The notes beneath the pieces were generated by a model. The model did not search any database and had not been told where the DNA came from. It saw only the letters and a list, made by a program, of their open reading frames with translations. A program made the translations under genes and the position numbers. Below are positions 1 through 64,000 of a stretch of DNA of 64,000 nucleotides, one piece after another. The stretch spans positions 141,302 to 205,301 of the forward strand of contig CAWJEP010000001.1 of the NCBI GenBank assembly GCA_963841935.1, written 5' to 3'. Each line of letters opens with the position of its first letter. Positions within the stretch are counted from its first letter, which is position 1. The DNA comes from an uncultured bacterium. GTDB lineage: Bacteria > Patescibacteriota > Minisyncoccia > Phycocordibacterales > UBA6065.

Positions 1-154
1 AAAACATTATGAACAAAGTCATAGAAATAGTTTCCGTACCGCTCGCTATCGCCGGCGCGTACGCATTCATCACTTTTTTCTTCATCGTTTTCCCGAGATA
101 GGGGATTCCGCCTCGTCGTCGGATGAGCACACTTTAAAAGTTAATTAAATAGTT

Positions 155-1255
155 ATGAAAACATTTACGGCGGTATTTGTTTCACTTTCAGCTCTTCTTA
201 TTTTATTCTCGGCATCCACAGCGCAGGCGAGCTATCATTTTTCCGATTTCCAAGGTCACTCGCCGATACATATATACGCAAGCGACACGAAAAGTCCGCA
301 AGGTATGACGCCTAGCCAAGTAAAAAATATTTACAATCTGCCCGCGACAGGCGGTAAAGGCACAATCGTTATTGTCGGAGCGTATGACGATACGACTATT
401 GAAAACGACTTGGCGACTTTTGACGCGGCGTTTGGCTTGCCCGCATGCACGACGGCGAATAAGTGTTTTACCAAACACAAAATGAGTTCGAGCGTGAAAG
501 CCGACAGCGGCTGGGCGATGGAAACATCTCTCGATATTGAATGGACTCACGCCATCGCGCCGAAAGCTAAAATAATTTTGGTCGAAGCGACGACGCCAAG
601 CGGGGCAAACCTTCTTTCCGCGGTGGACTATGCAGCGAAGCAAACTGGCGTCTCGGCGATATCAATGTCTTGGGGCGGGGGAGAATTTTCCGAGGAGACG
701 ACGATGGATTCGCATTTCGTTTCGAAATCTCACGCGCCGTTTTTTGCATCATCGGGTGATGACGGCACGGGAGCGAGCTGGCCCGCGAGTTCGCCGAACG
801 TCATCGGTGTCGGTGGCACATCTTTGTCCCTAAATACAAACGGCACGCTCAAAAAACAAACAGCTTGGAGCGGCTCTGGCGGGGGAATCAGCGCTTACGA
901 AAAAGAGCCGAGCTTTCAAAATGGTTACAATATTCCGAAATCGGGCGGAATGCGGGCGATTCCCGACGTTTCTTATGACGCGGATCCGGCAAGCGGGTTT
1001 CCGATTGTCAAAAACGGAAAATGGTACACGGTTGGAGGCACTTCGGCAGGCGCTCCGCAATGGGCCGCCATTGCGGCGCTTGGAAGCGGCGCAAACAACG
1101 CTGATTTCTATTCCGACAAAGCATCGGCGGACAACGTGAAATATCTTACAGATGTTTCAAGCGGAACAAACGGTTCTTGCGGATATCTTTGCGCCGCCCG
1201 GAAAAATTACGACTATGTGACCGGGCTAGGCACGCCAAACACGGACATCTTCTAG
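155..1255 (+). CDS. Secreted subtilase-like serine peptidase (S8/S53, sedolisin-like)
   Basis: N-terminal signal peptide; motifs SGDDGTG and GGTSxSxxxGTSAGAPQWAA resemble the S53/S8 catalytic Asp and Ser regions. Confidence 0.55.
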   Translation: MKTFTAVFVSLSALLILFSASTAQASYHFSDFQGHSPIHIYASDTKSPQGMTPSQVKNIYNLPATGGKGTIVIVGAYDDTTIENDLATFDAAFGLPACTTANKCFTKHKMSSSVKADSGWAMETSLDIEWTHAIAPKAKIILVEATTPSGANLLSAVDYAAKQTGVSAISMSWGGGEFSEETTMDSHFVSKSHAPFFASSGDDGTGASWPASSPNVIGVGGTSLSLNTNGTLKKQTAWSGSGGGISAYEKEPSFQNGYNIPKSGGMRAIPDVSYDADPASGFPIVKNGKWYTVGGTSAGAPQWAAIAALGSGANNADFYSDKASADNVKYLTDVSSGTNGSCGYLCAARKNYDYVTGLGTPNTDIF

Positions 1256-1920
1256 TGGGCGATGGCGAGGAAAAGGGTTTCGCGCGCTCCGCAGGCGCGG
1301 AGCGCGCGGCCGGCTTCTTCAATAGTCGCGCCGGTGGTAACGACATCGTCTAGAACAATCACAAATCTGTCTTTGACCGATTCCGGATTTCTGACGGCGA
1401 AAGTATCTTTGAGATTTTTTAGTCTCTCGGCGCGGCCTTTGCCTACCTGGTCGCTCGTGTTTTTGTTTTTGACCAAAACATTCTTTCTGACGGCGAAGTT
1501 TCTCCCGCCGTCTAACTTTTCAAGTTCATTCGCGATGATTTCGCATTGATTCCATCCTCGTTCGCGAAATCTTTTCGCCGAAATCGGAATTGGTATGAGA
1601 AGCGGCGGCTCGCCAAGCGAGCCGCCGCCAAACATTTTCTCTTCCGAAAGTTTTTCCAAAAGTTCGTCGTATAAAATCGTCGCGAGAAGTTTGGCGATTT
1701 TATGATTGCCTCGGAATTTTATTTCCCAAATCGCTTTGCGAACCAAAGGCGAGCCGTATTCGAAAAGTATGAGGGATTTCGGAATTTCTCTGCCGATTTT
1801 AAGCGCCGCCGCGCGCGACAGAAAATCTCCGGCACTCATATTTTCCAGCTCGCCGGTTTCAATATCCGACGGCGATATGATGGATAAAATAAAATCTCGG
1901 ATTTTAGAGAAAATCCTCAT
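1252..1920 (-). CDS. comFC: ComF-family competence protein (phosphoribosyltransferase domain)
   Basis: C-terminal PRTase motif FVIVLDDVVTTGATI typical of ComFC/GntX; sits beside the T4P locus. Confidence 0.7.
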   Translation of the reverse strand: MRIFSKIRDFILSIISPSDIETGELENMSAGDFLSRAAALKIGREIPKSLILFEYGSPLVRKAIWEIKFRGNHKIAKLLATILYDELLEKLSEEKMFGGGSLGEPPLLIPIPISAKRFRERGWNQCEIIANELEKLDGGRNFAVRKNVLVKNKNTSDQVGKGRAERLKNLKDTFAVRNPESVKDRFVIVLDDVVTTGATIEEAGRALRACGARETLFLAIAH

Positions 1921-1952
1921 ATATTGTGATATAGTATAGCTTACACATCGCT

Positions 1953-3077
1953 ATGACCAATCCTTTTTCAAGCTTTCTGGCTTCATTCGGCAAGAAAGGC
2001 GGAAACGTCCTCGGTGTTGACATCGGTTCTTCCGCCATAAAAATTGTCCAATTGAAAAAGCAGGGCGCTCGCGCAATACTCGAAACTTACGGCGAATTGG
2101 CTCTAGGTCCGTACGCCAAAGCCGAAATCGGTCAAGCAACCAATTTACCGCAAGACAAAATCATCGAGGCCCTCAAAGATATTCTAAAGGAAGCCAATAC
2201 TACGACAAAAAACTCTTCAATCGGCATAGCCGCCGGCGCTTCTCTTTTGTCTTTCATAAAAATGCCGGATGTCGGCGAGAAAGAACTCCAGACGATGATT
2301 CCCATCGAGGCCAGAAAATATATTCCCGTGCCGATTTCCGAAGTTTCCCTCGATTATTGGGTCATTCCGAAAGAAGACAGCGCCGTTTCGGATTTTGAAA
2401 CGCCCGACGCGCCGAAAGTTCCTGAAGAAAAGAGCGTTGAAGTTCTTCTCGTCGTCATTCACAACGAAACTATCGCTCGAGTAAAAGAAATAGCCGAAGG
2501 CGCCGCGCTCAACATGGCTTTTTTTGAGATCGAAATTTTCAGCTCGATGCGTTCCATCGTCGAGCAGTCGCTCGACTCGGTAATGGTCTTTGATATGGGC
2601 GCCGGCTCGACGAAACTTTACATCATTGAGCGCGGCATATTGCGCAGCGCCCACACCATAAACCGCGGCAGTCAAGAAATCACTCTTTCCATTTCGCGTT
2701 CCTTGGGACTTTCCGTCGCCGATGCCGAAAAATACAAAAGAGACGTCGGCATATCGGCTGAAGTCAGGGACAAAAATGCCACGGATATCATCACTCTCAC
2801 TCTCGATTATATTTTTTCCGAAACCAACCGCGTGATTTTCAATTATCAAAAAAAATACGGTAAAAACGTCAGTCAGGTCATACTCACGGGCGGAGGTTCA
2901 CTCCTCAAAGGTTTCCTCGAACTCGCGCGCGAGCGTTTCGAAACGGAAGTCATTCTCGGCGACCCGTTTTCCAAATGCGTCGCTCCGGCCTTTCTCGAGC
3001 CGACTCTGCGCGGCGCCGGTCCCGAGTTTGCCGTGGCCATAGGACTTGCCCTTCGCGAGCTCCAGGAAGAACGTTAG
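1953..3077 (+). CDS. pilM: Type IV pilus assembly ATPase-like protein PilM
   Basis: Actin-like fold start LGVDIGSSAIKIVQL; size and position ahead of pilN/pilO-like genes. Confidence 0.8.
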   Translation: MTNPFSSFLASFGKKGGNVLGVDIGSSAIKIVQLKKQGARAILETYGELALGPYAKAEIGQATNLPQDKIIEALKDILKEANTTTKNSSIGIAAGASLLSFIKMPDVGEKELQTMIPIEARKYIPVPISEVSLDYWVIPKEDSAVSDFETPDAPKVPEEKSVEVLLVVIHNETIARVKEIAEGAALNMAFFEIEIFSSMRSIVEQSLDSVMVFDMGAGSTKLYIIERGILRSAHTINRGSQEITLSISRSLGLSVADAEKYKRDVGISAEVRDKNATDIITLTLDYIFSETNRVIFNYQKKYGKNVSQVILTGGGSLLKGFLELARERFETEVILGDPFSKCVAPAFLEPTLRGAGPEFAVAIGLALRELQEER

Positions 3078-3120
3078 ATGTGGATAGCCCTATTGGTAAA
3101 CGAATAGTATAATAAAGGCA

Positions 3121-3819
3121 ATGGATCCTCGATTTCAATCTTCATTCATACCCAAAAAGCCCGCTGCACTTTCCATGGCGTCGCGCCGCGGTCCCATCAA
3201 TCTTTTGTCGCTCATATCGACAGTCGTCATTATCGTCGTCATCGCCGGCGCCGTGGCGGTTTTCTTGTATCAAAATTATTTAAACAGCGCCATCGCTAGC
3301 GACAAGCAAAGTCTCAACCTCACGCAGGGAGAATTCGACCCGGCGACCATAAACGAAATCATTCGCTTGGACTCGCGGCTCAATACCGCGGGCGCGTTGC
3401 TCTCCAACCACGTCGCTTTATCCAACATTTTCACGACTTTGGAGAATTCGACTTTGCAGACCGTGCGCTTCAACGATTTTAATTTTTCTACGGGAGACCA
3501 AAACGCGATGACTCTTACCATGAAAGGCGAAGCCCAGAGTTTCAGCGATGTGGCCCTTCAATCGGCGGCGCTTAACCGCTCGTCGTATTTCAGTAATCTC
3601 GTCACGGGCGACCTTACCGTCGAACAATCCGGTCTTGTGTCTTTCAGCATGACAATGAAGGTGAACCCGTCATTGGTCGCTTACGCGCCGCCCTCGACTA
3701 CGGCAAGCGCGCCGTCTTCGAACGCGAATTCTCTTTCGGCGCCGACGCCGACGCCGACGTCGACCTCGACTTCAACTGCCTCAACCGCGACCTCGAGCGC
3801 TAATACCACCCATCCATGA
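3121..3819 (+). CDS. pilN: PilN-like pilus assembly protein with Thr/Ser/Pro-rich tail
   Basis: Single N-terminal TM helix, position after pilM, 4-nt overlap with next gene; low-complexity PTPTPTSTSTST C-terminus. Confidence 0.5.
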   Translation: MDPRFQSSFIPKKPAALSMASRRGPINLLSLISTVVIIVVIAGAVAVFLYQNYLNSAIASDKQSLNLTQGEFDPATINEIIRLDSRLNTAGALLSNHVALSNIFTTLENSTLQTVRFNDFNFSTGDQNAMTLTMKGEAQSFSDVALQSAALNRSSYFSNLVTGDLTVEQSGLVSFSMTMKVNPSLVAYAPPSTTASAPSSNANSLSAPTPTPTSTSTSTASTATSSANTTHP

Positions 3820-4349
3820 GCACCATCGTATCAATAATTCTTCTTTTGGCGTCGGTCGGAATATTTTTCGGCTATATTGACCCGACGTACACCAATACCC
3901 AAAGTCTTTCTTCCGAACTCGGACAATACGAGAGCGCTCTTTCCAATTCCAAACAGCTTTTGACCGAACGTGACGCCCTCATCGCCAAGCTCAACACTTT
4001 CAATCAGTCCGACGTCAACAAACTCGAGACTTTATTGCCGGACTCGGTGGATTCCGTCACGCTTATCATCGAGCTCAACTCCATCGCCTCGCAGTTCGGC
4101 ATGAGCATCAGGAATTTCGCCGCCGCCACTCAAGACCAGAGCGGCACGCTCGGGGCAAGCAACACGCCCTACGGCACTTTGTCTCTGACTTTTACCACGA
4201 CATCGTCATTCAGTACTTTTGTGGCGTTTTTGAAGGCCCTGGAAAACAATCTTCGTCTCATCGACGTCACGGGGCTTTCTTTCAGTTCGGCTTCAAACAA
4301 CAGCGTTTACGACTTTACCGTGACAGTTAATACTCACTGGTTAAAATAA
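3816..4349 (+). CDS. pilO: PilO-like pilus assembly protein
   Basis: N-terminal TM helix followed by coiled-coil, operon position. Confidence 0.5.
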   Translation: MSTIVSIILLLASVGIFFGYIDPTYTNTQSLSSELGQYESALSNSKQLLTERDALIAKLNTFNQSDVNKLETLLPDSVDSVTLIIELNSIASQFGMSIRNFAAATQDQSGTLGASNTPYGTLSLTFTTTSSFSTFVAFLKALENNLRLIDVTGLSFSSASNNSVYDFTVTVNTHWLK

Positions 4350-4350
4350 C

Positions 4351-4683
4351 ATGGCAAAACTTTCAGCACACAAAAATTTGCTCATTACCATAGGCGTTAT
4401 CGTCGTACTCGCGCTCGCTTGCTACTGGTATTTCAGCTCGAGTTACGTCGCGCCTGTTCCCATATTGTCCGGTTCCACCGCGGGCTCAAGCGACACGCTC
4501 CTCGCCACTTTAGACCAGCTCGAGTCTCTGTCGCTCAATCCGGCGATTTTCTCCAATCCTTCGTTTGAAGCCTTGAGCAACAACACAGTGACTCTTCCCG
4601 TGGTGTCTAGCGGCAGGCCCAATCCTTTTGCTCCGCTTTCCGTCGCGGCGACGCAAAGCACTTTGGTGGCGCCCACCCATTAA
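4351..4683 (+). CDS. Small membrane protein, T4P-operon associated
   Basis: One TM helix, ends in RPNPFAPL; translationally coupled position between pilO and pilB. Confidence 0.35.
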   Translation: MAKLSAHKNLLITIGVIVVLALACYWYFSSSYVAPVPILSGSTAGSSDTLLATLDQLESLSLNPAIFSNPSFEALSNNTVTLPVVSSGRPNPFAPLSVAATQSTLVAPTH

Positions 4684-4703
4684 TCTCATAAAAATTTAGA
4701 CGC

Positions 4704-6413
4704 ATGGACATTCTCGACGTTTTGGCCACGAAAAAAGTCATCGACAGGAAAACCTTCGCGACTCTTCGCGAGGAGATGCGCATGACGCACCTTTCGGCCG
4801 AACAAGTGGCGCGCAAACACGGCGTCTCCGACGAAGCTTTGGTTGACGCCAAAGGCGAACTCCTCGGCATTCCGACCAAAAGCGTCGGAGATAAAAGTAT
4901 TCCTTTCGAAGTTCTCCAGTATATTCCGGAAGAATCAGCGATACATTATCATTTCGTGCCTATCGGCGTCACGGACAACGTTTTGGAAGTCGGCGTAGTC
5001 GACCCGGACAACATCGAGGCGCGAGATGCGCTGACTTTCATCGCGAGCAAGATAAAAATGCCCTTCAAGATTTTTTTGATTTCCGAAGAGGATTTCAAGC
5101 AAGTCATAACTTTATACAAAGGCCTATCGGGCGAAGTCACAAAGGCGCTTTCCGAGCTCGAGACGGACATAGCTGATGTGGATATAGGCGGCGGACCAGA
5201 CAAAGAAGAGCTGCCGACACAGACAAAGATAATAGAAGACGCGCCGGTGACGAAAATCGTGGCGACAATTCTCCGCTACGCCGTCGAAGGAAACGCTTCG
5301 GACATCCACATCGAACGCCTAGACGATAAAGTGCGCGTGCGTTTCCGCCTCGACGGCGAGCTTCACACCTCGCTCATATTGCCGATCAAAGTTCATGACG
5401 CCGTCGTCGCCCGCATCAAAGTTCTCTGCAACATGAAGCTCGACGAAAAAAGAAAGCCGCAAGACGGCCGTTTCGGCGCGAGAATCGACAACAGAAAAGT
5501 GGACTTCCGTGTTTCGACTTTCCCGGCGTATTACGGAGAAAAAGTCGAAATGCGTATTTTGGACAAAGAAAAAGGCGTCAAATCCCTGGAAGACACCGGA
5601 TTTTCCGGAGACAATTTGCGACTCCTGCGCGAGGCCATACAAAAACCTTACGGCATGATTCTTATCTCCGGTCCGACCGGTTCGGGAAAATCCACGACTC
5701 TTTACGCCATATTAAACGAAATCAACGACGACAAGAAAAATATTTTGTCTCTTGAAGACCCGGTCGAATACAATGTCGACGGCGTATCCCAGTCACAAGT
5801 GCGCCCGGAAATCGGCTACACTTTCGCCAATGGACTCCGCACAGCGCTTCGTCAAGACCCGGACATCATTATGGTCGGCGAGATTCGCGACAAAGAAACC
5901 GCCGACCTCGCGGTCCAAGCGGCTCTTACCGGACATCTCGTGCTTTCGACGATTCACACCAACAACGCAATAGGCGTCATTCCGCGCCTCGTCGACATGG
6001 GCATTGACCCATACCTTATCGCGCCGACGGTCATTCTTTCCGTCGCTCAGCGTCTTGTTACCCGTCTTTGCGACGGCGGCGGGGAAGCGGTGCCGGTCGA
6101 AGGCAGCATCAAAGTGATGATAGAAAAAGAATTCGCCGATTTGCCGGATAATTTCAGAAAACAAATCGAAATCGGCAAAAATGTATACAAGATTGCGCCC
6201 ACGCCGACTTGTCCTACCGGAACGAGGGGCCGCATTGCCGTTGCCGAAGTGTTCGCCATGGATAAAGATCTCGAACATGTCGTATTGACCAACCCGACCG
6301 AAGAAGAAGTCTACAAACTTTTGCGCGCCAAAGGCATGCTCACGATGAAAGAGGACGCTTTGATAAAATCTTTCGCCAAAATAGTGCCGTTTGAAGAAGT
6401 CGGACGCCTCTAA
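4704..6413 (+). CDS. pilB: Type IV pilus assembly ATPase PilB (GspE family)
   Basis: N-terminal GSPII_E_N-like region, Walker A GPTGSGKSTTLYA, Asp/His boxes, C-terminal tetracysteine-like region. Confidence 0.9.
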   Translation: MDILDVLATKKVIDRKTFATLREEMRMTHLSAEQVARKHGVSDEALVDAKGELLGIPTKSVGDKSIPFEVLQYIPEESAIHYHFVPIGVTDNVLEVGVVDPDNIEARDALTFIASKIKMPFKIFLISEEDFKQVITLYKGLSGEVTKALSELETDIADVDIGGGPDKEELPTQTKIIEDAPVTKIVATILRYAVEGNASDIHIERLDDKVRVRFRLDGELHTSLILPIKVHDAVVARIKVLCNMKLDEKRKPQDGRFGARIDNRKVDFRVSTFPAYYGEKVEMRILDKEKGVKSLEDTGFSGDNLRLLREAIQKPYGMILISGPTGSGKSTTLYAILNEINDDKKNILSLEDPVEYNVDGVSQSQVRPEIGYTFANGLRTALRQDPDIIMVGEIRDKETADLAVQAALTGHLVLSTIHTNNAIGVIPRLVDMGIDPYLIAPTVILSVAQRLVTRLCDGGGEAVPVEGSIKVMIEKEFADLPDNFRKQIEIGKNVYKIAPTPTCPTGTRGRIAVAEVFAMDKDLEHVVLTNPTEEEVYKLLRAKGMLTMKEDALIKSFAKIVPFEEVGRL

Positions 6414-6444
6414 AGTGCGAAAACAGGCGTGATATAATTGTCCC

Positions 6445-6864
6445 ATGGCATCGAAAACCGAAAAACGAAAGAATCCAAAGGTTTTCATCGTCGACGCCGA
6501 CAAATTTATCATAAACTTGTACTCTGTCAGGTTTCAGTCGGGGGGCTTTGAGGTTGATTCCTCATTGAGTTCCCTAAAAGCTTTGGGGAAACTGCGTGCC
6601 GGCGCCGTGTATGATATTATGATTTTTGATGTCGGCATGCCCGATATGGACGGCATCGAGTTTTTGCGCGCCGTGCGCGCGGAAAATATTTTGCCGGAAG
6701 CCGCGCTCGTCGTGCTTACCAACGAATCGGCGCCGTCATTAATCGAAGAGGCCAGAAAACTCAAAGTGGACGGCTACATAGTGAAATCCACGAGCATTCC
6801 GTCAGAAGTTTTCGACACGGTGTCGAGAATCCATTTTTCAAAAAAACAAAAACATGCCGCTTGA
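6445..6864 (+). CDS. Stand-alone response-regulator receiver domain protein (PilH/CheY-like)
   Basis: Receiver motifs IVDAD ... IFDVGMPDMDG ... VLT ... K; no output domain; embedded between pilB and pilT. Confidence 0.7.
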   Translation: MASKTEKRKNPKVFIVDADKFIINLYSVRFQSGGFEVDSSLSSLKALGKLRAGAVYDIMIFDVGMPDMDGIEFLRAVRAENILPEAALVVLTNESAPSLIEEARKLKVDGYIVKSTSIPSEVFDTVSRIHFSKKQKHAA

Positions 6865-7921
6865 TTATCAAAAAGAGTTCGAATCGCTCATCGAGACCGT
6901 CATAAAAGAGTCGGCCTCCGACCTGCATCTTTCCGCGGACCGTTATCCGACCATTCGTGTTTCCGGATTTCTCTCGCCGCTACTCAACAGAAAAGTTTTG
7001 ACCAAAGAAGACATGGAAGCTTTCGCCAGCGTCATTCTTTCGCCGGACGACAAAGCTGTGTTTCTGCGAAACAAAGAAATAGATTTTTCCTATGAATACC
7101 AAAACAAGGGACGTTTCCGCGGAAACGGCTATTTTCAGCAGGGCTCGGCGGCTTTTGCTTTTCGTCTAGTTCCGCATCACATCAGGTCTTTTGAGGAACT
7201 GAATCTTCCGCCGGTACTCGAAACTTTCTGCCAAAAGCGCCAAGGTTTCTTTCTCGTCGTCGGACCGGTTGGTCACGGCAAGACGACGACTCTCGCGGCG
7301 ATGGTCGAGTATATCAACCAAACCCGAGCGGAACATATCGTAACCATTGAAGACCCGGTGGAATATTTGTACGAACCAAAGAAATCCATCATTGACCAAC
7401 GCGAAGTGCGCATGGACACTCTCGATTTCGGTTCCGCCCTCAGAAATGTTTTTCGCGAAGACGTAAACGTCATCCTTATTGGAGAAATGCGCGACATCGA
7501 TACCATGGCGACGGCGGTTTCGGCGGCGGAAACGGGACACCTCGTGCTCTCGACTCTCCACACGAACGACGCTGCGCAGTCAATCAACCGCATTATAGAC
7601 TCTTTTCCAGCGGCGCAGCAGGACCAGATCAGAGTTCAGTTGGCATCGACACTCACCGGGATATTTTCCCAACGCCTCGTGCCTAGAATTTCCGGTGGAC
7701 TCATTCCCGCTTACGAGCTTCTCGTGAATAACAATGCCACCGCGAACCTCATTCGAGAGAAGCGCGTTCACGAGATTCCCACGGTCATCGAAACAGGCAC
7801 GGACAACGACATGATCGACATGAACCGCTCCTTGGCCGAACTTGTGCGTCGCGGGGAAGTGACGCCGGAAAACGCGGCCGCTTATTCTCCGAATCCGAAA
7901 TCTCTTTCTCGTCTTATATAA
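6854..7921 (+). CDS. pilT: Twitching-motility retraction ATPase PilT
   Basis: Walker A GPVGHGKTTTLAAM, AIRNLIRE-like motif ATANLIREKR, ~355 aa. Confidence 0.9.
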   Translation: MPLDYQKEFESLIETVIKESASDLHLSADRYPTIRVSGFLSPLLNRKVLTKEDMEAFASVILSPDDKAVFLRNKEIDFSYEYQNKGRFRGNGYFQQGSAAFAFRLVPHHIRSFEELNLPPVLETFCQKRQGFFLVVGPVGHGKTTTLAAMVEYINQTRAEHIVTIEDPVEYLYEPKKSIIDQREVRMDTLDFGSALRNVFREDVNVILIGEMRDIDTMATAVSAAETGHLVLSTLHTNDAAQSINRIIDSFPAAQQDQIRVQLASTLTGIFSQRLVPRISGGLIPAYELLVNNNATANLIREKRVHEIPTVIETGTDNDMIDMNRSLAELVRRGEVTPENAAAYSPNPKSLSRLI

Positions 7922-7927
7922 ATTCAA

Positions 7928-9148
7928 ATGCTTTTCAACTACAAAGTCATAGACAAGGACGGAAATAAAAGCCAGGGCTCCATCGACGCCGTGTCCGTAG
8001 ACGTCGCCATTTCTTCTCTTCAACGGCGCAATTTTGTCATCAGTTCCATAAATCCCGCCGAAGGGGGAAAATCTTTTTTCAAAAGAGACATCAGTTTTCT
8101 CACGCGAATTTCGAACAAAGACGTCGTCGTTCTATCCCGCCAGATGGCGACGCTTTTCGAAGCCCAAGTTTCCGCCCTGCGCGTCTTCCGCCTGCTCTCG
8201 ACCGAAGTCGAGAACAAGCTTCTGGCCTCGGCTTTGGCGGAAATCGCCGACGATTTGCAAGCCGGCTCGTCCATATCCGCCGCTCTCGCCAAACATCCGA
8301 AAGCTTTTTCAACTTTTTACGTGAATATGGTCCGTTCGGGCGAGGAATCCGGCAAGCTCGACGAAACTCTGACTTTTCTCGCCGATTATCTCGACCGCAC
8401 TTATGCCGTCAACACCAAAGCGCGCAACGCTCTCATTTATCCGGCATTCGTTATCTTCACTTTTATTACCGTTCTTATCTTGATGCTGACTCTCGTCATC
8501 CCGCAAATCGCCACTATCATCACGGAGTCCGGAAGCGGCGCCCCGATACCTATTTATACGGAGTTTGTTATATGGCTTAGTAATTTCTTCGTGACCTACG
8601 GCTGGCTCTTGTTGGCCATTCTCGTCGTGGGTGGATTTTTCGCGATAAGATTTTTCCGAACGGAAACAGGCAAACGCTCCTTGGACAATTTCAAAATTAC
8701 CACGCCGTTCGTGAAGTCTCTTTATCAAAAACTTTATCTCTCGCGTATTTCGGACAACATGAACACCATGCTTATTTCCGGCATTCCGATGGTAAGGGCC
8801 CTCGAACTCACGGCCGACGTCGTGGGCAACGCCGTTTATCACGATATTTTGCTCGAAGCCATGGAAGCGGTAAAAGCCGGCCGTTCGATGTCCGACGCCT
8901 TCGACAATCACCGCAAGGAAATCCCTTCGATTATGATTCAAATGATAAAAGTTGGCGAAGAATCGGGCGAACTCGGCAAAATTCTGAAAACTCTTTCTCT
9001 TTTCTATTCCAGGGAAGTCATCAACGCCGTCGATACTCTTGTCGACCTCATAGAACCGGCCATGATTATCGTTCTTGGTCTCGGCGTCGGATTTCTCATG
9101 GCTTCCGTCCTCGTGCCGATATACAACTTGTCGTCGTCGATTTCCTAG
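7928..9148 (+). CDS. pilC: Type IV pilus platform protein PilC (GspF family)
   Basis: Two GspF repeats, ~400 aa, three TM segments. Confidence 0.85.
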   Translation: MLFNYKVIDKDGNKSQGSIDAVSVDVAISSLQRRNFVISSINPAEGGKSFFKRDISFLTRISNKDVVVLSRQMATLFEAQVSALRVFRLLSTEVENKLLASALAEIADDLQAGSSISAALAKHPKAFSTFYVNMVRSGEESGKLDETLTFLADYLDRTYAVNTKARNALIYPAFVIFTFITVLILMLTLVIPQIATIITESGSGAPIPIYTEFVIWLSNFFVTYGWLLLAILVVGGFFAIRFFRTETGKRSLDNFKITTPFVKSLYQKLYLSRISDNMNTMLISGIPMVRALELTADVVGNAVYHDILLEAMEAVKAGRSMSDAFDNHRKEIPSIMIQMIKVGEESGELGKILKTLSLFYSREVINAVDTLVDLIEPAMIIVLGLGVGFLMASVLVPIYNLSSSIS

Positions 9149-9199
9149 AACAGCAGAAATACGACAAAACGCCACTTATCCACAGGACGCCGTCGCGTG

Positions 9200-9229
9200 T
9201 TGCGGTACATCGTCTTGTCGCTGTATAAT
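9200..9229 (+). promoter_or_regulatory. Candidate sigma70 promoter for major pilin (TTGCGG-N18-TATAAT)
   Basis: Hexamers read directly about 50 nt upstream of the pilA start. Confidence 0.3.
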
Positions 9230-9278
9230 TGATTTTAGTCTCAAATACATTAATATTATCAACGATTAGCTACTCATT

Positions 9279-9743
9279 ATGAAAAATAAAGGTTTCACTC
9301 TCATCGAACTTCTCGTCGTCATTGCCATCATCGGCATTCTATCGGCGATAGTGCTCGCGTCTCTCGACACGGCGAGGAGCAAGGGTCAGGACGCCGCCGC
9401 TCGCGCCGACCTAGACGACGCTCGCGCTCAAGCGGAAAATTTTTATGATTCAAATGGCGTAAGTTATTCCGGAGTTTGTACTACCGCCGCGAACAACACG
9501 AAACCAGGTATCTTGGATATGATGAACGGCGCCGCTTCAGCTGAAGGGGGTACATATACGCCCGGCGCGGCACAAGGGTCAGCGACCGGTGTCGTGGTTT
9601 GTCACGACGAGGCATCGTCTTGGGCCGCAGCGACTCCTCTAAAAAATCCCGTCAACGGCGCGAGTTATTGGTGCGTGGATAACACGGGCACTTCTACCGC
9701 GGCAGTATCCGGTCTCGTCTCAAATTCCTACACTTGCCCCTAG
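9279..9743 (+). CDS. pilA: Type IV major pilin (prepilin with N-methylation motif)
   Basis: MKNKGFTLIELLVVIAIIGIL class III signal peptide; C-terminal cysteine pair. Confidence 0.8.
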   Translation: MKNKGFTLIELLVVIAIIGILSAIVLASLDTARSKGQDAAARADLDDARAQAENFYDSNGVSYSGVCTTAANNTKPGILDMMNGAASAEGGTYTPGAAQGSATGVVVCHDEASSWAAATPLKNPVNGASYWCVDNTGTSTAAVSGLVSNSYTCP

Positions 9744-9764
9744 TTTTTTTGATTCTTTCGCGAA

Positions 9765-9803
9765 AACCCGTCCGCCGGCCGGCGGACGGGTTTTTGTTTT
9801 TTT
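9765..9803 (+). terminator. Rho-independent terminator after pilA
   Basis: Perfect 12-bp GC-rich stem CCCGTCCGCCGG/CCGGCGGACGGG followed by a T-run. Confidence 0.75.
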
Positions 9804-9828
9804 CGGTAAAATATAAGATAATGTAACT

Positions 9829-10248
9829 ATGAAAAGAGGTTTCACTCTCATCGAACTTCTCGTCGTCATTGCCATCATCGGCATTCTATCGGCGATAGTG
9901 CTCGCGTCTCTCGACACGGCGAGGAGCAAGGGCGCGACCGCTTCTCTATATTCGGCTTTTCATCAGCTCGCGAATCAAGCGAGCATATATGAAAGTTCAA
10001 ACTCTAGTTTCGGCGCGAGTGTTTCCACTTGCAATGCCGGCGTCTTTTCCGACCCGATAATTCAATCTGCGGAGGCGAGCATAATTACCAACGCCGCCGC
10101 CGGCGCCACGCTCACGTGTTATACCAACGCCGCGGGCACGCAGTGGGCCATATCGGTCTCGGCGCTTCAGACTGGCGGTACATGGTGCGAAGACGACTCT
10201 TCGGCTTTTCGCGCCACCGTCGCGGAGCCGAGTGGCGTGTGCTCTTAA
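9829..10248 (+). CDS. Second type IV pilin paralog
   Basis: First ~35 codons nucleotide-identical to pilA (9291-9405 vs 9838-9935); C-terminal half divergent. Confidence 0.8.
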   Translation: MKRGFTLIELLVVIAIIGILSAIVLASLDTARSKGATASLYSAFHQLANQASIYESSNSSFGASVSTCNAGVFSDPIIQSAEASIITNAAAGATLTCYTNAAGTQWAISVSALQTGGTWCEDDSSAFRATVAEPSGVCS

Positions 10249-10252
10249 CAAT

Positions 10253-10714
10253 ATGAATAAGGCTTTCGAAAAAATGCGCATTTCGGGTTTTACTCTGGTA
10301 GAGCTCATGATAGTTTTGGCTATCATCGGTATTTTGACCGCGGTTGTCGCGGCTTCGACCAACGCCGCACACCAAGGCGCTCGCGACGAGCGCCGCCAGG
10401 CCGACCTCAAAGAAATTCAAATAGACCTCGCGCAATACGATAACTATTATGGCTACTATCCGGCGTCTTTAAACGCCATGTCGAGCTTCCTTGTCGGCGG
10501 ACAAGGAAGCATTCCCCTGGACCCTCTGACTAGCCAGTCATATTTTTACGCTCCCATAGGCACCAATCCCAACTATTCTTCTTATTGTGTCGGCGCGACG
10601 CTTGAGATTCAGACGCCGGACGGCAACGCTATGTCTGTTTGCACGGCTTCGCCGAACAACGTCGTTCTTCCTCAAGGTTCGACCGTGAATTATATGCAAC
10701 AGCCGCCGCAATGA
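10253..10714 (+). CDS. Prepilin-type pseudopilin
   Basis: GFTLVELMIVLAIIGIL motif; start ambiguous (ATG 10253 or 10274); stop overlaps the pilD start (ATGA). Confidence 0.65.
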   Translation: MNKAFEKMRISGFTLVELMIVLAIIGILTAVVAASTNAAHQGARDERRQADLKEIQIDLAQYDNYYGYYPASLNAMSSFLVGGQGSIPLDPLTSQSYFYAPIGTNPNYSSYCVGATLEIQTPDGNAMSVCTASPNNVVLPQGSTVNYMQQPPQ

Positions 10715-11493
10715 TTTTCGCGATAATCCTTTTTGTTCTCGGTGCCATTGTCGGAAGTTTTCTCAACGTCGTCATTGTCCGACTCGGCACTGGGTGCTCT
10801 ATTGTCCGCGGCCGTTCGAAATGTTTTTCCTGCGGACACAAACTCGTTTGGTACGATGTTGTGCCTTTTTTCTCGTATATTTTTCTTGGAAGAAAGTGTC
10901 GCTATTGCGGTAGCAAGATTTCCGCGAGATATTTCGTCGTTGAACTAGTGACGGCGGTTCTATTCTCCGCGACGGCTTTTTCCGGCATGCCTTCGACATT
11001 TCTTGGCCTGATTTTTCTTTTGCTTTCTCTTTCCATAATTTCTATCTTTGTCGCCATCGCTTTTTATGATTTTCGCCACAAAATCATTCCAGATGTTTTG
11101 TCTTACGCCGCCGCGCTTTGCGCTTTGTTTTTTTCCGTACTGACGATAATTTCCGCAGGCGCCACCTGGTGGCGCCTGCTTTCAGGCCTTATCGTTGCTT
11201 CTCCGTTTTTTTTCTTCTGGCTTGTATCAAAAGGCAAGTGGATGGGACTCGGAGACGCCAAGCTGTCTCTTTCAATCGGTTGGTGGTTGGGAATTTCTCT
11301 TTCCCTCGGCGCGCTCATATCGGCGGTTTTTTCCGGCGCTATTTTCGGCGTGGGAATTCTTTTTGCAGAAAAAATACGCGCGGGCAATGTTAAGTGGGGA
11401 AAACATGAGATACCTTTCGGGCCGTTTTTGATTTTTGGGGCTCTGATTTCGTATTTTTTCGGCGTCTCCATATTCACTTTTATCAGGTTATAA
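10711..11493 (+). CDS. pilD: Prepilin peptidase PilD (A24 family)
   Basis: Zinc-binding CxxC...CxxC (CFSCGHK...CRYCGSK), multiple TM helices, conserved Asp region. Confidence 0.85.
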   Translation: MIFAIILFVLGAIVGSFLNVVIVRLGTGCSIVRGRSKCFSCGHKLVWYDVVPFFSYIFLGRKCRYCGSKISARYFVVELVTAVLFSATAFSGMPSTFLGLIFLLLSLSIISIFVAIAFYDFRHKIIPDVLSYAAALCALFFSVLTIISAGATWWRLLSGLIVASPFFFFWLVSKGKWMGLGDAKLSLSIGWWLGISLSLGALISAVFSGAIFGVGILFAEKIRAGNVKWGKHEIPFGPFLIFGALISYFFGVSIFTFIRL

Positions 11494-11500
11494 TGAAAGG

Positions 11501-12091
11501 ATGAAATCGGGTTTCACGCTCATAGAGCTTCTCGTCACCATAAGCATATTCATCATCATCACGTCCGTGGCGGTGTTAAACAACAACCAATTCAACTCGA
11601 GCATCTTGCTCACCAACCTCGGATACGAGATAGCTCTTTCGGTTCGCCAAGCCCAAGTCTACGGCATCACGGTCAAGGCACCGACCGCTTGTCAGCCGGG
11701 AGACATATCGTGCGATTTTAGTTCCGGCTACGGCGTCCATTTCGACATAACAAACCCCGCGCAATATATTTTGTTCGAAGACAAAGGTCCGAATCCCAGC
11801 CACATATACGCTGCCGGCGAACTTCTCGAAAATTATTCGTTGGGTCGAGGTTACACTCTGAAAAAACTCTGTGTCTTGTCAAACAATACCTATCATTCAG
11901 TCAACACGCTCGACGTGTCTTTTATTCGTCCGGAACCGGAGGCTTGGGTTTCTAGCAATACGGATTCTCCGGGACTTACGGAAGCCGACATATATATTCA
12001 AGACCCGCAGCGTATAAGCGACAGGGTAATTATTATCGAGCCGACGGGACAGATTTCCGTGGAGGATACCGACGCCAATCTTTGTCATTAA
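11501..12091 (+). CDS. Minor pilin/pseudopilin (prepilin N-terminus)
   Basis: MKSGFTLIELLVTISIF motif. Confidence 0.65.
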   Translation: MKSGFTLIELLVTISIFIIITSVAVLNNNQFNSSILLTNLGYEIALSVRQAQVYGITVKAPTACQPGDISCDFSSGYGVHFDITNPAQYILFEDKGPNPSHIYAAGELLENYSLGRGYTLKKLCVLSNNTYHSVNTLDVSFIRPEPEAWVSSNTDSPGLTEADIYIQDPQRISDRVIIIEPTGQISVEDTDANLCH

Positions 12092-12095
12092 ATTT

Positions 12096-12689
12096 ATGAA
12101 ATTCTTTTATCAACCATATTTACGCGGTAAAAAGAAAGGTTTCACTCTCATCGAAATGCTCGTGTCTGTGGCCATATTCACTCTCGTGATGCTTATTACC
12201 ACGAGCTCGATTTTCGTTATTATTGCTTCGGACAAAAAAGCCGAATCGCTCAAATCGGTCATGGACAACTTGAGTTTCGCTCTTGAGAGCATGACGAGAA
12301 ATATTCGTACGGGTTCCGAATACACTTGCCTCACGGTTTTCGGGGGCGCCACCTCCGTCGTCTTAGGCAACAACTGTTCGGGCGGCGACCAGGGTTTTCA
12401 GTTTGTTTCGAACCAACAAGCGTACAACGGCAATCCCATCGTGGTTCAATATTATCTTTGGCAGAATCGGATTTGGGAGGACGAGACGAATTCAGACTGG
12501 ACCGCTCCGGTCGCCATTACCGCGCCGGAAATCAACGTCTCGTCGCTTCAGTTTTATCTCGTCGGCGCCGGCAAGGACACGTTTCAGCCCAGAGTCCTCA
12601 TGTCCGTCATAGGCACCGCCGGCACTTCGAATACCGAGACAAATTTCGATATTCAGACGACATTGTCGCAAAGACAGATTGATTCTTAA
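12096..12689 (+). CDS. Minor pilin/pseudopilin
   Basis: KKGFTLIEMLVSVAIFTLV motif. Confidence 0.65.
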   Translation: MKFFYQPYLRGKKKGFTLIEMLVSVAIFTLVMLITTSSIFVIIASDKKAESLKSVMDNLSFALESMTRNIRTGSEYTCLTVFGGATSVVLGNNCSGGDQGFQFVSNQQAYNGNPIVVQYYLWQNRIWEDETNSDWTAPVAITAPEINVSSLQFYLVGAGKDTFQPRVLMSVIGTAGTSNTETNFDIQTTLSQRQIDS

Positions 12690-13302
12690 TATGAATAAAA
12701 AATTTAACATTAAAAACAAAGGTTTTACTCTGGTCGAAACGCTCGTGGCCATCGCCATTCTTTCTTTGGCCATCACCGGCCCCATGGTCATCGCTCAAAA
12801 AGGCGTTTCTTCGTCGATATACGCTCGCGACGAAGTTACGGCGTTTTATCTCGCCCAAGAAGCCGTGGAATATGTTCGAAATGTGCGCGATACCAATCGC
12901 ATCGCCGGCTATGGCAGCGACTGGCTTTCGCAATTTACCGCCGCGAACTGCGTCGATACCGGTAGTCAGCGCTGTCAGATAAACGCCATCGAAAATTTTG
13001 ACGTTCCTTCCAAGGAACCGGAAGCCATTTCGGAATGCAGTACTTTGCCGAAATCCGGTGGCGTGGATGTTTGCTCGCCCATAGAATTTGATTCGAGTCC
13101 GTCGAGAAATTTGTACGGGTATCCAGAGCCCGATACTTCGGCAGACGCCTGGGCGCCGACAGTATTTACGCGCACCGTGGACATAAAAAAAGAACCGAAC
13201 AATCCAAACGAAGCGGTAATTACCGTGACGATTTCTTGGCAGACGAATATTTTCATTCCTCCGGAATCTTTTACTATTTCCGAACATATTTTTGCTTTCT
13301 AA
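12679..13302 (+). CDS. Minor pilin/pseudopilin (PilV-like)
   Basis: NKGFTLVETLVAIAILSLAITGPM motif. Confidence 0.65.
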   Translation: MILNMNKKFNIKNKGFTLVETLVAIAILSLAITGPMVIAQKGVSSSIYARDEVTAFYLAQEAVEYVRNVRDTNRIAGYGSDWLSQFTAANCVDTGSQRCQINAIENFDVPSKEPEAISECSTLPKSGGVDVCSPIEFDSSPSRNLYGYPEPDTSADAWAPTVFTRTVDIKKEPNNPNEAVITVTISWQTNIFIPPESFTISEHIFAF

Positions 13303-13837
13303 CATGAAAAACTTTTTTAAAAAAATGAAAAAACCTAGAGGATTTGCCCTGCTTTTCGCCGTCTTGGCGGCGAGTCTCCTCCTCTCCATTGGTCTTTCGA
13401 TATTTCTTCTTACGGTCAAAGAGCTTGCTCTTTCCTCATACACCCGCGATTCGCAATTTTCTTTCTACGCCGCCGATTCCGGCGCGGAATGCGCGCTTTA
13501 TTGGGATTTGAAAGGCAATAACGGCACCACGTTTGCCACATCATCGAACTACTACGGAGTGTCCCCTTATCAGATAAACTGCGGCAACGTGACCATCAAT
13601 CCTTTGCTCGAACCGACGGATAGTTCTGACGCCACCACGACATTCGCAATGCCTCTAAACGACGTTACTGGCCAAAGTTATTGCGCCCTTGTTACCGTTG
13701 CCAAATCCGACCCAAATCACACCGGTATTTCTTCAACAAACATAAGTTCGCGCGGATACAACGATTGCAATTCTTCCGCCGTTCCCGTATACGGCAATCA
13801 AAATCTCGTCGAACGCGCGCTTTACGTTTCTTATTAA
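13292..13837 (+). CDS. PilX-like minor pilin/membrane-anchored protein
   Basis: N-terminal hydrophobic segment GFALLFAVLAASLLLSIGL; last gene of the pilin cluster. Confidence 0.4.
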   Translation: MLSNMKNFFKKMKKPRGFALLFAVLAASLLLSIGLSIFLLTVKELALSSYTRDSQFSFYAADSGAECALYWDLKGNNGTTFATSSNYYGVSPYQINCGNVTINPLLEPTDSSDATTTFAMPLNDVTGQSYCALVTVAKSDPNHTGISSTNISSRGYNDCNSSAVPVYGNQNLVERALYVSY

Positions 13838-15945
<2,108 letters not shown>

Positions 15946-16045
15946 CGAAGGAATCGCCGCAGCTTTGAGCGACTATTTTTTGGTCTTTCAAAGCTGTAGC
16001 GAAGAGTACAGCATAACTAAAACTGTCAAGACGATTAGTAAAATT

Positions 16046-16783
16046 ATGAGCACAACCACTGCTCCTGTTGTCACCGACGGTGAACTCGCGACGCTTGCTT
16101 CACGGCAAGTTGAGCTTTTCACGCGTTTTAAGAAAGGGGTTTACGCAAATCCCTCCGAAGTGCTGGACGGTATCCAGCTTCTCATCGAAGGCAAACAGCC
16201 CGAGGTCATCCCGACGGTCGTTTCTTCGGACACGAGTTCGGTCATCTCCGACTGGCAGGACTTCTACAAGAAGTTCTTCGGTCTCAATATCGATTTGTCG
16301 GGAGTCAAAATCCCCGAACACGCCCTCGGTTTCGATCGGTTGATTGTGGTCCCGCAAGGTATCACGCTCAATCAAGTTTGGAAGGTGTGTGCAAGGCAGT
16401 TCAACTGCTGGAAATACACCGACTCTGACCTCGATAGTGCTGTTCCCACGAACAACCGAGACCCAAAGAGTGGCGCCTACGCCATCTGGGTCCGCGATGT
16501 TGTCGAAGCTGACAAGGAGATGAAGAATCTCTCGGCGGACGACCTCAAGGAAAGGACAATCAAGGGGGTCACTCTCCTCGAACGTCTACTTCTTGAGCTC
16601 AAGTATTTCTCGGAGACGGGAAAACACTTGGACATTAGCAACTGGACCCTCTGTTCGGGTTCCCGCCATTCGGGCGGCTGCGTGCCCTGTGTGCGCTGGC
16701 TCGACGGCTGGCTCAAGGTCGACTGGTACTATGTCGGCGGTCGGTACGACGACCTTCGTTCGCGTGTAGCAGTTACGCTTTAA
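16046..16783 (+). CDS. DGR target protein 1 (variable region VR1 at C-terminus; CLec/FGE-like tail)
   Basis: Paralog of the 17468 and 50810 genes (shared N-terminal helix pattern). C-terminal 100 nt pairs with the Asn-rich repeat at 17026-17127 with adenine-biased mismatches. Start could be the TTG at 15965. Confidence 0.55.
   Translation: MSTTTAPVVTDGELATLASRQVELFTRFKKGVYANPSEVLDGIQLLIEGKQPEVIPTVVSSDTSSVISDWQDFYKKFFGLNIDLSGVKIPEHALGFDRLIVVPQGITLNQVWKVCARQFNCWKYTDSDLDSAVPTNNRDPKSGAYAIWVRDVVEADKEMKNLSADDLKERTIKGVTLLERLLLELKYFSETGKHLDISNWTLCSGSRHSGGCVPCVRWLDGWLKVDWYYVGGRYDDLRSRVAVTL
16668..16769 (+). other. Candidate variable region VR1
   Basis: Aligned to 17026-17127: 25 mismatches, 21 where the partner has A. 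Confidence 0.55.
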
Positions 16784-16808
16784 GCTTTCTGCTTTTACAC
16801 TTGGTTTC

Positions 16809-16850
16809 GCGGCCTGCAAGTAAAAACTTGCAGGCCGCTTTTGTTTTTCA
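16809..16850 (+). terminator. Rho-independent terminator after target 1
   Basis: GCGGCCTGCAAG-loop-CTTGCAGGCCGC followed by TTTTGTTTTT. Confidence 0.75.
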
Positions 16851-17025
16851 TAAAATTATTCCGGCTATTAAATTGATCCGCCGATGAGGCGGATAACGAT
16901 TTGCCATAAAAAAGAAACTGCCTGCTTCATCTACACAACGCCTCGTTCGGGGTACAAACGCAGAAAATTTTGACGAAAGATTTTCGGTGACACGGAAGGA
17001 TGAAAGCAGTACACGAGGTTCGCGC

Positions 17026-17341
<316 letters not shown>

Positions 17342-17467
17342 GTGAATTGCTACAGCAGAAAGTGCCGAAAAATTTAGACATTTTCTGCTGTGGCAAAGCT
17401 AAATTTGCGAGCCCAACAGCGGACACTGTTCTTATGAACAAGTCCGTCAGATGAAAGGATAACAACC

Positions 17468-18136
17468 ATGAGCGAATTAATGCTCGATGTTGGTCAGGCG
17501 CAGGAACTCAAACTGGCATTCCGTCGCGAAGGCGATTGGACGAACGAGGATATCAAAGCGCTCACCGAGCGCAAAGGTCTCCTCCGGCAGATTCTCGGGA
17601 TTGTCCGCGGCTTTGCGGAAATCACCGTGAAGAAAATCGGACTCTGGCGACGGTTTCTCGTTGGAGGCATCTCCCGCGACGAACTCATCACCAAGCTCGA
17701 CGAGGTTGGTGTTGCGAACACGGGACTGACATTCCGTGTGAGCGATTACGCCAAGGATCTCATGGCGCAGAAGGCATTCGTCATTTCGAAAGAGAAGATG
17801 GAAGCCGACTTCGTCATCGCGACTCCAAAGGATCTCGGTTTCACTGAGAATCCGACGACGGAGGAGCTCTTCAACGAGAAGAACCTCGCGTTCTACGGTC
17901 TCGAACTCTGTCGTGCCGATGATGGTCCGTCGATTCGGCTGTCCTACACGGATCAGCCGAACAGTGAATGGCTTCCGATAGCCATGAAGCCGATTTGCGG
18001 TTCTGACGGCGTACTGGGGCGTGTTCAACCTCGAGCGGGACGGTTCGGGGCTCTGGCTCTACGGCGACTGCTATGCCTATCCGCAGGGTCGGTGGGATGT
18101 CGGCGGTCGGCTTGTCTTCCGCGCTCGCAAGTTCTA
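17468..18136 (+). CDS. DGR target protein 2 (VR2 at C-terminus; 1-nt length difference puts VR out of frame)
   Basis: Good RBS AAAGGA. Body is in one frame to ...ICGSDG; the VR-encoded tail WGVFNLERDGSGLWLYGDCYAYPQGRWDVGGRLVFRARKF* is in the +1 frame, ending in a CLec/FGE-like GxRLVFRAR. Confidence 0.6.
17993..18130 (+). other. Variable region VR2
   Basis: 138 nt vs TR2 137 nt; about 14 substitutions, every one at a TR adenine (A to G or T); last 38 nt identical apart from one A/G. Confidence 0.8.
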
Positions 18137-18188
18137 AGAACTTGGAAATCAGTGCTTTAGCACTTGAAATCTTGGAACTTAGTTCTTC

Positions 18189-18228
18189 GGTCCCTGTTTC
18201 GCTTCGGCGAGGCAGGGACCTTTTGTTA
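18189..18228 (+). terminator. Rho-independent terminator after target 2
   Basis: GGTCCCTG-loop-CAGGGACC followed by TTTTGTT. Confidence 0.7.
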
Positions 18229-18458
18229 TAATAAAAATGGTAGTAGGCGAATCTGAAAAGGATCAAGGTCTTTTTCTGCCGAATCTAGTATCCATGAAGT
18301 CAGAGTGTCTTGGACCAAGGTTTAAGACAGGGCGCTTCATGCAGACACTTCAAAAAATTGAAGATACTTGGTGCAATTTGTTAGGGCATTACGATGCCGA
18401 ATAATATTCAATCCAGAGAAAATTCAATGGATGGTGGTTTAGATGACTTATTGCACAA

Positions 18459-18595
18459 ATTTGCGATTCTGACGGCAACTGGAACGTGTTCAACCTCAAG
18501 CGGGACGATTCGGAGCTCTGGCTCAACGGCAACTACAATGCCAATCCGCAGGATCGGTGGGATGTCGGCGATCGGCTTGTCTTCCGCGCTCGCAA
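18459..18595 (+). other. Template repeat TR2
   Basis: Non-coding, AAC/AAT-rich, immediately upstream of the avd/RT genes; cognate of VR2. Confidence 0.8.
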
Positions 18596-18601
18596 CCCTC
18601 T

Positions 18602-19015
18602 TCATTTCTCTCCGGATTTTTCCGGAGAGTTTTGTTTTACAATTTGTCCAAGCCATCCGCCAAGCATTTTTCCGGCTCCATCTAAAATTTCTGAAAGAGT
18701 CTCGTATTTTTTGTCGCTTATTGATTTTGTTTCCCATAGAACCATGAGAAGTATTTTTATAGTATCTATTTTTCTCGTCGCAAGTTTAATCCACGGTATT
18801 TTTTCTTCTTTCGATAAAAATGTTGCCGTTACCGTTGCTTCTATTGTTTCGATAAACAATTTATCCAGCCGATTTCCAAGCGAATATTTCTGCGTTTTTA
18901 CTAATTTCTCGTGATACTCGTGCCAGAGTTTATATGCTGATTTAATTTTCTCTACCACTGGCAAAATCGCTCGGGGGGGGGGTAGCATTTGAAGAATGGT
19001 TCGGAGCATTTTCAC
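18602..19015 (-). CDS. avd: Avd-like accessory variability determinant (four-helix bundle, 23S rRNA IVS protein family)
   Basis: KYSLGNRLDKLFIETIEAT... and C-terminal SISDKKYETLSEILDGAGKMLGGWL match the IVS/Avd helix pattern. Probable start is the third Met (about 18988). Confidence 0.6.
   Translation of the reverse strand: MKMLRTILQMLPPPRAILPVVEKIKSAYKLWHEYHEKLVKTQKYSLGNRLDKLFIETIEATVTATFLSKEEKIPWIKLATRKIDTIKILLMVLWETKSISDKKYETLSEILDGAGKMLGGWLGQIVKQNSPEKSGEK
18973..18982. repeat. G10 homopolymer (C10 on the avd coding strand)
   Basis: Ten consecutive G; encodes PPP at avd codons 3-6 and lies 14-23 nt upstream of the RT start codon. Confidence 0.9.
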
Positions 19016-19979
19016 TCATACATACGATGATATCATCTCCGTCGAAAATCTTTTAGCTGCGTGGCGTGAATTTATTCGTGGCAAGAAAAATAAAAAAGAC
19101 GTCGAAGAATTTCAGTTTCGTCTTATGGACAATATTCTCGATTTGCATCTAGATTTAAAAAACAAAACATATACTCACGGCATATATCACGCTTTCAATA
19201 TAAATGATCCTAAACCGAGAAATATTCACAAAGCCACAGTACGAGACAGATTGCTCCATCACGCTATACACAGAGTTTCATATCCATTTTTCGACAAAAC
19301 GTTTATCGCTGATTCATATTCGTGCAGATTAAATAAAGGAACTCATAAAGCAATCAAAAGATTTATTTCTTTCAGTCGAAAGGTTTCAAAAAATAACACA
19401 AAAACGTGTTGGATTTTGAAATGCGATATACGGAAATTCTTTGCGAGTATAGACCATAGGATTCTCATTTCGATTTCGAAGAAATATATTCATAACGGAA
19501 ATATTGTCTGGATTATGGAAAACATAATCGGAAGTTTTGAAACAAAAAATGGTGTCGGACTTCCACTCGGTAATCTGACATCACAACTTTTTGTGAATGT
19601 TTATATGAATGAATTCGACCAATTTATGAAACACAGAATCAAAGCGAAATATTACATTCGATATGCCGATGATTTTGTGACATTGTCGCATGACAAAAAA
19701 TATCTTGAAAATCTGATACCAAAAATTTCTAAATTTCTTTCGGAAAAATTAAGATTATCTCTTCATCCTAATAAAGTCTTCATCAAAACTTTAGCCTCGG
19801 GCGTTGACTTCCTTGGTTGGATACATTTTCCAAATCACCGAGTATTACGGACGGCAACGAAAAAGAGAATGTTCAAAAGAATTTCAGAAAATTCGAAAGA
19901 AGAGACGGTTACTTCATATATTGGAATGCTCAAGTACGGAAATGCTTACATTTTAAAAGAACACATAAAAATGCTATAG
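18996..19979 (+). CDS. DGR reverse transcriptase
   Basis: RT motifs DIRKFFASIDH (motif A), GLPLGNLTSQLFVNVYMNEFD (domain 4 with the DGR-specific [IVL]GxxxSQ), YIRYADDFV (YxDD); 327 aa. Confidence 0.85.
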   Translation: MVRSIFTHTYDDIISVENLLAAWREFIRGKKNKKDVEEFQFRLMDNILDLHLDLKNKTYTHGIYHAFNINDPKPRNIHKATVRDRLLHHAIHRVSYPFFDKTFIADSYSCRLNKGTHKAIKRFISFSRKVSKNNTKTCWILKCDIRKFFASIDHRILISISKKYIHNGNIVWIMENIIGSFETKNGVGLPLGNLTSQLFVNVYMNEFDQFMKHRIKAKYYIRYADDFVTLSHDKKYLENLIPKISKFLSEKLRLSLHPNKVFIKTLASGVDFLGWIHFPNHRVLRTATKKRMFKRISENSKEETVTSYIGMLKYGNAYILKEHIKML

Positions 19980-19986
19980 TCTTTTT

Positions 19987-20280
19987 ATGATAACCAAGGC
20001 AGATATAGAGAAATTGGCGAAATTGTCGAGACTAAAGCTTACCGAAGCCGAAAAGGAAAAATACGCCAAAGATATGGATAATATTCTCTCTTACATCGCG
20101 CAGATTGATTCCGTCGCGCCCGCCTCCGCCAAGGCTACGGCGGGTTCGGCAAAAGATTTGCCGAAAAATGTTATGCGCTCGGACGACACTCCGCACGAGT
20201 CGGGAATTTTTACCGACGCGCTTTTGAAACTTTCCCCGAGAAGCGAAAGCGGGCGAGTAAAAGTCAAAAAAATCCTTTAA
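19987..20280 (+). CDS. gatC: Asp/Glu-tRNA amidotransferase subunit C
   Basis: IEKLAKLSRLKLTEAEKEKYAKDMDNILSYIAQID; 97 aa; immediately precedes gatA. Confidence 0.8.
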   Translation: MITKADIEKLAKLSRLKLTEAEKEKYAKDMDNILSYIAQIDSVAPASAKATAGSAKDLPKNVMRSDDTPHESGIFTDALLKLSPRSESGRVKVKKIL

Positions 20281-20281
20281 T

Positions 20282-21694
20282 ATGGCAATCGACCTAAAAA
20301 ATTTGACGATTCGAAAGGCGAACCAAGCTCTTGTGCGCGGAGATTTTACGGCGCGCGAACTTTCGCAAGCGTATCTCGACGAGATAAAAAAGAAAAATCC
20401 GGAAATAAACGCTTACCTTGAAATCTACGACGATGTACTCAAACAAGCCGACGAAGCGCAGAAATTCGTAGGAAAAAATTTTCTCGCCGGCATCCCGCTC
20501 GCCATAAAAGACAATATTTTGATAAAGGGAAAACACGCGCAATCGGCGTCGAAGATTCTCGACGGCTATGTCGCGCCGTATGACGCTACCGCTATAGAAA
20601 AATTGAAAAAAGAACATGTGGTGTTCATCGGCCGAGCCAATATGGACGAATTCGCCATGGGCGGTTCGACCGAAAATAGCGCTTTTGGTGTTACGAAAAA
20701 TCCTCACGATGTCTCGCGCGTCGCCGGCGGCTCGTCAGGCGGAAGCGCGGCAGCGGTCGCGATGGACGGAGCTCTCGGCGCTCTCGGTTCCGACACCGGC
20801 GGCTCGGTGAGGCAACCGGCGAGTTTCTGCGGAGTCGTGGGACTAAAACCCACTTATGGCTCCGTCTCGCGCCACGGACTTATGGCGATGGGATCTTCGC
20901 TCGATGTCATCGGACCTATCGGAAAGACGGTCGATGATGTTGAAATACTTTTCGACACCATAAAGGGCAAAGACAAATTCGATTCGACCTCCATCGATGT
21001 TTCGGAAAAAAATTTAAAACAGCCGAAGAAAATCGGCGTGCCAAAAGGATTGGTCAATCAAGGCGGAATAGATGCGGCCGTTATCAAATCTTTCAACGAG
21101 GCACTTGAGAAATTCAAATCGGAAGGCTTTGAAATAGTTGAAGTCGATATGCCGAACTTAAAATATGCTCTCGCGGTTTATTATGTTGTGATGCCGGCGG
21201 AAGTTTCTACAAACCTCGCTAGATTCGACGGAGTGAAATACGGACTTCATAAAGACGGGGAGAATTCCATAGACGATTATTTTGAGACGAGGGCGGCGGG
21301 CTTCGGCCCCGAAGCCCGCCGCCGTATCATGCTCGGCGCCTATGTTCTTTCCTCAGGCTATTACGATGCCTATTACGGCAAAGCCACGGCCGTGCGCGAG
21401 CTTATAAAAAAAGATTTCGCCAAAGCTTTCGAAAAAGTCGACCTTATCGCCACTCCCACCGCGCCGGGAACGGCTTTCAAAATCGGCGAAAAAACTTCCG
21501 ACCCGGTCGCCATGTATCTCGAAGATATTTTTACCGTCACTGCCAATCTCGCCGGCGTGCCGTCTATATCGCTTCCGTTCGGCGAAAAAATGGAAGGCGG
21601 CAAGAAACTGCCGATAGGTATTCAGCTCACGGCTCGGCACGCCGATGAAGGTGCGCTTTTTTCCGCGGGCAAGAAACTTTTAGGAGAGAAATAA
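20282..21694 (+). CDS. gatA: Asp/Glu-tRNA amidotransferase subunit A
   Basis: Amidase signature GGSSGGSAAAVA, Ser-cisSer-Lys triad context, 470 aa. Confidence 0.85.
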   Translation: MAIDLKNLTIRKANQALVRGDFTARELSQAYLDEIKKKNPEINAYLEIYDDVLKQADEAQKFVGKNFLAGIPLAIKDNILIKGKHAQSASKILDGYVAPYDATAIEKLKKEHVVFIGRANMDEFAMGGSTENSAFGVTKNPHDVSRVAGGSSGGSAAAVAMDGALGALGSDTGGSVRQPASFCGVVGLKPTYGSVSRHGLMAMGSSLDVIGPIGKTVDDVEILFDTIKGKDKFDSTSIDVSEKNLKQPKKIGVPKGLVNQGGIDAAVIKSFNEALEKFKSEGFEIVEVDMPNLKYALAVYYVVMPAEVSTNLARFDGVKYGLHKDGENSIDDYFETRAAGFGPEARRRIMLGAYVLSSGYYDAYYGKATAVRELIKKDFAKAFEKVDLIATPTAPGTAFKIGEKTSDPVAMYLEDIFTVTANLAGVPSISLPFGEKMEGGKKLPIGIQLTARHADEGALFSAGKKLLGEK

Positions 21695-21713
21695 TGGTGT
21701 AGAATAGACGAGT

Positions 21714-22286
21714 ATGGTCAATTTTCTCAATGTAGAATATTTATTTCTTTGGATATATGACGTGGCAAAATCGTTTGACCCCGCCGCTATCATCAATTGG
21801 ATTACCGAATATGTTTTGATGCCGATTCGCCCTTATGCCGCGGCCATCACCGTCCTAATGATTGTCTGGATTGTATATTCGACGATTCGCATCGGCCAGA
21901 TTACGGAAGAAGAACACGAGCTTTACGGCGTTCCGAAAAAAGATACCGCGCCGTCCGCGGCCCAAACGGACCTTTCGGAAAAATGGGCCGAGGTGGAAAA
22001 AAATATAAACTCCAAAAATCCTTCGGACTGGCGTGTTGCCATCGTCGACGCCGATATCATGCTCGGCACCATTCTCGCTCGCCACGGATACCCCGGAGAG
22101 ACGATAGGTGATCAACTGAAAGCTGTGGACAAAGACGACATGCTCACGCTTCAAGACGCTTGGGCCGCGCATGCCGTGCGAAACAACATTGCTCACGGCG
22201 GCACGGATTTTCAAATAAACGAGCGCGAAGCCAAAGCCACTATAGCTCTATACAAAAAAGTTTTTCAGGAGTTTTATCATATTTAG
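21714..22286 (+). CDS. Hypothetical membrane protein
   Basis: Two N-terminal TM helices; no recognised motif. Confidence 0.4.
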   Translation: MVNFLNVEYLFLWIYDVAKSFDPAAIINWITEYVLMPIRPYAAAITVLMIVWIVYSTIRIGQITEEEHELYGVPKKDTAPSAAQTDLSEKWAEVEKNINSKNPSDWRVAIVDADIMLGTILARHGYPGETIGDQLKAVDKDDMLTLQDAWAAHAVRNNIAHGGTDFQINEREAKATIALYKKVFQEFYHI

Positions 22287-22332
22287 CGAGCGGTTTGCCG
22301 TAGGTATTTTTTTGCGGTATAGTACGCTTCAT

Positions 22333-22403
22333 AGCGGGGTTGAGTAACGGTAGCTCGTCAGGCTCATAACCTGAAGGCCTTGGTTCGAATCCGAGCCCCG
22401 CAA
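22333..22403 (+). tRNA. Initiator tRNA-fMet (CAU)
   Basis: Cloverleaf nearly identical to E. coli tRNA-fMet (D-arm GAGU/GCUC, anticodon stem UCAGG-CUCAUAA-CCUGA); 1:72 unpaired (A:A). Confidence 0.8.
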
Positions 22404-22418
22404 TAATTTTTCTATTTG

Positions 22419-22491
22419 TGTCGGGGGTGGGGATCGAACCCACGACCCCAGGCTTATGAGTCCTGTGCTCTACCGACTGAGCTACCCCGAC
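22419..22491 (-). tRNA. tRNA-Met(CAU), elongator or lysidine-type Ile2
   Basis: GUCGGGG acceptor, CAU anticodon in CUCAUAA loop, TTCGATC T-loop. Confidence 0.75.
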
Positions 22492-22493
22492 AG

Positions 22494-22566
22494 AGCCACC
22501 TCCCAGATTTGCACTGGGGACCTCCGCTTTACGAAAGCGTTGCTCTACTAGCTGAGCTAAGGTGGC
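22494..22566 (-). tRNA. tRNA-Thr(CGU)
   Basis: Acceptor GCCACCT/AGGTGGC, anticodon loop TTCGTAA; T-loop reads TGCAAAT (G at position 55). Confidence 0.75.
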
Positions 22567-22592
22567 ACGTTTGTTTTTTAAAGAACTAGCGG

Positions 22593-22665
22593 AGCCGACG
22601 TCCGGGATCGAACCGGAGACCTCGTCATTACCAATGACGTGCTCTACCAACTGAGCTACATCGGC
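22593..22665 (-). tRNA. tRNA-Thr(GGU)
   Basis: Acceptor GCCGATG, anticodon loop TTGGTAA, canonical TTCGATC T-loop. Confidence 0.8.
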
Positions 22666-22691
22666 TTGTATTTTTAATTTTTTTCGACCTG

Positions 22692-22765
22692 CGCGCCCGG
22701 CCGGATTCGCACCGGTGACCTCTCCCGTGACAGGGGAGCGCTCTAACTAGCTGAGCTACGGGCGC
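22692..22765 (-). tRNA. tRNA-Asp(GUC)
   Basis: Acceptor GCGCCCG/CGGGCGC, anticodon loop CTGTCAC, discriminator G; T-loop TGCGAAT (G55). Confidence 0.75.
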
Positions 22766-22855
22766 ATACGAATTTGTCACTCGTCAAGAAAATGTAACAA
22801 AATAAAGGTCTTTCGGCAATCTGCCTCGTCGGCAGACGGGTGCTATACTTTTTTA

Positions 22856-23725
22856 ATGAACAAAAAAGAGAAGCGAACATCCGAACTCGAAACTGCAATG
22901 TCAGAAGCGGATTTTTGGAATGATAAAGAAAAAGCCCAGACCATTCTCAAAGAACATATAGCTCTTAAGCAAGAAATCGCCGAAGCGGCGAAATTCGAAA
23001 AAGGCAACGCCATTGTCACGATTTTTTCCGGCGCCGGAGGCGACGACGCCGAGGATTTCTCCAGAATGCTTCTAGAAATGTATATGAAATACAGCGCGAA
23101 GCGGGGTTGGGGCATTTCTTTCATTCACGAAAACAAAAATGACACGGGCGGATATCGCAACGTGACTTTCGAACTCGAAGGCAAAGGCGCTTACGGTATT
23201 TTGAAGAATGAATCCGGTGTTCATCGTCTCGTGCGCATTTCGCCTTTCAACGCCGACAAGAAACGCCACACATCTTTTTCTCTCGTCGAGGTTTTGCCGA
23301 AGTTCGAGAAATCTGTAAATACGCCGATTCCGTCTGAAGAAATTAAAATAGAATTTGCCAAAGCTGGCGGTCCAGGCGGACAAAACGTAAACAAAAGGGA
23401 GACCGCCGTGCGACTCATCCACATTCCGACGAAGATCTCCGTGCATGTTTCAAGCGAACGCAGTCAGGCGCAAAACAGGGAAAAGGCCATGGAAATCCTA
23501 CAAGCGAAACTTTACAAAATGCGTGAGGACGAAAAATTGGCGAAAGAGAGGGGTATGCAAATTTCCAAAACGACGGACATAGAATGGGGCAACCAAATCC
23601 GTTCATATGTCCTTCATCCATACAAAATGGTCAAAGATCACAGGACAGACGCCGAAACGGCTCAAGTGGATAAGGTCCTTGGCGGCGACATAGACATTTT
23701 TATAGAAGCCGAAAAGAATTTGTAA
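22856..23725 (+). CDS. prfB: Peptide chain release factor 2 (compact, no programmed frameshift site)
   Basis: SPF tripeptide (RISPFNADKK) and GGQ (AGGPGGQNVNK); aligns to E. coli RF2 from about residue 30; no upstream CUU-UGA-C element. Confidence 0.8.
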   Translation: MNKKEKRTSELETAMSEADFWNDKEKAQTILKEHIALKQEIAEAAKFEKGNAIVTIFSGAGGDDAEDFSRMLLEMYMKYSAKRGWGISFIHENKNDTGGYRNVTFELEGKGAYGILKNESGVHRLVRISPFNADKKRHTSFSLVEVLPKFEKSVNTPIPSEEIKIEFAKAGGPGGQNVNKRETAVRLIHIPTKISVHVSSERSQAQNREKAMEILQAKLYKMREDEKLAKERGMQISKTTDIEWGNQIRSYVLHPYKMVKDHRTDAETAQVDKVLGGDIDIFIEAEKNL

Positions 23726-23946
23726 ATTAATATTCATTGGAGTAGAGTGCGTTTAAATGAATACCAGGATACTGACTTTCCTACGCTCTTTGGGTCACGT
23801 AAACAGGAATGTAAAAGACAACTGCGTCATTTACGCTTTGAATACCAGGAGGTTTTCTTTGGTACTCTATGTCTTTCGCTTTCGAAAGGGACTCAAGTGA
23901 GTCTCTTTTTTTATGGGTGATAAGTGGGATATAATGAATCGACGTT

Positions 23947-24627
23947 ATGATTAAATTCGACAAGGTTTCCAAGATCTACGGCGACGACAGCGTCGCTCTC
24001 GACGAAGTCACGCTTACCATAAAGCCCAAAGAATTCGTCTCCGTCGTGGGACACAGCGGCGCGGGCAAGACGACGCTTGTCAAAATGATTCTGGCGGAAG
24101 AAAAGCCCTCGCGCGGCTCCGTTTTTTTCGAATCGCAAGACGTTCACGCCATGAAGAAGCGCGATATTCCGAAATACCGCCGCCGCATAGGGACGGTCTT
24201 TCAGGATTTCCGCCTGATTCCGAACAAGACGGTTTTTGAAAACATCGCTTTTGCTATGGAGGCGGCGGAGCGTCCGGATGAAGACATCGAGGCCGATGTG
24301 CCGCACGTTCTCGAACTTGTCGATTTGATGCCGAAAATCTGGAGTTTTCCATCCGAACTTTCCGGCGGCGAGGCCCAACGTGTGGCAATCGCCCGCGCCA
24401 TCGTCAATCAGCCCGATGTCATCATCGCGGATGAGCCGACGGGAAACCTCGACCCGATAAACACCAACGACATCATTCAGATTTTGAAAAAAATAAACGA
24501 CCTTGGTACGACCGTCATTCTCACCACGCACAATAGGGGCGTCATTGACTCCGTTGGTGGTCGCGTCATTACCATGGACAAAGGCAAAATCATTCGCGAC
24601 GACAAGCAGGGAATGTATTCCCTCTAA
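23947..24627 (+). CDS. ftsE: Cell-division ABC ATPase FtsE
   Basis: Walker A GHSGAGKTT, signature [14 protein letters not shown], Walker [12 protein letters not shown]. Confidence 0.85.
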   Translation: MIKFDKVSKIYGDDSVALDEVTLTIKPKEFVSVVGHSGAGKTTLVKMILAEEKPSRGSVFFESQDVHAMKKRDIPKYRRRIGTVFQDFRLIPNKTVFENIAFAMEAAERPDEDIEADVPHVLELVDLMPKIWSFPSELSGGEAQRVAIARAIVNQPDVIIADEPTGNLDPINTNDIIQILKKINDLGTTVILTTHNRGVIDSVGGRVITMDKGKIIRDDKQGMYSL

Positions 24628-24631
24628 ATTT

Positions 24632-25555
24632 ATGTTTTGGACAAACACAAAAAGAATAATGCGCGCCGGTTTCGTGGATTTTTGGCGAAACGGTTTTGTC
24701 TCGCTTTCGGCGGTGTTAATTATGACCGTCACTCTGCTTGTTGTCGGCGGTCTTTTGTTTTCGGACGCGCTTTTGTCCACGACGCTTCAAATAGTTGAAA
24801 GCAAGATAGACGTCAGCGTGTATTTCGTCCCGACCGCCAGCGATTCCGATATCGTCGCTCTACAGGCGAAGCTTCAGGCTTTGCCTGAAGTCGCTTCCGT
24901 TCAATATGTTTCCGCTTCAGACACTTTGGTGGATTTCACGGCGAGGAATCAAAACGACCAGACGACACTCGCCGCGCTTGATGAAGTTGGCGGCAATCCT
25001 TTCGGCGCGTCTTTGGCCATTACCGCCAAAGACCCTTCCCAATACGAAGACATCGCCAACTTTTTGGATGACGAGAGCGCCAGTCCCTCGGGCCAAAGCA
25101 TCGTAGAAAAAGTAAATTATCTGGAAAATAAAACCGCCATAGATACCATAAACACCGTCATTGTCGGCAGCCGCGAAATCGGCCTCTCTCTCATTTTTGC
25201 CTTGGCCTTTATTTCCATAATAATTATTTTCAACACCATCCGTCTGGCCATATACATCGCCAAAGATGAAATAGCCGTGATGCGTCTCGTCGGCGCGTCA
25301 AACAGATACGTGAGGGGACCGTTTATAATTTCCGGAGCAATGTATGGTCTTGTCGCCGGCATCATCACTCTAATTCTTCTCTATCCCATGACCCTGTGGC
25401 TTTCGTCCGTGACCGCGACATTTTTCAGCGGGTGGAGTCCTTTTGGGTATTATGTTTCCGATTTCACCCAGATTTTTCTCATCATCGTCGGTTCTGGAAT
25501 CGTTTTAGGCGCGTTTTCCAGTTTTCTCGCCGTCAGAAAATATCTCAAAGAATAA
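24632..25555 (+). CDS. ftsX: Cell-division permease-like protein FtsX
   Basis: Four TM segments plus extracellular domain; follows ftsE; start taken at internal ATG 24632. Confidence 0.75.
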   Translation: MFWTNTKRIMRAGFVDFWRNGFVSLSAVLIMTVTLLVVGGLLFSDALLSTTLQIVESKIDVSVYFVPTASDSDIVALQAKLQALPEVASVQYVSASDTLVDFTARNQNDQTTLAALDEVGGNPFGASLAITAKDPSQYEDIANFLDDESASPSGQSIVEKVNYLENKTAIDTINTVIVGSREIGLSLIFALAFISIIIIFNTIRLAIYIAKDEIAVMRLVGASNRYVRGPFIISGAMYGLVAGIITLILLYPMTLWLSSVTATFFSGWSPFGYYVSDFTQIFLIIVGSGIVLGAFSSFLAVRKYLKE

Positions 25556-25558
25556 AAA

Positions 25559-26410
25559 ATGATTTCGTATATTCAAGCTATCGTCCTAGGAGCGCTTCAA
25601 GGAGTTACCGAACTTTTTCCGGTTTCGAGCCTCGGCCATTCGGTCATCATTCCGTCGCTTTTGGGCTGGAACATTGATCAAAATGCCGACCCGTTTGTGG
25701 TTTTTCTCGTGGCGACTCATTTCGCCACCGCTTTAGTCCTTCTCGGTTTCTTCTGGAAAGATTGGGTGAAAATTTTCCAGGGATTCGTCCGCTCGATTGT
25801 TTTTCGGAAAATTAAAGACGATGCCTACGCCAAGCTCGCTTGGCTCGTTATAGTCGCCACGATTCCGGCGGGACTTTTAGGACTTATTTTTGAAAAGAAA
25901 TTTGCGGCGCTTTTCGGCGCGCCGAAAAGCGCCGCTCTTTTTCTCATCGCAAACGGCGTTTTGCTTTTCGTAGCGGAAAAAATGCGCCGCGAACGCATCG
26001 TTTACGAAGAAAATATTTCGGCTGACGAAAAAGCTTCAAAAATGTCTTTCACAAAATCCTTCGGCGTCGGCTGCGTTCAGATTCTCGCTCTCATTCCGGG
26101 ATTTTCTCGGACCGGCGCGGCGCTTTCGGGCGGACTTTTCGGCGGCCTCGACCACGAAAGCGCCGCGCGTTTCGCTTTTCTTCTGGCAACGCCCATCATT
26201 TTTGCCGCCTCATTCCTGAAACTCCCAGCTCTCTTTCACGGCGGCTATCCGCGCGGCGCAACGTGCGTCGGCGCCCTTTTCGCCGCTTTAGGCGCTTATC
26301 TTTCCGTCAGATTTCTTACCAAGTATTTCAAAACAAAAACCCTAACGCCTTTCGCTTGGTATTGCGTAGCCGCGGGAAGCCTTTCGTTCGCGATTCTTTT
26401 TATTCGATAG
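25559..26410 (+). CDS. uppP: Undecaprenyl-diphosphatase
   Basis: MISYIQAIVLGALQGVTELFPVSSLGH N-terminus typical of UppP/BacA. Confidence 0.8.
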   Translation: MISYIQAIVLGALQGVTELFPVSSLGHSVIIPSLLGWNIDQNADPFVVFLVATHFATALVLLGFFWKDWVKIFQGFVRSIVFRKIKDDAYAKLAWLVIVATIPAGLLGLIFEKKFAALFGAPKSAALFLIANGVLLFVAEKMRRERIVYEENISADEKASKMSFTKSFGVGCVQILALIPGFSRTGAALSGGLFGGLDHESAARFAFLLATPIIFAASFLKLPALFHGGYPRGATCVGALFAALGAYLSVRFLTKYFKTKTLTPFAWYCVAAGSLSFAILFIR

Positions 26411-27601
26411 TTACGAGTGCCCGCCGATAAATGTCAGAGCCTTTCCTTTTTTGTCGCCTCTCCCGGTTCTGCCGATGCGATGAACATAATCGTCGTAGGT
26501 GGCGGGAATATCATAATTGATGACATGAGTAACATCGGCGATATCGAGTCCGCGAGCGGCGACATCAGTCGCCACGAGGACTTGGAGTTTGTCTTCCTTG
26601 AAGTTTTTAAGCGCGCGCTGGCGTTGCGAGTGATTTTTGTTACCGTGAATCGATTCGGCCTTGATACTTTTTGCTATGAGGTCGCGAGAAATCCTTTCGA
26701 CGCCGTGTTTCGTCCTGCCGAAAATCAAAACTTTGCTGAATTCCGCTTGAGCGAGGAGTTTGTGAAGCATGTCGCCTTTTGTTTCTCCGGATTTTATGTA
26801 GACGACATCTTGGTCCACATTTTTGGCAGTGTCTTGAGTCTTAACGGAAATTCTCACGGGGTCGCGGAGGAAGTCCTTGATGATTTTTTCGATGTCGGGC
26901 GAGAGCGTCGCCGAAAAGAAAAGCGTGTGGCGGTCTTTGGGCATTCCGTTCATTATCGAGCGCATATCGTTTATAAATCCCATATCGAGCATTCTGTCCG
27001 CTTCGTCGAGCACGACCGTTTTGAATTCTGAAAGCTTTATTAATTTGCGGTCGATCAGGTCTTTCAGTCGCCCCGGCGTGCCGATGATGAAGTTGTATTG
27101 AAATTTAAGTTCTTGGATTTGCTTGCCGATATGCATGCCGCCGACACAGCAGACGGAAAAGATTTTCATGCCCTTGGTAAACGATCGAAGCTCCTCGTCT
27201 ATTTGCATCGAGAGTTCTCTGGTAGGGGAAATGATGAGCACTTGTTCTTTCGGGCTCAATTTTACTTTGTTTATGAGCGGGATGAGAAATGCCGCGGTCT
27301 TTCCCGTACCGGTGTTGGCGATGCCGACGATGTCTTGGCCTTGGAGGATATGGGGAATGGCGCGGTCTTGGATAGGGGTGGGAATTCCGTAGCCCTTTTT
27401 AATTATTGACTCCTTGAGAGACGGTTCGATTTTAAAATCGGAAAACGCGTGCTCGGGTTTCCATTTTTCGACTTCTTCCGTGATCACGGCTTTACTTATG
27501 AATCGGGAAGAATCTATTCTCTCGCTAAAGCCTTTTCCTCGCGTCGCTCTACCGCGAAAATGCCCTCGCGCGGGCCTTCTGAATGGTTTATTGAATGTCA
27601 T
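26411..27601 (-). CDS. DEAD-box ATP-dependent RNA helicase
   Basis: Q motif, AxTGTGKT, DEAD (VVLDEADRM), SAT, HRIGRTGR; Arg/Gly-rich termini. Confidence 0.85.
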   Translation of the reverse strand: MTFNKPFRRPARGHFRGRATRGKGFSERIDSSRFISKAVITEEVEKWKPEHAFSDFKIEPSLKESIIKKGYGIPTPIQDRAIPHILQGQDIVGIANTGTGKTAAFLIPLINKVKLSPKEQVLIISPTRELSMQIDEELRSFTKGMKIFSVCCVGGMHIGKQIQELKFQYNFIIGTPGRLKDLIDRKLIKLSEFKTVVLDEADRMLDMGFINDMRSIMNGMPKDRHTLFFSATLSPDIEKIIKDFLRDPVRISVKTQDTAKNVDQDVVYIKSGETKGDMLHKLLAQAEFSKVLIFGRTKHGVERISRDLIAKSIKAESIHGNKNHSQRQRALKNFKEDKLQVLVATDVAARGLDIADVTHVINYDIPATYDDYVHRIGRTGRGDKKGKALTFIGGHS

Positions 27602-27671
27602 TAGTATTTGTAACTCTCAGCCTATTAGAGATGATAGTGTCTCTCGAATATATATCTAAAGTTGTTATTTG

Positions 27672-29117
27672 TCAACTACGCTTGGCCTCGAGTTTTTTTA
27701 TTATCTTTTTGCAAAAATCATAACCTTTGTAAAAAAACGGTTTTATCGGGATATCAATATTGCCTATGTAACAAATTTCGTCTCCGCCGAATTGGCGTTT
27801 GAAGATGGTCAGGGAAGGCCAAATTTTTTCGTCTATTCCGCCTATGTCGTAATAACGTATTCCGCGCCGTTTGGCCTCTTTCATTGCTGAGAAATGCAGG
27901 TACGTGTCGACTTTTGAGTTTAAGTATTCCGTGTGCGAAGCTCCGAAGAGATATGTTGCCGTGTTTCCGAAGAATACCACTACGTGCGCCGAAGCCGCTT
28001 TCTCGCGTTGATAGCCAAAGAAAATCCCGAGCGACATTTCCGCGGGATCATATTTGTTTTTTGGTCCGAGTATTTTACCGCCCAGAAGAAACTTTCGCAG
28101 ATAATCTTCGCTCGGATAGGCTTTTCCCCCATTGCTTCTCACTATCGTGTCATTAATCATGCCGAAGAATCGAGTTATATCCGTTTCCGAGATTTTTTCT
28201 TTTATTTCGAAAGTCACGCCTCTTTTTTCCGCTCGCTTGATATTTGACCGCGTGGAAGCGTGAAAATTCGACAGGATTTCTTCTTCCGTACCCGAAAGCG
28301 GCACCACGGTGTTTTTCGGAGGTTGAACGGAATAAGACGGCAGGGCGAAATCGTATTTTTCTATGTCCGCCGATACGCTTTTAATCGACGGCTCCGTTCT
28401 TAAAAAAATGAAGTAAGGTTTTTCTTTTTTTATCCATTCTTTGATTGCCTGGAGGATTTCAAAATGTTTCGATTCGTTTTCTACAACCTCCTTGTTTAAA
28501 AGCGGTCCGCGGGGCATATATCCGTACGAAAATCCAAAAGGCAGCTTGTACTCGGCTACCGCGAATACGGCCGCGACCTCCCCATTTTCTTTTATGGCGT
28601 AGCGTTTTACCCGTCGTCCGATATTTTTCTGAAATTCTCCCCACTCCCAAGTCTGGAGAAATGTCCCGACCGTTGATTGGTTTTTGAGCGCGAAATCGTT
28701 CCACGATTTTTTCCCGTTGTTCGCGAACTCCTCTATTTCGAAGCTTCGCCCGATTCCGCTATAGGACACGGCGTCGCCGATGTTTATGTTTTTTTCTTTG
28801 GCGAAACCGGCGTTTACTTCGAGTACGCAGTCGGCTTTTTTCTTCGGCCTGTAAAATTTCGGATTGGATGGATTGAAGTCGTTTGAAACATTTTCATTTA
28901 TGTCCACGATCCTCCCGCCGTCTATCCATATTATGTCTATAGGGAAGAGCATGCCTTTCATCCAGAACCTGTATCGTTTGGGCTTAGGAAAAATAAAAAG
29001 CATGCCGCGCTCGGTCGCCAAAGAGTCCCTTTCCGAAAGGCCTTTCTTTATACTCTCGCTGTCTTTCGCGATAGAAACGGGAACAACAGTTTTTCCGATG
29101 CGTACTCTTGGCTTCAT
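27672..29117 (-). CDS. DUF192-domain / FemAB-family aminoacyltransferase fusion protein
   Basis: N-terminal MLFIFPKPKRYRFWMKGMLFPIDIIWID (DUF192-like) then ~330 aa with FemAB-like architecture. Start taken at MKPRV (29117); ORF is open to 29252. Confidence 0.55.
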   Translation of the reverse strand: MKPRVRIGKTVVPVSIAKDSESIKKGLSERDSLATERGMLFIFPKPKRYRFWMKGMLFPIDIIWIDGGRIVDINENVSNDFNPSNPKFYRPKKKADCVLEVNAGFAKEKNINIGDAVSYSGIGRSFEIEEFANNGKKSWNDFALKNQSTVGTFLQTWEWGEFQKNIGRRVKRYAIKENGEVAAVFAVAEYKLPFGFSYGYMPRGPLLNKEVVENESKHFEILQAIKEWIKKEKPYFIFLRTEPSIKSVSADIEKYDFALPSYSVQPPKNTVVPLSGTEEEILSNFHASTRSNIKRAEKRGVTFEIKEKISETDITRFFGMINDTIVRSNGGKAYPSEDYLRKFLLGGKILGPKNKYDPAEMSLGIFFGYQREKAASAHVVVFFGNTATYLFGASHTEYLNSKVDTYLHFSAMKEAKRRGIRYYDIGGIDEKIWPSLTIFKRQFGGDEICYIGNIDIPIKPFFYKGYDFCKKIIKKLEAKRS

Positions 29118-29166
29118 GTTCGGGTATGCCAAACATACGCTTTTGGAAGACTTTTTGGTTCGAAAT

Positions 29167-30288
29167 CTACTGATATTCCACGAAAATCGGCGCCGGTTTA
29201 AGCGAGAGCGTCTCCTTTGGCGTGAGAAGTCCGATACTCGGTGGCAGAGCATCGTTTTTGTAAAATAATTTTATTCCGCCGAATTGCACCGGTTCGTTTG
29301 TGACCACGAGGTTATAGACTTTGATTTTCTTGTCCGGCGAACTCCAGCCGTCCATATTCATGACGATTTGGACTTCAGGCAGCGGGGTGATTTTTTTGTA
29401 ATTCGTTACCATATCTTCGGTGAAACGATGGACTAGGAGAATTTTTGGCGGCAAATTATTTTCTTTGACTATTTTAGAAAGATAATCCGCGGCGTAATTT
29501 ATGTCCGCGGCGTCGAAAGTGCCGATGACGGTGCCGGGACGCGCCCCTGTTTTCATTGAAAACTCTGGGTCTATCGCCAGTTCGACTTCCGGCATTTTTA
29601 AATAAGCTTCCAGAAGCGGAATTTCCGTTTGGAGATTTGAGAGTCCGACTTGAATGTCCAAAAAAACTATCCCATGCATTTGGTCGGCAAGGGATATGGC
29701 TTCTTTTATTTGGTCATCGGGCATTCGCAAGCGATATTTGCCGTCTGGACCGGGGATGCCTTGGGCTGTCACGGCTATGTAGTCGAGAGCGGGAATTACC
29801 GGCGTCGTCGGGTCGGCGGCTTGCCACGTCGCCACCACACCTTCCAATTTTTGAATCATCTCTTGCGGCGGATATTGTCCGAGTATTCCCATTGCCGTCG
29901 AATCGAAGTTTCCATAATAGGCGACTATCCGACCGAAAGGCAGAATCGCTCCGGCGCTCGGATAGACCGTTTTTACCGGCCAAGGATTTTTCGGAGAGGA
30001 AATTGACGATGTCGTCGCCGTCCATGCGCTCGATGTCGCGAGAATCCCCGTATCGAATGTTGTCGTTCCGTAGTTTGCCAGTTCTACCATTTTTTGGTTA
30101 TAAGCGAAAAAGTCCAAAACGGGAACGGGCGGCGAGGAACTCGCCGCCGTGTCCGAGGTGTCGTATCTAAGAGTAAAAATATTTGTCTTGTCGACGGAAT
30201 AAAATCCGGCGCCGAGGACAATCGCCAAAAGGATTATGAGCAAGGAAGATTTCCTGAATTTTCTGCCGGTTTTTGGTTTTTTGCCCAT
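29167..30288 (-). CDS. Hypothetical membrane-anchored secreted protein (possible glycoside-hydrolase-like barrel)
   Basis: N-terminal TM anchor, 373 aa; no firm motif. Confidence 0.35.
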   Translation of the reverse strand: MGKKPKTGRKFRKSSLLIILLAIVLGAGFYSVDKTNIFTLRYDTSDTAASSSPPVPVLDFFAYNQKMVELANYGTTTFDTGILATSSAWTATTSSISSPKNPWPVKTVYPSAGAILPFGRIVAYYGNFDSTAMGILGQYPPQEMIQKLEGVVATWQAADPTTPVIPALDYIAVTAQGIPGPDGKYRLRMPDDQIKEAISLADQMHGIVFLDIQVGLSNLQTEIPLLEAYLKMPEVELAIDPEFSMKTGARPGTVIGTFDAADINYAADYLSKIVKENNLPPKILLVHRFTEDMVTNYKKITPLPEVQIVMNMDGWSSPDKKIKVYNLVVTNEPVQFGGIKLFYKNDALPPSIGLLTPKETLSLKPAPIFVEYQ

Positions 30289-30355
30289 TTATCCATCGAT
30301 TTTAACACACCGAGAAACAATTGTTTTTACTCAAATCAGAGAATACAATGATTTT

Positions 30356-31465
30356 ATGATAAGCGTCAGAACGTTTTGGGTGGTATTTTGGGTCGTCGTC
30401 ATATTAATCCTCGGTGGCCTTTATTTCGCCTTTACCAAAACATCCGGCGGGCAACTCTCGTATTCGGAGAAAATCACTTCCTCCGCTTCCGGTCCGGCAA
30501 GCACAGCTTCTTCATCGCCCGAACAAGTGCTTCTTAGCGACGGATATTACGTATCTCAAACTTTCAATAATTGCGGGCCGGCGGCGCTTTCCATGGACCT
30601 GTTTTTTTACGGTATAAACGTTAGCCAGCAAGTCCTGGCGGACGCCTTGCGTCCCGACCACAATACGACAGGCAAAAACGACGAGAAGTCCACCCAACCA
30701 TCGGACATCGCGACGCAGGCGCAAACTTACGGCCTCGTCGCGTATTACCGGCCGGCTGGGAACATCACTCTTTTGAAAAAACTTTTATCGGGCGGTTTTC
30801 CCGTAATGGTGCGCACGCTTTTTATGCCTACCGACCAAGTAGCGCACTATCGCGTCGTCATAGGATATGACGACGCGACAACGACGCCGACAATCACTGA
30901 TGAGGACGGATTTCAAGGACCGAAAGTGGTTTATTCTGACGCGGATTTTATGTCCCTGTGGAAATATTACGATTACGAATACATAGTTCTCGCGACGCCG
31001 GCCGAGCAATCGTCCGTCGAAAATATTTTGGGAGCCGATGTAGCCACGAGTACCGCTTGGCAAAACGCCAAACAAATCGCAGAAAACGATTTGAATCAAA
31101 ACGCTTCGGATACTTTAGCGACTTTCAATCTTTCCGTCGCGGATTATTATTTGGGAGACTACTTGGATTCCGTGAATTTATACGAATTCGTCGCGTCGCT
31201 TATTCCGCCGAACACTTTGTGGTATGAGCCGGAGCCAATATACGCGTATTACGAACTCGGAGACTATGACACCGTGTTTTCAATGACGGAAAATATTTTT
31301 TCTCACGACAATCCGGCTTATCCGGAACTTTACGTCATTCGCGGTGAAAGCGACCTCAAGGAAGGCAATGTTGCCGCGGCGAAAAATGAATTTGAAGCCG
31401 CTCTCAAATGGAATCCCAATCTAAAAAGCGCCAAAGACGCTCTCGCCGCTTTGGGAAGCAATTAA
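30356..31465 (+). CDS. Membrane-anchored C39-like papain-fold cysteine peptidase with C-terminal TPR repeats
   Basis: TM anchor, QTFNNCGPAALSMDL (Cys) ... VAHYRVVIGYDD (His), TPR-like AAKNEFEAALKWNPN. Confidence 0.55.
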   Translation: MISVRTFWVVFWVVVILILGGLYFAFTKTSGGQLSYSEKITSSASGPASTASSSPEQVLLSDGYYVSQTFNNCGPAALSMDLFFYGINVSQQVLADALRPDHNTTGKNDEKSTQPSDIATQAQTYGLVAYYRPAGNITLLKKLLSGGFPVMVRTLFMPTDQVAHYRVVIGYDDATTTPTITDEDGFQGPKVVYSDADFMSLWKYYDYEYIVLATPAEQSSVENILGADVATSTAWQNAKQIAENDLNQNASDTLATFNLSVADYYLGDYLDSVNLYEFVASLIPPNTLWYEPEPIYAYYELGDYDTVFSMTENIFSHDNPAYPELYVIRGESDLKEGNVAAAKNEFEAALKWNPNLKSAKDALAALGSN

Positions 31466-31466
31466 T

Positions 31467-32078
31467 ATGTATCACAAAGCGCAGAAACATTTCAAAAAAG
31501 TCGACAAAACTCTTCATAGAGCGTCTTTGGGATTCAAAATAGAAAATCTAAAACCGTCTGATGACATTTTTCAAGATATTGTGTGGACTATTGTCGGTCA
31601 GCAGCTCTCCGGCAAGGCCGCCGACACCATATTCGAAAGATTTAAAAGACTTTTTCCGCGGGGAAAAATCACGGCAAAGAAAATTCTTGCTCTCAAAGAC
31701 GAAAAAATTCGGAAATGCGGGCTTTCGGGAGCGAAAGCCCGCGCGGTCAAAAATCTTTCCGAACATATCGCTTCAGGAAAATTGAAAATAAATAAATTTG
31801 CCGGACTCTCCGATGAGGACGTACTCTCGGAGCTTACGCAAGTCAAAGGCATTGGTCCGTGGACGGCACAAATGATACTTATGTTTTCTTTGGCTCGCGC
31901 CGATGTCTTTTCGAAAGGGGATTTGGGACTTCGTAAAGGTATTATGCGACTCTACGGAATGAAAAATCCGCCGAGCGAAAAGAAAATGGATTCGCTCACG
32001 GCGCCTTGGTCGCCGTATCGCACTTATGCCGCCCGCGTCCTCTGGAAAGTCGCTGACAAGGCCAAAGAAAAGAAATAA
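31467..32078 (+). CDS. HhH-GPD DNA glycosylase (AlkA-like 3-methyladenine glycosylase II)
   Basis: VKGIGPWTAQMILMFSLARADVFSKGDLGLRKG helix-hairpin-helix with catalytic Asp. Confidence 0.7.
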   Translation: MYHKAQKHFKKVDKTLHRASLGFKIENLKPSDDIFQDIVWTIVGQQLSGKAADTIFERFKRLFPRGKITAKKILALKDEKIRKCGLSGAKARAVKNLSEHIASGKLKINKFAGLSDEDVLSELTQVKGIGPWTAQMILMFSLARADVFSKGDLGLRKGIMRLYGMKNPPSEKKMDSLTAPWSPYRTYAARVLWKVADKAKEKK

Positions 32079-32136
32079 AAAATCCGCTCGATTTTTTGGC
32101 CGTTTATGCTATCGTGAAAGTCTCGAAAGAGAACAT

Positions 32137-32210
32137 TGCGGGATCGTCTAAAGGTAGGACGTCGCTCTCTGAAAGCGAAAATTTTGGTTCGATTCCAAGT
32201 CCCGCAGCCA
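32137..32210 (+). tRNA. tRNA-Gln(CUG) with encoded CCA
   Basis: U1:A72 pair, anticodon loop CTCTGAA, TTCGATT T-loop, discriminator G, 3' CCA. Confidence 0.8.
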
Positions 32211-32220
32211 TACAGATTTT

Positions 32221-33381
32221 TTATTTCGCCTTGGCGAAGAATCTTTTGCCTTTTTGGATTATGTCGCCGGATTTTACGACAATCTCGAGTGACGAGATTG
32301 TTTCGTTATTTATTTTTACGCCCTTTTCGACGATGAGTCTGCGCGCCTCCGACTTGCTGTCCGCGAGTTTGCTTTCGATTAAAGCGTCGATTATATTTTT
32401 TCCGGCTATTTCAAATTCGGATATGTCCTCCGGCGTTTCTTTTTTCTGAAAAGTGCTGATGAAATATTTCTCTGCCTCATTTGCCGATTTTTCTCCGTGA
32501 TACATTCTGACGAGTTCCTTGGCCAATTCCATTTTCATGTTTTTCGGATTCTCGCCGCTTTCAAATCTGTCTTTGACGGATTTTACTTTTTCCATCGGCA
32601 CGCGGGTAACGTGGATGAAATAAGTGACGACGATATCGTCCGGTATGGTCATAACTTTTCCGAACATATCATTCGCGGTATCCGAGAGAGTGATGGTGTT
32701 GCCCCAGCTCGAACTCATTTTTCTGCCGTCGGTGCCGGGAATGAGATTCATCGTCAGAATGTTTTGCGGTTTTTGTTTGTATGCTTTCTGGAGCGCGCGG
32801 CCGGCGAGGAGATTGAATTTCTGGTCGGTGCCGCCGAGCTCGACGTCGGACTTTATCGCCACGCTGTCGTAGCCTTGCATAATGGGGTAGAGGACTTCTC
32901 GCAAAGACACCCTTTTGCCCGTGTCGAGTCGGCGGCGGATATTTTCTCTGTCTATGAAATCAGAGAGGGAAAAAGCGTCCGCTTGGATTCCTATTTCCGC
33001 GAAGCCCAGCTTTTTCAGCCACTTTGAATTGTATTTTACTTCGGCTTTTCTTATGTCCAAAATCTTGGCTGCTTGGCGCGCGTATTCTTTCATGTTTTTC
33101 TTCACGACATCCGGAGAGAGCATCGGCCGCTCGCTGTCTTTGTCCGAAGTGTCGCCGATAAGTCCGGTGAAGTCGCCGATGATGAAAACTATTTTGTGTC
33201 CGAGATTCTGAAAGTCACGCAGTTTGAGGAGAGCGACGGAGCGGCCGAGATGAATATCGGGACTTGTCGGATCTATGCCGAGCTTTACGCGCAGCTTTTT
33301 GCCGGATTTGAGGGCTTTTTCCAAATCGTTTTTGTCTATGACTTCGGCGACGCCGCGGGTGAGGAGTTCTTCGTTTGTCAT
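32221..33381 (-). CDS. tyrS: Tyrosyl-tRNA synthetase
   Basis: Class I motifs PDIHLGR (HIGH-like) and KMSSS; C-terminal S4-like domain. Confidence 0.8.
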   Translation of the reverse strand: MTNEELLTRGVAEVIDKNDLEKALKSGKKLRVKLGIDPTSPDIHLGRSVALLKLRDFQNLGHKIVFIIGDFTGLIGDTSDKDSERPMLSPDVVKKNMKEYARQAAKILDIRKAEVKYNSKWLKKLGFAEIGIQADAFSLSDFIDRENIRRRLDTGKRVSLREVLYPIMQGYDSVAIKSDVELGGTDQKFNLLAGRALQKAYKQKPQNILTMNLIPGTDGRKMSSSWGNTITLSDTANDMFGKVMTIPDDIVVTYFIHVTRVPMEKVKSVKDRFESGENPKNMKMELAKELVRMYHGEKSANEAEKYFISTFQKKETPEDISEFEIAGKNIIDALIESKLADSKSEARRLIVEKGVKINNETISSLEIVVKSGDIIQKGKRFFAKAK

Positions 33382-33447
33382 AAGGCTATTTTATCACAAA
33401 ATCTCGGCGTGATATAATGACAAACGTTAGCATTAAATATTAAATTT

Positions 33448-33831
33448 ATGGATTACATTTTTCTTATTGCTAGAGTATTATTCGGCGGATATTTCGCTGT
33501 AGGCGGCTTTAATCATCTACGCCACTCCGACGCCATGGCCGGCTTCGCCGCCTCAAAGAAGGTTTCGTCGCCGAAGGCCATGGTCATCATAAGCGGACTG
33601 ATGATTTTGCTCGGCGGATTGGGAATCATTACCGGGCTTTATGTCGGCACCTCCGTTCTATTAATCGTCCTTTTTCTCATCCCCGTGACGTTTATAATGC
33701 ACAATTATTGGAACGAGACCGACCCGAACGCCAAGATGGCGGACCGCGTGCAGTTTATGAAAAACATGGCGCTCATCGGCGCGGCGCTGGCGTTTCTCGC
33801 GGTGGCAATGCCCTGGCCGTTGTCTTTGTAA
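33448..33831 (+). CDS. DoxX-family membrane protein
   Basis: RVLFGGYFAVGGFNHL pattern, four TM helices. Confidence 0.6.
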   Translation: MDYIFLIARVLFGGYFAVGGFNHLRHSDAMAGFAASKKVSSPKAMVIISGLMILLGGLGIITGLYVGTSVLLIVLFLIPVTFIMHNYWNETDPNAKMADRVQFMKNMALIGAALAFLAVAMPWPLSL

Positions 33832-33842
33832 GAAGCAATAAA

Positions 33843-33925
33843 AATCCGCCGGTATATTTTCTCGCTTGTGCGCTTCGCTCCGACTTACGCGCTCGAAAAT
33901 ATACCGGCGGATTTTGTTTTGCTTA
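33843..33925. terminator. Bidirectional terminator (long inverted repeat)
   Basis: ATCCGCCGGTATATTTTC ... GAAAATATACCGGCGGAT with T-runs on both strands, between convergent DoxX and ZIP genes. Confidence 0.7.
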
Positions 33926-34648
33926 CCCCGCGATTTTTATTGCAATAAACAGCACGGCCATGCCGATCAAAGTCATCGTGGTCGTCCAGAAAGTCGAATG
34001 TCTGTGGTAACTTTCCGGTAAAAGGTCGCTTGCTCCGATGTAGAGAAAGAATCCCGAGAACACTGCGAGCACGATTCCTAGAGTCGCTTCTGGCAGTGTG
34101 AAAAACATCGTCGAGATCACTCCGACTACCGGAGCGAGCGCGTCCACCAGAAGCCAGCGGAAAGCTTGTCTCTTCGAGCCGGCGTTTTTCAAAACAAGAT
34201 TGACCGTGTTTATTCCATCGGAGAAATCGTGGACCAAAACCGCCGTCGCCACGATTGCTCCGACTGCCGCCGACACTTGAAAGGCCAGACCTATTGCCGC
34301 GCCGTCGAGAAAACTGTGAATCGAAAGGGAACCGGCGCCGAGCCTGCCTCGGCGAACATGGTGATGTTCCTGACCCTCGTCTTCATCCTCGTGATGGTGA
34401 AGAGTGATGAGTCTGTCAAGAAGCATATATCCGGCAAATCCGAGAGCCACAACGCTTGTCATGTTTGCGACACCAAAGCTCGCGCCACCGAGGTTCAATG
34501 CTTCAGGCATAAGGTCGAAGAAAGCCACGGCGATGACGGCTCCGGCGGAGAAGCCCAAGATAAGATGCAGTCGGTCTTTGTGTTTTAGCGCGAATCCACC
34601 TCCGAGAAGGGTGGCAACGAACGTGGCGCAGGCGATGAGGATAATCAT
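33923..34648 (-). CDS. ZIP-family divalent metal (zinc) transporter
   Basis: Eight TM helices with His-rich loop HHHEDEDEGQEHHH, ZupT-like. Confidence 0.75.
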   Translation of the reverse strand: MIILIACATFVATLLGGGFALKHKDRLHLILGFSAGAVIAVAFFDLMPEALNLGGASFGVANMTSVVALGFAGYMLLDRLITLHHHEDEDEGQEHHHVRRGRLGAGSLSIHSFLDGAAIGLAFQVSAAVGAIVATAVLVHDFSDGINTVNLVLKNAGSKRQAFRWLLVDALAPVVGVISTMFFTLPEATLGIVLAVFSGFFLYIGASDLLPESYHRHSTFWTTTMTLIGMAVLFIAIKIAG

Positions 34649-34759
34649 ATGTTTTTTGTGTTGGTAATTTTTGCAAAGAAGGGTTCTAAAAGCAAATATA
34701 CGTTACGGGTAATATAATTGCAAGTAATTTGCATTTACTTAAACATCATGATACGCTGA

Positions 34760-35542
34760 TTGACGTTTTTCCGCCACGTTATGAAGATAAAAAAACTTTT
34801 CGAAAGAATTAAAAATCTGCCCAGCTACGCGCCTTCAAAAGAGGTTAACGGTTTGTTTTCCGAACTTGTTTCCAAAGCGACCAACACGAAAGACGAAGAG
34901 AGACTTACGCCAAAAGAACATATTCGCCTACGGGATATGTGCGCCGTAGCCGAATATGAATTGGAAAAACACTGGGCACTGAAAATTTCTTCCGGAGAAA
35001 ATGATTTACTCGATTTTCCTTATTATGAAAACTACGCCGACCTGACGAAAATCGAAATGAGCGCCTTGACTCTTTGCAAAAGCCACATGAAACACAGAAT
35101 ACTTTTTGTGGGAGGTGGTCCATTGCCTATGACGGCGATTATTTTGGCGAGAACGTACGGCCTCCGACTGACGGTCATAGACAATGATCCATTCGCGGCG
35201 GAATTGTCTTTGGCGGTTATTAGAAAACTCAAATTGGACAAAATGATTAAAGTCGTTCTCGCCGACGCCTGTTTTTTTGAAAAATACCAAAAATTCAACA
35301 CGGTTTTCGTCGCCGCCTTGGCCGGTGCCGGTTATGAACAAAAAGAGAGAATTTTTCGACGCATTAAAAATCGTTGTGAAAAAGAGACGCACATAATTGC
35401 TCGTTCAAGTGCCGGCAAGAGGGCCATGCTCTATGCGCCTTTGCCGAAAAGCGTTTACTCCATACTAGCGCCCATTTTTGAGATATCTCCGTATAACAGG
35501 ATAATTAATTCCGTCGTAATATTCAAAAATGCCGCCGAGTGA
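34760..35542 (+). CDS. Nicotianamine-synthase-like SAM-dependent aminobutyryl transferase
   Basis: ILFVGGGPLPMTAIILA ... FVAALAGAGYEQKERI ... RSSAGKRAMLYAPL resemble the NAS/CntL core. Confidence 0.6.
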   Translation: MTFFRHVMKIKKLFERIKNLPSYAPSKEVNGLFSELVSKATNTKDEERLTPKEHIRLRDMCAVAEYELEKHWALKISSGENDLLDFPYYENYADLTKIEMSALTLCKSHMKHRILFVGGGPLPMTAIILARTYGLRLTVIDNDPFAAELSLAVIRKLKLDKMIKVVLADACFFEKYQKFNTVFVAALAGAGYEQKERIFRRIKNRCEKETHIIARSSAGKRAMLYAPLPKSVYSILAPIFEISPYNRIINSVVIFKNAAE

Positions 35543-35565
35543 TAAAGTTGAATTGGTAAAAAGAC

Positions 35566-35982
35566 ATGAAAAAGAAAAACATAGAAGAAATTTTACAAAA
35601 ATACGAGTTTAGGGCAACTGATGGGAGAGTCAATCTAATTGCGGCGCTTTCTAAATGCCGCGCGCCGGAGACGATAGAAAAAATAGCCAAGATGGTTTCC
35701 CGATCTCTTGACGCGGCGAATGTCTATCGCGCCCTCGAAGCTTTTGAGAAAGCCGGAATTGTCCGAAAGACGGATTTTCATGACGGCAAGACTTATTACG
35801 AGCTTGTTCTGGACCGACATCACCACCACCACATCATATGCGTCAAATGCGGCAAAATAGAAGATGTCGTCGCTTGCGGTCCTACGCTTCAAAAATCCGT
35901 CTTGGCCAAATCAAAATCTTTTTCGTCCATCGACAGCCATTCGCTTGAATTTTTCGGAGTTTGTAAATCTTGCGCGTCATGA
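35566..35982 (+). CDS. Fur-family metalloregulator (Zur-like)
   Basis: Winged helix plus HHHHHIICVKCG ... CKSC metal sites. Confidence 0.7.
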   Translation: MKKKNIEEILQKYEFRATDGRVNLIAALSKCRAPETIEKIAKMVSRSLDAANVYRALEAFEKAGIVRKTDFHDGKTYYELVLDRHHHHHIICVKCGKIEDVVACGPTLQKSVLAKSKSFSSIDSHSLEFFGVCKSCAS

Positions 35983-37106
35983 AAAAATTCCTATTTCTAT
36001 TTTTTTCCGTTTTGATTTTAGTGCCCGTGATATCTCACGCCCAGACCGAGGACAAATCAAGCGTTGAGACGATGAAAGCTAAGGTCGTGCAAGTTGTTTC
36101 GAACACGACAGGCACGCTACCGGGCACGGACACGAAAGAAAATTCTCAAATGCTCGAGATCCAAATAGAAAGCGGCACGGCGTCCGGCGAGACAAAAATG
36201 CTGGAGAACGACGCAGCGCCGCTTTCCGTGGGAGATCAAGTCTACGTCACGCACACGGTTGACCCTTCGGAAAATATTGACCAATGGGCGATTTCCGATC
36301 CCGACAGATTGCCGGAGCTCGGCGTACTTCTCTTGGTTTTCATCGGTTGCGTTTTTCTTTTCGGCGGCTGGCAGGGAATACGCGCCATAGTTTCGTTGGC
36401 GCTCGGCATCGCCATAATCATTTTTGTTTTTTTGCCGGGAATATTATCAGGAGTATCCGCGCTTCTTCTCTCGTCGCTTGTGGCGGCTTTTATCGTTCTT
36501 GTCGGCGGATATTTGACCCACGGCGTGAGCAAGACGACTACCGCGGCAATAATTGGAATGGTCCTAGCGATTCTCGTAAGCGTTTTACTCGCCCATATTT
36601 TTATCGGAGCCATGCATCTTACGGGTTTTGAAAACGAAGAGGCGGCATATCTCAACATCAACACGGGTGGCACGATAAATTTTACCGGACTGCTTCTCGG
36701 CGGCATCATTATCGGCCTTCTGGGCGTGCTCTACGATGCGGCAATAGGGCAGGCGGTAGTGGTTGCGGAACTTAGAAGCGCCGCGCCGGATTTAAGCCGA
36801 AGGGAAATTTTCCGCCGAGCCATGCGCATCGGTCACGAGCACATCGGCGCTCTGGTAAACACTCTGGCTATAGCATATGTCGGCGCGTCTTTGCCGCTTT
36901 TGCTTTTGTTCTATTCTTCCACCGCCGGACATCCCTTAATTACCCTCAACAAAGAAATATTTTCCACGGAGATTGCCCGCGCCCTTATCGGTTCCATAGG
37001 CCTCGTCTTGGCGGTGCCGCTCACCACATATATAGCCATCATAATGCACTTAGGAAAAGACGGTCGTTTTTCGGGGTATCACGGCCATTCGCACACCCAT
37101 AATTGA
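35970..37106 (+). CDS. YibE/F-family membrane protein
   Basis: Signal peptide, extracellular domain then about eight TM helices; His-rich C-terminus. Confidence 0.55.
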   Translation: MRVMKKFLFLFFSVLILVPVISHAQTEDKSSVETMKAKVVQVVSNTTGTLPGTDTKENSQMLEIQIESGTASGETKMLENDAAPLSVGDQVYVTHTVDPSENIDQWAISDPDRLPELGVLLLVFIGCVFLFGGWQGIRAIVSLALGIAIIIFVFLPGILSGVSALLLSSLVAAFIVLVGGYLTHGVSKTTTAAIIGMVLAILVSVLLAHIFIGAMHLTGFENEEAAYLNINTGGTINFTGLLLGGIIIGLLGVLYDAAIGQAVVVAELRSAAPDLSRREIFRRAMRIGHEHIGALVNTLAIAYVGASLPLLLLFYSSTAGHPLITLNKEIFSTEIARALIGSIGLVLAVPLTTYIAIIMHLGKDGRFSGYHGHSHTHN

Positions 37107-37213
37107 AATGAAAGTTTTGCGTCATATTTGCGTATATATACGTATGGTATTATGAAAATGACGCCAAATATCAGGTTTGCGGCGTAGTTTTACAAGTTTT
37201 AGTCAAAATATAT

Positions 37214-37510
37214 ATGCAAAAAGGCAAAGCGGCAGTGTGGTGGATTATTATAATCCTCATCGTTATTATCGGCGGCGTCTGGTGGTGGAACTCTTCGCAG
37301 TCGGCTACGGCGCTTTCCCCGATGACGCCGGCTCAAAACCAGTCGGCATCGGTTTCTTCTCCGGAGCAGGGACTTTCGACTTCGCCGTCCGATTCTTCAA
37401 ACTCGGCACTCAATCAGGATTTAAGCTCGATTAATTCGCAAATGAACGGACTTTCAAGCGACAACTCGGCCATCGACCAGAGTCTTAGCGCTTCGACCAC
37501 GGCCCAATAA
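37214..37510 (+). CDS. Small secreted Ser-rich protein
   Basis: TM/signal then low-complexity Ser/Asn/Gln. Confidence 0.4.
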   Translation: MQKGKAAVWWIIIILIVIIGGVWWWNSSQSATALSPMTPAQNQSASVSSPEQGLSTSPSDSSNSALNQDLSSINSQMNGLSSDNSAIDQSLSASTTAQ

Positions 37511-37537
37511 AAATTAAAAATAAATTTTCCAAAACAT

Positions 37538-38452
37538 ATGAAAGAAAAATTGATATTAAATATTTTAGGCGTGTCACTGGCGATCGCCATGGCTTTCTCC
37601 ATAGCCGGCATAGCGCAGGCGCAAGCCGTCGGTGTTTCCGCTTCCGCAAATGTTTCTTCGCCTGTGGCGCGCTTTGCCGGCGGCGCGAGAGCGAGTTCTA
37701 CTATTAGGATTTCCGCGAGCGCTCGCGCCGCAATGATAGCAAGCACAACTGCCGCCAGAATGGCTGCGATGAGAACTCGTGACAATACGGAGATTGGTAA
37801 TCGCGTCACGACCTTAAATGACCTGTTGTCTCGTATAGAAAGTATGGCGAGACTTTCTGACGCCGAAAAATCAAACTTTACTTCGGAGATTCAATCGGAA
37901 ATATCCGACCTGACTTCGCTTCAATCAAACATCGGCACGGACACGAGCACGACGTCTCTTGGCTCGGACAGCAAATCCATAACTCAAGCTTACAGAATAT
38001 ACGCTCTCGTGGTGCCGCAGGGATCTATCACGGCCGCCGCCGATAGAATTAATACCATCGTGACTTCGTTTGGAACATTGGAAACGAAACTTCAGACTCG
38101 TATCACGGCCGCCCAAACGGCGGGCGACGATATCTCGGCGGAAACTTCGGCTTTGGCGGATTTCACCGCGAAAGTGTCCGACGCCGGAACACAAGCCGCC
38201 GCGGCCTCGAGCGAAGTGGCGAACTTGCAGCCCGACAACGGCGTAGAGACCGTCCTCGCTTCAAATGACGCCACCCTCAAAGACGCTCACTCGAAAATCC
38301 AAATGGCCACGAATGACTTAAAAAACGCGGAAGAAGACGCCACGACCATCATCAAAGACATAGAAGCTTTGAAATTATCTTCGCCCGCGACGCCTTCAGT
38401 TACGGTTACCGGTACCACATCGACAGAAACTTCGACGAGTTCAAGCCAATAG
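37538..38452 (+). CDS. Secreted Ala/Thr/Ser-rich coiled-coil protein
   Basis: Signal peptide ending AQAQA, 304 aa. Confidence 0.45.
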   Translation: MKEKLILNILGVSLAIAMAFSIAGIAQAQAVGVSASANVSSPVARFAGGARASSTIRISASARAAMIASTTAARMAAMRTRDNTEIGNRVTTLNDLLSRIESMARLSDAEKSNFTSEIQSEISDLTSLQSNIGTDTSTTSLGSDSKSITQAYRIYALVVPQGSITAAADRINTIVTSFGTLETKLQTRITAAQTAGDDISAETSALADFTAKVSDAGTQAAAASSEVANLQPDNGVETVLASNDATLKDAHSKIQMATNDLKNAEEDATTIIKDIEALKLSSPATPSVTVTGTTSTETSTSSSQ

Positions 38453-38489
38453 TTTTGATTTCGAAGTCTTGTTCGTGTAAAGTGGATAG

Positions 38490-39137
38490 ATGAACGAAAC
38501 AAACATCGAAAAGGAAATGGCGCGCCGCGCTAACATAAAAAAATGGATTGAAATCGGCGTCATTATCGCCATTTTCGCCGGGCTTCTCTTTGCCGCCTAC
38601 TGGTGGTTCGTGATACGCACTCGAGTCTACACCGACAGCGCCGACATCGAAGCGCCACTCATAGAACTTAGCCCCGAAACTCCTGGCGTTCTCAAACAAG
38701 TCCTCGTCAAAGACGGCGATATCGTGGCGACATCCACGCCCGTGGCTCAAATCGGCGACACATATCTCATTACGAGTTCTAGCGGCCTTATCGTCGGCAC
38801 TGACGATTCCATAGGCACGCTTTTTTCTCCTGGCCAAGCGGTCGTGACGATGATAAATCCCGCCGAATTGCGGCTTGTGGCGAAAGTCGACGAGAACAAC
38901 GGTCTTTCCGACATAAAACCCGGCGATGAAGTCGTTTTCACTTTGGATGCCTTCGGTTCAAGAAAGTTCTCCGGCACGGTGGATGAAATAGTGCCGACTT
39001 CTTATGCCTCGGCCATAGACTTTAATATTTCCGACCAGAGACAAGAACAGCAGTTTGAAGTGAAAATTTCCTATGATGTCATGGACAATCCGGAAATCCT
39101 AAACGGCATGTCGGCGAAAGTCTGGATATACAAATAA
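38490..39137 (+). CDS. HlyD-family membrane-fusion (efflux adaptor) protein, short form
   Basis: TM anchor, biotinyl/lipoyl-like beta domains; precedes an MFS pump. Confidence 0.6.
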   Translation: MNETNIEKEMARRANIKKWIEIGVIIAIFAGLLFAAYWWFVIRTRVYTDSADIEAPLIELSPETPGVLKQVLVKDGDIVATSTPVAQIGDTYLITSSSGLIVGTDDSIGTLFSPGQAVVTMINPAELRLVAKVDENNGLSDIKPGDEVVFTLDAFGSRKFSGTVDEIVPTSYASAIDFNISDQRQEQQFEVKISYDVMDNPEILNGMSAKVWIYK

Positions 39138-39138
39138 A

Positions 39139-40638
39139 ATGGATGGCGAACGGAGAAGTAAGGAAAGTGAAGTGCTCCCGTGGCTTATTTTGGCGACGGT
39201 CATTGTCGGGACATTTCTGGGTCGTCTTGACCAGACCATAGTCAATCTTGCTCTGCCGAAAATCATCGAAGATTTCGGTATTTCCGTTTCGGCTTCCGGC
39301 TGGATAGCCACGGCCTATATTTTGGCCAACGCCGTTTTCGTGCCTATTTGGGGCAAGCTCGGAGACACCATAGGTCGGAAAAAAGTCTACATTACCGGCT
39401 TCGTCATATTTATTTTCGGTTCGGTTCTCGCCGGATTATCGTGGAATCTAAGCTCGATGATAGTTTTCCGCATCATTCAAGCTATAGCCAGCTCCGCGGA
39501 CTATCCGACGGCCATGGCGATTCTCACCGTGACGTTCGTCGATATGAAAAAGAGGGGACAAGCGCTTGGCATTTGGTCGTCGGCTTTCGCCGCCGCAGCC
39601 GTTTTTGGTCCACTCATCGGCGGACCTCTCATAGACAATTTCGGCTGGCGCTCGATATTTCTTTTGAATCTTCCAGTCGGTCTCGTGGGACTCGCCATGG
39701 CCCTTCTTTTCGTGAAAGAATCCGTTTCTGGAAGAAAAAACGTAAAGTTTGACTGGTGGGGAGCCATGATGCTTGGCGGCGCTTTGGCGTCACTGTCTTT
39801 AGTTCTCGACCAAGGGCAGAGTTGGGGCTGGCTCTCGAGCAACAGCATTATCACTTATCTCGCCACGATAATTTGCACGATTCTTTTCATCGTCATAGAA
39901 AAAAGAGTCGCCGAGCCAATAGTTGATTTCAAATTCTTCAAAATTCCGGCTTTCGTCTACACCGTCATAAACAACTTTATCGTTTTTATGGGCATGATGG
40001 GTTCCGTTTTTCTCATTCCGGTTTTTGCCGAAACTTTTCTCGGCTACACGGCTACTCAAGCGGGATATCTCTTTATGCCGATGGCGGCGGCTCTCATTCT
40101 GGCGTCGCCGATAGGTGGCTCGCTCATCGGCAAAGTCAAAGCCAAATACGTGATTTTCGCTTCGACTTTGGTCGCGGCTTTGGGCCTTTGGATGTTTTCG
40201 TGGTATCTCGACATCCGTTCGACGCCCTGGGATATTATTTTCCCGCTTTTCATAATGGCTTTCGGTTTAGGGTTCGGTATGGCTCAACGCACGAACATCG
40301 TGGCTTCGGTCGTGCCGGCGAAAGAAATCGGCGTGGCGTCATCGATACTCGCTCTGGCGCGAAATATTTCCGGCGCTTTCGGCGTCTCCGTCTTCGCCAC
40401 GCTTTTGACTTATATTTCGGAAAAAAATGTTTTGACAATCGCCAAGTGGAGCAGTGTTCACACGACGAATCCGGCTATGGTCAGCCAATTTGTCGGCTTG
40501 GTGGAAATCAAGGGCCAAGTCGAGGCCTACGCGAGCGTTTTTGCAATATCTGCCGTCATAGTCCTCATCGGCGCTTTCCTTTCTTTCTTCATCAACGTGC
40601 CGCATGAGCGGCACGACATAAAAGTCCACGTAGAATAA
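39139..40638 (+). CDS. MFS transporter, DHA2/EmrB-like (14 TMS)
   Basis: GRLDQTIVNLALPKI and GKLGDTIGRKK motifs. Confidence 0.8.
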   Translation: MDGERRSKESEVLPWLILATVIVGTFLGRLDQTIVNLALPKIIEDFGISVSASGWIATAYILANAVFVPIWGKLGDTIGRKKVYITGFVIFIFGSVLAGLSWNLSSMIVFRIIQAIASSADYPTAMAILTVTFVDMKKRGQALGIWSSAFAAAAVFGPLIGGPLIDNFGWRSIFLLNLPVGLVGLAMALLFVKESVSGRKNVKFDWWGAMMLGGALASLSLVLDQGQSWGWLSSNSIITYLATIICTILFIVIEKRVAEPIVDFKFFKIPAFVYTVINNFIVFMGMMGSVFLIPVFAETFLGYTATQAGYLFMPMAAALILASPIGGSLIGKVKAKYVIFASTLVAALGLWMFSWYLDIRSTPWDIIFPLFIMAFGLGFGMAQRTNIVASVVPAKEIGVASSILALARNISGAFGVSVFATLLTYISEKNVLTIAKWSSVHTTNPAMVSQFVGLVEIKGQVEAYASVFAISAVIVLIGAFLSFFINVPHERHDIKVHVE

Positions 40639-40639
40639 T

Positions 40640-41215
40640 TTATTTTTTCAAACCTTTCCGGCTGCATTCTTTACAACGCGCTTCATACAAATCCTTTGCG
40701 CCGACGAGAACTTGTCCGCCTTCGGAAGTCTTTCTATGCGAAATGCTGGCCATGCCGCCACAGACGACGCATATGGCGTGAAGTTTCGTGACGTAATCGG
40801 CGACGGCGAGAAGGTTTGGAACTTGTCCGAACGGCTTGCCTAAATAATCCATATCGAGTCCAGCCACTATGACGCGGGAACCTTGACGGACGAGCGTCTC
40901 ACAAACCTCAACAATATCTTTATCGAAAAACTGCGCTTCATCAATGCCCACGACGTCGGCGCCTTTGGCGAGCTTGAGGATTTCCTTCGAATTCTTGACG
41001 ACCACGGACGATAAAGCGTGTGAATCGTGGCTCATGACTTTTGTCTTTGAGTAGCGAGTGTCGAGCGCCGGCTTAAAAATTTTCACGTTTTGTTTGGCAA
41101 TGTCGGCGCGTTTCAACCTGCGAATGAGCTCTTCCGTTTTTCCCGAAAACATACTGCCGCAGATTACTTCTATCCAACCTTTCTGACCGCACACGCCGTT
41201 CGGTTCTATAAACAT
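40640..41215 (-). CDS. tdk: Thymidine kinase
   Basis: GSMFSGKTEELIRR P-loop, C-terminal zinc ribbon cysteines. Confidence 0.85.
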   Translation of the reverse strand: MFIEPNGVCGQKGWIEVICGSMFSGKTEELIRRLKRADIAKQNVKIFKPALDTRYSKTKVMSHDSHALSSVVVKNSKEILKLAKGADVVGIDEAQFFDKDIVEVCETLVRQGSRVIVAGLDMDYLGKPFGQVPNLLAVADYVTKLHAICVVCGGMASISHRKTSEGGQVLVGAKDLYEARCKECSRKGLKK

Positions 41216-41227
41216 TTAAAGATTATA

Positions 41228-41599
41228 TCACTCCGAAGCGAAATTATTTCCCATCAAAAATATAGCGAGCATTCCTGCCGCGAGACCCAAGTCCCGTACC
41301 GCTATATCGCTCCAGCCGAGAAGGGTGATGATGTGTATGAGGTCGAGGAAAAGCAGAGCGCTTATCGTGCGCGTGAAATATCCGGAAAAAAGAAGCACGC
41401 CGGCCGCGATTTCAAACAGGCCGTGAATAAACACGAGAGTGACCGGCGGCATGATGGCGTTTGTCCATGTTGGCACGAGACCGACCCATACGCTCGGGTC
41501 GGAAACCGATTGCCAGCCGAAATACATGAAAACGAACCCGAGAGTTATCCTCAAGACAAACGGCGCGTAGATTTTCAGTCTGTCTATTTTTTGATTCAT
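41228..41599 (-). CDS. DoxX-family membrane protein
   Basis: RITLGFVFMYFGWQ pattern. Confidence 0.55.
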   Translation of the reverse strand: MNQKIDRLKIYAPFVLRITLGFVFMYFGWQSVSDPSVWVGLVPTWTNAIMPPVTLVFIHGLFEIAAGVLLFSGYFTRTISALLFLDLIHIITLLGWSDIAVRDLGLAAGMLAIFLMGNNFASE

Positions 41600-41605
41600 A
41601 TTTTT

Positions 41606-42034
41606 TTATTGCGACAGATTTCCTATAAAAAACGCTGCGAGTTCCGCGTTGGCCCTGGCGTTTCCTCCGTGCTGGCTTTCGAACGCGGAGGTGCCGTCTT
41701 TTCCGCAAATGGAAAGTATGGCCTCTGGACCACCCGGGTGTTTTGATATCCACGAAGTCAGGTTATAAACTTTGCCGCTTATCGTCGTCCAACAACTTGA
41801 TTGGCTAGAATGCAACTCAACATCAGCCATCGTATACAAGGTGACGTTTGAAACCTTTGTCGTGGAGACAGAAGAAGATGTTTTAAGATTCGGCGACGAT
41901 GTAGTGTTTTGCGCCACCGCATTTTGTGTCGGCGGCGGCGCATAGTCCATCGTTCCGGATTTTGAAAAAGTGTCCGCCGCCATGACACCGACAATCGCTA
42001 GGGCTACTATCAATCCGATATGTTTACTTTTCAT
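41606..42034 (-). CDS. Membrane-anchored cytochrome b5-like heme-binding domain protein
   Basis: HPGGPEAI and GKDGTSAFESQH heme-ligand motifs. Confidence 0.6.
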   Translation of the reverse strand: MKSKHIGLIVALAIVGVMAADTFSKSGTMDYAPPPTQNAVAQNTTSSPNLKTSSSVSTTKVSNVTLYTMADVELHSSQSSCWTTISGKVYNLTSWISKHPGGPEAILSICGKDGTSAFESQHGGNARANAELAAFFIGNLSQ

Positions 42035-42453
42035 TATTGCGCCGATGTTTGCGGTTGGCGAAGCTGTATTGAGTTTGCCGTGACGCTTCCGTCGGAGTTT
42101 GCCGTCCCTATGACCGTGATGTTAGCGCCATCCGTAATGTCGTTTGGCGTTCCTGAAGTGGTCATTGTTATTGGAGTAGATGTCGAATAGAAGGCCACGA
42201 CAGAACCGCTCTTGAGGGCTATGGTAACGCTTGAAGAGTCGCTTGATACCACCGTGCCGGATGTGACCATGCTGCCGCCGAAACCGCCGCCGGCGGTACT
42301 TGTCGTGGAACCGGTTCTCGTCGCTCGTGCTCCTCCATACGCCGAGCTCGCGGTTTGACTGCCTCCGGAAATAGATTGGCCGTAGGCGAAGCCTCCGTAG
42401 AAAAGTCCGGCCGCCACGACGATGCTTATTATGATTTTTGTTGGTTTTTTCAT
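42034..42453 (-). CDS. Secreted Gly/Ser/Thr-rich protein
   Basis: Signal anchor, low complexity. Confidence 0.4.
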   Translation of the reverse strand: MKKPTKIIISIVVAAGLFYGGFAYGQSISGGSQTASSAYGGARATRTGSTTSTAGGGFGGSMVTSGTVVSSDSSSVTIALKSGSVVAFYSTSTPITMTTSGTPNDITDGANITVIGTANSDGSVTANSIQLRQPQTSAQ

Positions 42454-42470
42454 TTTATTTTGTTATTTTT

Positions 42471-43217
42471 TTATACTTCAATCCTCGAGAATAGATACGA
42501 GCCGATAACTACAAACGATGCAGTGACTAGGACAAGAACCAAAGCGTCGGTACCCAGCGAAAAATAATTTCCGCCGACGAGAGTGCCTCGAATAGCGTCG
42601 ACGCCGAAAGTCAGCGGGTCTATTTTAGCCAGAAACGCCACCACGCTCGGCAATCCTTCAAGCGGGAAGAGCGCTCCGGAGAGGAAAAATATCGGCATGA
42701 TGAAGAAGTTTACGATAAGGCCAAAACCTTGCATGTCTTCAAGCACTGAAGCTATCGCCGTGCCGACGGAAGTAAACAACAGAGCGATAAGAAACATGAA
42801 AACAAGCGAGAGCAGGAAACCTCCGACGGATGTGGGATGAAAACCAACGAAAAGGGTAATGATGAAAACGATAATGCCTTGAGCCACGGCTATGGTCGCG
42901 CCGCCCAATGTGCGGCCGATCATTATTTTCGTGCGCGAAACCGGCGCGACGAGAGTCTCCTTGAGAAATCCGAATTGCCTGTCCCAAATGATTTCCATTC
43001 CCGTGAAAACGGCGTTGAAAAGTATGCCCATGGCGATGATACCCGGTGCGATGAAATCAATGTAACTTCCTCCGCCCGCTTTGGCGAATATAGGACCGAA
43101 ACCAAAACCCAAAGCCAAAAGAAAAAGAATCGGCTGACCCACGGAACCGATTATGCGCGACCTAGAACGGATTTGCCGTTTGAGTTGCCTAAGCCAAAGA
43201 ATGTAAATTGGTTTCAT
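42471..43217 (-). CDS. ABC-2 type transporter permease
   Basis: Six TM helices, follows ABC ATPase. Confidence 0.7.
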   Translation of the reverse strand: MKPIYILWLRQLKRQIRSRSRIIGSVGQPILFLLALGFGFGPIFAKAGGGSYIDFIAPGIIAMGILFNAVFTGMEIIWDRQFGFLKETLVAPVSRTKIMIGRTLGGATIAVAQGIIVFIITLFVGFHPTSVGGFLLSLVFMFLIALLFTSVGTAIASVLEDMQGFGLIVNFFIMPIFFLSGALFPLEGLPSVVAFLAKIDPLTFGVDAIRGTLVGGNYFSLGTDALVLVLVTASFVVIGSYLFSRIEV

Positions 43218-43226
43218 ATAATTATT

Positions 43227-44036
43227 TTATCTTCGGCCGCGCATTTTATGCATCATTTTCATATGACTTCCGCCGTCCGCGCTCTCTTCGCGAATAGCTT
43301 TGCCGGTGAGAGCGAGAAATGCATCTTCGAGCGAGGCGGTTTTGGTTTTATTTTTGAGCGCCGCGGACGTGCCCTCGGCCACTATTTTTCCGTTGTCTAT
43401 GATGGCAATACGCTCGGCGCTTTTTTCCGCTTCTTCTATGTAGTGAGTGGTAAAAAATACGGTCATTTTTTCTTTTTTGGAAAGCTCCTCGATGTATTCC
43501 CAAATATGGTGTCTTGTCTGCGGGTCAAGTCCCACGGTCGGCTCGTCGAGAAAAAGAATTCTCGGATGATGTATGAGTCCTCTGGCGATTTCGAGGCGGC
43601 GTTTCATTCCTCCGGAGAAAAATTTCACCAGAATATTTTTTTTGTCCCAGAGCTCGACGAATTTCATCAGGTCCTCGATGCGCTTGCGACGAATTTCTTT
43701 GGGCACGCTGTATAAAACGCCGTGGAATTCCATATTTTCCCAAGCCGTGAGCTCGTCGTCGAGAGACGGGTCTTGAAAAACGATGCCGAAAGACTTTCTC
43801 ACGGCGTTTTTATCCGTCGCCGCGTTCGCGCCGTTTATGATAATGGTGCCGGAAGTGGGAGATAGGAGAGTGGTAAGCATTCTTATTGTCGTCGTCTTGC
43901 CGGCGCCGTTTGGTCCGAGGAAGGCGAAAATCATTCCTTCCGGAACTGAAAATGAAATATCGTCAACGACGGCCGTGCCGTCGAAAATTTTCGTAACACG
44001 TTCGATTTTTATTATGGATTCGTTCATTTTATTCAT
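43227..44036 (-). CDS. ABC transporter ATP-binding protein
   Basis: GPNGAGKTT, LSGGMKRR, Walker B LFLDEPT. Confidence 0.8.
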   Translation of the reverse strand: MNKMNESIIKIERVTKIFDGTAVVDDISFSVPEGMIFAFLGPNGAGKTTTIRMLTTLLSPTSGTIIINGANAATDKNAVRKSFGIVFQDPSLDDELTAWENMEFHGVLYSVPKEIRRKRIEDLMKFVELWDKKNILVKFFSGGMKRRLEIARGLIHHPRILFLDEPTVGLDPQTRHHIWEYIEELSKKEKMTVFFTTHYIEEAEKSAERIAIIDNGKIVAEGTSAALKNKTKTASLEDAFLALTGKAIREESADGGSHMKMMHKMRGRR

Positions 44037-45249
44037 ATCGCAAAGCTTCTATCGGATTCATCATGGCCGCCCTGCGCGCCGGATAGTAACCAAAGACTAT
44101 TCCTATGATTGCCGAGACGCCGAAAGCCAAAATTACGGAGACGGGCGAAACAGTCGTGGCGATAATGCCGAAATAAGTGATGCCGAAACAAATTCCCCAG
44201 CCCAAAGCGATTCCTATGCAGCCGCCAATGACGGTAAGGGCTATCGATTCCATGAGAAATTGGAGCGTAATGTCTTTTTCTTGAGCTCCGATGGCTTTGC
44301 GCAGGCCGATCTCGCGAGTGCGCTCCGTTACCGTCGTGAGCATCATGTTCATTATACCAATGCCTCCGACGATAAGCGATATTCCCGCGACCGCGCCTAA
44401 AAGTAAAGTAAAAGTGTTTGTGACGCTCGAAGCCGTGGCCAGAATGTCCGCCTGATTGAGAATGCTAAAGTCGGGACTTGCCGCCGAGACGTTGTGGCGG
44501 GTCAAAAGCAAATTCGTGATGTCATTTTGGACCTGAGTCATTACTCCAGAGTTTGCCGCTTGGACGTCTATGGTGGTCAGATAAGGGTTGCCGGCGAGAT
44601 ATTGCGTGGCGGTCGATACCGGAATAAAAACTTCGTCATCCTGACTGCCGAAAGAAGTGCCGCCTTTAGCTACCGTCTCGCCGATAATGGTAAACTCGAT
44701 GTTTTTTATGCGGATGATTTGACCGACGGGGTCGGTGCCGGTGGCCAAAAGGTCGTTTGCGACCGTGGGACCGACGATGGCGACTTTATTTACCGACGCG
44801 ATGTCCTGGTCGGAAATGAAATTGCCCTCGGAAATGCTCACGTTTCTAACCGAAGGGTAGTTGGAACTTACTCCGTCCACGGTGACGTTTGTATTCGTGC
44901 CTTTTGCCGTTACTTGGTCTCTGCCGGAAACCTCCGATGTAACTGCGGTCACGTTGTTCACTTGCGAGGCGATGGCGTCTGCGTCGCCTTGAATGAGAGA
45001 CTGCGCCGTGCCGCGGCCCGTGGACACGCCGTAGCCGATAGTTCTTTGCGCGCCGGGAGTAATTTCCAAGAGATTGCTCCCGATGCTTTGAATGGAAGAA
45101 TTTATGCTTGATTGGGCGCCATTGCCGATCGACACCATGGCGATGACGGAGGAAATGCCGATGACGATGCCGAGCATCGTGAGTCCCGAACGGACTTTGT
45201 TCGCCCTAAGCGCCGTTGATGTTTCTTCTAAAATATCTTTTGTCGTCAT
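44029..45249 (-). CDS. MacB/FtsX-type ABC permease
   Basis: N-terminal TM, large periplasmic domain, C-terminal FtsX-like four-TM bundle. Confidence 0.75.
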   Translation of the reverse strand: MTTKDILEETSTALRANKVRSGLTMLGIVIGISSVIAMVSIGNGAQSSINSSIQSIGSNLLEITPGAQRTIGYGVSTGRGTAQSLIQGDADAIASQVNNVTAVTSEVSGRDQVTAKGTNTNVTVDGVSSNYPSVRNVSISEGNFISDQDIASVNKVAIVGPTVANDLLATGTDPVGQIIRIKNIEFTIIGETVAKGGTSFGSQDDEVFIPVSTATQYLAGNPYLTTIDVQAANSGVMTQVQNDITNLLLTRHNVSAASPDFSILNQADILATASSVTNTFTLLLGAVAGISLIVGGIGIMNMMLTTVTERTREIGLRKAIGAQEKDITLQFLMESIALTVIGGCIGIALGWGICFGITYFGIIATTVSPVSVILAFGVSAIIGIVFGYYPARRAAMMNPIEALRYE

Positions 45250-45961
45250 GATGGTATGCTGTGCCGAGCTTTTCTTTGCGCGTGAGTCCCGCTATCGCTC
45301 ACTATGAGTCCGTCGCGAATATGAATGATGCGCGCGGCATGTTCCGCAACGTCGAGTTCGTGGGTAATGAGGACGATGGTGCGTCCTTCAATTTCGTTCA
45401 GGCGTTGAAAAGTGCCTAGAACGATTTCCCCGGTCTTGCTATCGAGATTTCCCGTTGGCTCATCGGCGAGAATGAGTGTCGGGTTGTTGACGAGAGCGCG
45501 GGCGATAGCCACACGCTGTATTTGTCCGCCGGAAAGTTGGTTTGAAAGATGCATAAAGTGCGTCTCGTCGAGGCCGGCGGCTTTTAAGGCGTCCGTGGCT
45601 CGAACAATTCTTTCTTCGTGCGGTACTCCGGCGTAAACCAAAGGAAGCATGACGTTTCGAAGGACGGTGGTTCGGGCAGGAGATTGAAAGCTTGGAAGAC
45701 GAAACCGATTTTATCTTTCCTTATTTCCGCGAGTTCGTCGTCTTTGAGGGTTGATACGTCTTTTCCGTCGAGAAGGTAAGTTCCGGAAGTCGGCGTGTCG
45801 AGGCATCCCAGAATGTGCATCAACGTTGATTTGCCGGAACCGGACGGTCCCATAATCGCTAGAAACTCGCCATCTCTTATGGTAAAGGAAACTCCCTTCA
45901 ACGCTTGGAAACCGCCGTCGGCGCTCTTATAGGTCTTTGTTACGTCGTGGACCTCGATCAT
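45246..45961 (-). pseudogene. MacB/LolD-type ABC ATPase with -1 frameshift at an A3 run (plus 45655-45657)
   Basis: Upstream frame gives MIEVHDVTKTYKS...GPSGSGKST...FQAFNLLPEPPSFE; the other frame continues [11 protein letters not shown]...[14 protein letters not shown]...ADEPTGNLD. The junction sequence GAAACGTCATG would read ENVM with one extra A. Confidence 0.75.
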
Positions 45962-45962
45962 A

Positions 45963-47633
45963 TTATGGAATTCTAACAGCCCCGGCTCCGCCGCCACCGC
46001 CGCGCGCTCCTCCGCCGGCCGCGCCAAAAATACTTGGCGCGGCTAAGGTGGAAGCTACCGGTGTAGCTCCCGCGGAAGCCGTCGTTTTCGTTATCACTTG
46101 GTCGCCTTGAGAAAGTCCGGAAAGAATTTCCGTGACCGTGCTGTTTGAAACTCCGACAATTACGGGAACGTTTTTCGGCCCCGTCGAAGACGTAACTCCA
46201 GCCGCCGCTTGCGCGGCGGATACTTTTTGATTAAGTTCCTGAACGTAAGAAACCGAGCCCTGAGTTTTGATTGCCGAGTTTGGCACAGTCAGGACATTGC
46301 TCTCGACGTCCGTGACTATCGAAGCGTTGACGCTCATGCCCGGTTTTATTCTGACGTCATCCGTGTCTAGGGTGATGGTAATAGTGTAGCTCACGACGCC
46401 GGAACTTACCGTGCCGATGACGGAGACATCACTCACGTGTCCGGCGATTGATAGATTGTTTATGGCGTCGAAAGTAAGCGTGGCTTTGTCTCCGACCTCC
46501 ACCTTGGCCGCGTCTATTTCGTTTAGAAGAATCGTGGCGATTTTTTGTTTGGATACTATCGTGCCTATGGTTTCGCCGCTTGATATCGTATTCGTGGGTT
46601 CCACGGCGAGAGACAATATTCCGTCTATTGGAGCGTAAATAAAGTAATCGTTGTAAGTTTCTTCCGCGGCCTGAATGGAAAGTTCTTGCGATTGAATGTC
46701 CAACGAATCGGCTCCGGAGATTAAAGCTTCCAAGGTATTATTCGCTTGGGTGATACCATTCTCGTCTCCGAGAAGGGCGGTAACATAACCACTGACTTGA
46801 GTTGACCATGTATCAAGATTGTCGAGAGCGGTCGTCGCCTGACTTTGAGCGGAAGAAGGCGTGTTGGCTTCTACGAATTCAGCCGTTGTCCTTTCGTCTT
46901 TGATCGCTTGAGCGACTGCCTGTACCGTAGTGTAAGTCGAAGCGAGAAGAGATTCGATTGACGCGGTGGCGCTTTGTCTTGTCAAAGTCGAATAAAGCGC
47001 CACGCTAGATTGATAATCGGCATCGGCCGTCGCGTCACTTGCCAAAGCTTCGTTACGTAGAGATTCAGCCGTCATATTGAAATATTGGCTGTCTGAATCG
47101 CTGAGATATTGACCTTGTTTGTTGAGCATACCGTCTATGCCTGTAATGACTGTCGGCAAATTTATAAAAGTGGTAACCAAATCGTTCCAAGCCGAATTAT
47201 AACTCGATACCACATTGTTCTGGTCGGCCACGAGGGTCGTCGTTGCCGGCGCTTCTTCAAGTTTCGCCAAGGATATTTCCGCGCTTTGAAGCGAACGCGC
47301 CGCGTCGGTATTGTCTATGGTAGCGAGAAGTTGGCCTTGCGTCACTTCCTGTCCGTCTGTCACGGGAAGCGATGTCAGCGCTCCGGAGACTTTGCTTGCC
47401 ACGGCGACTTGCTCGTTTGCCGATATTTGTCCGCTTCCGGTGACCGTGGTTATGATTGTGCTGGAAGCGACACTGGATAGAGTATATAAAGTCGCCTGAC
47501 TGCCGGTTTGAGCGGTTTCGACGGCTTTGTATCCTCCGGCGACTATCGCGGCGGCTATCAAAACCGAAATTATCTTGTGTCCGAGAGCGTAGGTTTTTAA
47601 TTTTCCCGCTGTATCAGAAATTTTTTTATTCAT
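45963..47633 (-). CDS. HlyD/MacA-type periplasmic adaptor with Gly-rich C-terminal tail
   Basis: TM anchor, long coiled-coil, barrel domains; C-terminus GGGARGGGGGAGAV. Confidence 0.7.
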   Translation of the reverse strand: MNKKISDTAGKLKTYALGHKIISVLIAAAIVAGGYKAVETAQTGSQATLYTLSSVASSTIITTVTGSGQISANEQVAVASKVSGALTSLPVTDGQEVTQGQLLATIDNTDAARSLQSAEISLAKLEEAPATTTLVADQNNVVSSYNSAWNDLVTTFINLPTVITGIDGMLNKQGQYLSDSDSQYFNMTAESLRNEALASDATADADYQSSVALYSTLTRQSATASIESLLASTYTTVQAVAQAIKDERTTAEFVEANTPSSAQSQATTALDNLDTWSTQVSGYVTALLGDENGITQANNTLEALISGADSLDIQSQELSIQAAEETYNDYFIYAPIDGILSLAVEPTNTISSGETIGTIVSKQKIATILLNEIDAAKVEVGDKATLTFDAINNLSIAGHVSDVSVIGTVSSGVVSYTITITLDTDDVRIKPGMSVNASIVTDVESNVLTVPNSAIKTQGSVSYVQELNQKVSAAQAAAGVTSSTGPKNVPVIVGVSNSTVTEILSGLSQGDQVITKTTASAGATPVASTLAAPSIFGAAGGGARGGGGGAGAVRIP

Positions 47634-47650
47634 TTTTATTTTGACGATAT

Positions 47651-48124
47651 TTATCGTCCGGAAGACATTCCGCTATCGGCGGGGAAGACGCGAATAAATT
47701 CCGCCGCGATATCCGAATTCGCGCCGGGCGTTCCGATGACGACGGCGGAGTCGCCTACGACTATCGCCGAGGACGAAGCGGAACCGCGCAGCTCGTTGAT
47801 TACCGTTTCGCTACCTACCTCCACTTTCTTTTCTATGTTATCCGGACCGACGACGATGAATGTCGGCAATTCCACGGAAATTATTTTTCCCGCCGCCTCG
47901 TTTCCACCCGGTATGGCGTCAGCGTCAAAAGACGGCGGTATGTCCGCGTCATCGCTTCTGCCAAAAAGCACGTCGTAATGCTCACCAACGCGGTATGAGA
48001 AAGAAGCTTTATGAAAACCGACGGTCACTCCAAAAAGAAACGTCACCAAAAGCACCACGATTGCTCCGCCCGCGACGAGAATTATTTTGAATATTTTAGA
48101 GTAGTGGATATTTTTTTCTATCAT
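47651..48124 (-). CDS. Hypothetical membrane-anchored protein
   Basis: One TM; downstream of the sigma/anti-sigma pair. Confidence 0.4.
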   Translation of the reverse strand: MIEKNIHYSKIFKIILVAGGAIVVLLVTFLFGVTVGFHKASFSYRVGEHYDVLFGRSDDADIPPSFDADAIPGGNEAAGKIISVELPTFIVVGPDNIEKKVEVGSETVINELRGSASSSAIVVGDSAVVIGTPGANSDIAAEFIRVFPADSGMSSGR

Positions 48125-48174
48125 GACTTATGTATTTAAGATAACACACCGTCCCGATTTCCGCCGCCGATTTT

Positions 48175-48567
48175 TTAACTGAAGGAAAGCTTCATCGCCT
48201 TTACGTATCTAAAAGCTTGGGCCGCTGACCAGACAAAAGCCAAAAGCACCGCCGCCGATATAGCCAAAGCGAATATGGGCGCGGTTTCCGCGAGCGAAAG
48301 GGCAAAAAGTTTCCACATACCCGCTATGGTCGGCAAGTCGGAAAAGATAAGCGACGCGTATTGAGTGAATCCCGAACGTGAAGCCACGTTCTTCACGTTT
48401 TCGAAAGCCGGCACGAGGGCCGCGAGCGACGCGAAGGACAACGTCAAAAACACCACGACTCGCGTCTTTTCGCGCCCCCTTTCCCGATTGCGAAGTTCGA
48501 GAATAACTCGGCTTTCAAGCCCCTGCGGTATGGGGCACATATTCATCGGTATTAAAGGTTTTTCCAT
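48175..48567 (-). CDS. Putative anti-sigma factor (membrane)
   Basis: Small protein with central TM immediately downstream of the ECF sigma. Confidence 0.4.
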   Translation of the reverse strand: MEKPLIPMNMCPIPQGLESRVILELRNRERGREKTRVVVFLTLSFASLAALVPAFENVKNVASRSGFTQYASLIFSDLPTIAGMWKLFALSLAETAPIFALAISAAVLLAFVWSAAQAFRYVKAMKLSFS

Positions 48568-48587
48568 CGTTTTATATACGAATACGC

Positions 48588-49190
48588 TTATAATTTCGGT
48601 GCGCCGCCGTTTTGTATCATTTCGCGCAGGGCTATGATGGCTCTGCGATATTGGCTTTTTATGGTGTTCATCGGTCTTCCCATAATATCGGCGATATTTT
48701 CGAATGAGAGTCGCTCGAGATCGTGAAGGATGACAATGGCCCGCCTATCTTCCGGCAGTTTTGCGATTAGGGCCTCTAGGGCCGAAGCAACTTCTTTTCT
48801 TTGGAAAATATCGTGGGGGAGTTCCGACTGGTCTTCCACGTCGAAAACCTCATCGACCTCGTTTTCGAATGAGGAAAAAGGCACGTTTTTTCTTTTTCTG
48901 GTGAAATCTATTGCCACCCTCCTCGCTATGGTAAAAAGCCAGACTTTGAAGCTGCGCGTTTCATCGTACCGTTTGATATACTTCCAAACCCTGACGAAAG
49001 TTTCTTGCGTCACGTCGTCGGCGTGTTCTTCGTTCACGAATCTTCTGACGAAGTTGTAGACGGCGGATATGTATCGCCCCACCAATATTTCTATGGCGCT
49101 TTGGTCGCCGTTTTTATAAGCGGCCACGAGCTCGCTGTCCGTTTTTTCCATGGGCATCATCATATCACTTGAGTTCCGATGTTGACACAA
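48588..49190 (-). CDS. ECF-type RNA polymerase sigma factor
   Basis: Region 2 ETFVRVWKYIKRYD and region 4 helix-turn-helix SFENIADIMGRPMNTIKSQYRRA. Confidence 0.8.
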   Translation of the reverse strand: MCQHRNSSDMMMPMEKTDSELVAAYKNGDQSAIEILVGRYISAVYNFVRRFVNEEHADDVTQETFVRVWKYIKRYDETRSFKVWLFTIARRVAIDFTRKRKNVPFSSFENEVDEVFDVEDQSELPHDIFQRKEVASALEALIAKLPEDRRAIVILHDLERLSFENIADIMGRPMNTIKSQYRRAIIALREMIQNGGAPKL

Positions 49191-49440
49191 TATATATTTT
49201 ATTTTTTATTAAAATTAACCGGTTCGACCGACGTCGAATTGTGTCTAATAAAGTGTCCTTTATGTCCATTTTTTTATTTAGGGCGTAGATTTTTCCAAAG
49301 GACATTAGATTAAAATCCAATGTCCTTTGGAATTTTTTAGCCGCTACGGAATAAGCGCTTTAGGCGCGAGTTTTGTCCTTGATATGTCCAATACGCTTTT
49401 CCATCGCCTAATTTAACGACTTCGTGTTAGTATTTTTTGT

Positions 49441-49824
49441 ATGAAATCAAAAATATGGTGGATTATCGGCATAATTTTTTTCGCGGCCATTATTGTTGGC
49501 AGCGTCACGTGGTACGAGTGGTATCAAAATACTCCCGGGCAATATGATTCTTTCGCCGAGTGCCTGACAAATAGCGGTGTGACTTTTTATGGCGCGTTTT
49601 GGTGTCCGCACTGCCAAGCTCAAAAGGCAATGTTCGGCAAATCAGTGGACAAACTTCCTTATGTCGAATGTTCGACTCCGGACGGAAGCGGCCAGACGCA
49701 GGTATGCATAAACCACAATATTCAGGGATACCCGACTTGGGTGGACAAGAACGGCTCTTCAACGGAAGGGGTGCTGACTTTCGAACAGCTTTCAGCTATG
49801 TCCGGCTGTCCGCTTCCTCAATAA
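49441..49824 (+). CDS. Membrane-anchored thioredoxin-fold thiol-disulfide oxidoreductase (CPHC)
   Basis: TM then FWCPHCQ active site. Confidence 0.65.
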   Translation: MKSKIWWIIGIIFFAAIIVGSVTWYEWYQNTPGQYDSFAECLTNSGVTFYGAFWCPHCQAQKAMFGKSVDKLPYVECSTPDGSGQTQVCINHNIQGYPTWVDKNGSSTEGVLTFEQLSAMSGCPLPQ

Positions 49825-49831
49825 TTAGCCG

Positions 49832-50671
49832 ATGAAAAAAGACACATCGTGGGGAAATGTCGCCGACCGTTACGACGAAGTCGTCTCGGACGCCGATTCA
49901 TATCAAAAAAAAGTCATTTTGCCGAATATCTCGCGTCTCGTCTCGCCGAGAAACGGTTTGCGCGTGCTTGATCTCGCCTGCGGACAGGGATTTTTTTCCC
50001 ACGAGCTCGCCAAGGCTGGCGCGCAGGTCGTCGGGGTGGATGTTTCGAAAGAGTTAGTTGCGCTCGCTCGAAAAAAGGCGGGTTCTGCGGAACACGGATA
50101 TTTTTCTGCTGAAAAATTCCTCGTGCTCGCGCCGTCGCGCTCGCAAGTTTCCGCAGAGCCCGCTTTCTTTCTCGCTCGCGCCGATGATTTATCCGTTCTC
50201 GGCCAAAAGAAATTTGACGTGGCTATTTGTATTCTCGCTATTCAAAACATCGAGGATATTTCCAAAACTTTCAAAGAAGTCTCGCGCGTTTTGGAAAAAA
50301 ACGGGAAATTCGTCATAGTTCTCAATCATCCGGCGTTTCGCGTGCCGAAAGAATCTTCTTGGGGTTTTGATGAAACGACAAAGACGCAATATCGCCGTGT
50401 GGACGAATATTTATCGGAAAGCCGCGCTGAAATAGATATGAATCCCGGCCGTGAGTCCACCGATGAGGCGGAGCAAAAGACGATTTCATTTCATAGGCCG
50501 CTTCAGGTGTATTCAAAAACTTTGGCGAATGCCGGCTTCGCCATCTCCCGCATTGAGGAATGGATATCTCACAAACAAAGCGAAAAAGGTCCTCGCCAAA
50601 TCGCCGAAAACAAATCCCGCAAAGAGATTCCCCTTTTTATGTGTCTTGAGTGCGTGAAAACTGAAAAATAA
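49832..50671 (+). CDS. Class I SAM-dependent methyltransferase
   Basis: LDLACGQGFF motif I. Confidence 0.7.
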   Translation: MKKDTSWGNVADRYDEVVSDADSYQKKVILPNISRLVSPRNGLRVLDLACGQGFFSHELAKAGAQVVGVDVSKELVALARKKAGSAEHGYFSAEKFLVLAPSRSQVSAEPAFFLARADDLSVLGQKKFDVAICILAIQNIEDISKTFKEVSRVLEKNGKFVIVLNHPAFRVPKESSWGFDETTKTQYRRVDEYLSESRAEIDMNPGRESTDEAEQKTISFHRPLQVYSKTLANAGFAISRIEEWISHKQSEKGPRQIAENKSRKEIPLFMCLECVKTEK

Positions 50672-50697
50672 GCTTATTTTTCAGTATTTTTTGACCT

Positions 50698-50727
50698 ATT
50701 GACAAAATAGCCATATTTGGTATATAA
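50698..50727 (+). promoter_or_regulatory. Consensus sigma70 promoter copy 3 (TTGACA-N18-TATAAT)
   Basis: Same 60-bp module (CTATTGACAAAATAGCCATATTTGGTATATAAT ... ATAGAACATTGAAA) as 15880 and 17277. Confidence 0.6.
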
Positions 50728-50809
50728 TTTGGAGTGAATAGAACATTGAAAAATCTTGCATTCCGCAAGACCTCTCTCGTTCGTTCGATAAAAAAAAGGA
50801 GATGACGCC

Positions 50810-51418
50810 ATGAATAACATCATGTCCCCATCAGTTAGCGAAATCACAGCTGGTCAGATTGGCAAGCTTCAGGAAATCCTCGCTGCGCGTTTGCGTAAGT
50901 CAGGACTCCAGAGCGACGCTGTCCAACAGGTTCTCGAAAATCAAGGTGACGAAGTTGCCGACGAGATGGTCGGCGCCGTCCGTCGTCGTGTCGAAGCGGT
51001 CAGTAATATGATCGTTCGCCGTGTCACGGTCAACCGCTCTCGTTCTCCGCGCAATATGATCGCGGCGACAAAGAGAGCCGAGTATCTCGACAATAGCGTG
51101 GTGAAGACGATGCCGAGAAACGAGGGCGACGAAGTGGATGTATTCTTCTTCAAGGTCGGCCGGGATGTTCCCGTTGCCGACTTGGCGAAGGAGTATGAAC
51201 TCCGCGGCCTTGTGCCCGATCATTACGCCCAAGGCGCGGTGAACGAGGTCGATCCAGCATTTGCCGCCGAGCATCCGAACAGCACCCAGTGGCAGGACGA
51301 GGACGGCAACTTCTGCTATCTCACGTTCTTCAGGTGGGACGGCAAGCGCTACGTGGACTGCCGCCGCTACAACGCCGGTTGGCGCGTCCACTGGTGGTTT
51401 GCGGGGGTTCGCAAGTAA
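50810..51418 (+). CDS. Paralog of the DGR target family (possible remote/dormant target)
   Basis: Same promoter and 5'UTR element; RBS AAAGGAG; N-terminal helix pattern like targets 1 and 2; C-terminus ...GWRVHWWFAGVRK*; the 3' end TCGCAAGTAAGAACTAGG resembles the target-2 3' flank. Confidence 0.55.
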   Translation: MNNIMSPSVSEITAGQIGKLQEILAARLRKSGLQSDAVQQVLENQGDEVADEMVGAVRRRVEAVSNMIVRRVTVNRSRSPRNMIAATKRAEYLDNSVVKTMPRNEGDEVDVFFFKVGRDVPVADLAKEYELRGLVPDHYAQGAVNEVDPAFAAEHPNSTQWQDEDGNFCYLTFFRWDGKRYVDCRRYNAGWRVHWWFAGVRK

Positions 51419-51473
51419 GAACTAGGCACTCGGAATTCAGGCCTTTGGACTTAGAAACTTAGAACTTGGTTCT

Positions 51474-51503
51474 GGCGGCGCATCGAAAGATGCGCCGTTT
51501 TTT
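51474..51503. terminator. Bidirectional rho-independent terminator
   Basis: GGCGCATC-GAAA-GATGCGCC followed by TTTTTT; sits between convergent genes. Confidence 0.7.
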
Positions 51504-52764
51504 ATTTCACATCATTGAGCGAAAGAATGACTCGGATGCCGTAGAACATCAAAATGCCGAGGACGACGAGGAGGCCTTGAATATCCGTGCCGATGAGGAT
51601 GAGAGTGGCGGCGACCGAGCTTATGATATAGGCGAGAGGACGAGCCGTTCGGAATAGGGTGATCTTTTCTATGTCTCTGCCGTTGATTTTCTTGAAGAAA
51701 TAAGTGTCGGACATTACTTCCGCGGACGCCGCGCCGACGCGAGTGGTAAATAGCAAAATTCCCCAAATGAAAACATTGCCGTCGCCGTATATGGCGCAGA
51801 GCAAAGTGCCGACCGCCATTATGAGAAACCCGAGAGCGATAAATCTTTTCTCACCCCAGCCGTGGTCTGAATAAAATCCTTCAGGTATGCCGACCAAGAC
51901 GAAGGGCAAAAGCATTATCGAAAAAAGTATGCCGATGGTCGTCCATGAGAATCCTATGTATTGGTGGAGATATATCGGCGTGTAAATAATCATCCACGCG
52001 TAGAAGAATTGAACGAGGATTTCGCAAATATAAATACCGCGCATATCTCGGTCTTTGAGAAATTCCGATATAGCCGTCCAGAAACGCGCTTTGGAATATT
52101 CAGGGTCTTTAAATCCCTGAAAACTTCCGGCGATGAGAACGATTGATAGAGTGAGAATGCCGGCGATGGCGAAGAAGACGCGAGAAAAATTATCACTCGA
52201 GCCGAGGAGAAGCGCCGCTATAAGCGGCGCGAGGAGCCAGCCGAGGTTGTCGGCGGTGTAATAAATACCGCGAATGTCGCCGGTTTTGTTTTGGGTGGAG
52301 AAATCCTCAAGCAAGGCGTCGAGGGTAAAATTGATGAGTGCAACAGAAGCGAAGCTCGTCATAAAAAATACTATGACGGCAAGAGTGCCCGGCGCGAAGG
52401 CGAGGACGATGAGCGAGACGAATTCAATGAGACAGAGGGCGAGCGTTACGACAATATTGCCGAAGCGCCGCAGAACTCGGAGGACGCAGGCGAAAGCGAT
52501 AAGAGCAAGAATGGAAGCGGCGGTGTAGACCACGCCGACCATGGCGTTGCCTGTAAATTGAGCGAGGAATGTTGAAGTGATGTATGTCGGAATCGCTGAA
52601 TGAAGGTTGAAAAGAAAAGCGATGAGGTAGAGCGCAAACCTGCTTTTTTTCCATGTCGTGTCGGGCATGGGAAAAGTATAACCTGCCAGTGTCAGGCGGG
52701 CAAAAGAAAAAGCGAACATATTTCTACGCTCGCTCTGATTTTGATTCAGACTTTTTGAGGACAA
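51502..52764 (-). CDS. MFS transporter (12 TMS)
   Basis: Hydropathy pattern, 420 aa. Confidence 0.7.
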   Translation of the reverse strand: MSSKSLNQNQSERRNMFAFSFARLTLAGYTFPMPDTTWKKSRFALYLIAFLFNLHSAIPTYITSTFLAQFTGNAMVGVVYTAASILALIAFACVLRVLRRFGNIVVTLALCLIEFVSLIVLAFAPGTLAVIVFFMTSFASVALINFTLDALLEDFSTQNKTGDIRGIYYTADNLGWLLAPLIAALLLGSSDNFSRVFFAIAGILTLSIVLIAGSFQGFKDPEYSKARFWTAISEFLKDRDMRGIYICEILVQFFYAWMIIYTPIYLHQYIGFSWTTIGILFSIMLLPFVLVGIPEGFYSDHGWGEKRFIALGFLIMAVGTLLCAIYGDGNVFIWGILLFTTRVGAASAEVMSDTYFFKKINGRDIEKITLFRTARPLAYIISSVAATLILIGTDIQGLLVVLGILMFYGIRVILSLNDVK

Positions 52765-53488
52765 AGGTAATCCCGCATCCTAAATACTTTCCTAAACACC
52801 AATCTAATGGGTAGGAAAGCAGTCGTGACATGATAGGACTTACAACATTTTGACGCCAGTTCTTTTTTAAGGAAAGCGGCGGTATAACAGCGAAACCCTT
52901 AGTATCAAGGATCACAAAACCTTGTTGAACAACAATCTTCTTAAAGTCCCAGTAAGTAAATTGTTCACGCCGGTAAAGAGATTGGTGCCGCGCAAGGCCC
53001 CTGTTAATAATTGTTGTCCAAATTACATAGAGCGAAAGCTTATTGGCCATACTTACGGCAGCAATCCCCGATGGCCTGAGTACTCTATGGATTTCCGAGA
53101 TCATCTTTTCTATGGAAGGTACGTGCATTGAAGTTCCTATAGATACAATGACATCGAACTCAGCTTTCCCAAAAGGCATATCCATCAAACTACCATCAAT
53201 CAGTCTAGATGAAGTCACTTTTTGCGTCAGTTTGAGCATTTCTTGATTGATATCAAGGCTCGTAACTGAGTATCCAAGACTTTCAAGAAGTCTTGAATGG
53301 ATCCCCCTGCCACATCCAGCATCAAGCGCTTGCAGACCTTTTGTGCTGGGGATATTTTTTTTCAACTGCTTCCAAACATACAGCGCTTGTTTCTTGAAGA
53401 ACCATGAGCGGTTATCATGATCCTCTTCAGGATTCCACCAACTCACATCGGCATTCTTAAAGAATGTCTCGATCGTTTTATGATTCAT
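52724..53488 (-). CDS. Class I SAM-dependent methyltransferase
   Basis: LDAGCGRGIHS motif I. Confidence 0.7.
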   Translation of the reverse strand: MNHKTIETFFKNADVSWWNPEEDHDNRSWFFKKQALYVWKQLKKNIPSTKGLQALDAGCGRGIHSRLLESLGYSVTSLDINQEMLKLTQKVTSSRLIDGSLMDMPFGKAEFDVIVSIGTSMHVPSIEKMISEIHRVLRPSGIAAVSMANKLSLYVIWTTIINRGLARHQSLYRREQFTYWDFKKIVVQQGFVILDTKGFAVIPPLSLKKNWRQNVVSPIMSRLLSYPLDWCLGKYLGCGITFVLKKSESKSERA

Positions 53489-54314
53489 CTTTCATTCCTA
53501 TGGTTGAGGCAAAGCGCCCTTCGATTTTCTTGGCTTCTGGGGTTCCTGCAGCTAGATTGGAGAAAAACATTTTATGCTCGCAAACAGTACAAAGATTCGT
53601 ATCGTATATATTTTCTGCCAATACCCCCTCTGACAATAATTGCTGGGTCAGGAGCGATTGTAAATCAAATCTATTATTGGCGAAAAAAGAAGCTGATGTC
53701 CCATAATAAACGCCAACATCATCTTTGATTCTATTCCAGGCACCCGATAATTTCAGGTCATAATGGCATTTCCGAATAGACGGGAAAATGACAACCTCGA
53801 TATCTTTTGGATTGGAATGATACTCTTGAACCATGCAACGAACGGTGCTAGTCAATATTTGATTTACAGCACCGATGAGTCCCGCATGAGCCAAGGCGCA
53901 AACAGACTTCTGTTTGTCGAAAAGACCCACAGCCGCACAGTCAGCAGAGAGGATGGTGGGGAATACATTCTTCATGTCAGTTACTACCGCATCAATTCCC
54001 GCCTGCCATTCTGGGTTACTATGCGCAGGATTTATAACCGGGAATAAATTTCCACCCGAAACATACACTCCCGTATCGCTTTTCAACAACGGCGATGATT
54101 TCGGTAAGCTAAGAACTCGATTGCTGTGAGACAAAGGCATAAACAAAATATGTTTTTTATCTACGCCAAGCTCTTCTGCGAGATCGCCCCTTTTCTGAAG
54201 TACAATAGTTTGATCTCCAGTACGAATGGATAGATTACCAAGAGTTTTGGTGGAGAATCCATGAACTAGTTTTTTGTGTTTTTTCCAAAATGCTACGCTA
54301 TATAGTTTTTTCAT
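53478..54314 (-). CDS. YfiH/PgeF-family (DUF152) purine nucleoside/peptidoglycan-editing enzyme
   Basis: LSADCAAVGLFD ... ALAHAGLIG motifs. Confidence 0.65.
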   Translation of the reverse strand: MKKLYSVAFWKKHKKLVHGFSTKTLGNLSIRTGDQTIVLQKRGDLAEELGVDKKHILFMPLSHSNRVLSLPKSSPLLKSDTGVYVSGGNLFPVINPAHSNPEWQAGIDAVVTDMKNVFPTILSADCAAVGLFDKQKSVCALAHAGLIGAVNQILTSTVRCMVQEYHSNPKDIEVVIFPSIRKCHYDLKLSGAWNRIKDDVGVYYGTSASFFANNRFDLQSLLTQQLLSEGVLAENIYDTNLCTVCEHKMFFSNLAAGTPEAKKIEGRFASTIGMKDES

Positions 54315-54425
54315 GTTTTATTCAGTTTTTAAGATCCATATTATCCATGGTGATAATAACATCTCTCTTGTATTAGGTCAACTGAAGCCTTAAGTTTTTC
54401 CAAAAAATCCGAGCTTCCCCCTTTT

Positions 54426-54491
54426 CTATATCCCAAGCAAAACAGGAATGACGAGAGGTCTCTTTGCCGTCGATTGGAAGAGAAAGCGCGA
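54426..54491 (-). repeat. Diverged copy of the RNase J 3' end (last 21 codons + stop), non-coding context
   Basis: Encodes SRFLFQSTAKRPLVIPVLLGI* vs rnj SRFLFQATAKRPLVIPVLLGI*; about 25% nt divergence, almost all synonymous; no usable in-frame start nearby. Confidence 0.8.
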
Positions 54492-54517
54492 TTCGCGATT
54501 TTTTCCAAGATGATGTC

Positions 54518-54555
54518 TCGGGCATATGAAAAAGTATAGCAAATAAAAAAGACCC
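54518..54555 (-). terminator. Rho-independent terminator for the 54563-55153 gene
   Basis: AGACCCGC-loop-GCGGGTCT followed by TTTTTTA on the minus strand. Confidence 0.65.
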
Positions 54556-54562
54556 GCCACGA

Positions 54563-55153
54563 TTATGTAGTGCGGGTCTTTCGGCTGATGATTCCCACTA
54601 ACGGAACGGACGCGTGAAGGAATATGCAGAGCGTGGGGTAGACGAGGTCGATCCATTGATGCCTCCACCTCAAGATGACCACCTCCATCGCAATTACATA
54701 TGATCCGCACCACATCCACCAAGGGAATGGATCTTCGCATGAAGGCGTTTTCCAAACATTCCTCCATGTTGGAATAAATCCCGTAATGATAGCGACCTGA
54801 ACAATCAGATTTCCGTAAGTGGCCGTTGTCATTTTCCAAACGACGGCCGCCGCGATTCCTATTGTCAGCGCGCACCAGTCTATGGCGTTCAGTTTTTTAA
54901 ACTTTCCGCCGGAGAACGCCAAGACGAATGTTCCGACGCAAAGCAGAATGTTCGCGAGAGGGATGAGGCTTTTCCAGATATCACCCGACGCGACGAAGTA
55001 ACTTGAAGTGCTGATGATGGCGATTACGGACCAAATGGCCCATGTCGCCCCGTTTGGTTTGGTCGTGCCTCGGATTACATTGCGGTTGTATTCTATGTAA
55101 GCGTAAGCATACAGAGCGCAAGACAGGGCCGCCAGAATTTTGCTAGGTTGCAC
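54563..55153 (-). CDS. Hypothetical integral membrane protein (six TM helices, Trp-rich)
   Basis: Hydropathy only; lies between the two rnj-tail copies. Confidence 0.5.
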   Translation of the reverse strand: MQPSKILAALSCALYAYAYIEYNRNVIRGTTKPNGATWAIWSVIAIISTSSYFVASGDIWKSLIPLANILLCVGTFVLAFSGGKFKKLNAIDWCALTIGIAAAVVWKMTTATYGNLIVQVAIITGFIPTWRNVWKTPSCEDPFPWWMWCGSYVIAMEVVILRWRHQWIDLVYPTLCIFLHASVPLVGIISRKTRTT

Positions 55154-55251
55154 AGAGTGCCTTTTGTTGAGGGTTGTTTCTTTGAAATTGGTTCTTCAAT
55201 GTCGAGGAGCTTTCATTTTGGAATATATCACACTAAAACCAAAAGTCAAAT

Positions 55252-57084
55252 TTATATCCCGAGAAGCACCGGAATGACGAGAGGACGTTTAGCAGTAGCT
55301 TGGAAAAGAAAGCGGGACAAAGCGTCGGTAACCGTGCCTTTGACGAACTCGACATTGATTGGGTGGGCGCCGACGGTCGAGTCTTCGATGGTTTTCTTTG
55401 TGATGTGTCTAGCTTCACGAAGCAAATCTTGCGATTCGCGCAAATAGACGAAGCCGCGGGAAATGATGTCCGGAGATTTTTTGAGATACCCCGTGCGGGC
55501 GTCAATGACGGCGATGACGATAAACATTCCGTCTTGGGCGAGCATTTGTCGGTCCCTGATGACGACTTCTTGGATGTTGCCGATGGAGAAACCATCCACC
55601 ATCATCACGCCGTCGCCGGCTTTGACCGGAAGCTTTACGAATTTCGTGCCATTCTCTTGGATTTCCATTATGTCGCAGTCGTCGGGAACGATAATATTTT
55701 CTTTCGGCGTGCCGAGAGATTCCGCCAGGTCGGCGTGGAGGCGAAGCATATAATGGTTGCCGTGAATCGGCATAAAGAATTTGGCTTTTATTTTTTTGTG
55801 AAGCCATTCTATTTCGCCTCTATTGCCGTGGCCGGTCGAGTGGATGTAGACGTCCGATGTGCGGTAGTGGATGATTTTCGCTCCGCGCCTCGCGATATTG
55901 TCTTTGAGTTTCTGGACGCTTTCTTCGTTGCCCGGGATGATTGAAGACGAGAGCAAGACCGTATCGCGGTTGTTGAAATGAATCGTTTTGTGTTCCTTAG
56001 TCGCCATTCTCATAAGCGCGGCGAAATCTTCGCCTTGAGCGCCGGTGGCAAGGACGACGATTCGCTCCGGCGGATAGCGGTCGATATCGGTTGAAGGAAT
56101 TATGGTGTCTTTTTTGACTTTCAATACGCCCGCCAAGATGGCAATATCCACGTTGGCTTTCATGCTTCGTCCTTCCGTGACTATTTTCTTTCCGTATTTT
56201 TCCGCTGACATGATAATGGCGCACATGCGTTCGAGCTGACTGGCGAAAGTGCCGATGATGAGACGGCCTTTGATGGCGCGGATGATTTCGTCGAGGTTTT
56301 TATGAACTAGACGTTCCGGCGTGGAGAATCCGGGATTCTCAATGTTCGTCGAGTCGGTCATGAGAAGCAGAACTTTTTGTCCGTCGAAAATCGAGTAGCT
56401 TTTTTCTTCGGCTTCAGTCGGCACGCCGTCCACGTGGTCGAGTTTGTAGTCGCTCGGGATTACCATCCAACCGAAGGGCGTTTCGATAACGAGACCCATG
56501 GAGTCCGGCACCGTGTGAGTGACGGCGAAAAATCTCACGGGAATATTTCCGAGCTTCAAATGGTCGCTGTTCTCGACGATTTTGATATTGAGCGGCGCGA
56601 GATGGGGGAATTCCGCCTGTCGTTTCTGAATCATTATGGCCGTGAGATTTCTCGTGTAAATCGTCGGGTTGCCTATGCGGTCGATAATGTATGGTAATCC
56701 GCCGATGTGGTCGAGGTGGGCGTGAGAGATGACGAGACCGCGGATTTTGTCTTTGTTGTCCTCAAGATATTTTATATTGGGTAAAATGTAATCAATACCC
56801 GGCGTGTTCTCGTCCTTAAACTGGAAGCCGGCGTCAATGACTATGATGTCGCCTTTATATTCGACCGCAGTCATATTGCGACCGATTTCTTCCACGCCGC
56901 CGAGCGGAATAATGCGGATGTTGTCTCCGGCGGACGGGATTGCCGCCGCCGGCGTTCCGTCCGCCGACGGATAAGTATCTTTGCGTGCGAAATGCGAGCG
57001 GCGCATTGGCGGCCGTGAATTTGGTCTTCGGTTCGGCCGTCTTTGACCTCTCGGTCTCGCCGGCGCTGGGGTGTTTCTTTCCAT
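55252..57084 (-). CDS. rnj: Ribonuclease J (metallo-beta-lactamase/beta-CASP)
   Basis: HxHxDH motif VISHAHLDHIGG, beta-CASP, C-terminal KRPLVIPVL tail; 55-aa Arg-rich N-terminal extension if the first ATG is used. Confidence 0.85.
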   Translation of the reverse strand: MERNTPAPARPRGQRRPNRRPNSRPPMRRSHFARKDTYPSADGTPAAAIPSAGDNIRIIPLGGVEEIGRNMTAVEYKGDIIVIDAGFQFKDENTPGIDYILPNIKYLEDNKDKIRGLVISHAHLDHIGGLPYIIDRIGNPTIYTRNLTAIMIQKRQAEFPHLAPLNIKIVENSDHLKLGNIPVRFFAVTHTVPDSMGLVIETPFGWMVIPSDYKLDHVDGVPTEAEEKSYSIFDGQKVLLLMTDSTNIENPGFSTPERLVHKNLDEIIRAIKGRLIIGTFASQLERMCAIIMSAEKYGKKIVTEGRSMKANVDIAILAGVLKVKKDTIIPSTDIDRYPPERIVVLATGAQGEDFAALMRMATKEHKTIHFNNRDTVLLSSSIIPGNEESVQKLKDNIARRGAKIIHYRTSDVYIHSTGHGNRGEIEWLHKKIKAKFFMPIHGNHYMLRLHADLAESLGTPKENIIVPDDCDIMEIQENGTKFVKLPVKAGDGVMMVDGFSIGNIQEVVIRDRQMLAQDGMFIVIAVIDARTGYLKKSPDIISRGFVYLRESQDLLREARHITKKTIEDSTVGAHPINVEFVKGTVTDALSRFLFQATAKRPLVIPVLLGI

Positions 57085-57126
57085 GATTTTGTTGTTATTA
57101 ATTTTTAATTATTTTTTTATTAATTT

Positions 57127-58846
57127 TTATTTTTGGACAAATACGCTCCAGACTCTGTCCGTGTCTATGTACCACTGCCAAATATTTTCAAACCTGTCGG
57201 CAGATACGGTAATCGGTCCGAGAGAAATATTTTTTATGTCGCTTGGCACGGCATATATGAAATCCGGCGAATAAAGAAACACCGCCGGCGTGTCGGAAGC
57301 GACATAAGACAGAAATTGCTGCTCGTCTTTTGTTTGCGCCGCGACGTTCGAAGTCTGTCTCATATCGGAGAGAACTTTGTCTGCCTTGACGTTTACGTAT
57401 TCCGCCACGTTGAGTCCCGGATAATTTCTCTGCGACGACGCCCAGAAAGCGTAAAGGTCCGGATGGTCGCCGAGCACCATGCCGAGAAGCAGTGCGTCGT
57501 AGTTTCTGGTCTCTACCACCGTCTGCGCTAGGTCGCTTTGGTTGAAAACTTTCACGTCCACCTGCGCGCCGAGACTACCCCAAGCGTCTTTCAAAATATC
57601 GGCCGTGGCGGAAAGGTCGCTGATGTCGCCGGTCGATACGGAAAACGAAAGCGGCGTTGACGTTTTCTTTGAAGTTTTCTCCAGAGTTCCATTTATGTTT
57701 TTCCAGCCGTCTTTCGAGAGCGTGCTCGACGCCAATGCGAAAGAAGCGCTGTCGGTCGCGGTGTCGAGGGACGTCGTCAGAGGTCCGTCCAGAGGCACGC
57801 CGTATCCGTCTAGGACATTTTTGACTATTTCTTGCTTCGGCGCCGATTCATCGAGAGCCACGCGGATGGCTTTGTCCGCGAAAATGGCGTTTTGGTTTTG
57901 GTTGAAGAAAAGCCCAAAGATTCTGGTAAAAGGGGACACAAGCGTTTTCATGCCCTTTAATTCGATGGGCATGGTCGAAGGGTCGATGTTCGCCATAGCG
58001 CATCTACGGCGCCGTCCTTCAAAGCGTCGAAAGCGCTTCGCTCTGGTCGGAGAAGATTTTAAAACGATACCGAATCTATAAACGGCGCGCCTAGAGAAAA
58101 TCTCGTCGAAAGCCGACATATCGTATTCTATCGGCACACCGGAAGAATCGCGCGAAATCGAACTGACTTTATAAGGACCGGACCCCACGGGCATGGTGTT
58201 TTCGTCGGTAAAAGAGAAATTATCATCGCTCTCGTTTTGCCAAATGTGTTTCGGTAGAATGCCGAGAGTCGTGTCGTATACAAAAAAAGCGTATGGCTGT
58301 TTGAGCGTGAAAGAAATTTCTTTCGGAGTTTATGACTTTGACGGAGACGCCATTCCAGTCGGCGAATTCTGGACTTTTAAGCGCCGGGTCTTCGGCTTTG
58401 AGCACGGTAAAAGCGATGTCATCGGCGGTTACCGGTGTGCCGTCTTGGAAAGTCGCGGTCGGTTTTATGAAAAAAGTGTAAGTCAATGTGTCGGTCGAGA
58501 CGCTGTAAGACTCCGCGAGGTCAGGTATTAAAGAACCGTCAGGCATCTCGCGCGTAAGCCCCGAATATACCAAAGAGGAAAGGTCGCGGTCGCTGTCGGA
58601 CATGGCCAAAAGGGGATTTATGAAGCGCGGCGTACCGACTAGGGCTTCGGAAAAAGAGCCGCCGCGCGCCGGTATCGTGACGAGGAAAAAATCATTGATT
58701 TTTACGAGAAGCCAGAGGACACTTGCCGTAAAGATTAGCGCGGCGGCGAAAAAAGCCGCTCGCTCGGCGGCCGAGAAAGTCTTGACGGTATCTTCTATGT
58801 TATCGAGCCGCTTGATGCGCCACTCTTTTTTGAAAAAAGATTTCAC
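57127..58846 (-). pseudogene. ABC substrate-binding protein family 5 (OppA/DppA-like), +1 frameshift near plus 58317-58324
   Basis: The 58223-58846 frame gives TM anchor ...DGTPVTADDIAFT...SVKVINSERN. The 57127-58194 frame read upstream gives EISFTLKQPYAFFVYDTTLGILPKHIWQNESDD...NTMPVGSGPYK. The switch is at a GAAAGAAAT run. Confidence 0.75.
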
Positions 58847-58901
58847 GAAAGGTCTATTTAATGTAGATTTGCGCTTTTAAGCGCGCTTAAAAGTTTAAAG
58901 A

Positions 58902-59129
58902 TTAGAAGATGATGGCCACAAGTGCCGCGAGAGCGAATATTACCGCCAAGACTATCGTCGCCATGAATAGTGTTTTCTCAAAGCCGCGGCGCGTGTGAAA
59001 AGACGCGCTGAAATTCTGGCTCGCGCCCAAAGCGCCTCCCATCGAGGATGCCGAGCGCTGGAGGAGTATCGCGGTTATGAGAATCGCCGAGGCGATAATC
59101 TGTATGTAAGGCAGTAAGCTTGGTGCCAT
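58902..59129 (-). CDS. secG: Preprotein translocase subunit SecG
   Basis: 75 aa, two TM helices, LLQRSASSMGGALG loop typical of SecG. Confidence 0.65.
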   Translation of the reverse strand: MAPSLLPYIQIIASAILITAILLQRSASSMGGALGASQNFSASFHTRRGFEKTLFMATIVLAVIFALAALVAIIF

Positions 59130-59193
59130 AATCGTGTTTAGGATGCTATCACGTAAGAAAATAAAAGAAAAGACCCCCCGTGAGGAGGGTCAG

Positions 59194-59535
59194 CTACGTT
59201 GTTTTTTTGCCGTGCGCGTTGGTTCCGAAGAAATCGAGGCCGACGCGACTTACGAGCTCTTTCGGGCTGAAGCGCCTATTTAGTCTTTGGGCTACATCTT
59301 CCGCAAGTCTGGTCCACGAGTGCTGGTCATCCAATCTTTCCAGACAAATGATATTCCCGAGAACAGTTACGGAACATACATTCGGCGTCTTTAAAATATC
59401 TTGGACTACACGCGGTATGATTTCGGCCAAATCCGACAGGTCATACCTCATTGAAGCTTTGCTCGGGCCGATGTACACGCTCAGACTCATATAGGCGCAA
59501 TCAGGATCGGAAGATACCTGCAACGCGTATTTCAT
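59194..59535 (-). CDS. Hypothetical protein
   Basis: ORF only. Confidence 0.3.
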   Translation of the reverse strand: MKYALQVSSDPDCAYMSLSVYIGPSKASMRYDLSDLAEIIPRVVQDILKTPNVCSVTVLGNIICLERLDDQHSWTRLAEDVAQRLNRRFSPKELVSRVGLDFFGTNAHGKKTT

Positions 59536-59894
59536 GGTTCTTATTTACTGCTCCGCATTTAACAACCGAATCGTATTTTTTGCAAGTTTTTACGGATTTT
59601 TCTTATCAACAGAATACTTGCTTTTTATTTTTTTGGTTGTATAGTTCACTTTGAACCCCTCCAGCCCCATTACCTCATGAAGCTACTCGCACTGATAGTT
59701 CTCGTCGTAGGAGTGATGTTTCTCGAGGTCATCGTCTTCATAGACCGGTCTCTTCGGTCGCAAACTTGAACCATTTTACGAAGACATCGCCAATCCTCCC
59801 TCGCCCTACAAGTCCGTCTGAATTCAATTCGACGGACTTTTTTATTTCCGATCTATGTTAAAATGGCATTTCCTTAATATTTAACCTTATTCAT

Positions 59895-60452
59895 ATGTAT
59901 ATACTCATAGCCATAGTAGTAATTCTCGTTTTGTGGGCGATTCTCGCTTACAACGGTTTCGTGAGGAAGGTAAATCACGTTTCCGAAGCTTGGTCGGACA
60001 TCGATGTCCAGCTCAAGCGCCGCTACGACCTTATTCCCAATCTCGTGAACACGGTCAAAGGTTACGCCACGCACGAGAAGACGGTTTTTGACGACGTGAC
60101 GAAAGCTCGCGCCGCGGCCATGGGCGCCGGCGACTTCGCCGCCAAAGCCAAAGCCGAGGATGGACTCTCCGGCGCTTTGAAATCCGTCTTTGCTATCGCC
60201 GAAAATTATCCGGAACTGAAAGCCAACCAAAATTTCCTCGATTTGCAGAACACTCTTTCCGACACGGAAGACAAAATCCAATCTGCGCGCCGTTTCTACA
60301 ACTCGACCGTGATGGAACTCAATACCGCCGCCGCTTCTTTTCCGGGCAATATGATAGCCAAAAAATTCGGCTTCCAGAAAAAGGAATTTTTCGGTCTTGG
60401 ACGCGTCGGATGCGGCGGCGAAAAATCCTGTCGATGTAAATTTTTAGTGTAG
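59895..60452 (+). CDS. lemA: LemA-family protein
   Basis: N-terminal TM then NGFVRKVNHVSEAWSDIDVQLKRRYDLIPNLV; paired with htpX. Confidence 0.75.
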   Translation: MYILIAIVVILVLWAILAYNGFVRKVNHVSEAWSDIDVQLKRRYDLIPNLVNTVKGYATHEKTVFDDVTKARAAAMGAGDFAAKAKAEDGLSGALKSVFAIAENYPELKANQNFLDLQNTLSDTEDKIQSARRFYNSTVMELNTAAASFPGNMIAKKFGFQKKEFFGLGRVGCGGEKSCRCKFLV

Positions 60453-60551
60453 CCGTGAAGCCTCGGCAGTCGAATATTATTTTCCGCGAAAACTCGCTTC
60501 GCTCAAACATTCTCGAAAAATAATATTAGCCGCCTGCGGAATTTTCAAACG

Positions 60552-61469
60552 ATGACACTATATACACAGCAGTCGAAAAATGTTTGGAGGACGTGGCTTC
60601 TGATGAGCCTTTTCCTCGTCGTCATCATCGTCCTTGGTTTTGCCATTTCTTACGCTTACGATTCGCCGGACATTCTCTACGTTGCCGTCATTTTCGCTGT
60701 CGGTATGAACATTATGGGCTATTGGTATTCGGACAAAATTGTCCTCAAGACTTCCGGCGCGACGGAAGCGGACAAAAGCCAATACCTCGTTCTCTACGAA
60801 GTCACGGAAAATCTCTGCATCACTGCCGGACTTCCGATGCCGAAGCTTTATGTTATTAACGACCCGGCGCCGAATGCTTTTGCCACGGGCCGCGACAAAA
60901 ATCACGCGGCCATCGCCGTGACGAGCGGACTTTTGGCGATGATGAACAGAAGCGAGCTCGAAGGCGTGATTTCCCACGAGATGTCGCACATTGGGAATCG
61001 CGACACGCTCCTCCAGACCATTGTCGTCATCCTGGTCGGCTTCGTGGCTTTGCTTTCCAATTTCTTTTTGCGAATGGGAATGTTTGGCGGCGGCAATCGG
61101 AGAAATAACGGCAATGTTCAGCTCATCGCTTTCATTATAGGTATCATCCTCGCAATCCTTTCTCCGATTGCCGCCGTCCTCATACAATTGGCGATTTCAC
61201 GAAAGAGGGAATTTCTCGCCGACGCTTCCGGCGCCTTGCTCACGAGGTATCCGGAGGGTTTGGCGAGCGCGCTAAAGAAAATTTCCGCGTACGACGGCAA
61301 ACCATTAGTGAAAGCTTCGCACGCGACGGCCCATCTCTATATTTCCGACCCGTATCCGAACACCGAGGCAAAAAAGAAGAGCGGTCTCGCCAAACTTTTT
61401 ATGACTCATCCGCCGGTCGAAGAAAGAATTGCCGCCCTTTTGGGCAAATCTGCCGGTGAGGCAGAATAA
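60552..61469 (+). CDS. htpX: HtpX-like M48 zinc metalloprotease
   Basis: HEMSHIGNRD HExxH motif, four TM helices. Confidence 0.8.
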   Translation: MTLYTQQSKNVWRTWLLMSLFLVVIIVLGFAISYAYDSPDILYVAVIFAVGMNIMGYWYSDKIVLKTSGATEADKSQYLVLYEVTENLCITAGLPMPKLYVINDPAPNAFATGRDKNHAAIAVTSGLLAMMNRSELEGVISHEMSHIGNRDTLLQTIVVILVGFVALLSNFFLRMGMFGGGNRRNNGNVQLIAFIIGIILAILSPIAAVLIQLAISRKREFLADASGALLTRYPEGLASALKKISAYDGKPLVKASHATAHLYISDPYPNTEAKKKSGLAKLFMTHPPVEERIAALLGKSAGEAE

Positions 61470-61473
61470 ATAT

Positions 61474-62115
61474 ATGGAAGAAAAAGAGCAAAAACCGAAA
61501 ATGACTTTCCTCGACCGTTATCTCGATGTCGATGAGCCGAAAGTCACTTATCTCACGCGCATCACGCTCATCGACAAGATTTTAGCCAAGACCGTTTTAC
61601 AGCTCATACCGTGGACCGTGCGTCCGAATATCGTCACGCGTTTCAGAATGATACTTATTCCGTTTGTGGCTTTCTTTTTGTTCACCAATCATTTCACTAT
61701 CGCGATGATACTTTTCCTCTTCGCCGCTTTTTCCGACGCCCTCGATGGCGCGATGGCGAGGACGAGACGGCAGATCACCGCGTGGGGGACTCTCTACGAT
61801 CCCATCGCCGATAAATTCCTCATCGGCATCACCACTCTCATCATCGTCTCGAAATATTTGAGCGTGAACCTCGCGCTCATTATTTGTTTCGTCGAAATCT
61901 GTCTCGTCTCCTCCGCTTATTTCCGTTACAAAGGCCGCATCGTGCCTGCGAAATCGATGGGCAAGATTAAAATGGTTCTTCAATGTCTCGGTCTCATCAT
62001 TCTTCTCGTCGGCATCATCGCGAGCTCGCCCGTGGTTCTTCTCATCTCCCATTACATTCTCGACCTCGCCATCGTCTTCGCCCTCCTCTCGCTCTTTGTT
62101 TTCCGTTCAATTTAG
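61474..62115 (+). CDS. CDP-alcohol phosphatidyltransferase (PgsA-like)
   Basis: DALDGAMAR...TAWGTLYDPIADK motif; start taken at MEEKEQ. Confidence 0.7.
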   Translation: MEEKEQKPKMTFLDRYLDVDEPKVTYLTRITLIDKILAKTVLQLIPWTVRPNIVTRFRMILIPFVAFFLFTNHFTIAMILFLFAAFSDALDGAMARTRRQITAWGTLYDPIADKFLIGITTLIIVSKYLSVNLALIICFVEICLVSSAYFRYKGRIVPAKSMGKIKMVLQCLGLIILLVGIIASSPVVLLISHYILDLAIVFALLSLFVFRSI

Positions 62116-62225
62116 CGCCTCTACGGCGCTTCCGCCGATGAGGCGGAAAGTTTATTTGCACGGAGGGTTCGCATCTCGCCTCGACGGCGAGTCCGCCGAA
62201 GCGGCGGAAGTGTTAAAATAAATAG

Positions 62226-62492
62226 ATGCATTATTTTTACGTCTTACGATTTAAAAACAATGGAAAGTTGTATTATGGATTCACGAGCAATTTGAAAAGG
62301 AGAATTGCCGAGCATCATTCTAAAAATAAAAAATCGGCTTTCAGCTCTAGGAATGGAGATTTTGATTTGATTTTTTATGAGGCTTACCTCAATGTGAAAG
62401 ATGCTCGTGAGGCGGAAAAGTATTTCAAGACCGGTCACGGCAGAGAAATTTTGAAAGATAAGTTAAAGAATTACCTAGGAGGGTTCGCATAG
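62226..62492 (+). CDS. GIY-YIG nuclease-domain small protein
   Basis: YFYVLRFKNNGKLYYGFTSNLKRRIAEHH motif; 3' end overlaps tRNA-Ser by 15 nt. Confidence 0.55.
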   Translation: MHYFYVLRFKNNGKLYYGFTSNLKRRIAEHHSKNKKSAFSSRNGDFDLIFYEAYLNVKDAREAEKYFKTGHGREILKDKLKNYLGGFA

Positions 62493-62564
62493 TGGTCTAG
62501 TGCGCAGTCCTGGAAAGACTGTGTGCCTTAACGGGCACCGAGAGTTCGAATCTCTTACCCTCCG
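62478..62564 (+). tRNA. tRNA-Ser(GGA)
   Basis: Type II tRNA: 3-bp D-stem, long variable arm, anticodon loop CTGGAAA, discriminator G. Confidence 0.8.
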
Positions 62565-62597
62565 CAACGGTTGATTTTGATATAATTGTAGAAATTT

Positions 62598-63134
62598 ATG
62601 ACAGAAAAAGAATACAAATCTTATAGAAATAAATATCGTCCCAAAAAGCTCAAAGCAATATTCATTGGAGAATCTCCTCCTAACAGTGGTAAGTATTTCT
62701 ATAAGCCGGAGGGAAAAATTTCTGAGCCTTTGTTTAAGAATTTTATGGAAGCGATGGATATTCCTCATTCTACTAAAGCTGAAGGACTCAAGGAGTTTGC
62801 AAGAAGGGGTTACTTCCTTATAGATGCGACTTACACGCCTGTTAACGGAATAAAGGACACATGGAAACGAACCGAGGCTATTTTCAGGGATTTCTGTAGT
62901 TTTTTCAAAGATCTAAGATTTACGGTCGGTAAGAACAAACACGTCCTTGTTGTTTTTGTAAAAGTAAATGTATTTGATTTATATGCACCTTTTATTAGAG
63001 GAGAATATAATATGATTGATGAACGTATTCCATTTCCGTCTCGTTGGAATCGAAAATCTTTTCTTAAAAAGATGAAACACCTACTTTCCGAGCTAGACTC
63101 GGATACCTCGGCAAGACGGTCGAAAAGTCGCTAG
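62598..63134 (+). CDS. Hypothetical protein
   Basis: ORF with AAATT...ATG context right after tRNA-Ser; no motif recognised. Confidence 0.35.
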   Translation: MTEKEYKSYRNKYRPKKLKAIFIGESPPNSGKYFYKPEGKISEPLFKNFMEAMDIPHSTKAEGLKEFARRGYFLIDATYTPVNGIKDTWKRTEAIFRDFCSFFKDLRFTVGKNKHVLVVFVKVNVFDLYAPFIRGEYNMIDERIPFPSRWNRKSFLKKMKHLLSELDSDTSARRSKSR

Positions 63135-63301
63135 GATATCCTTACAACGCTTGAATTGCAGGGCACTGAACCTCAAGCCACCGCTCTTAGGATTTTTATT
63201 GACAGACTTAAACACCCCTACACTTTACAAACAAAGACATCTGAGTAATATCGAAAATAGAACTGGAACCCGCTGGATATCCGGCACAACCCAATAAAGC
63301 C

Positions 63302-63622
63302 ATGTCAAAAGAACTGATCACTCCTGAAGGCCGCCAACTCATCGCCTCGAAACTCAAGCTTGTCGTGACCGAAAACGGCTTCACGACGGCTGGCGGTGCG
63401 ACACTAACGGACGAAGATGTCCTCCGTACTCTCGCGGACGCGGCGCATCACTCAACCGAAGTCGAGGCCACTCTCGATCTTCTGATCACAAAGCTCAACC
63501 GGAACCCAATGGGGAACCTCATCGATGCCGTCGGTATCTTCATCAGGACATTCGACGGCCTCTGGTCGGATTTCAAGAAAATTCGAGAGAAGCTCGGCCT
63601 GAAACACGAGAAGTTCTGCTGA
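63302..63622 (+). CDS. Hypothetical protein
   Basis: ORF followed by a terminator. Confidence 0.35.
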   Translation: MSKELITPEGRQLIASKLKLVVTENGFTTAGGATLTDEDVLRTLADAAHHSTEVEATLDLLITKLNRNPMGNLIDAVGIFIRTFDGLWSDFKKIREKLGLKHEKFC

Positions 63623-63640
63623 ACTCTCTCTCTTTTACGA

Positions 63641-63672
63641 ATCACAGTCATTAATTTGGCTGTGATTTTTTA
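63641..63672 (+). terminator. Rho-independent terminator
   Basis: ATCACAG-loop-CTGTGAT followed by TTTTTT. Confidence 0.6.
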
Positions 63673-63972
63673 TTCCCCCAACTTCTTCAACATCTCGCGA
63701 GTTTTTGGGTCTTTCATCATCCATTTCACTCCGGGGAAACAGCAGAGGCGACGCTTGCCGGAGGAGAGCATATCGACGGCTTTTTCTATTCGACGAACAC
63801 GAGTTTCTTTTTGTTTGGCGGTCATTATTGAAACTATCCAATCTCGCCGCGCGATGGGAGTGATATCTTCCCACGCCGCTTTTGCTTTCGGGACAGAGGC
63901 AAGTGCACGGCGGAGATCCGCCGGCGCCTTGGGCCAGAAGGATTCCACATCGAATCGCTTCGTCGGTTTCAT
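63670..63972 (-). CDS. YdeI/OmdA-family (DUF1801-like) small protein
   Basis: WIVSIMTAKQKETRVRRIEKAVDMLSSGKR pattern. Confidence 0.5.
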   Translation of the reverse strand: MKPTKRFDVESFWPKAPADLRRALASVPKAKAAWEDITPIARRDWIVSIMTAKQKETRVRRIEKAVDMLSSGKRRLCCFPGVKWMMKDPKTREMLKKLGE

Positions 63973-64000
63973 ATGTTTTTATAATACCAAATAAAAAACT

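Follow-up and report, generated by a model that had tools for sequence, protein, structure and literature searches.

The window, as the whole stretch of 64 kb (64,000 nucleotides) analysed here is called, contains at positions 17286-19979 a complete diversity-generating retroelement (DGR), a system for targeted hypermutation, of a CPR/Patescibacteria-type bacterium, which comprises a promoter, target gene 2 with its variable region VR2, the template region TR2, a convergent avd gene and a reverse transcriptase (RT) gene. In this DGR the variable region is one nucleotide longer than its template, and the extra base throws the conserved C-terminal tail of the target protein out of frame. The explanation slightly favoured, with an about even chance of being correct, is that the consensus is in error at a position where G and T were mixed; a genuine insertion made during homing is a close rival. 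Nothing points to a new mechanism: the base is either an error of the record that arose in assembly or a known by-product of DGR reverse transcription, present as a short-lived faulty copy.

Direct reading and global alignment of VR2 (17993-18130, + strand, 138 nt) with TR2 (18459-18595, + strand, 137 nt) confirmed the difference in length claimed in the original prediction, with one gap only. A repeat search yielded an ungapped pair of 118 nt, formed by VR2 18013-18130 and TR2 18478-18595. At the gap, TR2 reads GGCAACTGGAACGTG (18474-18488, 15 nt) and VR2 reads GGCGTACTGGGGCGTG (18008-18023, 16 nt); written in codons, GGC-AAC-TGG-AAC-GTG in TR2 becomes GGC-GTAC-TGG-GGC-GTG in VR2. Likewise, VR2 has GTACTGGGGC (10 nt) between GACGGC (18004-18009) and GTGTTCAAC (18020-18028), where the spacing at template length is 9 nt. 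The lesion can be placed at 18011-18012 (+ strand), where GT replaces a single template adenine (TR 18477, the first A of the first AAC codon) and one of the two bases is surplus. Without the G the codon is TAC (Tyr, as in the sister cassette L002 described below), and without the T it is GAC (Asp). Apart from this site, VR2 differs from TR2 at 14 positions, and all 14 are TR adenines (29 A in 137 nt; hypergeometric P ~1.6e-11); no difference at any other base was found over the aligned 137/138 nt. Because non-adenine differences are absent, VR2 and TR2 are a true TR/VR pair of a DGR, and a chance repeat is excluded.

The body of target gene 2 (MSELMLDVGQ...PICGSDG; 17468-18010, + strand) is read in its original frame up to the extra base, where it ends. 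The corresponding ORF (17468-18160, 230 aa) continues after ...EWLPIAMKPICGSDG with a nonsense tail, VLGRVQPRAGRFG...KSVL*, of 49 out-of-frame residues, the last part of which is a run-on of the shifted body frame (18138-18160, + strand) with a stop of its own at 18158-18160. The conserved C-terminal tail, (Y)WGVFNLERDGSGLWLYGDCYAYPQGRWDVGGRLVFRARKF*, is encoded at 18013-18137 (+ strand, stop codon at 18135-18137) in the +1 frame only, and it aligns with the C-termini of all relatives. Upstream, this +1 frame runs into a TGA (17985-17987), and it contains no start codon until the GTG at 18021. Translation of the deposited sequence shows that the frame is lost 42 codons ahead of the normal stop. 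The ORF reading therefore agrees with what had been claimed beforehand, namely that the body runs in one frame to ...ICGSDG and that the WGVFNL...RARKF* tail is found in the +1 frame only. The location given earlier for the variable tail was also correct, except that its end has to be moved from 18136 to 18137, where the stop codon ends. Furthermore, the original prediction had been made dependent on conservation of the downstream frame, and the +1-frame tail is indeed the conserved one.

The AAC-rich frame of TR2 (CDSDGNWNVFNLKRDDSELWLNGNYNANPQDRWDVGDRLVFRARNP) coincides with the body frame ahead of the extra base and with the tail frame past it, and the length difference is thus an insertion in VR2. 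A deletion in TR2 was considered as well and rejected, because TR2 has a single AAC-rich frame throughout, is identical in L002, and shares the GGCAACTGGAACGTG spacing with the TRs of the relatives. A compensating indel elsewhere in target gene 2 was likewise rejected; in comparison to the intact L002 allele, the single indel is the only one.

The normal product of target gene 2 is, as predicted from its sequence and that of its relatives, a single-frame protein of about 220 aa with a C-terminal C-type-lectin-like domain that carries the VR. In a protein search, five relatives (P0001-P0005, 213-237 aa, 50-95% identity over the full length) covered 98-99% of the repaired protein in one frame. 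Body and tail lie in one frame at eight related loci in genomes and metagenomes, and every relative found has a single frame for both. Five of five TR-bearing loci (L002, L004, L007, L008 and L010) have VR and TR cores of equal length; this equality, by which homing preserves the reading frame, is the one DGR feature clearly missing in the window with its 138 versus 137 nt. The intact form of target 2 folds as a C-type-lectin-like domain and the tail belongs to this fold, so that the window does show the DGR feature of a VR at the C-terminus of a C-type-lectin-fold target protein. The relatives originate from MAGs of Paceibacterota, Liptonbacteria and Parcubacteria and from metagenomes of the Hainich aquifer; a protein-guided scan of JGI metagenomes returned only 44-53% relatives, again from the Hainich aquifer.

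Two further observations concern this protein family. In L005, a 50%-identical relative from the Hainich aquifer with a coverage of 2, an in-frame TAG (1256-1258) is located directly 5' of the VR, where the replicate L004 reads TCG. Here, the target-2 family seems to have a second null allele, at the edge of the VR, unless the low coverage has caused an error. In addition, the N-terminal ~50 residues of target 2 (17468-17620; MLDVGQAxELKLAFRREGDWTNEDIKAL...) occur with 56-80% identity in about two dozen otherwise unrelated CPR proteins of ~200 aa, and the two of these proteins that were aligned (P0007 and P0009) possess VR-like C-termini. The N-terminus looks like a common module on different DGR-type targets.

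The comparison with the relatives also bears on the idea that the shift is decoded or intended, either by a programmed +1 frameshift or because the cell actually makes the 230-aa protein with its alternative tail. The shifted frame is open through the whole VR to 18160, as a coding function of the alternative tail would require, though an open frame is expected for an A-poor, GC-rich stretch. The alternative tail is present in no relative, and the out-of-frame peptide, when used as a query, matched nothing and revealed no other frameshifted alleles. All relatives and the sister cassette encode the conserved tail in frame, and the extra base is absent from L002, which is 99.8% identical. Moreover, the permissive interval 17988-18011 contains neither a slippery or stop-codon-type +1 motif nor a homopolymer. 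A decoded or intended shift is thus hardly credible.

The 230-aa out-of-frame product is stored as P0031 in public collections (NCBI, ENA; 226,187-nt contig), and the extra base is therefore present in the deposited record. A second assembly of VR2 was not found. Exact-protein look-ups with the RT, avd, the 230-aa product, P0031, gatC, gatA and target 1 gave a Logan contig of 1,430 nt (L001/L011) as the sole match, which stops inside TR2 before VR2, and an exact DNA pattern scan of the GTDB species genomes gave no match.

The DGR cassette is located between ligA and gatCA, and the flanking genes in the window are ligA, gatC, gatA, tRNAs, a release factor, ftsE and ftsX. Target gene 2 is preceded by a putative promoter of the sigma-70 type (17286-17315, + strand), which matches the consensus TTGACA-18 nt-TATAAT at 12/12 positions. 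A 42-nt element with this promoter in perfect or near-perfect form is present in three copies (15877-15918, 17274-17315 and 50687-50728), upstream of target 1, of target 2 and of an ORF at 50810. At the other end of the gene, a terminator-like hairpin was found at 18189-18220 (+ strand), and another one (18608-18629, + strand) is located just past TR2, where the convergent avd gene ends.

VR2 and TR2 are identical up to ..CGCTCGCAA and divergent beyond. Exactly at this end of the VR/TR homology, a small hairpin is located at 18128-18144 (+ strand), with a 7-bp stem (CAAGTTC/GAACTTG) and a loop that contains the stop codon (z = -2.6 in a DNA fold of 18125-18190). It may serve as the target-site hairpin of the DGR, a role suggested by the target-recognition work on BPP-1 (PMC3240598).

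The avd accessory gene (18602-18988, - strand) encodes 128 aa if the ATG at 18988 is the start, and the conserved domain begins at residue 9. Judged by its profile matches, the homology to Avd appears clear, though the scores for NF033474 (E 2.3e-16, 60 bits, profile positions 1-103/104, curated cutoff 80) and PF22296 (38 bits, cutoff 40) are below the curated thresholds. The RT gene (18996-19979, + strand) is intact and encodes 327 aa. An RT of the DGR type adjoining the TR is a feature of DGRs, and it is present here according to both the profile match (RVT_1, 80.5 bits, cutoff 29.6) and the motifs LGNLTSQ and YADD, which were read directly; the SQ dipeptide has been named as DGR-specific (PMC3521204). 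A run of ten G (G10, 18973-18982), 14 nt from the RT start, falls into the first codons of avd (MLPPPR..., - strand); it is the sole homopolymer >8 in the 64 kb. L002 has G9 at this site, by which the ATG of avd is placed out of frame, and the Logan contig L001 has G10. The tract could be phase-variable, or G9 could be a homopolymer miscall in L002.

Among known systems, the DGR of Bordetella phage BPP-1 (mtd VR / TR / avd / brt) shows the same differences exclusively at TR adenines. As in the window, the gene with the VR at its 3' end encodes a protein with a C-type-lectin fold and is accompanied by genes of an Avd-family protein and of an RT with SQ and YxDD motifs; VR and TR are the same over a GC-rich stretch on their 3' side, then diverge, and a small hairpin follows. 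TvpA of Treponema denticola and other FGE/CLec-type DGR variable proteins are also among the closest known systems. DGRs of CPR bacteria and DPANN archaea, reportedly described by Paul et al. in 2017 in Nature Microbiology, resemble the window in their small-genome, groundwater-type hosts, in their small CLec-type targets and in the use of one RT for more than one target. From these, the DGR in the window does not differ in kind; it is set apart only by the additional base in VR2 and by its near-identity to the cassette of a distant genome.

This second cassette is found on L002 (ENA ERZ25039472, contig_34136, 16.9 kb), which encodes P0001 and is syntenic with the window (pilin genes, ligA, target, avd, RT, gatC, gatA). 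Window positions 17323-20030 correspond to L002 9106-11811 and show 5 differences in ~2,570 nt outside VR2 (99.8% identity); TR2 is identical and the body of target gene 2 is 100% identical at the DNA level. In VR2, 16 substitution positions and one indel were counted (GTAC in the window, TAC in L002, which is in frame), and all 16 positions are TR adenines on the window side. Recent diversification, as is typical for a DGR, is thus evident. Because cassettes this similar differ at 16 positions of the VR, the DGR was recently active and heterogeneity of the population is plausible. Since, in addition, the body is identical to that of the intact L002 allele and VR2 has no non-adenine change, the lesion must be very recent, confined to the VR and later than the split of the two cassettes.

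The shared cassette consists of target 2, TR2, avd, RT and the first 44 nt of gatC. Outside it, identity between the window and L002 drops to 71-76% in the syntenic flanks, except right beside the cassette, where it is 82-93%. Judging from this pattern, the arrangement looks like a recent lateral exchange of the cassette between two distantly related CPR genomes by homologous recombination between the conserved ligA and gatC flanks. L002 also contains broken genes of its own: a 1-nt deletion (8855 region) shifts the BRCT domain of ligA into another frame, T2SSF is broken into pieces of 292 and 71 aa, and the release factor into a PCRF and an RF-1 part (regions 1327-2365, 15028-15898). These several broken genes point to a noisy assembly, though the DGR target on L002 is intact.

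The only other exact copy of RT and avd is that on the Logan contig L001 (ERR11630400), which equals window 18566-19995 with a 100% match over 1,430 nt, including G10. It starts inside TR2 and ends in gatC, 35 nt before the window and L002 diverge. These ends would fit the output of a graph assembler if several genomic backgrounds in the sample share the cassette, which is speculative.

Beside target gene 2, the window contains a second target with its own template. Target gene 1 (16046-16783, + strand) carries VR1 at 16658-16778, and TR1 (17017-17137, + strand) is the template for VR1. The two regions differ at 29 positions, 22 of which are TR adenines and 7 other bases. This first module may be older, and it may be decaying or served by a different RT. 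It is bracketed by a 201-nt direct repeat with 95% identity (15742-15942 and 17139-17339), which comprises the 3' end of ligA and the promoter-bearing intergenic region. The bracketed segment (15943-17138), that is target gene 1 with TR1, is absent from L002; TR1 directly adjoins the second repeat copy, and the module has no RT of its own.

An inactivation of target 2 long ago, in a decaying and by now dead element, would fit the rearranged locus with such a repeat-flanked module, the disrupted ligA (see below) and the non-adenine differences in VR1/TR1. The target 2 cassette itself has a different appearance. VR2 is free of non-adenine changes, an intact allele has exactly the same body (100% identity), the cassette is 99.8% identical to that of L002, the RT is of full length with its catalytic motifs, avd, promoter and terminators are intact, and the 16 VR differences between the cassettes indicate recent activity. 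An old pseudogene is therefore very unlikely, and the suggestion that target 2 is a pseudogene finds no support if a long-decaying gene is meant by it. The two other origins proposed in the original prediction, an off-variant from mutagenic homing and a chimeric consensus over a heterogeneous VR population, hold up as the leading ones.

For the consensus artefact, the following course of events is proposed. The RT reverse-transcribes the RNA of TR2 inaccurately at adenines, and VR2 is replaced by the resulting cDNA. Within the cell population, the adenine at the lesion would thereby become G in some cells and T, the state seen in L002, in others. An assembler that collapses this population could then write both G and T. 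The frameshift need exist in no single cell in this case, and the 230-aa product in the databases would be an artefact of annotation.

Several observations favour this course. The single-frame form is the norm, and L002 reads TAC at the site. The lesion is located exactly at a hypervariable adenine, and the rest of target gene 2 is pristine, with its 12/12 promoter, its terminator and a VR without non-adenine changes. The extra base copies neither of its neighbours (C-G-T-A), unlike the result of polymerase slippage, and would fit an overlay of A-to-G and A-to-T changes. A random indel would fall into the 138-nt VR in only ~0.2% of events, which ties the lesion to the VR, through either the RT or the heterogeneity of the population. 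Finally, two more conserved genes in the 64 kb, ligA and the gene of an ABC ATPase, carry lesions of the indel type.

In the first of these genes, ligA (13844-15900), an insertion of 32 nt (14486-14517) breaks the reading frame into two ORFs. The inserted sequence repeats 14520-14551 imperfectly, lacking one nucleotide at each of two places and having G for A at a third, and the rest of ligA is well conserved in comparison to L002. The gene is normally essential; together with the good conservation of its remainder, this makes the lesion hard to explain as a viable mutation. The insertion looks like an assembly stutter or else like an odd error-prone duplication. An alternative genetic code was rejected as an explanation of the split, because the break consists of the 32-nt insertion and a change of frame, with no in-frame stop. 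The second gene, encoding the ABC ATPase (45246-46027, - strand), appears as two overlapping ORFs that match Pfam ABC_tran at positions 1-74 and 86-136; it is split by a 1-nt deletion near 45670, in ...LLPE|TVLRNVMLPL. The remaining gene junctions checked in the window are clean.

Long-read polishers can write a mixed SNP as an insertion. No paper documenting this behaviour was found, and the literature supports the general point only, namely that collapsed-strain Nanopore assemblies carry frameshifting indels. Against an artefact it has to be considered that a short-read assembly based on a de Bruijn (k-mer) graph cannot write two alleles next to each other; with such a source, the base would be real. 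The 100% match to L001 including G10 shows that the window is accurate at one hard-to-call spot, and a doubled base occurs at only 1 of the 14 variable sites. Furthermore, single-base indels do arise from DGR reverse transcription (0.1%), and they are documented for the cDNA of BPP-1 (PMC6182149).

The latter observation leads to the close rival of the consensus artefact, a null allele that is real, very recent and a product of the DGR. According to this explanation, RT-Avd added one nucleotide while misincorporating at the first AAC adenine, and the resulting cDNA was installed in VR2; the dominant lineage in the sample would then make a truncated, misfolded target protein. The extra base falls exactly on a TR adenine that is mutated and belongs to an AAC codon, and a model of template slippage for bRT at adenines, with in/dels in AAC repeats, has been discussed (PMC12875486). 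The recent date of the lesion, in a VR2 without non-adenine changes and with a body identical to the L002 allele, and the agreement of the window with the independent L001 over 1,430 nt are also in line with a real base. However, the inserted base repeats no neighbour, as simple slippage would have it, the majority genotype in the sample would have to be null, and the two other frameshifted conserved genes, including ligA, point to sequence errors. A null allele made by the DGR thus has a considerable chance of being correct, albeit one short of even. In surveys of DGRs, frameshifts are mentioned only in RT genes in one case (PMC3521204), and VR indels are not addressed in another (PMC8144416).

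A real frameshift could be reversed. Position 18000, upstream of the lesion, is mutated, and to different bases in the window and in L002. Homing tracts would thus extend past the lesion, and a new cDNA could overwrite the frameshift. With TR2, avd, RT and the 3' end of the VR intact, the allele would then be a transient, self-healing off state. The outcome would be the same as in phase-variable contingency genes, that is, a reversible on/off switch of a surface or ligand-binding protein by a length change of 1 nt. Unlike those genes, which depend on slipped-strand events in repeats, the site contains no repeat tract, and reversal would occur through replacement of the whole VR by new cDNA.

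The main value of the finding is one of caution, since the deposited contig, which derives from a metagenome, is one base off frame in a hypervariable DGR target. Public collections hold the 230-aa P0031 with a nonsense C-terminus in place of the true lectin-fold protein of ~220 aa. Such cases will be misjudged by surveys in which DGR targets are scored as intact or decayed, and by searches for binding domains encoded in VRs. A real base would provide a natural example of the indel by-products of DGR reverse transcription seen in vitro and, at the same time, of a null allele that the element can repair. The cassette shared by two genomes with flanks of 71-76% identity is a more interesting context than the frameshift. 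It is improbable, though conceivable, that the additional base is real and that DGR-made frameshifts serve as a resettable OFF state, from which the next homing event restores the ON state with a new specificity. Were this so, the diversifier itself could be under a second switch, provided by the G10/G9 tract at the start of avd, and a module that regulates its own diversification would spread as the cassette moves between distant CPR genomes at the ligA-gatC site.

Follow-up and report, generated by a model that had tools for sequence, protein, structure and literature searches.

The stretch of DNA analysed here, in the following called the window, comprises 64 kb of a Patescibacteria genome and harbors a diversity-generating retroelement (DGR), a system for targeted hypermutation, with two target genes. 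Target gene 1 (ORF 15965-16783) contains the variable repeat VR1 at its 3' end (16658..16778, + strand), and the template repeat TR1 (17017..17137, + strand) displays 76% identity to it, with 22 of the 29 mismatches located at adenines of the TR. Target gene 2 (ORF 17468-18160) ends in VR2 (18013..18130, + strand). The corresponding TR2 (18478..18595, + strand) is 90% identical to VR2 and here all mismatches (12/12) are found at TR adenines. Directly after TR2, a terminator-like hairpin followed by TTTTGTTTTA is present (18608..18629, + strand). This suggests that the TR2 RNA is a transcript apart from the mRNA of the reverse transcriptase (RT).

The DGR reverse transcriptase, a protein of 327 aa, is encoded at 18996..19979 on the + strand (RVT_1, E = 1.8e-22), and its codons 1-8 overlap head to head with the avd gene. 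The best solved relative of the RT is bRT of a Bordetella phage (8ub7_A, E = 4e-45, residues 10-299), and the matches to retron and group II RTs are far weaker (E ~1e-21). On the opposite strand, avd is present as a 137-codon open frame, in which the Avd body, a four-helix bundle, begins at approximately residue 19 (18602..18988, - strand). On sequence level, Avd matches the Pfam family bAvd with E = 2.8e-9 and 37.9 bits, which is below the 40-bit cut-off, and a sequence profile of Avd gave no match among the PDB sequences. The AlphaFold2 model of Avd (pLDDT 84.7) displays four helices within residues 19-128, and a fold search with this model gave bAvd of the Bordetella phage (4dwl) as the top match with a TM of 0.89 and an rmsd of 1.5.

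The gene order at the locus is TR2 (18478-18595, + strand), avd (19019-18602, - strand) and RT (18996-19979, + strand), and the element is a DGR of the known B3 architecture, TR-(avd)-RT. For comparison, two sets of 80 related loci each were used, one from species-representative genomes and the other from metagenomes. The homologs come from metagenome-assembled genomes of Patescibacteria, and avd and RT are divergent (head to head) in 78 of the 80 genome relatives. In an architectural survey, the B3 type represents 90% of the DGRs in the candidate-phyla-radiation set (PMC5758913). Furthermore, the DGR core (17421-20030) was compared between the window and L083, another assembly of the same cassette. 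Here, approximately 16 differences are located in VR2, and elsewhere only three sites and the tract described below differ. The DGR has thus been active recently.

Within the junction of avd and RT, ten consecutive G are present at 18973-18982 of the + strand, which correspond to C10 on the - strand. This run lies within ctcGGGGGGGGGGtagcat, and the wider + strand context including the RT start codon is aatcgctcGGGGGGGGGGtagcatttgaagaATGgtt. It is a variable simple-sequence repeat (SSR) that covers codons 13-16 of avd, if counted from the conserved ATG, and positions -23 to -14 of the RT ATG. Since the RT ORF begins at 18996, the run ends 13 nt before its ATG; both the coordinates and the spacing of 14-23 nt given in an earlier note on this DNA hold on the + strand. 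The G10 tract is the only G/C run of at least seven nucleotides in the 64-kb window, the runners-up being one G6 and one C6, and from the base composition approximately 0.07 runs of at least ten G or C would be expected per 64 kb. With respect to RNA structure, only tRNAs were found among the Rfam matches in the region 14000-24000, and the 5' region of avd is not more strongly folded than shuffled sequences (z = -0.7).

The earlier note considered a start of avd at its third Met (18988). From this - strand ATG the reading M-L-P-P-P-R is correct, and the run forms codons 3-5 and the first base of codon 6. However, this ATG is not conserved and is in frame with the Avd body solely at G10, and an in-frame ATG is found in only 12 of 78 out-of-frame relatives. 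The conserved start is predicted to be the ATG at 19019-19017 (- strand) instead, 37 nt upstream of the tract. This ATG is the complement of RT codon 8 (CAT, His). His is encoded at this codon in 129 of 156 loci, and 127 of these 129 use CAT, compared to a CAT share of 58.8% of the His codons in the RT body (P = 7e-27). In addition, Leu and Ser codons that would read as stop codons in antisense direction (TTA, CTA, TCA) are absent from RT codons 1-8 (0/118), compared to 22.5% in the RT body (P = 8e-14), and no stop codon interrupts the reading from the conserved ATG to the tract in any locus carrying that ATG. The CAT bias and the stop-free frame over the overlap, which is kept open by selection, argue for the start at 19019. 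From the same data, avd and RT are predicted to overlap head to head over 24 nt (8 codons), codon against codon, with the overlap being translated in the avd direction.

If the conserved ATG is the start of avd, G10 is out of frame and G9 is in frame. In the window, the frame from this ATG (18942..19019, - strand) reads MSENAPNHSSNATPPPSDFASGREN and then encounters a stop after 25 residues, so that the predicted state of the window is Avd OFF with respect to the conserved ATG. At G9, a 138-aa Avd results (P0122, MSENAPNHSSNATPPRAILPVVEK...), which is the gene-caller product on the G9 contig L082 and begins at the conserved ATG. For this cassette, the conserved ATG is in frame with the Avd body at G9 or G12. 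The earlier note expected that a 9- or 11-mer would frameshift avd; the length of the run does shift the frame, but the assignment is reversed, since the 9-mer restores Avd and G10 is the out-of-frame state. As a side observation, G10 leaves the ATG at 18988 in frame, and the OFF state of the window may therefore be leaky.

In the AlphaFold2 model, the tract encodes a low-confidence N-terminal tail before the first helix, which begins at residue 19 of the 137-codon frame. Since this tail lies ahead of the helical bundle, insertions of Pro would probably be tolerated.

Of 100 distinct relatives with a run of at least seven C, 22 are in frame; to get there, 48 would have to lose one base and 30 would have to gain one. 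The excess of loci with one C too many is significant (48/100, chi-square P = 0.005). On the contrary, five of the six tract-less relatives are in frame, compared to 22 of 100 for the loci with C>=7 (Fisher P = 0.004). For the loci with a tetranucleotide repeat at this site, 3 of 5 distinct ones are in frame. At ten out-of-frame loci, the Avd frame contains none of the start codons ATG, GTG and TTG up to residue 24. For most of these DGRs, the assembled consensus thus appears to be Avd-OFF with respect to the conserved start, and the repeat-free ones appear to be locked ON.

In protein alignments of the homologs, a conserved 'PP' motif is visible. As a signal on protein level it was rejected, as the flanking 'TA' is not in the same frame at all loci. 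The motif is uninformative, because a C-run reads Pro in every frame and the tetranucleotide loci code for other residues. Database homologs are partly called from the region of Leu18/Val20.

This region could also contain the actual start of Avd, at TTG (Leu18) or GTG (Val20) downstream of the tract, in which case a short upstream ORF would begin at the conserved ATG, with the tract modulating the coupling of both or being neutral for Avd. A start downstream of the tract was named in the earlier note as a finding that would speak against a switch. Such a start would fit the observations that codon 18 of Avd is TTG in 49% of the loci compared to 17% of the Leu codons in the Avd body, that some database homologs are called from there and that the Pfam as well as the structural domain begins at approximately residue 18-19. 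However, TTG18 is missing in half of the loci and GTG is found at codon 20 in a quarter only. The ten out-of-frame loci without any of the three start codons up to residue 24 would have no start at all, and a separate upstream ORF would not need to be in frame with Avd, as the conserved ATG is in 5 of the 6 tract-less loci. Together with the CAT preference of RT codon 8 and the stop-free overlap frame, this makes a downstream start quite unlikely.

Throughout the relatives, the tract is a common feature of the junction. A G/C run of 6-12 is present in approximately 86% of about 146 distinct related junctions. In 117 distinct junctions the avd start is conserved, and of these 100 contain C>=7, six contain C6, five contain a tetranucleotide repeat and six contain no repeat; among the 29 loci with a different position of the avd start, most have a run, too. 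In 70 genome loci, the run length is distributed as follows: G6 (two loci), G7 (seven), G8 (10), G9 (20), G10 (24), G11 (six) and G12 (one), and the spacing from run to RT ATG is exactly 13 nt in 31 of these 70. Outside the junction, the DNA of the first 80 related loci (445 kb) contains only three other G/C runs of at least seven. In 56 distant phage Avd genes (23-37% identity), no run is present near the start.

The repeats at the tract site are not restricted to homopolymers. Tetranucleotide repeats of 7-13 units per locus were found as (CAAC)7, (CAAT)7, (GTCA)13, (GCCA)10 and (GCCA)11. A few relatives have interrupted Pro codons at this site, and one tract-less clade encodes PPP as CCG CCG CCG. 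Within a subclade of related N-termini (ML.xN..H), C-runs, four different tetranucleotide units and interrupted forms, for example CCG CCG CCG, occur side by side. This variety of repeat types at one site points to selection on mutability rather than on the peptide or on a G-specific DNA signal.

Furthermore, the length of the tract differs between near-identical sequences. Relatives of the window's cassette were gathered through identical-protein look-ups and cluster members. For this cassette, four assemblies with identical flanks are available, of which the window and L081 contain G10 and L082 and L083 contain G9. In total, the tract length differs within 6 of 11 groups that share 120-nt flanks of 93-100% identity. 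The other near-identical pairs and triplets are L017 (C9), L103 (C8) and L123 (C10); L048 (C7) and L132 (C9); L094 and L096 (both C10) and L095 (C8); L105 (C9) and L130 (C8); as well as L067 and L070 (both C9) and L080 (C8). Two sister loci differ by one unit, (GCCA)10 compared to (GCCA)11. The comparison indicates that the tract is a site which mutates much faster than its flanks. An exact-flank scan of the JGI metagenomes for other tract lengths of the window's cassette gave no match. Some of the compared assemblies may be long-read, and the group of the window includes contig_34136. The earlier note called for a comparison of homologous loci and took a tract that is invariant and absent in relatives as evidence against switching; the comparison instead found the tract present in relatives and variable in length.

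On the other hand, the run could be fixed and not switch at all, being kept for a Pro-Pro-Pro motif in Avd or as a G-rich DNA or RNA signal for the RT, with the length differences being errors of sequencing or assembly. Indeed, Pro-Pro(-Pro) is found in all translated homologs, the tract-less clade mentioned above keeps PPP via CCG CCG CCG, and homopolymer lengths are error-prone in long-read assemblies. Yet the motif follows from the DNA, since a C-run reads Pro in every frame, and the tetranucleotide repeats encode other residues. Contigs with identical flanks were found to differ by 2 nt or by one 4-nt unit, and many of these contigs originate from Illumina-style assemblies. Moreover, 22% of loci in frame would be far too few if the in-frame state were the truth and the rest were errors. 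A tract without any switching is therefore highly improbable.

A further explanation is that the shift is non-heritable. Here, the tract would be a fixed slippery site for recoding, either by slippage of the RNA polymerase or by a +1 shift of tRNA-Pro on CCC-C, resulting in a low constitutive level of Avd and acting as an attenuator. C runs are shift-prone sites for tRNA-Pro, and the state in which one nucleotide has to be removed is over-represented (48/100, chi-square P = 0.005). This skew of the OFF state, which is not a random third, could point to recoding. A fixed slippery site between conserved out-of-frame ORF parts is, however, not what the relatives display: the tract length is not fixed, and all three frame states occur (22 in frame, 48 requiring -1, 30 requiring +1), even with identical flanks. 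In addition, the tract-less loci are in frame, the tetranucleotide repeats at five loci would not allow single-base slippage of the ribosome, and the run in the window is followed neither by a stimulatory stop nor by a rare codon. Recoding is thus considered unlikely.

How both genes are transcribed was deduced from the conservation of the junction. Upstream of the avd ATG, the 117 junctions display the consensus TGATATcnT at -16 to -8. In the window, the extended -10-like element TGATATCAT (19027..19035, - strand) lies 7 nt upstream of the avd ATG within RT codons 11-14 and is a putative avd promoter, which would give rise to a leaderless mRNA. In 156 loci, RT codon 11 is always NAN and codon 12 is NAT, Ile13 is encoded by ATC in 128 of 156 and Ile14 prefers ATT. 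The conservation of these codons is on nucleotide level rather than on amino acid level, which argues that an extended -10 element is written into them.

On the RT side, the -10-like hexamer TAGCAT (18983..18988, + strand) abuts the tract, lies 7 nt before the RT ATG and is a putative RT promoter. In 72 junctions, T at -13 is present in 58, A at -12 in 51 and T at -8 in 52. Within the window, the arrangement TGnTAnnnT followed by 6-7 nt and ATG is found for 10 of 70 ORFs at the offsets -13/-12, compared to approximately 1.6 per other offset, and SD-like motifs are present in 5 of 52 long ORFs. A scan of the junction with the two-hexamer sigma-70 consensus called no promoter for avd or RT. From these observations we infer that the mRNAs of avd and RT are both leaderless and that their 5' ends overlap by 24 nt. 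If the RT mRNA is leaderless, the tract lies outside of it and would act on RT solely via promoter geometry.

The G-run was also considered as a Shine-Dalgarno sequence of RT and set aside because of its 13-nt spacing and the few SD-like motifs (5/52 long ORFs). Likewise, the proposal that the tract forms the ribosome-binding region of RT is unlikely given the leaderless-type geometry of TAGCAT 7 nt before the ATG, and the proposal that it alters RT translation initiation is not supported either, since with this geometry any effect on RT would be on the level of transcription. An additional effect of the tract on the RT promoter is possible.

This leads to the explanation that the tract is a promoter-spacer switch on RT, alone or beside a frame switch on Avd, in which the tract length sets the distance from the -10 element TAGCAT to the -35-like sequence TGGCAA. 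The candidate TGGCAA is the antisense of Avd Leu18-Pro19. Due to the head-to-head arrangement of avd and RT, one tract would act on both genes. Such repeats in promoter spacers are known from the poly-G/C tracts of porA and opc in N. meningitidis, the (TA)n repeat of hifA-hifB in H. influenzae and the poly-C tract of fim in Bordetella, and since the hif repeat sits between two divergent genes, one tract can act on both. In contrast to porA/opc, hif and fim, only a -10-like element is present here, the -35 element is doubtful and the tract is coding for the opposite gene. The position of TAGCAT, which abuts the tract and lies 7 nt ahead of the RT ATG, would suit this explanation, as would the enrichment of the same geometry at other genes of the window, the conservation of the motif TTTTGCCA (RT strand TGGCAAAA) past the need of the amino acids and a modal spacer that by arithmetic would be 18 nt. 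However, TGGCAA fits a -35 element at 3 of 6 positions only and the two-hexamer scan finds no promoter. Extended -10 promoters need no -35 element, and here the run itself would provide the G at the extended -10 position. Furthermore, the implied spacer would range from approximately 15 to 20 nt across the relatives, and RT genes are present at the tract-less and tetranucleotide loci, too. A promoter-spacer switch is therefore possible but rather doubtful.

The explanation considered probable is a slipped-strand contingency switch on Avd, and hence on retrohoming. In this respect, the tract appears to qualify as an SSR contingency locus, as it is long enough, lies inside an ORF past the start, has a unit length not divisible by three and is variable in length. 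Mechanistically, avd would be translated from the conserved ATG at 19019, which probably coincides with the 5' end of a leaderless mRNA transcribed from TGATATCAT within RT codons 11-14, and the ribosome would reach the C-run twelve codons after this ATG. Slipped-strand mispairing at replication would alter the run by at least one base and thereby bring the four-helix bundle of Avd into the frame of the conserved ATG or shift it out again. At G10, as in the window, the frame would stop after 25 residues and Avd would be OFF, and at G9, as in two other assemblies, the 138-aa Avd would be produced. For the bRT of the Bordetella phage, it has been shown that no reverse-transcriptase activity is present without Avd (PMC6182149). 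By analogy, Avd-OFF should mean no cDNA and no retrohoming. Within the population, the tract may thus control, in a heritable yet reversible manner, whether cDNA is synthesized and mutagenic retrohoming takes place; the slippage, the inactivity of the DGR at Avd-OFF and the reversibility are deduced from the features of the locus.

The proposed switch resembles phase variation in Neisseria, Haemophilus and Campylobacter, where a run of approximately 8-11 G/C or a tetranucleotide repeat lies a few codons past the start and shifts the frame (PMC3786947, PMC2651432, PMC5084427). Examples are the poly-G tracts in hmbR and hpuA and the tetranucleotide repeats in the lic and mod genes of H. influenzae. 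In these systems, too, the repeat number varies between near-identical strains and orthologous sites contain other repeat types or interrupted, 'locked' versions, as found here. In contrast to these pathogens, the host is an uncultured environmental member of the Patescibacteria, the target is a cofactor of a retroelement and not a surface or restriction-modification gene, and the repeat lies inside a head-to-head gene overlap. On the side of the retroelement, the locus is similar to the DGR of Bordetella phage BPP-1 (avd-TR-brt) with respect to the bRT-homologous RT, the bAvd fold and the adenine-specific differences between TR and VR. In BPP-1, however, avd is co-directional with brt and no repeat is present.

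Phasevarions and repeat-switched mismatch-repair genes are examples of a stochastic repeat switch that affects variation population-wide and throughout the genome. Unlike phasevarions and mutators, the switch proposed here would control a hypermutator that is directed at two specific target genes. In the searched literature on DGRs or Avd in combination with homopolymers or phase variation, no paper describing a DGR with a repeat switch was found, and a term search of the architectural survey gave no mention of a homopolymer or promoter feature (PMC5758913). Both this type of DGR and phase variation by repeats are well known on their own, and their combination, as suggested by the present analysis, was not found described.

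For the study of these DGRs, several consequences would arise. The position of the tract within the avd/RT junction explains why gene callers give inconsistent N-termini for Avd and RT in these genomes. Calling DGR activity from gene content alone may be wrong at approximately three quarters of these loci, and a heterologous reconstitution should take an in-frame tract length. Furthermore, the length of the tract can be scored directly from metagenomic reads.

A more far-reaching version, which is speculative and rather unlikely to hold in its full extent, would be that one slippery repeat, located in the zone where two leaderless genes overlap head to head by 24 nt, switches the whole targeted-hypermutation system on and off, via the Avd frame as well as via RT transcription through promoter geometry. 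Here, the repeat types would have been gained repeatedly across Patescibacteria, and most lineages would be OFF and one deletion away from ON. This would represent selection for second-order evolvability, a bet-hedging over when to hypermutate.

Mutagenic retrohoming without any restraint is expected to come at a cost for the cell. The feature described here is widespread in the candidate phyla radiation/Patescibacteria, a clade with a large share of the known DGRs. If the switch on Avd is true, these bacteria would possess a heritable, reversible and stochastic switch on an obligatory RT cofactor, by which a minority of the population would diversify its surface or binding proteins and the majority would stay stable. 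In this case, a contingency locus would be stacked on targeted hypermutation, combining two mutational strategies within one element.

Among the relatives in which the C-run at the start of avd comprises at least seven C, the Avd body is in frame with the conserved avd ATG (19019-19017) in 22, whereas 48 carry one C too many and 30 one C too few. Nearly all of the in-frame relatives have C9 or C10.

For the cassette of the window, the public gene calls are inconsistent. For the reading frames of the reverse transcriptase (RT; 18996-19979, plus strand) and avd (18602-19019, minus strand), with the proteins P0001, P0121, P0123 and P0126, they give an Avd of 118, 128, 135 or 138 amino acids and an RT of 284 or 327 amino acids. 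These lengths disagree because the head-to-head overlap of avd and RT, together with the state of the tract, misleads the gene callers.

Codons 17-20 of the minus-strand Avd (18948-18965) carry the nucleotide motif TTTTGCCA, which is conserved in the window and its relatives beyond what the amino acid sequence requires. The codon for Leu18 is TTG in 49% of the loci, compared with 17% of the Leu codons in the rest of Avd. This motif may allow translation to start internally or, on the opposite strand, act as a -35-like element of the RT promoter.

An extended -10-like motif, TGnTAnnnT, is located 6–7 nt 5′ of the ATG in approximately 10 of the 70 long ORFs of the window, for example upstream of 6445, 19987 (gatC), 21714 and 22856 on the plus strand as well as 33381 and 41215 on the minus strand. 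Shine-Dalgarno-like motifs are found in only 5 of 52 ORFs, and leaderless mRNAs seem to be common in the source organism. Five tRNA genes are clustered at 22333-22765; the minus strand carries four of them and the plus strand the fifth.

Further G/C runs occur near related diversity-generating retroelements (DGRs) outside the avd/RT junction, namely at L017:5380 (C8), L080:496 (G8), L221:2786 (C9) and L001:858 (C7), and these could mark additional repeat-controlled genes. In one relative, L054, the position of the G-run at the junction upstream of avd is occupied by a short dinucleotide repeat, (GA)n/(CT)n.

Upstream of the DGR core, a direct repeat of 201 nt (95% identity between the copies) is present at 15742-15942, where it contains the 3′ end of ligA, and at 17139-17339. 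The two copies bracket an additional module (15943-17138) consisting of target gene 1 and its template repeat TR1. Since the related contig L083 harbors a single target between ligA and avd, the module has been gained or lost via recombination at this repeat.

The DGR core itself (17421-20030) is approximately 99.9% identical to that of L083, excluding the variable repeat VR2 and the tract, whereas the flanking genes gatA and ligA share just 82–84% identity with their counterparts in that genome. This difference suggests that the cassette has recently been transferred or swept between related Patescibacteria.

Follow-up and report, generated by a model that had tools for sequence, protein, structure and literature searches.

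The gene at 50810-51418 of the DNA analysed here, a stretch of 64,000 nucleotides referred to as the window, raises the question of whether it is the target of a diversity-generating retroelement (DGR) and, if so, whether its variable region is still being rewritten or has been retired. The DGR of the window, with target 1 (T1), target 2 (T2) and their template repeats (TR1, TR2), is located at 16-20 kb, and the gene in question, termed T3, lies 32 kb away. According to the original prediction, T3 is a third paralogous cassette that shares promoter, leader box, helix pattern and 3' flank with the two targets, ends in a C-type-lectin-like tail and either has been retired or depends on a template not yet seen. 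The features of T3 and of the resident DGR locus are collected in Table 1.

Table 1. Features of the T3 cassette and of the resident DGR locus, in positions of the window
Feature	Position	Strand	Remarks
Upstream cassette edge	50669..50686	+	TAAGCTTATTTTT, common to T3 and its nearest orphan relative L002 (upstream-region alignment)
Promoter module	50687..50728	+	-35 TTGACA 50699-50704, 18-nt spacer, -10 TATAAT 50723-50728
Leader box	50738..50751	+	ATAGAACATTGAAA; first bases of predicted transcript; exact in all three cassettes
Short leader hairpin	50754..50770	+	TCTTGC-ATTCC-GCAAGA; stands in place of the long covarying hairpin of T2 and most family leaders
Shine-Dalgarno	50797..50802	+	inside family-conserved AAGGAGATGACGCCATG
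T3 coding sequence	50810..51418	+	N-terminal helical hairpin, residues 14-65; C-type-lectin-like domain, residues 68-202
Variable region (VR), from family alignment	51313..51414	+	scaffold F.RW...R.V.C.R....W...WWFAGVR interleaved with NNY codons where family TRs have AAY
IMH-like VR 3' end	51392..51414	+	A-free stretch TGGTGGTTTGCGGGGGTTCGC, then AA; junction CGCAA/G versus CGCAA/C in TRs
3' flank	51415..51473	+	homologous to T2 flank; small hairpin AGAAC-TTG-GTTCT at 51461-51473
Intrinsic terminator	51474..51505	+	GGCGGCGCATC-GAAA-GATGCGCCGTT, then T run; downstream cassette edge
Target 1	about 16047-16783		VR1 16658-16778; TR1 17017-17137
Target 2	17468 to about 18137		VR2 18013-18130; TR2 18478-18595
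bAvd (PF22296)	18602-19015	-	E=2.8e-9, 37.9 bits, just below the Pfam 40-bit cutoff
RT (RVT_1)	18996-19979	+	E=1.8e-22

The T3 cassette and its family

As an expression cassette T3 is complete and self-contained, and consists of promoter, leader, a gene of C-type-lectin (CLec) fold with a C-terminal VR, an IMH-like end, a 3' flank and a terminator. The intact open reading frame encodes 202 amino acids; a Pfam domain is recognized neither in T3 nor in its family, and the AlphaFold model (pLDDT 93) adopts a C-type-lectin fold, in agreement with the lectin-like character proposed for the tail. T3 combines this fold with a VR at the C terminus, as expected of a DGR variable protein. Upstream, the edge of the cassette overlaps the stop codon of a methyltransferase gene, and downstream a terminator is predicted at 51474-51499.

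The promoter of T3, a repeated module of 42 nt, is identical in sequence to the promoter of T2 and scores 12/12 against the sigma-70 consensus. The 30-nt promoter sequence TTGACAAAATAGCCATATTTGGTATATAAT occurs exactly at 50699 and 17286 and with one mismatch at 15889, that is in three copies with at most one mismatch in the 64-kb window where none is expected by chance, and the predicted copy of the promoter module upstream of T3 is thus real. Exactly three copies are likewise found of the 14-nt leader box, at 15929, 17326 and 50738, each exact, as had been stated for T3 and both DGR targets, and each beginning 9-10 nt past the -10 hexamer; variants of the box (AGAACCTTGAAA, AGTTCTTTGATA) follow the -10 hexamer in many members of the T3 family. 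The promoter and leader common to T3, T1 and T2 suggest, therefore, that T3 is co-regulated with targets 1 and 2.

A long leader hairpin, GCCAYAGCnnAAAG...CTTTnnGCTRTGGC, sits after the box and a (C)TTGCGA motif in the leader of T2 (17349-17394) and in the leaders of the family loci L003, L001, L031, L050 and others. Among 17 leaders, compensatory changes are observed in 15/20 of its predicted pairs. The leaders of T3 and L002 possess the short substitute hairpin only. Neither leader nor 3' flank has a match in Rfam, even at E<=1, and the long hairpin may represent an undescribed cis-regulatory element of DGR target genes.

The helix pattern and protein paralogy that had been claimed to connect T3 with T1 and T2 are not supported by comparison, as BLASTP of T3 gives E=0.14 against T2 and E=0.01 against T1, the latter over 21 aa only, and the profile-profile comparison of the T3 family with the T2 family by hhalign gives a probability of 0.3% (E=0.18). 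With protein paralogy to T1/T2 supported on neither count, what T3 has in common with targets 1 and 2 is, as judged by these alignments, promoter, leader box and 3' flank only, with a coding region that is not demonstrably paralogous. As to T2 itself, its N-terminal ~50 residues (17468-17620; MLDVGQAxELKLAFRREGDWTNEDIKAL...) recur at 55-80% identity as a module in many CPR proteins of ~200 aa (P0122-P0148), the C-terminal domains of which are mutually unrelated and in some cases end in ...RFLAVRK; this segment may serve them in common as an adaptor or for partner binding.

The 3' end of T3 is composed of an A-free GC-rich stretch of 21 nt, the CGCAA/G junction, small hairpins and a flank like that of T2, with a putative role as IMH. 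Local alignment of the T3 and T2 flanks yields a score of 44 versus 12.6 +/- 2.2 (mean, sd) for shuffled sequences, with 0/2000 shuffles reaching 44, and substantiates the proposed likeness of the two flanks. As had also been anticipated, T3 is nearer to the T2 flank (z=14.1) than to TR2, with which there is no significant similarity; versus the flanks of its own orthologs, z is about 3.

Homologs of T3, 116 of them full-length, with 43-80% identity and a family size of ~200 aa, are distributed across Patescibacteria; the closest is 80% identical, and no strain-level relative is among them. In the family alignment, the scaffold F.RW...R.V.[VC].R....W...WWFAGVRK is fixed (82-100% conservation at scaffold positions) with hypervariable positions between. 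At the ten AAY-templated positions, which display 10-15 residue types each, 1086/1094 residues (99.3%) are NNY-encodable, and the GAY-templated positions are occupied by D, G, V and A.

When species-representative genomes are scanned for VR/TR 3' ends, 79 loci are retrieved, and for ~44 family genes in these genomes a TR is located at +410 to +565 nt, with bAvd and RT after it. At TR-linked loci the VR differs from its TR by a median of 0 non-A and 17 A mismatches. For example, the ortholog of L001 (64% identical to T3) has its TR at +440 nt, with 15/15 VR/TR mismatches at TR adenines, followed by a second target with its own TR, bAvd and RT, while in L003 (63% identical) 19/19 mismatches are located at TR adenines (likewise 19/19 in L004) and the locus is syntenic with the DGR of the window, pilin genes, prepilin peptidase and ligA preceding the T3-type target. 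Metagenome contigs contribute 20 further TR-junction matches, 19 of which are in or consistent with the TR-Avd-RT layout, several on short contigs; the exception is L089.

T3 itself possesses NNY/GNY codons at all AAY/GAY template positions. Its last 100 nt are identical to the heterologous TR of L003 at 76/100 positions, and of the TR sites 15/29 adenines are mismatched as against 9/71 non-A sites (Fisher p=8e-5). The VR of T3, by this measure, bears the signature of adenine mutagenesis, namely codons of the kind written from AAY and GAY codons. The cognate TRs of the orthologs, the NNY signature and the adenine-biased divergence of T3 together identify it by homology, therefore, as a genuine DGR variable-protein gene and its C-terminal segment as the VR.

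The resident locus and the search for a template repeat

The genome of T3 harbours an RT and an accessory Avd, the identification of the latter being supported by homologs of 37-74% identity that accompany the RT at dozens of related loci. Mismatches between VR2 and TR2 fall at TR adenines in 12/12 cases. Those between VR1 and TR1 are mostly at TR adenines, with non-adenine mismatches at offset 5 (G/C), offset 14 (T/G) and in a cluster at offsets 29-32, which may reflect a degree of decay, a TR boundary other than the one assumed or errors in the consensus. A direct repeat of 201 nt with 95% identity (15742-15942 and 17139-17339) sets the 3' end of ligA, promoter and box before target 2; the DGR locus has therefore grown by tandem duplication of a unit of upstream gene tail, promoter, target and TR. 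The same kind of duplication is present in L001, there with the tail of a SIMPL gene.

Several peculiarities of the assembly are located in this region. At 18011-18014, VR2 reads GTAC versus AAC in TR2, a 1-nt insertion that puts the assembled T2 out of the VR frame and probably arose as an artefact of assembly or consensus calling where the VR is heterogeneous; the corrected T2 ends in ...RLVFRARKF with the stop codon at 18135-18137, and P0117, which is 94% identical, is in frame. In the window ligA is split into open reading frames at 13844-14551 and 14569-15900, while ligA of L003 is a single gene of 664 aa, and a run of about ten G is found at the Avd/RT junction (18975-18984); split and run suggest indel errors typical of long-read assemblies. 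Upstream of ligA and DGR, both the window and L003 possess a pilin/T2SS cluster, and at 9282-12746 of the window five genes open with a near-identical segment of ~35 nt that encodes a type IV pilin-like N-terminus, KGFTLIELLV.

A TR cognate to T3 would match 51313-51414, differ from it only at its own adenines and end in ...TTCGCAAC, and would be marked by TGGTGGTTTGCGGGGGTTCGCAAC. No such TR is found in the 64-kb window of the contig, which is reported as 226 kb. Ungapped A-tolerant scans of both strands of the window with probes of 129 nt and 60 nt return A-rich noise only, the best match having 38 non-A mismatches in 129 nt; the 23-nt A-poor end of the T3 VR is unique in the window even at 3 mismatches, and the TR-junction motif is present only at TR2. 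These three scans rule out a hidden T3 TR inside the window. TR1 and TR2 themselves show no significant similarity to T3 and, as predicted, do not align cleanly, having only the 10-nt GACGGCAACT in common with it, which is equalled by ~100/2000 shuffles; on this comparison, TR1 and TR2 cannot template the VR of T3.

Beyond the window, no TR fits T3 in either of the two public collections, species-representative genomes (the genome of T3 excluded) and metagenome contigs, the best having 9-11 non-A mismatches; the 20 metagenome loci with TR-type junctions all have at least 11 non-A mismatches to T3. The last open reading frame of the window matches one Logan contig of 4.5 kb, on which no DGR parts are found. 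A contig with the gene at 62598-63134 of the window is present in Logan run ERR11630400. The proposal of a DGR-target-type cassette that is retired or has an unseen template is thus borne out by TR, Avd and RT of the orthologs, the adenine-biased tail, the CLec fold and the lack of a TR in the window.

Orphan cassettes and the fate of T3

Among species-representative genomes, ~22 of ~66 family genes, about one third, are orphans that have no TR, Avd or RT downstream. L002 (76% identical), the nearest relative of T3 for which the genomic context is available, likewise lacks a TR and is located in a different neighbourhood. The homology between the two is confined to the cassette, from TAAGCTTATTTTT to the terminator, with the blastn window 50736-51509 as its high-identity part: leader and 3' flank are about 96-97% identical, the flank at 96% being conserved above the coding sequence, and the whole aligned cassette about 84%, with a scrambled VR and a promoter core of only about 55-60% identity. 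Pairs of orphan versus TR-linked genes are likewise homologous over no more than 0.7-1.2 kb, and the TR-less cassettes of the family are dispersed as units of roughly 0.8 kb. As orphans are scattered in the tree and pairs share only 0.7-1.2 kb, dispersal of TR-less cassettes has thus been recurrent.

Other origins of orphans were considered and rejected. Clustering scatters orphans among TR-linked members, which is incompatible with a separate non-diversified subfamily, and in the pairs tested homology stops at both cassette edges, which speaks against in-situ deletion of TR-Avd-RT. An mRNA retrocopy was considered for T3 because the high-identity homology with L002 spans box to terminator, but the weaker homology continues across the promoter as far as TAAGCTTATTTTT. 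Another route by which targets become orphans is illustrated by L089 (4580-5260) and L015 (tail ...WWFAGVRN). In these genes the VR directly abuts the TR-type junction (CGCAAC TCTCTTCATTTC), RT and Avd are absent from the vicinity, and the arrangement looks like a deletion by VR-by-TR recombination.

Because the promoter block of T3 carries CTATTGACAAAATAG, the last codons and stop of ligA at the DGR locus, and is identical to the T1/T2 promoter, the block is, by its sequence, derived from the ligA-adjacent DGR slot, from where it probably reached T3 by gene conversion. In a relative (L003) this slot is filled by the T3 ortholog with its own TR.

On balance T3 is probably, though by no means certainly, an orphaned, retired (frozen) target that has been separated from its TR. 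A copy of a target cassette of ~0.8 kb would have been dispersed without its TR, as repeatedly in the T3 family, and T3 would now encode a ligand-binding protein of frozen specificity, no longer rewritten by the retroelement but still expressed under the strong promoter and the leader that it shares with targets 1 and 2. How a frozen VR presents itself can be seen in the orphans L050 and L078, which originate from different species and are 94% identical in the VR tail as in the rest, with 3 nt differences in the tail, whereas TR-linked pairs that are 95-100% identical elsewhere have VR tails of only 58-78% identity; judged against such pairs, L050/L078 is an example of a frozen VR.

A contender of distinctly lower but still appreciable probability is that T3 is a live remote target with a third TR outside the window, either on its own or as part of a second DGR locus. 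Reverse transcription of this TR would be the task of the resident RT/Avd or of another such pair, and the adenine-mutagenised cDNA would home via the IMH-like end and the 3' flank. There is a precedent in the family, as in the MAG JARIGY01 (Candidatus Taylorbacteria) the orphan L070 differs by 1 non-A and 13 A mismatches from the TR of the L031 locus on another contig, and has 53 nt of promoter and box identical to those of the DGR-adjacent target L031; from the match to this TR it follows that true remote targets exist in the T3 family, and non-adjacent targets are established for DGRs in general (PMC5758913). The resident DGR looks active, since T2 and P0117, at 94% identity, diverge in the VR alone. 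The flank of T3, T2-like (z=14) and better conserved than the coding sequence, points in the same direction, as conservation of 96% could mean continued use as a DGR recognition element. The VR shows no sign of decay, because the foreign TR that fits it best differs by 9 non-A mismatches, which is the median for TR-linked VRs, and the VRs of T3, P0002 and P0003 are unlike each other at nearly every variable position, which favours a live over a retired T3.

On the other hand, the 64 kb contain no TR for T3, and the sole RT locus there has two TRs, each of which serves the adjacent gene. TRs of the relatives are always located immediately downstream of the family gene, and the window has no second family gene. 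In 21/22 orphan-bearing assemblies a TR with the required 3' end is lacking, a matching TR being present in one only, and neither public collection offers a TR that fits T3 better than stated above. Finally, the VR of the orphan pair L050/L078 is frozen where TR-linked pairs are scrambled. These observations are in line with T3 as a retired target.

A wider proposal, which is speculative and rather unlikely as a whole, is that Patescibacteria DGRs of the T3 lineage keep distributed, co-regulated target cassettes of ~0.8 kb, that T3 is live via a third TR and that the leader of box and hairpin is an undescribed cis-regulatory RNA by which expression of the DGR targets is controlled. The unit of such a system may comprise a strong promoter, the 5'-terminal box, an optional covarying hairpin, the CLec gene and a DGR-matched 3' recognition flank.

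It is very improbable that cDNA derived from TR2 or TR1 occasionally homes into T3, by which the whole VR would be swapped and not diversified. Such homing could proceed through the common TCGCAAG/TAAGAACT.GG end together with GACGGCAACT, as T3 and T2 have the CGCAA/G junction and the flank in common and GACGGCAACT is found within TR2 as well as a short way 5' of the T3 VR. However, the VR of T3 contains no TR2-like sequence, the A-free 20 nt before the junction are GGTTTGCGGGGGTTCGC in T3 versus GTCTTCCGCGCTCGC in T2, and the scaffold residues of the T3 family are intact, which disfavours a swap. That T3 is an ordinary paralog which was never diversified and merely received duplicated regulatory DNA, a reading to which the insignificant protein similarity to T1/T2 and the absence of a TR from the window might lend themselves, is refuted by the cognate TRs of the orthologs, the NNY positions and the adenine-biased divergence and retains next to no probability.

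Relation to known DGR systems

T3 was first recognized by the regulatory and flanking sequences that it shares with other targets, and its family then confirmed the assignment; within the DGR lineage of Patescibacteria (PMC8144416, PMC5758913) it is a target of CLec fold. For the 64-kb window itself this result is mainly one of annotation, in that the gene can be designated as DGR variable protein homolog (orphan VR) instead of generic hypothetical protein. Beyond annotation, the T3 system is suited to ask what becomes of hypervariable binding proteins once diversification stops and whether one retroelement can service dispersed targets, and the conserved architecture of promoter and leader may coordinate the expression of all DGR targets of a cell.

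With respect to its product, T3 can be compared with the C-type-lectin-fold DGR variable proteins Mtd of the Bordetella phage BPP-1 and TvpA of Treponema denticola. With respect to its location, it resembles the non-adjacent or remote DGR targets of the Treponema and Legionella type (Wu et al. 2018, PMC5758913), as tens of kb separate it from the RT of its replicon. By the definition of non-adjacent targets, the genome contains a TR from which the target differs by A-to-N changes only (PMC5758913), and in this respect T3 deviates, as no TR within the 64-kb window, TR1 and TR2 included, stands in this relation to it.

In the survey literature remote targets are stated not to be detectable (PMC8144416), and TR-less copies were not sought (PMC8144416, PMC5758913); DGR surveys pair the VR with a TR near the RT and therefore miss TR-less copies. 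What is added here, a modest advance, is the frequency of dispersed TR-less cassettes, the common promoter and box and the covarying leader hairpin.

The closest known counterparts are the cellular DGRs of Patescibacteria/CPR (clade 2, Roux et al. 2021, PMC8144416; CPR set, PMC5758913), which belong to the same host phylum as T3, and members of the T3 family derive from the RIFCSP and GW2011 CPR genomes used in these surveys. The window DGR is built of the same parts: bAvd is encoded by the minus strand and RT by the plus strand, and upstream of them lies the target, followed by the TR. Unlike in the surveyed CPR DGRs, the slots of the window locus are occupied by targets of two other types, with a separate TR for each, and the gene of the T3 family is detached.

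Follow-up and report, generated by a model that had tools for sequence, protein, structure and literature searches.

Some integrative elements enter a protein-coding gene at its 3' end and bring a replacement for the end that they displace; phage 21 and e14 in the icd gene of E. coli are examples. The locus described here lies at the end of the RNase J gene (rnj) of an uncultured bacterium of the Patescibacteriota, in a stretch of 64,000 nucleotides that was analysed as a whole and is called the window. It resembles the icd elements in that a gene end is duplicated mostly with synonymous differences, the gene appears functional and what is most likely the original end is a pseudo-fragment at the far border. 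Phage 21 and e14, however, have an integrase and a defined core. At rnj the ORF scan found no integrase, and the far border consists of part of a neighbouring chromosomal gene, joined out of frame at a microhomology. Recombination hot spots, or variable slots between core genes, usually turn over by double homologous exchange, which leaves no scar. As in such slots, conserved rnj and a conserved MFS transporter gene bracket content that is unlike in every lineage, but in the window one exchange seems to have missed its second homologous arm, leaving a legible joint.

Foreign genes can also enter without a recombinase by homology-facilitated illegitimate recombination (HFIR), which has been observed experimentally in natural transformation of Acinetobacter baylyi, Streptococcus pneumoniae and Pseudomonas stutzeri (PMC3240628; references within PMC5361080) and is known in bacteria equipped to take up DNA. 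The incoming DNA recombines at one end in a homologous anchor, and its other end is attached through a short microhomology to resident sequence unrelated to it. The scar in the window has the same form, although it is a natural scar from which the process has to be read back, and the incoming DNA would have been the syntenic region of a lineage diverged by about 15-30% instead of unrelated DNA. The usual outcome described for HFIR is insertions coupled with deletions (PMC3240628), whereas the event here would be a pure insertion in which the illegitimate join lies upstream of the end of the homologous region, so that 63-66 nt are duplicated and nothing is deleted. HFIR has further been proposed to explain orphaned 3' gene regions, which together with orphan immunity genes are found in Rhs, CDI and T6SS effector loci, e.g. 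the T6SS arrays of Vibrio cholerae, the suggested mechanism being HFIR anchored in the conserved 5' part of the gene (PMC5361080). In those loci, as in the window, a new module pushes the old gene end downstream, where it stays as a fossil. They differ in being toxin and immunity loci under diversifying selection, where a variable toxin tip is displaced along with its immunity gene; in the window the displaced piece comes from the conserved end of a housekeeping ribonuclease gene, and the cargo shows no sign of a toxin or immunity function.

As read here, the locus records an ordinary kind of gene exchange in an uncultivated bacterium of ultra-small size, and its trace is unusually legible; the process is one already known and no new kind of system. 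Patescibacteria are almost entirely uncultivated and gene exchange among them is known mainly from bulk statistics, and the locus offers an example resolved to the base pair, in which syntenic DNA from the diverged lineage would have been spliced in via a few bases of microhomology without mobile-element machinery. If confirmed, it would be natural evidence that recombination of the transformation type, including its illegitimate variant, shapes accessory gene content in Patescibacteria, and it would suggest a testable substrate design, with one homologous arm, for genetics in transformable relatives.

Two copies of the rnj 3' end

The rnj gene of the window carries metallo-beta-lactamase, beta-CASP and RNase J C-terminal domains (PF00753, PF22505 and PF17770) in one intact ORF, is full length against its relatives and has 94% amino acid identity to the rnj of L001, one of the related loci that are numbered here with an L. 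Its last codons recur downstream (Table 1). When 54426-54491 is set against 55252-55317, both on the minus strand, 51 of 66 bases are identical (78% over 65 nt by alignment). The copies are 826 nt apart, both are in register with the rnj stop codon, and their likeness breaks off sharply upstream of 54491 and 55317 and just past the stop codons. Twelve codons are unlike, 11 of them synonymously if TAA and TAG are counted, the last being an exchange of alanine and serine; the alanine is unique to the upstream copy, with serine in the downstream copy and in all six other lineages. Shuffling of a 10-kb region (20 shuffles) gave best matches of 29-34 of 66 bases against 51 for the real pair, and when 14 random substitutions in 63 nt were simulated, none of 200,000 trials had one amino acid change or fewer. 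An earlier reading made from the letters and their ORFs, referred to here as the sequence-only reading, had claimed a diverged second copy of the rnj end with nearly all changes synonymous, and that claim is borne out. The pattern supports the interpretation that the two ends are different rnj alleles, separated by divergence that purifying selection constrained. Most likely the end that rnj now uses arrived with the insert, and the downstream copy is most likely the original end that it displaced.

Comparison with the rnj ends of relatives, suggested earlier as the way to recognise the native copy, gives no answer, as 66 nt with near-saturated synonymous sites and lineages about equidistant (50-57 of 66) cannot tell which copy is native. 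The downstream tail, for example, is no nearer to L013 than to other lineages, with 50-55 of 66 for all across 66 bases at near-saturated synonymous sites. Comparison of the sequence past the rnj stop, for a native context of either copy, found that every lineage diverges at once, and tblastn upstream of 54426-54488 found no further rnj remnant. Both copies in the window contain a core of 14 identical nt, and it includes three neighbouring synonymous states that depart from the consensus (CCT CTC GTC, against CCG CTT GTG in most others); for independent alleles these shared states would be unexpected and would need a short conversion or mosaic patch.

An expressed second gene containing the downstream copy was considered and rejected. 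The 149-aa ORF that ends in this copy (54426-54875) overlaps the cargo gene in another frame, has no Pfam match and found one marginal, repetitive match in 1.84 billion representative proteins, in keeping with the earlier view of the copy as non-coding.

Table 1. Features of the rnj-MFS interval and its neighbours, with positions in the window
Feature	Position	Strand	Basis or remark
rnj (RNase J, 610 aa), intact, in use	55252..57084	-	Pfam RNase_J_b_CASP, RNase_J_C, Lactamase_B
rnj 3' end in use, upstream repeat copy (SRFLFQATAKRPLVIPVLLGI*)	55252..55317	-	sequence alignment
Candidate sigma-70-like promoter, TTGACT-16-TATATT with TG, facing the 7-TM gene	55222..55249	-	consensus scan 10/12, pattern match only; just past rnj stop
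Cargo gene, 196-aa membrane protein (7-TM), uncharacterised family	54563..55153	-	7 predicted helices, candidate SWEET/PQ-loop/KDEL-receptor-like fold
Intrinsic terminator of cargo gene, 11-bp GC-rich stem then T-run	54540..54582	-	sequence and RNA fold
MFS gene fragment of foreign type: conserved TATACT box 54533-54538, ATG 54523-54525, first 12 codons (MPETSSWKKSRI, then Ala-Leu codons)	54485..54546	-	alignment
Illegitimate fusion joint, microhomology TC-G-CGCT	54485..54491	-	common to MFS codons (ATC GCG CT) and rnj codons (TCN CGC T)
Displaced rnj tail, 21 codons + TAG (RFLFQSTAKRPLVIPVLLGI*)	54426..54488	-	now non-coding; most likely resident (native) end
Candidate sigma-70-like promoter, TTGACC-17-TATTAT, upstream of pgeF	54353..54381	-	consensus scan, pattern match only
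pgeF/YfiH-family (Cu-oxidase_4) gene, first of second cassette	53478..54314	-	Pfam and NCBIfam
SAM-dependent methyltransferase gene	52724..53488	-	Pfam Methyltransf_11/25; GC3 0.42
Resident MFS transporter gene, 388 aa from ATG at 52668	51502..52668	-	Pfam MFS_1; usual downstream neighbour of rnj

The fusion joint and the MFS fragment

The sequence-only reading had placed the downstream copy after a terminator, and a strong hairpin with a T-run does lie between the cargo gene and the copy. It had also held that a membrane protein and this terminator were all that separated the copies, but the interval contains the promoter and 5' fragment of an MFS gene as well. This stub, taken with its promoter, has 82-86% nucleotide identity to the sequence around the MFS start in L001 and L002. 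Its coding bases match L017 and L018 at 33-34 of 35 positions, against 27 of 34 for L013 and for the window's own MFS, from which it differs by a 3-nt indel besides. The stub is not of this genome's own MFS type but of the type of the sister clade. It directly abuts the downstream rnj tail, to which it is fused out of frame; a 50-aa ORF from the stub's ATG was rejected as a gene, the rnj tail being read out of frame in it.

At the joint the region of MFS codon 12 is fused to rnj codon 589/590 across 4-7 nt of microhomology, and the similarity on each side ends exactly there. No other rnj lineage has the G at 54489, but in MFS the Ala codon invariably begins with it, and the G of the TCG at the joint was most likely contributed by the MFS fragment. 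With the G assigned in this way the rnj-derived part is 21 codons and the stop, not the 22 codons originally counted, whose supposed first codon, TCG, falls at the joint itself. Searched with a degenerate pattern of the WKKSRIA+FLFQ fusion, the window gave one match and two public collections (metagenome contigs and genome contigs) gave none, and no fragments combining an MFS start with an rnj end were found in the slots of other lineages examined, the scar being confined to the window.

The contig is metagenome-assembled and SBP5 and ligA in it have likely indel errors, points which could favour an assembly or library chimera of two co-occurring strains. An independent Logan assembly of run ERR11630400 reproduced window 56584-54412, including the junction, at 99.95%; its contig has one homopolymer difference from the window and stops 14 nt past the downstream copy, both of which might be counted on the side of a chimera too. 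Such an artefact is nonetheless extremely unlikely, given that the joint recurs in the independent assembly, that an overlap of 4-7 nt is far under any assembly k-mer and that the flanking composition is continuous. The copies, moreover, are only 78% identical and would therefore be unable to collapse or bridge in assembly.

The variable slot and the probable direction of transfer

In the outgroup loci L003, L004 and L006, rnj and MFS are adjacent, 13-102 nt apart. Within the window's clade each lineage has a different, unrelated cassette right after the rnj stop (L001/L018, L002/L017, L013, L014 with a HAD hydrolase, and L016 with GrpB and NADAR), and the rnj-MFS interval is a hypervariable slot between two conserved neighbours. 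The flanking gene order is syntenic with relatives and the neighbours are housekeeping genes, two of the window's genes, SBP5 and ligA, being interrupted by frameshifts that are likely indel errors. To either side of the slot, the window's backbone clusters with L013 (85/12/27 quartet-informative sites in the C-terminal part of SBP5 and 149/8/10 in MFS), with about 81% nucleotide identity over roughly 10 kb, and the resident MFS has 88% amino acid identity to L013 against 67-69% to the other clade. The second cassette of the slot consists of pgeF and a methyltransferase gene that overlaps it by 11 nt, a conserved two-gene module with the same pairing in L020-L023. The nearest homologues of pgeF, with no more than 60-63% identity, have different genomic surroundings, each followed by the methyltransferase; as none of these homologues is near rnj, a resident order of rnj followed by pgeF is without confirmation elsewhere. 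It is these two genes that are compositional outliers by GC3 (pgeF 0.38, z = -2.4), and not the 7-TM cargo gene.

The sequence-only reading had taken the duplicated gene end as the footprint of an element integrating into the 3' end of rnj. Part of this stands, in that the alleles are different and a new end was most likely imported and the old one displaced, but the site-specific mobile element does not. Such an element, aimed at the rnj 3' end with a replacement gene end in its attP and since decayed to one cargo gene, would resemble those that restore the 3' ends of protein-coding genes by leaving a synonymously diverged duplicate, and it might use the 14-nt identical core inside the repeat. 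It is highly improbable all the same. The proposed search for integrase or attachment-site remnants, made among long ORFs across the window, turned up neither an integrase nor a transposase nor an att structure, and the insert encodes no recombinase; no tRNA gene is near the repeat, the nearest being at 62478, and an Rfam search of the window found no family besides tRNAs. The right border of the insert is ordinary chromosome, namely the MFS promoter and 5' fragment, of sister-clade type and out of frame, with no att-like context around the 14-nt core. The 7-TM homologues, in addition, are ordinary chromosomal genes in varied contexts, and the cassettes of other lineages at the slot carry no repeats.

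A donor-like arrangement exists at L024, where a 7-TM homologue with 72% identity lies directly upstream of an MFS gene. The order there is 7-TM gene, terminator hairpin, TATACT box and a full MFS gene reading ATC GCG CTC, with the hairpin and T-run at the same place as the window terminator although the two sequences are not homologous. The window's MFS stub is collinear with this arrangement of 7-TM gene, terminator and MFS, and the L024 MFS has 79-84% amino acid identity to the other MFS clade against 67-71% to the window and L013. This is the architecture predicted for the donor. The donor itself is unsampled, the best sampled 7-TM homologue being 74% identical, and the 142 nt upstream of the L024 7-TM gene contain no rnj end.

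Evidence from rnj itself is mixed. Its nucleotides are nearest, though only modestly so, to the L001/L018 type (85.3% identity over the whole gene and 87.4% over its last 162 codons, other lineages having 82-83.5%), its tree conflicts with those of the two flanking genes (SBP5 and MFS), the change falling near window 57000, and quartet analysis gave an L001-like signal of 63 against 20 and 22. A rooted tree with outgroups grouped the window with L018 at 51% bootstrap (quartets 38/41/38) and L013 with L017 at 100%, the L013 rnj being itself recombinant. The claim of an L001-like rnj in the window was downgraded because most of the quartet signal is that of L013's rnj being L017-like, and since the strong discordance signal comes from L013, import of the window's rnj is unproven by phylogeny alone. 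It is most likely that this rnj is partly or wholly of an imported allele type.

The account that we consider probable, though by no means strongly so, is that DNA of a sister lineage comprising rnj, the 7-TM gene and the start of MFS was imported, with homology in rnj as its anchor and an illegitimate join within the resident rnj tail at its other end, leaving an HFIR scar. The resident chromosome would at the start have had the order rnj, pgeF, methyltransferase, MFS. DNA of the sister clade, with the donor order rnj', 7-TM, terminator, MFS', would then have been taken up, probably by natural transformation. The left part of the incoming DNA would have undergone homologous recombination at some point within rnj, the best-conserved gene nearby, and its right end, broken 12 codons into MFS', would have been joined at the 4-7 nt microhomology (TC.CGCT) 21 codons before the resident rnj stop. 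The outcome would be an intact rnj with an imported 3' end, a 7-TM gene with its own promoter and terminator, the MFS' stub, an orphaned native rnj tail and an untouched resident cassette and MFS, about 0.83 kb having been gained and nothing deleted. rnj is feasible as the homologous anchor because its alleles are far more alike between clades (83-87% nucleotide identity) than those of MFS (about 68%). The window contains a type IV pilus cluster (PilM/B/T/C/D), and the ORFs scanned there include no ComEC, DprA or ComFC. Com genes are conserved across the CPR, and natural transformation has been shown in Saccharibacteria only (PMC10633639). The reading of the locus as a scar rests on one genome and one event.

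The structure is symmetrical, and for that reason the joint alone gives no polarity. The transfer could have run the other way, with rnj, 7-TM and MFS of the L001 type as residents and with the rnj tail, pgeF, the methyltransferase and an MFS of the window/L013 type and beyond as the incoming DNA, so that the downstream rnj copy would be the foreign one. The homology anchor would then lie downstream, and the left end of the donor DNA, 21 codons before the rnj stop, would have been joined illegitimately to codon 12 of the resident MFS. The compositional outliers, pgeF and the methyltransferase with their GC3 of 0.38 and 0.42, fall on the side that would be foreign, and the rooted phylogeny does not mark the window's rnj as foreign. 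This direction is improbable, however. Because the sequence upstream (SBP5) and that downstream (MFS and further) both place the window with L013, this direction needs either a resident that was already mosaic, with an MFS of the other clade, or an import of more than 7 kb. It would also need homologous exchange within MFS at about 68% nucleotide identity, and the 7-TM-MFS order has been seen in the other clade (L024) and not in that of the window and L013.

A junction of an MFS start with an rnj end is also the exact novel joint expected of a tandem duplication or of a closed circle. The scar might have arisen by microhomology-mediated tandem duplication of rnj tail, cassette and MFS start, followed by a cassette swap through double-homologous recombination, or by integration of an excised circle (rnj tail, 7-TM, MFS start) through a single crossover in the rnj tail, and the 14-nt identical core with its three shared derived states is what would be expected around a crossover or conversion point. 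RecA has a minimal identity requirement for efficient recombination, and a 66-nt stretch that is 78% identical and has no identical run longer than 14 bases would be a poor substrate for such a crossover. In-situ duplication of native sequence is excluded by the foreign type of the MFS stub. More steps are required, no second example of the joint was found in the metagenome or genome collections and no such fragments occur in the other lineages examined, and we regard an origin of this kind as unlikely. Very unlikely is its extension to a cassette-exchange site, at which the rnj tail and MFS start would serve as recombination arms, cassettes would move as circles closed at the 'MFS start :: rnj end' joint and the window would be a two-cassette intermediate; were it true, the slot would be an integrase-free analogue of the integron in ultra-small bacteria.

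The cargo gene

Under the import of sister-lineage DNA preferred here, the 7-TM gene would be the one complete gene gained. Composition, which had been proposed as a check on the insert, shows no foreign mark; GC3 is 0.60, typical of this genome, and GC therefore cannot mark the gene as foreign. Its product has no Pfam or NCBIfam match. The 44 homologues found are mostly in unrelated contexts; P0123, P0125 and P0130, for example, have unrelated neighbourhoods, and of the contexts examined only P0122/L024 gave the 7-TM-MFS arrangement. The protein had been described from the sequence as having six transmembrane segments, but seven helices are predicted, and an AlphaFold2 model (pLDDT 92.6) likewise has seven. 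A Foldseek search of this model against the PDB returned the KDEL receptor, cystinosin and SWEET, with TM scores of 0.57-0.62 and a probability of 1.0, but with E only about 0.02 and sequence identities of 10-13%.

The duplicated rnj end and the fusion joint

For comparison with the window, the host genome of which belongs to the Patescibacteria (CPR), we retrieved the loci that surround the RNase J proteins nearest to its own. The sequence-only reading had reported that the 3' end of rnj, the RNase J gene, is repeated downstream, and this was borne out: the two ends match in register at 51 of 66 bases, with similarity breaking off abruptly upstream of both copies and directly past their stop codons, as against best matches of 29-34/66 in shuffled controls from the surrounding 10 kb. 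Its further claim, that the copies diverged while coding, also stood, since 11 of the 12 differing codons are synonymous (TAA/TAG included), the other being Ala/Ser, and none of 200,000 simulated trials of 14 random substitutions yielded one amino-acid change or fewer. Both copies contain an identical 14-nt core, CCTCTCGTCATTCC (minus strand), with three neighbouring synonymous states, CCT CTC GTC, where most other lineages have CCG CTT GTG; two of these are missing from all other lineages sampled, and the third is shared only with the related loci L017 and L002. The core points to a short tract of conversion, or a mosaic patch, between the copies.

Coordinates of features in the window
Feature	Position	Strand	Remarks
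Type IV pilus cluster	1953-11493	plus	PilM, PilB-like ATPase, PilT-like ATPase, PilC, prepilin peptidase
ligA	13844-15900	plus	ORFs 13844-14551 and 14569-15900
RVT_1 gene	18996-19979	plus	reverse transcriptase
ZIP and NAS genes	33923-35542		ZIP 33923-34648; NAS 34760-35542
202-aa ORF	50810-51418	plus	GC3 0.69
Real MFS gene	ATG at 52668	minus
TATACT box, MFS	52677-52682
Orphan copy of rnj end	54491-54426	minus	reads SRFLFQSTAKRPLVIPVLLGI, then stop
Core, orphan copy	54445-54458	minus	14 nt
Fusion joint	54485-54491	minus	TC.CGCT
MFS stub	54546-54485	minus
TATACT box, stub	54533-54538
Terminator	about 54582-54540	minus	strong
Membrane-protein gene	55153-54563	minus	196 aa
Core, rnj	55271-55284	minus	14 nt
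rnj	57084-55252	minus	protein ends in SRFLFQATAKRPLVIPVLLGI
SBP_bac_5 gene	57127-58846	minus	ORFs 58223-58846 and 57127-58194

Directly upstream of the orphan copy, and overlooked in the earlier reading, lies a stretch homologous to the start of MFS, the transporter gene that follows rnj in relatives; this stub comprises a conserved TATACT box, the ATG and the gene's first 12 codons. On the minus strand rnj is followed by 98 nt with a promoter-like site, the membrane-protein gene, the terminator and the MFS stub, which is fused out of frame to the rnj tail, and then by 112 nt, pgeF, a methyltransferase gene and the real MFS. As the G at 54489 is absent from every other rnj lineage and is the fixed first base of an MFS alanine codon, the joint lies inside CGCT and the rnj-derived part consists of 21 codons and a stop. 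A degenerate pattern search of metagenome and genome collections found the joint nowhere else. An assembly chimera at this point is unlikely: the overlap spans only 4-7 nt, identity between the copies is 78%, and window 56584-54412 recurs at 99.95% in a Logan assembly made independently. That contig (L019, ERR11630400_353157) ends at 54412, 14 nt past the orphan rnj stop, and differs from the window by one A within the run GAAAAGGGGG, which may reflect read-level heterogeneity at the boundary of two cassettes.

In nearly all lineages the conserved TATACT box ends 7-9 nt ahead of the start codon of MFS. The box, present also in L013, L014, L017, L018 and L024, looks like the -10 element of a leaderless or very-short-leader mRNA. 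The orphaned box in the window now points toward pgeF and the methyltransferase.

A variable slot and the origin of its parts

A more distant clade (L003, L004 and L006) has the conserved order SecG, SBP5, rnj, MFS, with a rnj-MFS gap of 13-102 nt. Within the window's own clade the content of this slot, beginning directly after the rnj stop, differs in every lineage: a 190-aa ORF (L001/L015/L018), a 121-aa ORF (L002/L017), a 159-aa ORF (L013), a HAD hydrolase (L014), GrpB and NADAR (L016) or, in the window, the membrane-protein gene, pgeF and methyltransferase. No similarity was found among the cassettes in all lineages compared, among which only the window has rnj-end and MFS-start fragments within the slot. 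The 202-aa ORF, which has no Pfam hit and separates MFS from the next conserved methyltransferase gene, marks a second variable slot adjoining the first; its position is empty in L013 and holds an unrelated 116-aa gene in L001.

With 44 homologues and no Pfam or NCBIfam match, the membrane protein represents a small family that is uncharacterised. A confident structure model (pLDDT 92.6) shows seven helices and can be superposed on the KDEL receptor, cystinosin and SWEET with a TM of about 0.6. A putative transporter of small solutes, with a fold of the SWEET/PQ-loop class, is a reasonable guess. The pgeF and methyltransferase genes form a conserved overlapping pair that occurs elsewhere in other contexts, with nearest homologues 60-63% identical, and were probably acquired earlier from a lower-GC lineage.

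On both flanks the window's closest relative is L013 (about 81% nucleotide identity over roughly 10 kb; MFS 88% at the amino-acid level), with which it is joined by quartet-informative sites of 85/12/27 in the C-terminal part of SBP5 and 149/8/10 in MFS. The MFS stub is not of the window/L013 type: it is identical to L017/L018 at 33-34 of 35 coding bases, as against 27/34 and a 3-nt indel with the window's own MFS and L013. Being of foreign type, it cannot have arisen by duplication of native sequence in situ. The MFS of the sister-clade locus L024 has 79-84% amino-acid identity to the other clade, compared with 67-71% to the window and L013, and L024 carries in a row the seven-helix gene (72% identical), a terminator hairpin, the TATACT box and a full MFS (...ATC GCG CTC TAC...), the architecture predicted for the donor. 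The membrane-protein gene, terminator and MFS start thus make up one contiguous block of sister-clade chromosome.

The phylogeny of rnj is discordant with both flanks, the switch lying near 57000, and rooted analysis attributes most of this discordance to L013, whose rnj groups with L017 (100% bootstrap). The window's own rnj falls in a trichotomy (51% support for window with L018; outgroup quartets 38/41/38), whereas both flanks clearly place L018 with L017 and leave the window outside (quartets 76/11/26 and 56/23/30). By nucleotide identity it is nearest to L001/L018 (85.3% overall, 87.4% over the last 162 codons; other lineages 82-83.5%), which is compatible with, but not proof of, its import together with the cassette. 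In L013 itself (Ga0265338_10006073, 3306-5138) rnj groups with L002/L017 (100% bootstrap) and SBP5 and MFS with the window; there too, therefore, lineages have exchanged rnj, the breakpoint lying near its 5' end.

A proposed history of the scar

Import of sister-clade DNA in one event offers the simplest history, of which we infer the polarity, the crossover position and the route of uptake. Incoming DNA carrying another rnj, the membrane-protein gene and the start of another MFS would have been anchored by homology within rnj, and its other end joined illegitimately, through microhomology, 21 codons ahead of the resident rnj stop. Nucleotide identity is 83-87% between rnj alleles and about 68% between the MFS genes of the two clades. 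Such a history is that of the homology-facilitated illegitimate recombination (HFIR) described in naturally competent bacteria (PMC3240628), which has also been proposed as the origin of orphaned 3' regions in Rhs and T6SS loci (PMC5361080). The CPR share conserved com genes, and Saccharibacteria have been shown to undergo natural transformation with homologous recombination (PMC10633639); together with the type IV pilus cluster in the window, this makes HFIR plausible in the host.

The joint, being symmetrical, also allows the reverse polarity, in which pgeF, the methyltransferase and MFS are the imported part, and the first two stand out in composition (GC3 0.38 and 0.42, as opposed to 0.60-0.63 for rnj, the membrane-protein gene and MFS). 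It requires either that the resident was already a mosaic or that the import was very long, and in addition homologous exchange between sequences about 68% identical. The permuted order, and also the 14-nt core with its three shared derived states, for which a single import does not account, would follow from a tandem-duplication or circular intermediate; with in-situ duplication of native sequence excluded, the other variants take more steps. The sequence-only reading had invoked an integrative element that displaced the original gene end: displacement is probably right, an integrative element very unlikely, and the scanned ORFs of the window yielded no integrase, transposase or att context. 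The scar is probably HFIR-like, a microhomology-closed import, in the polarity that we infer, of syntenic sister-lineage DNA; the slot that received it is hypervariable and lies between two core genes. The scar represents a known kind of process and not a new system, and provides a base-resolved natural example from an uncultivated phylum.

Other features of the window

The SBP_bac_5 gene is split by a frameshift around 58280-58330, its orthologue in L001 being intact (576 aa), and is either a pseudogene or the product of a homopolymer indel error. ligA, encoding the NAD-dependent DNA ligase, is likewise divided between different frames within the adenylation domain, and the two splits, with the A-run difference from the Logan contig, hint at assembly indel errors. 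The RVT_1 gene lies in the window's lowest-GC kilobase (GC 0.33, GC3 0.33); judged by composition it is clearly foreign, and it could be a retron, a group II intron or another RT element. A gene of the nicotianamine-synthase family (NAS) adjoins that of a ZIP metal transporter, possibly as a metallophore and metal-uptake pair, which would be unusual for a reduced CPR genome.
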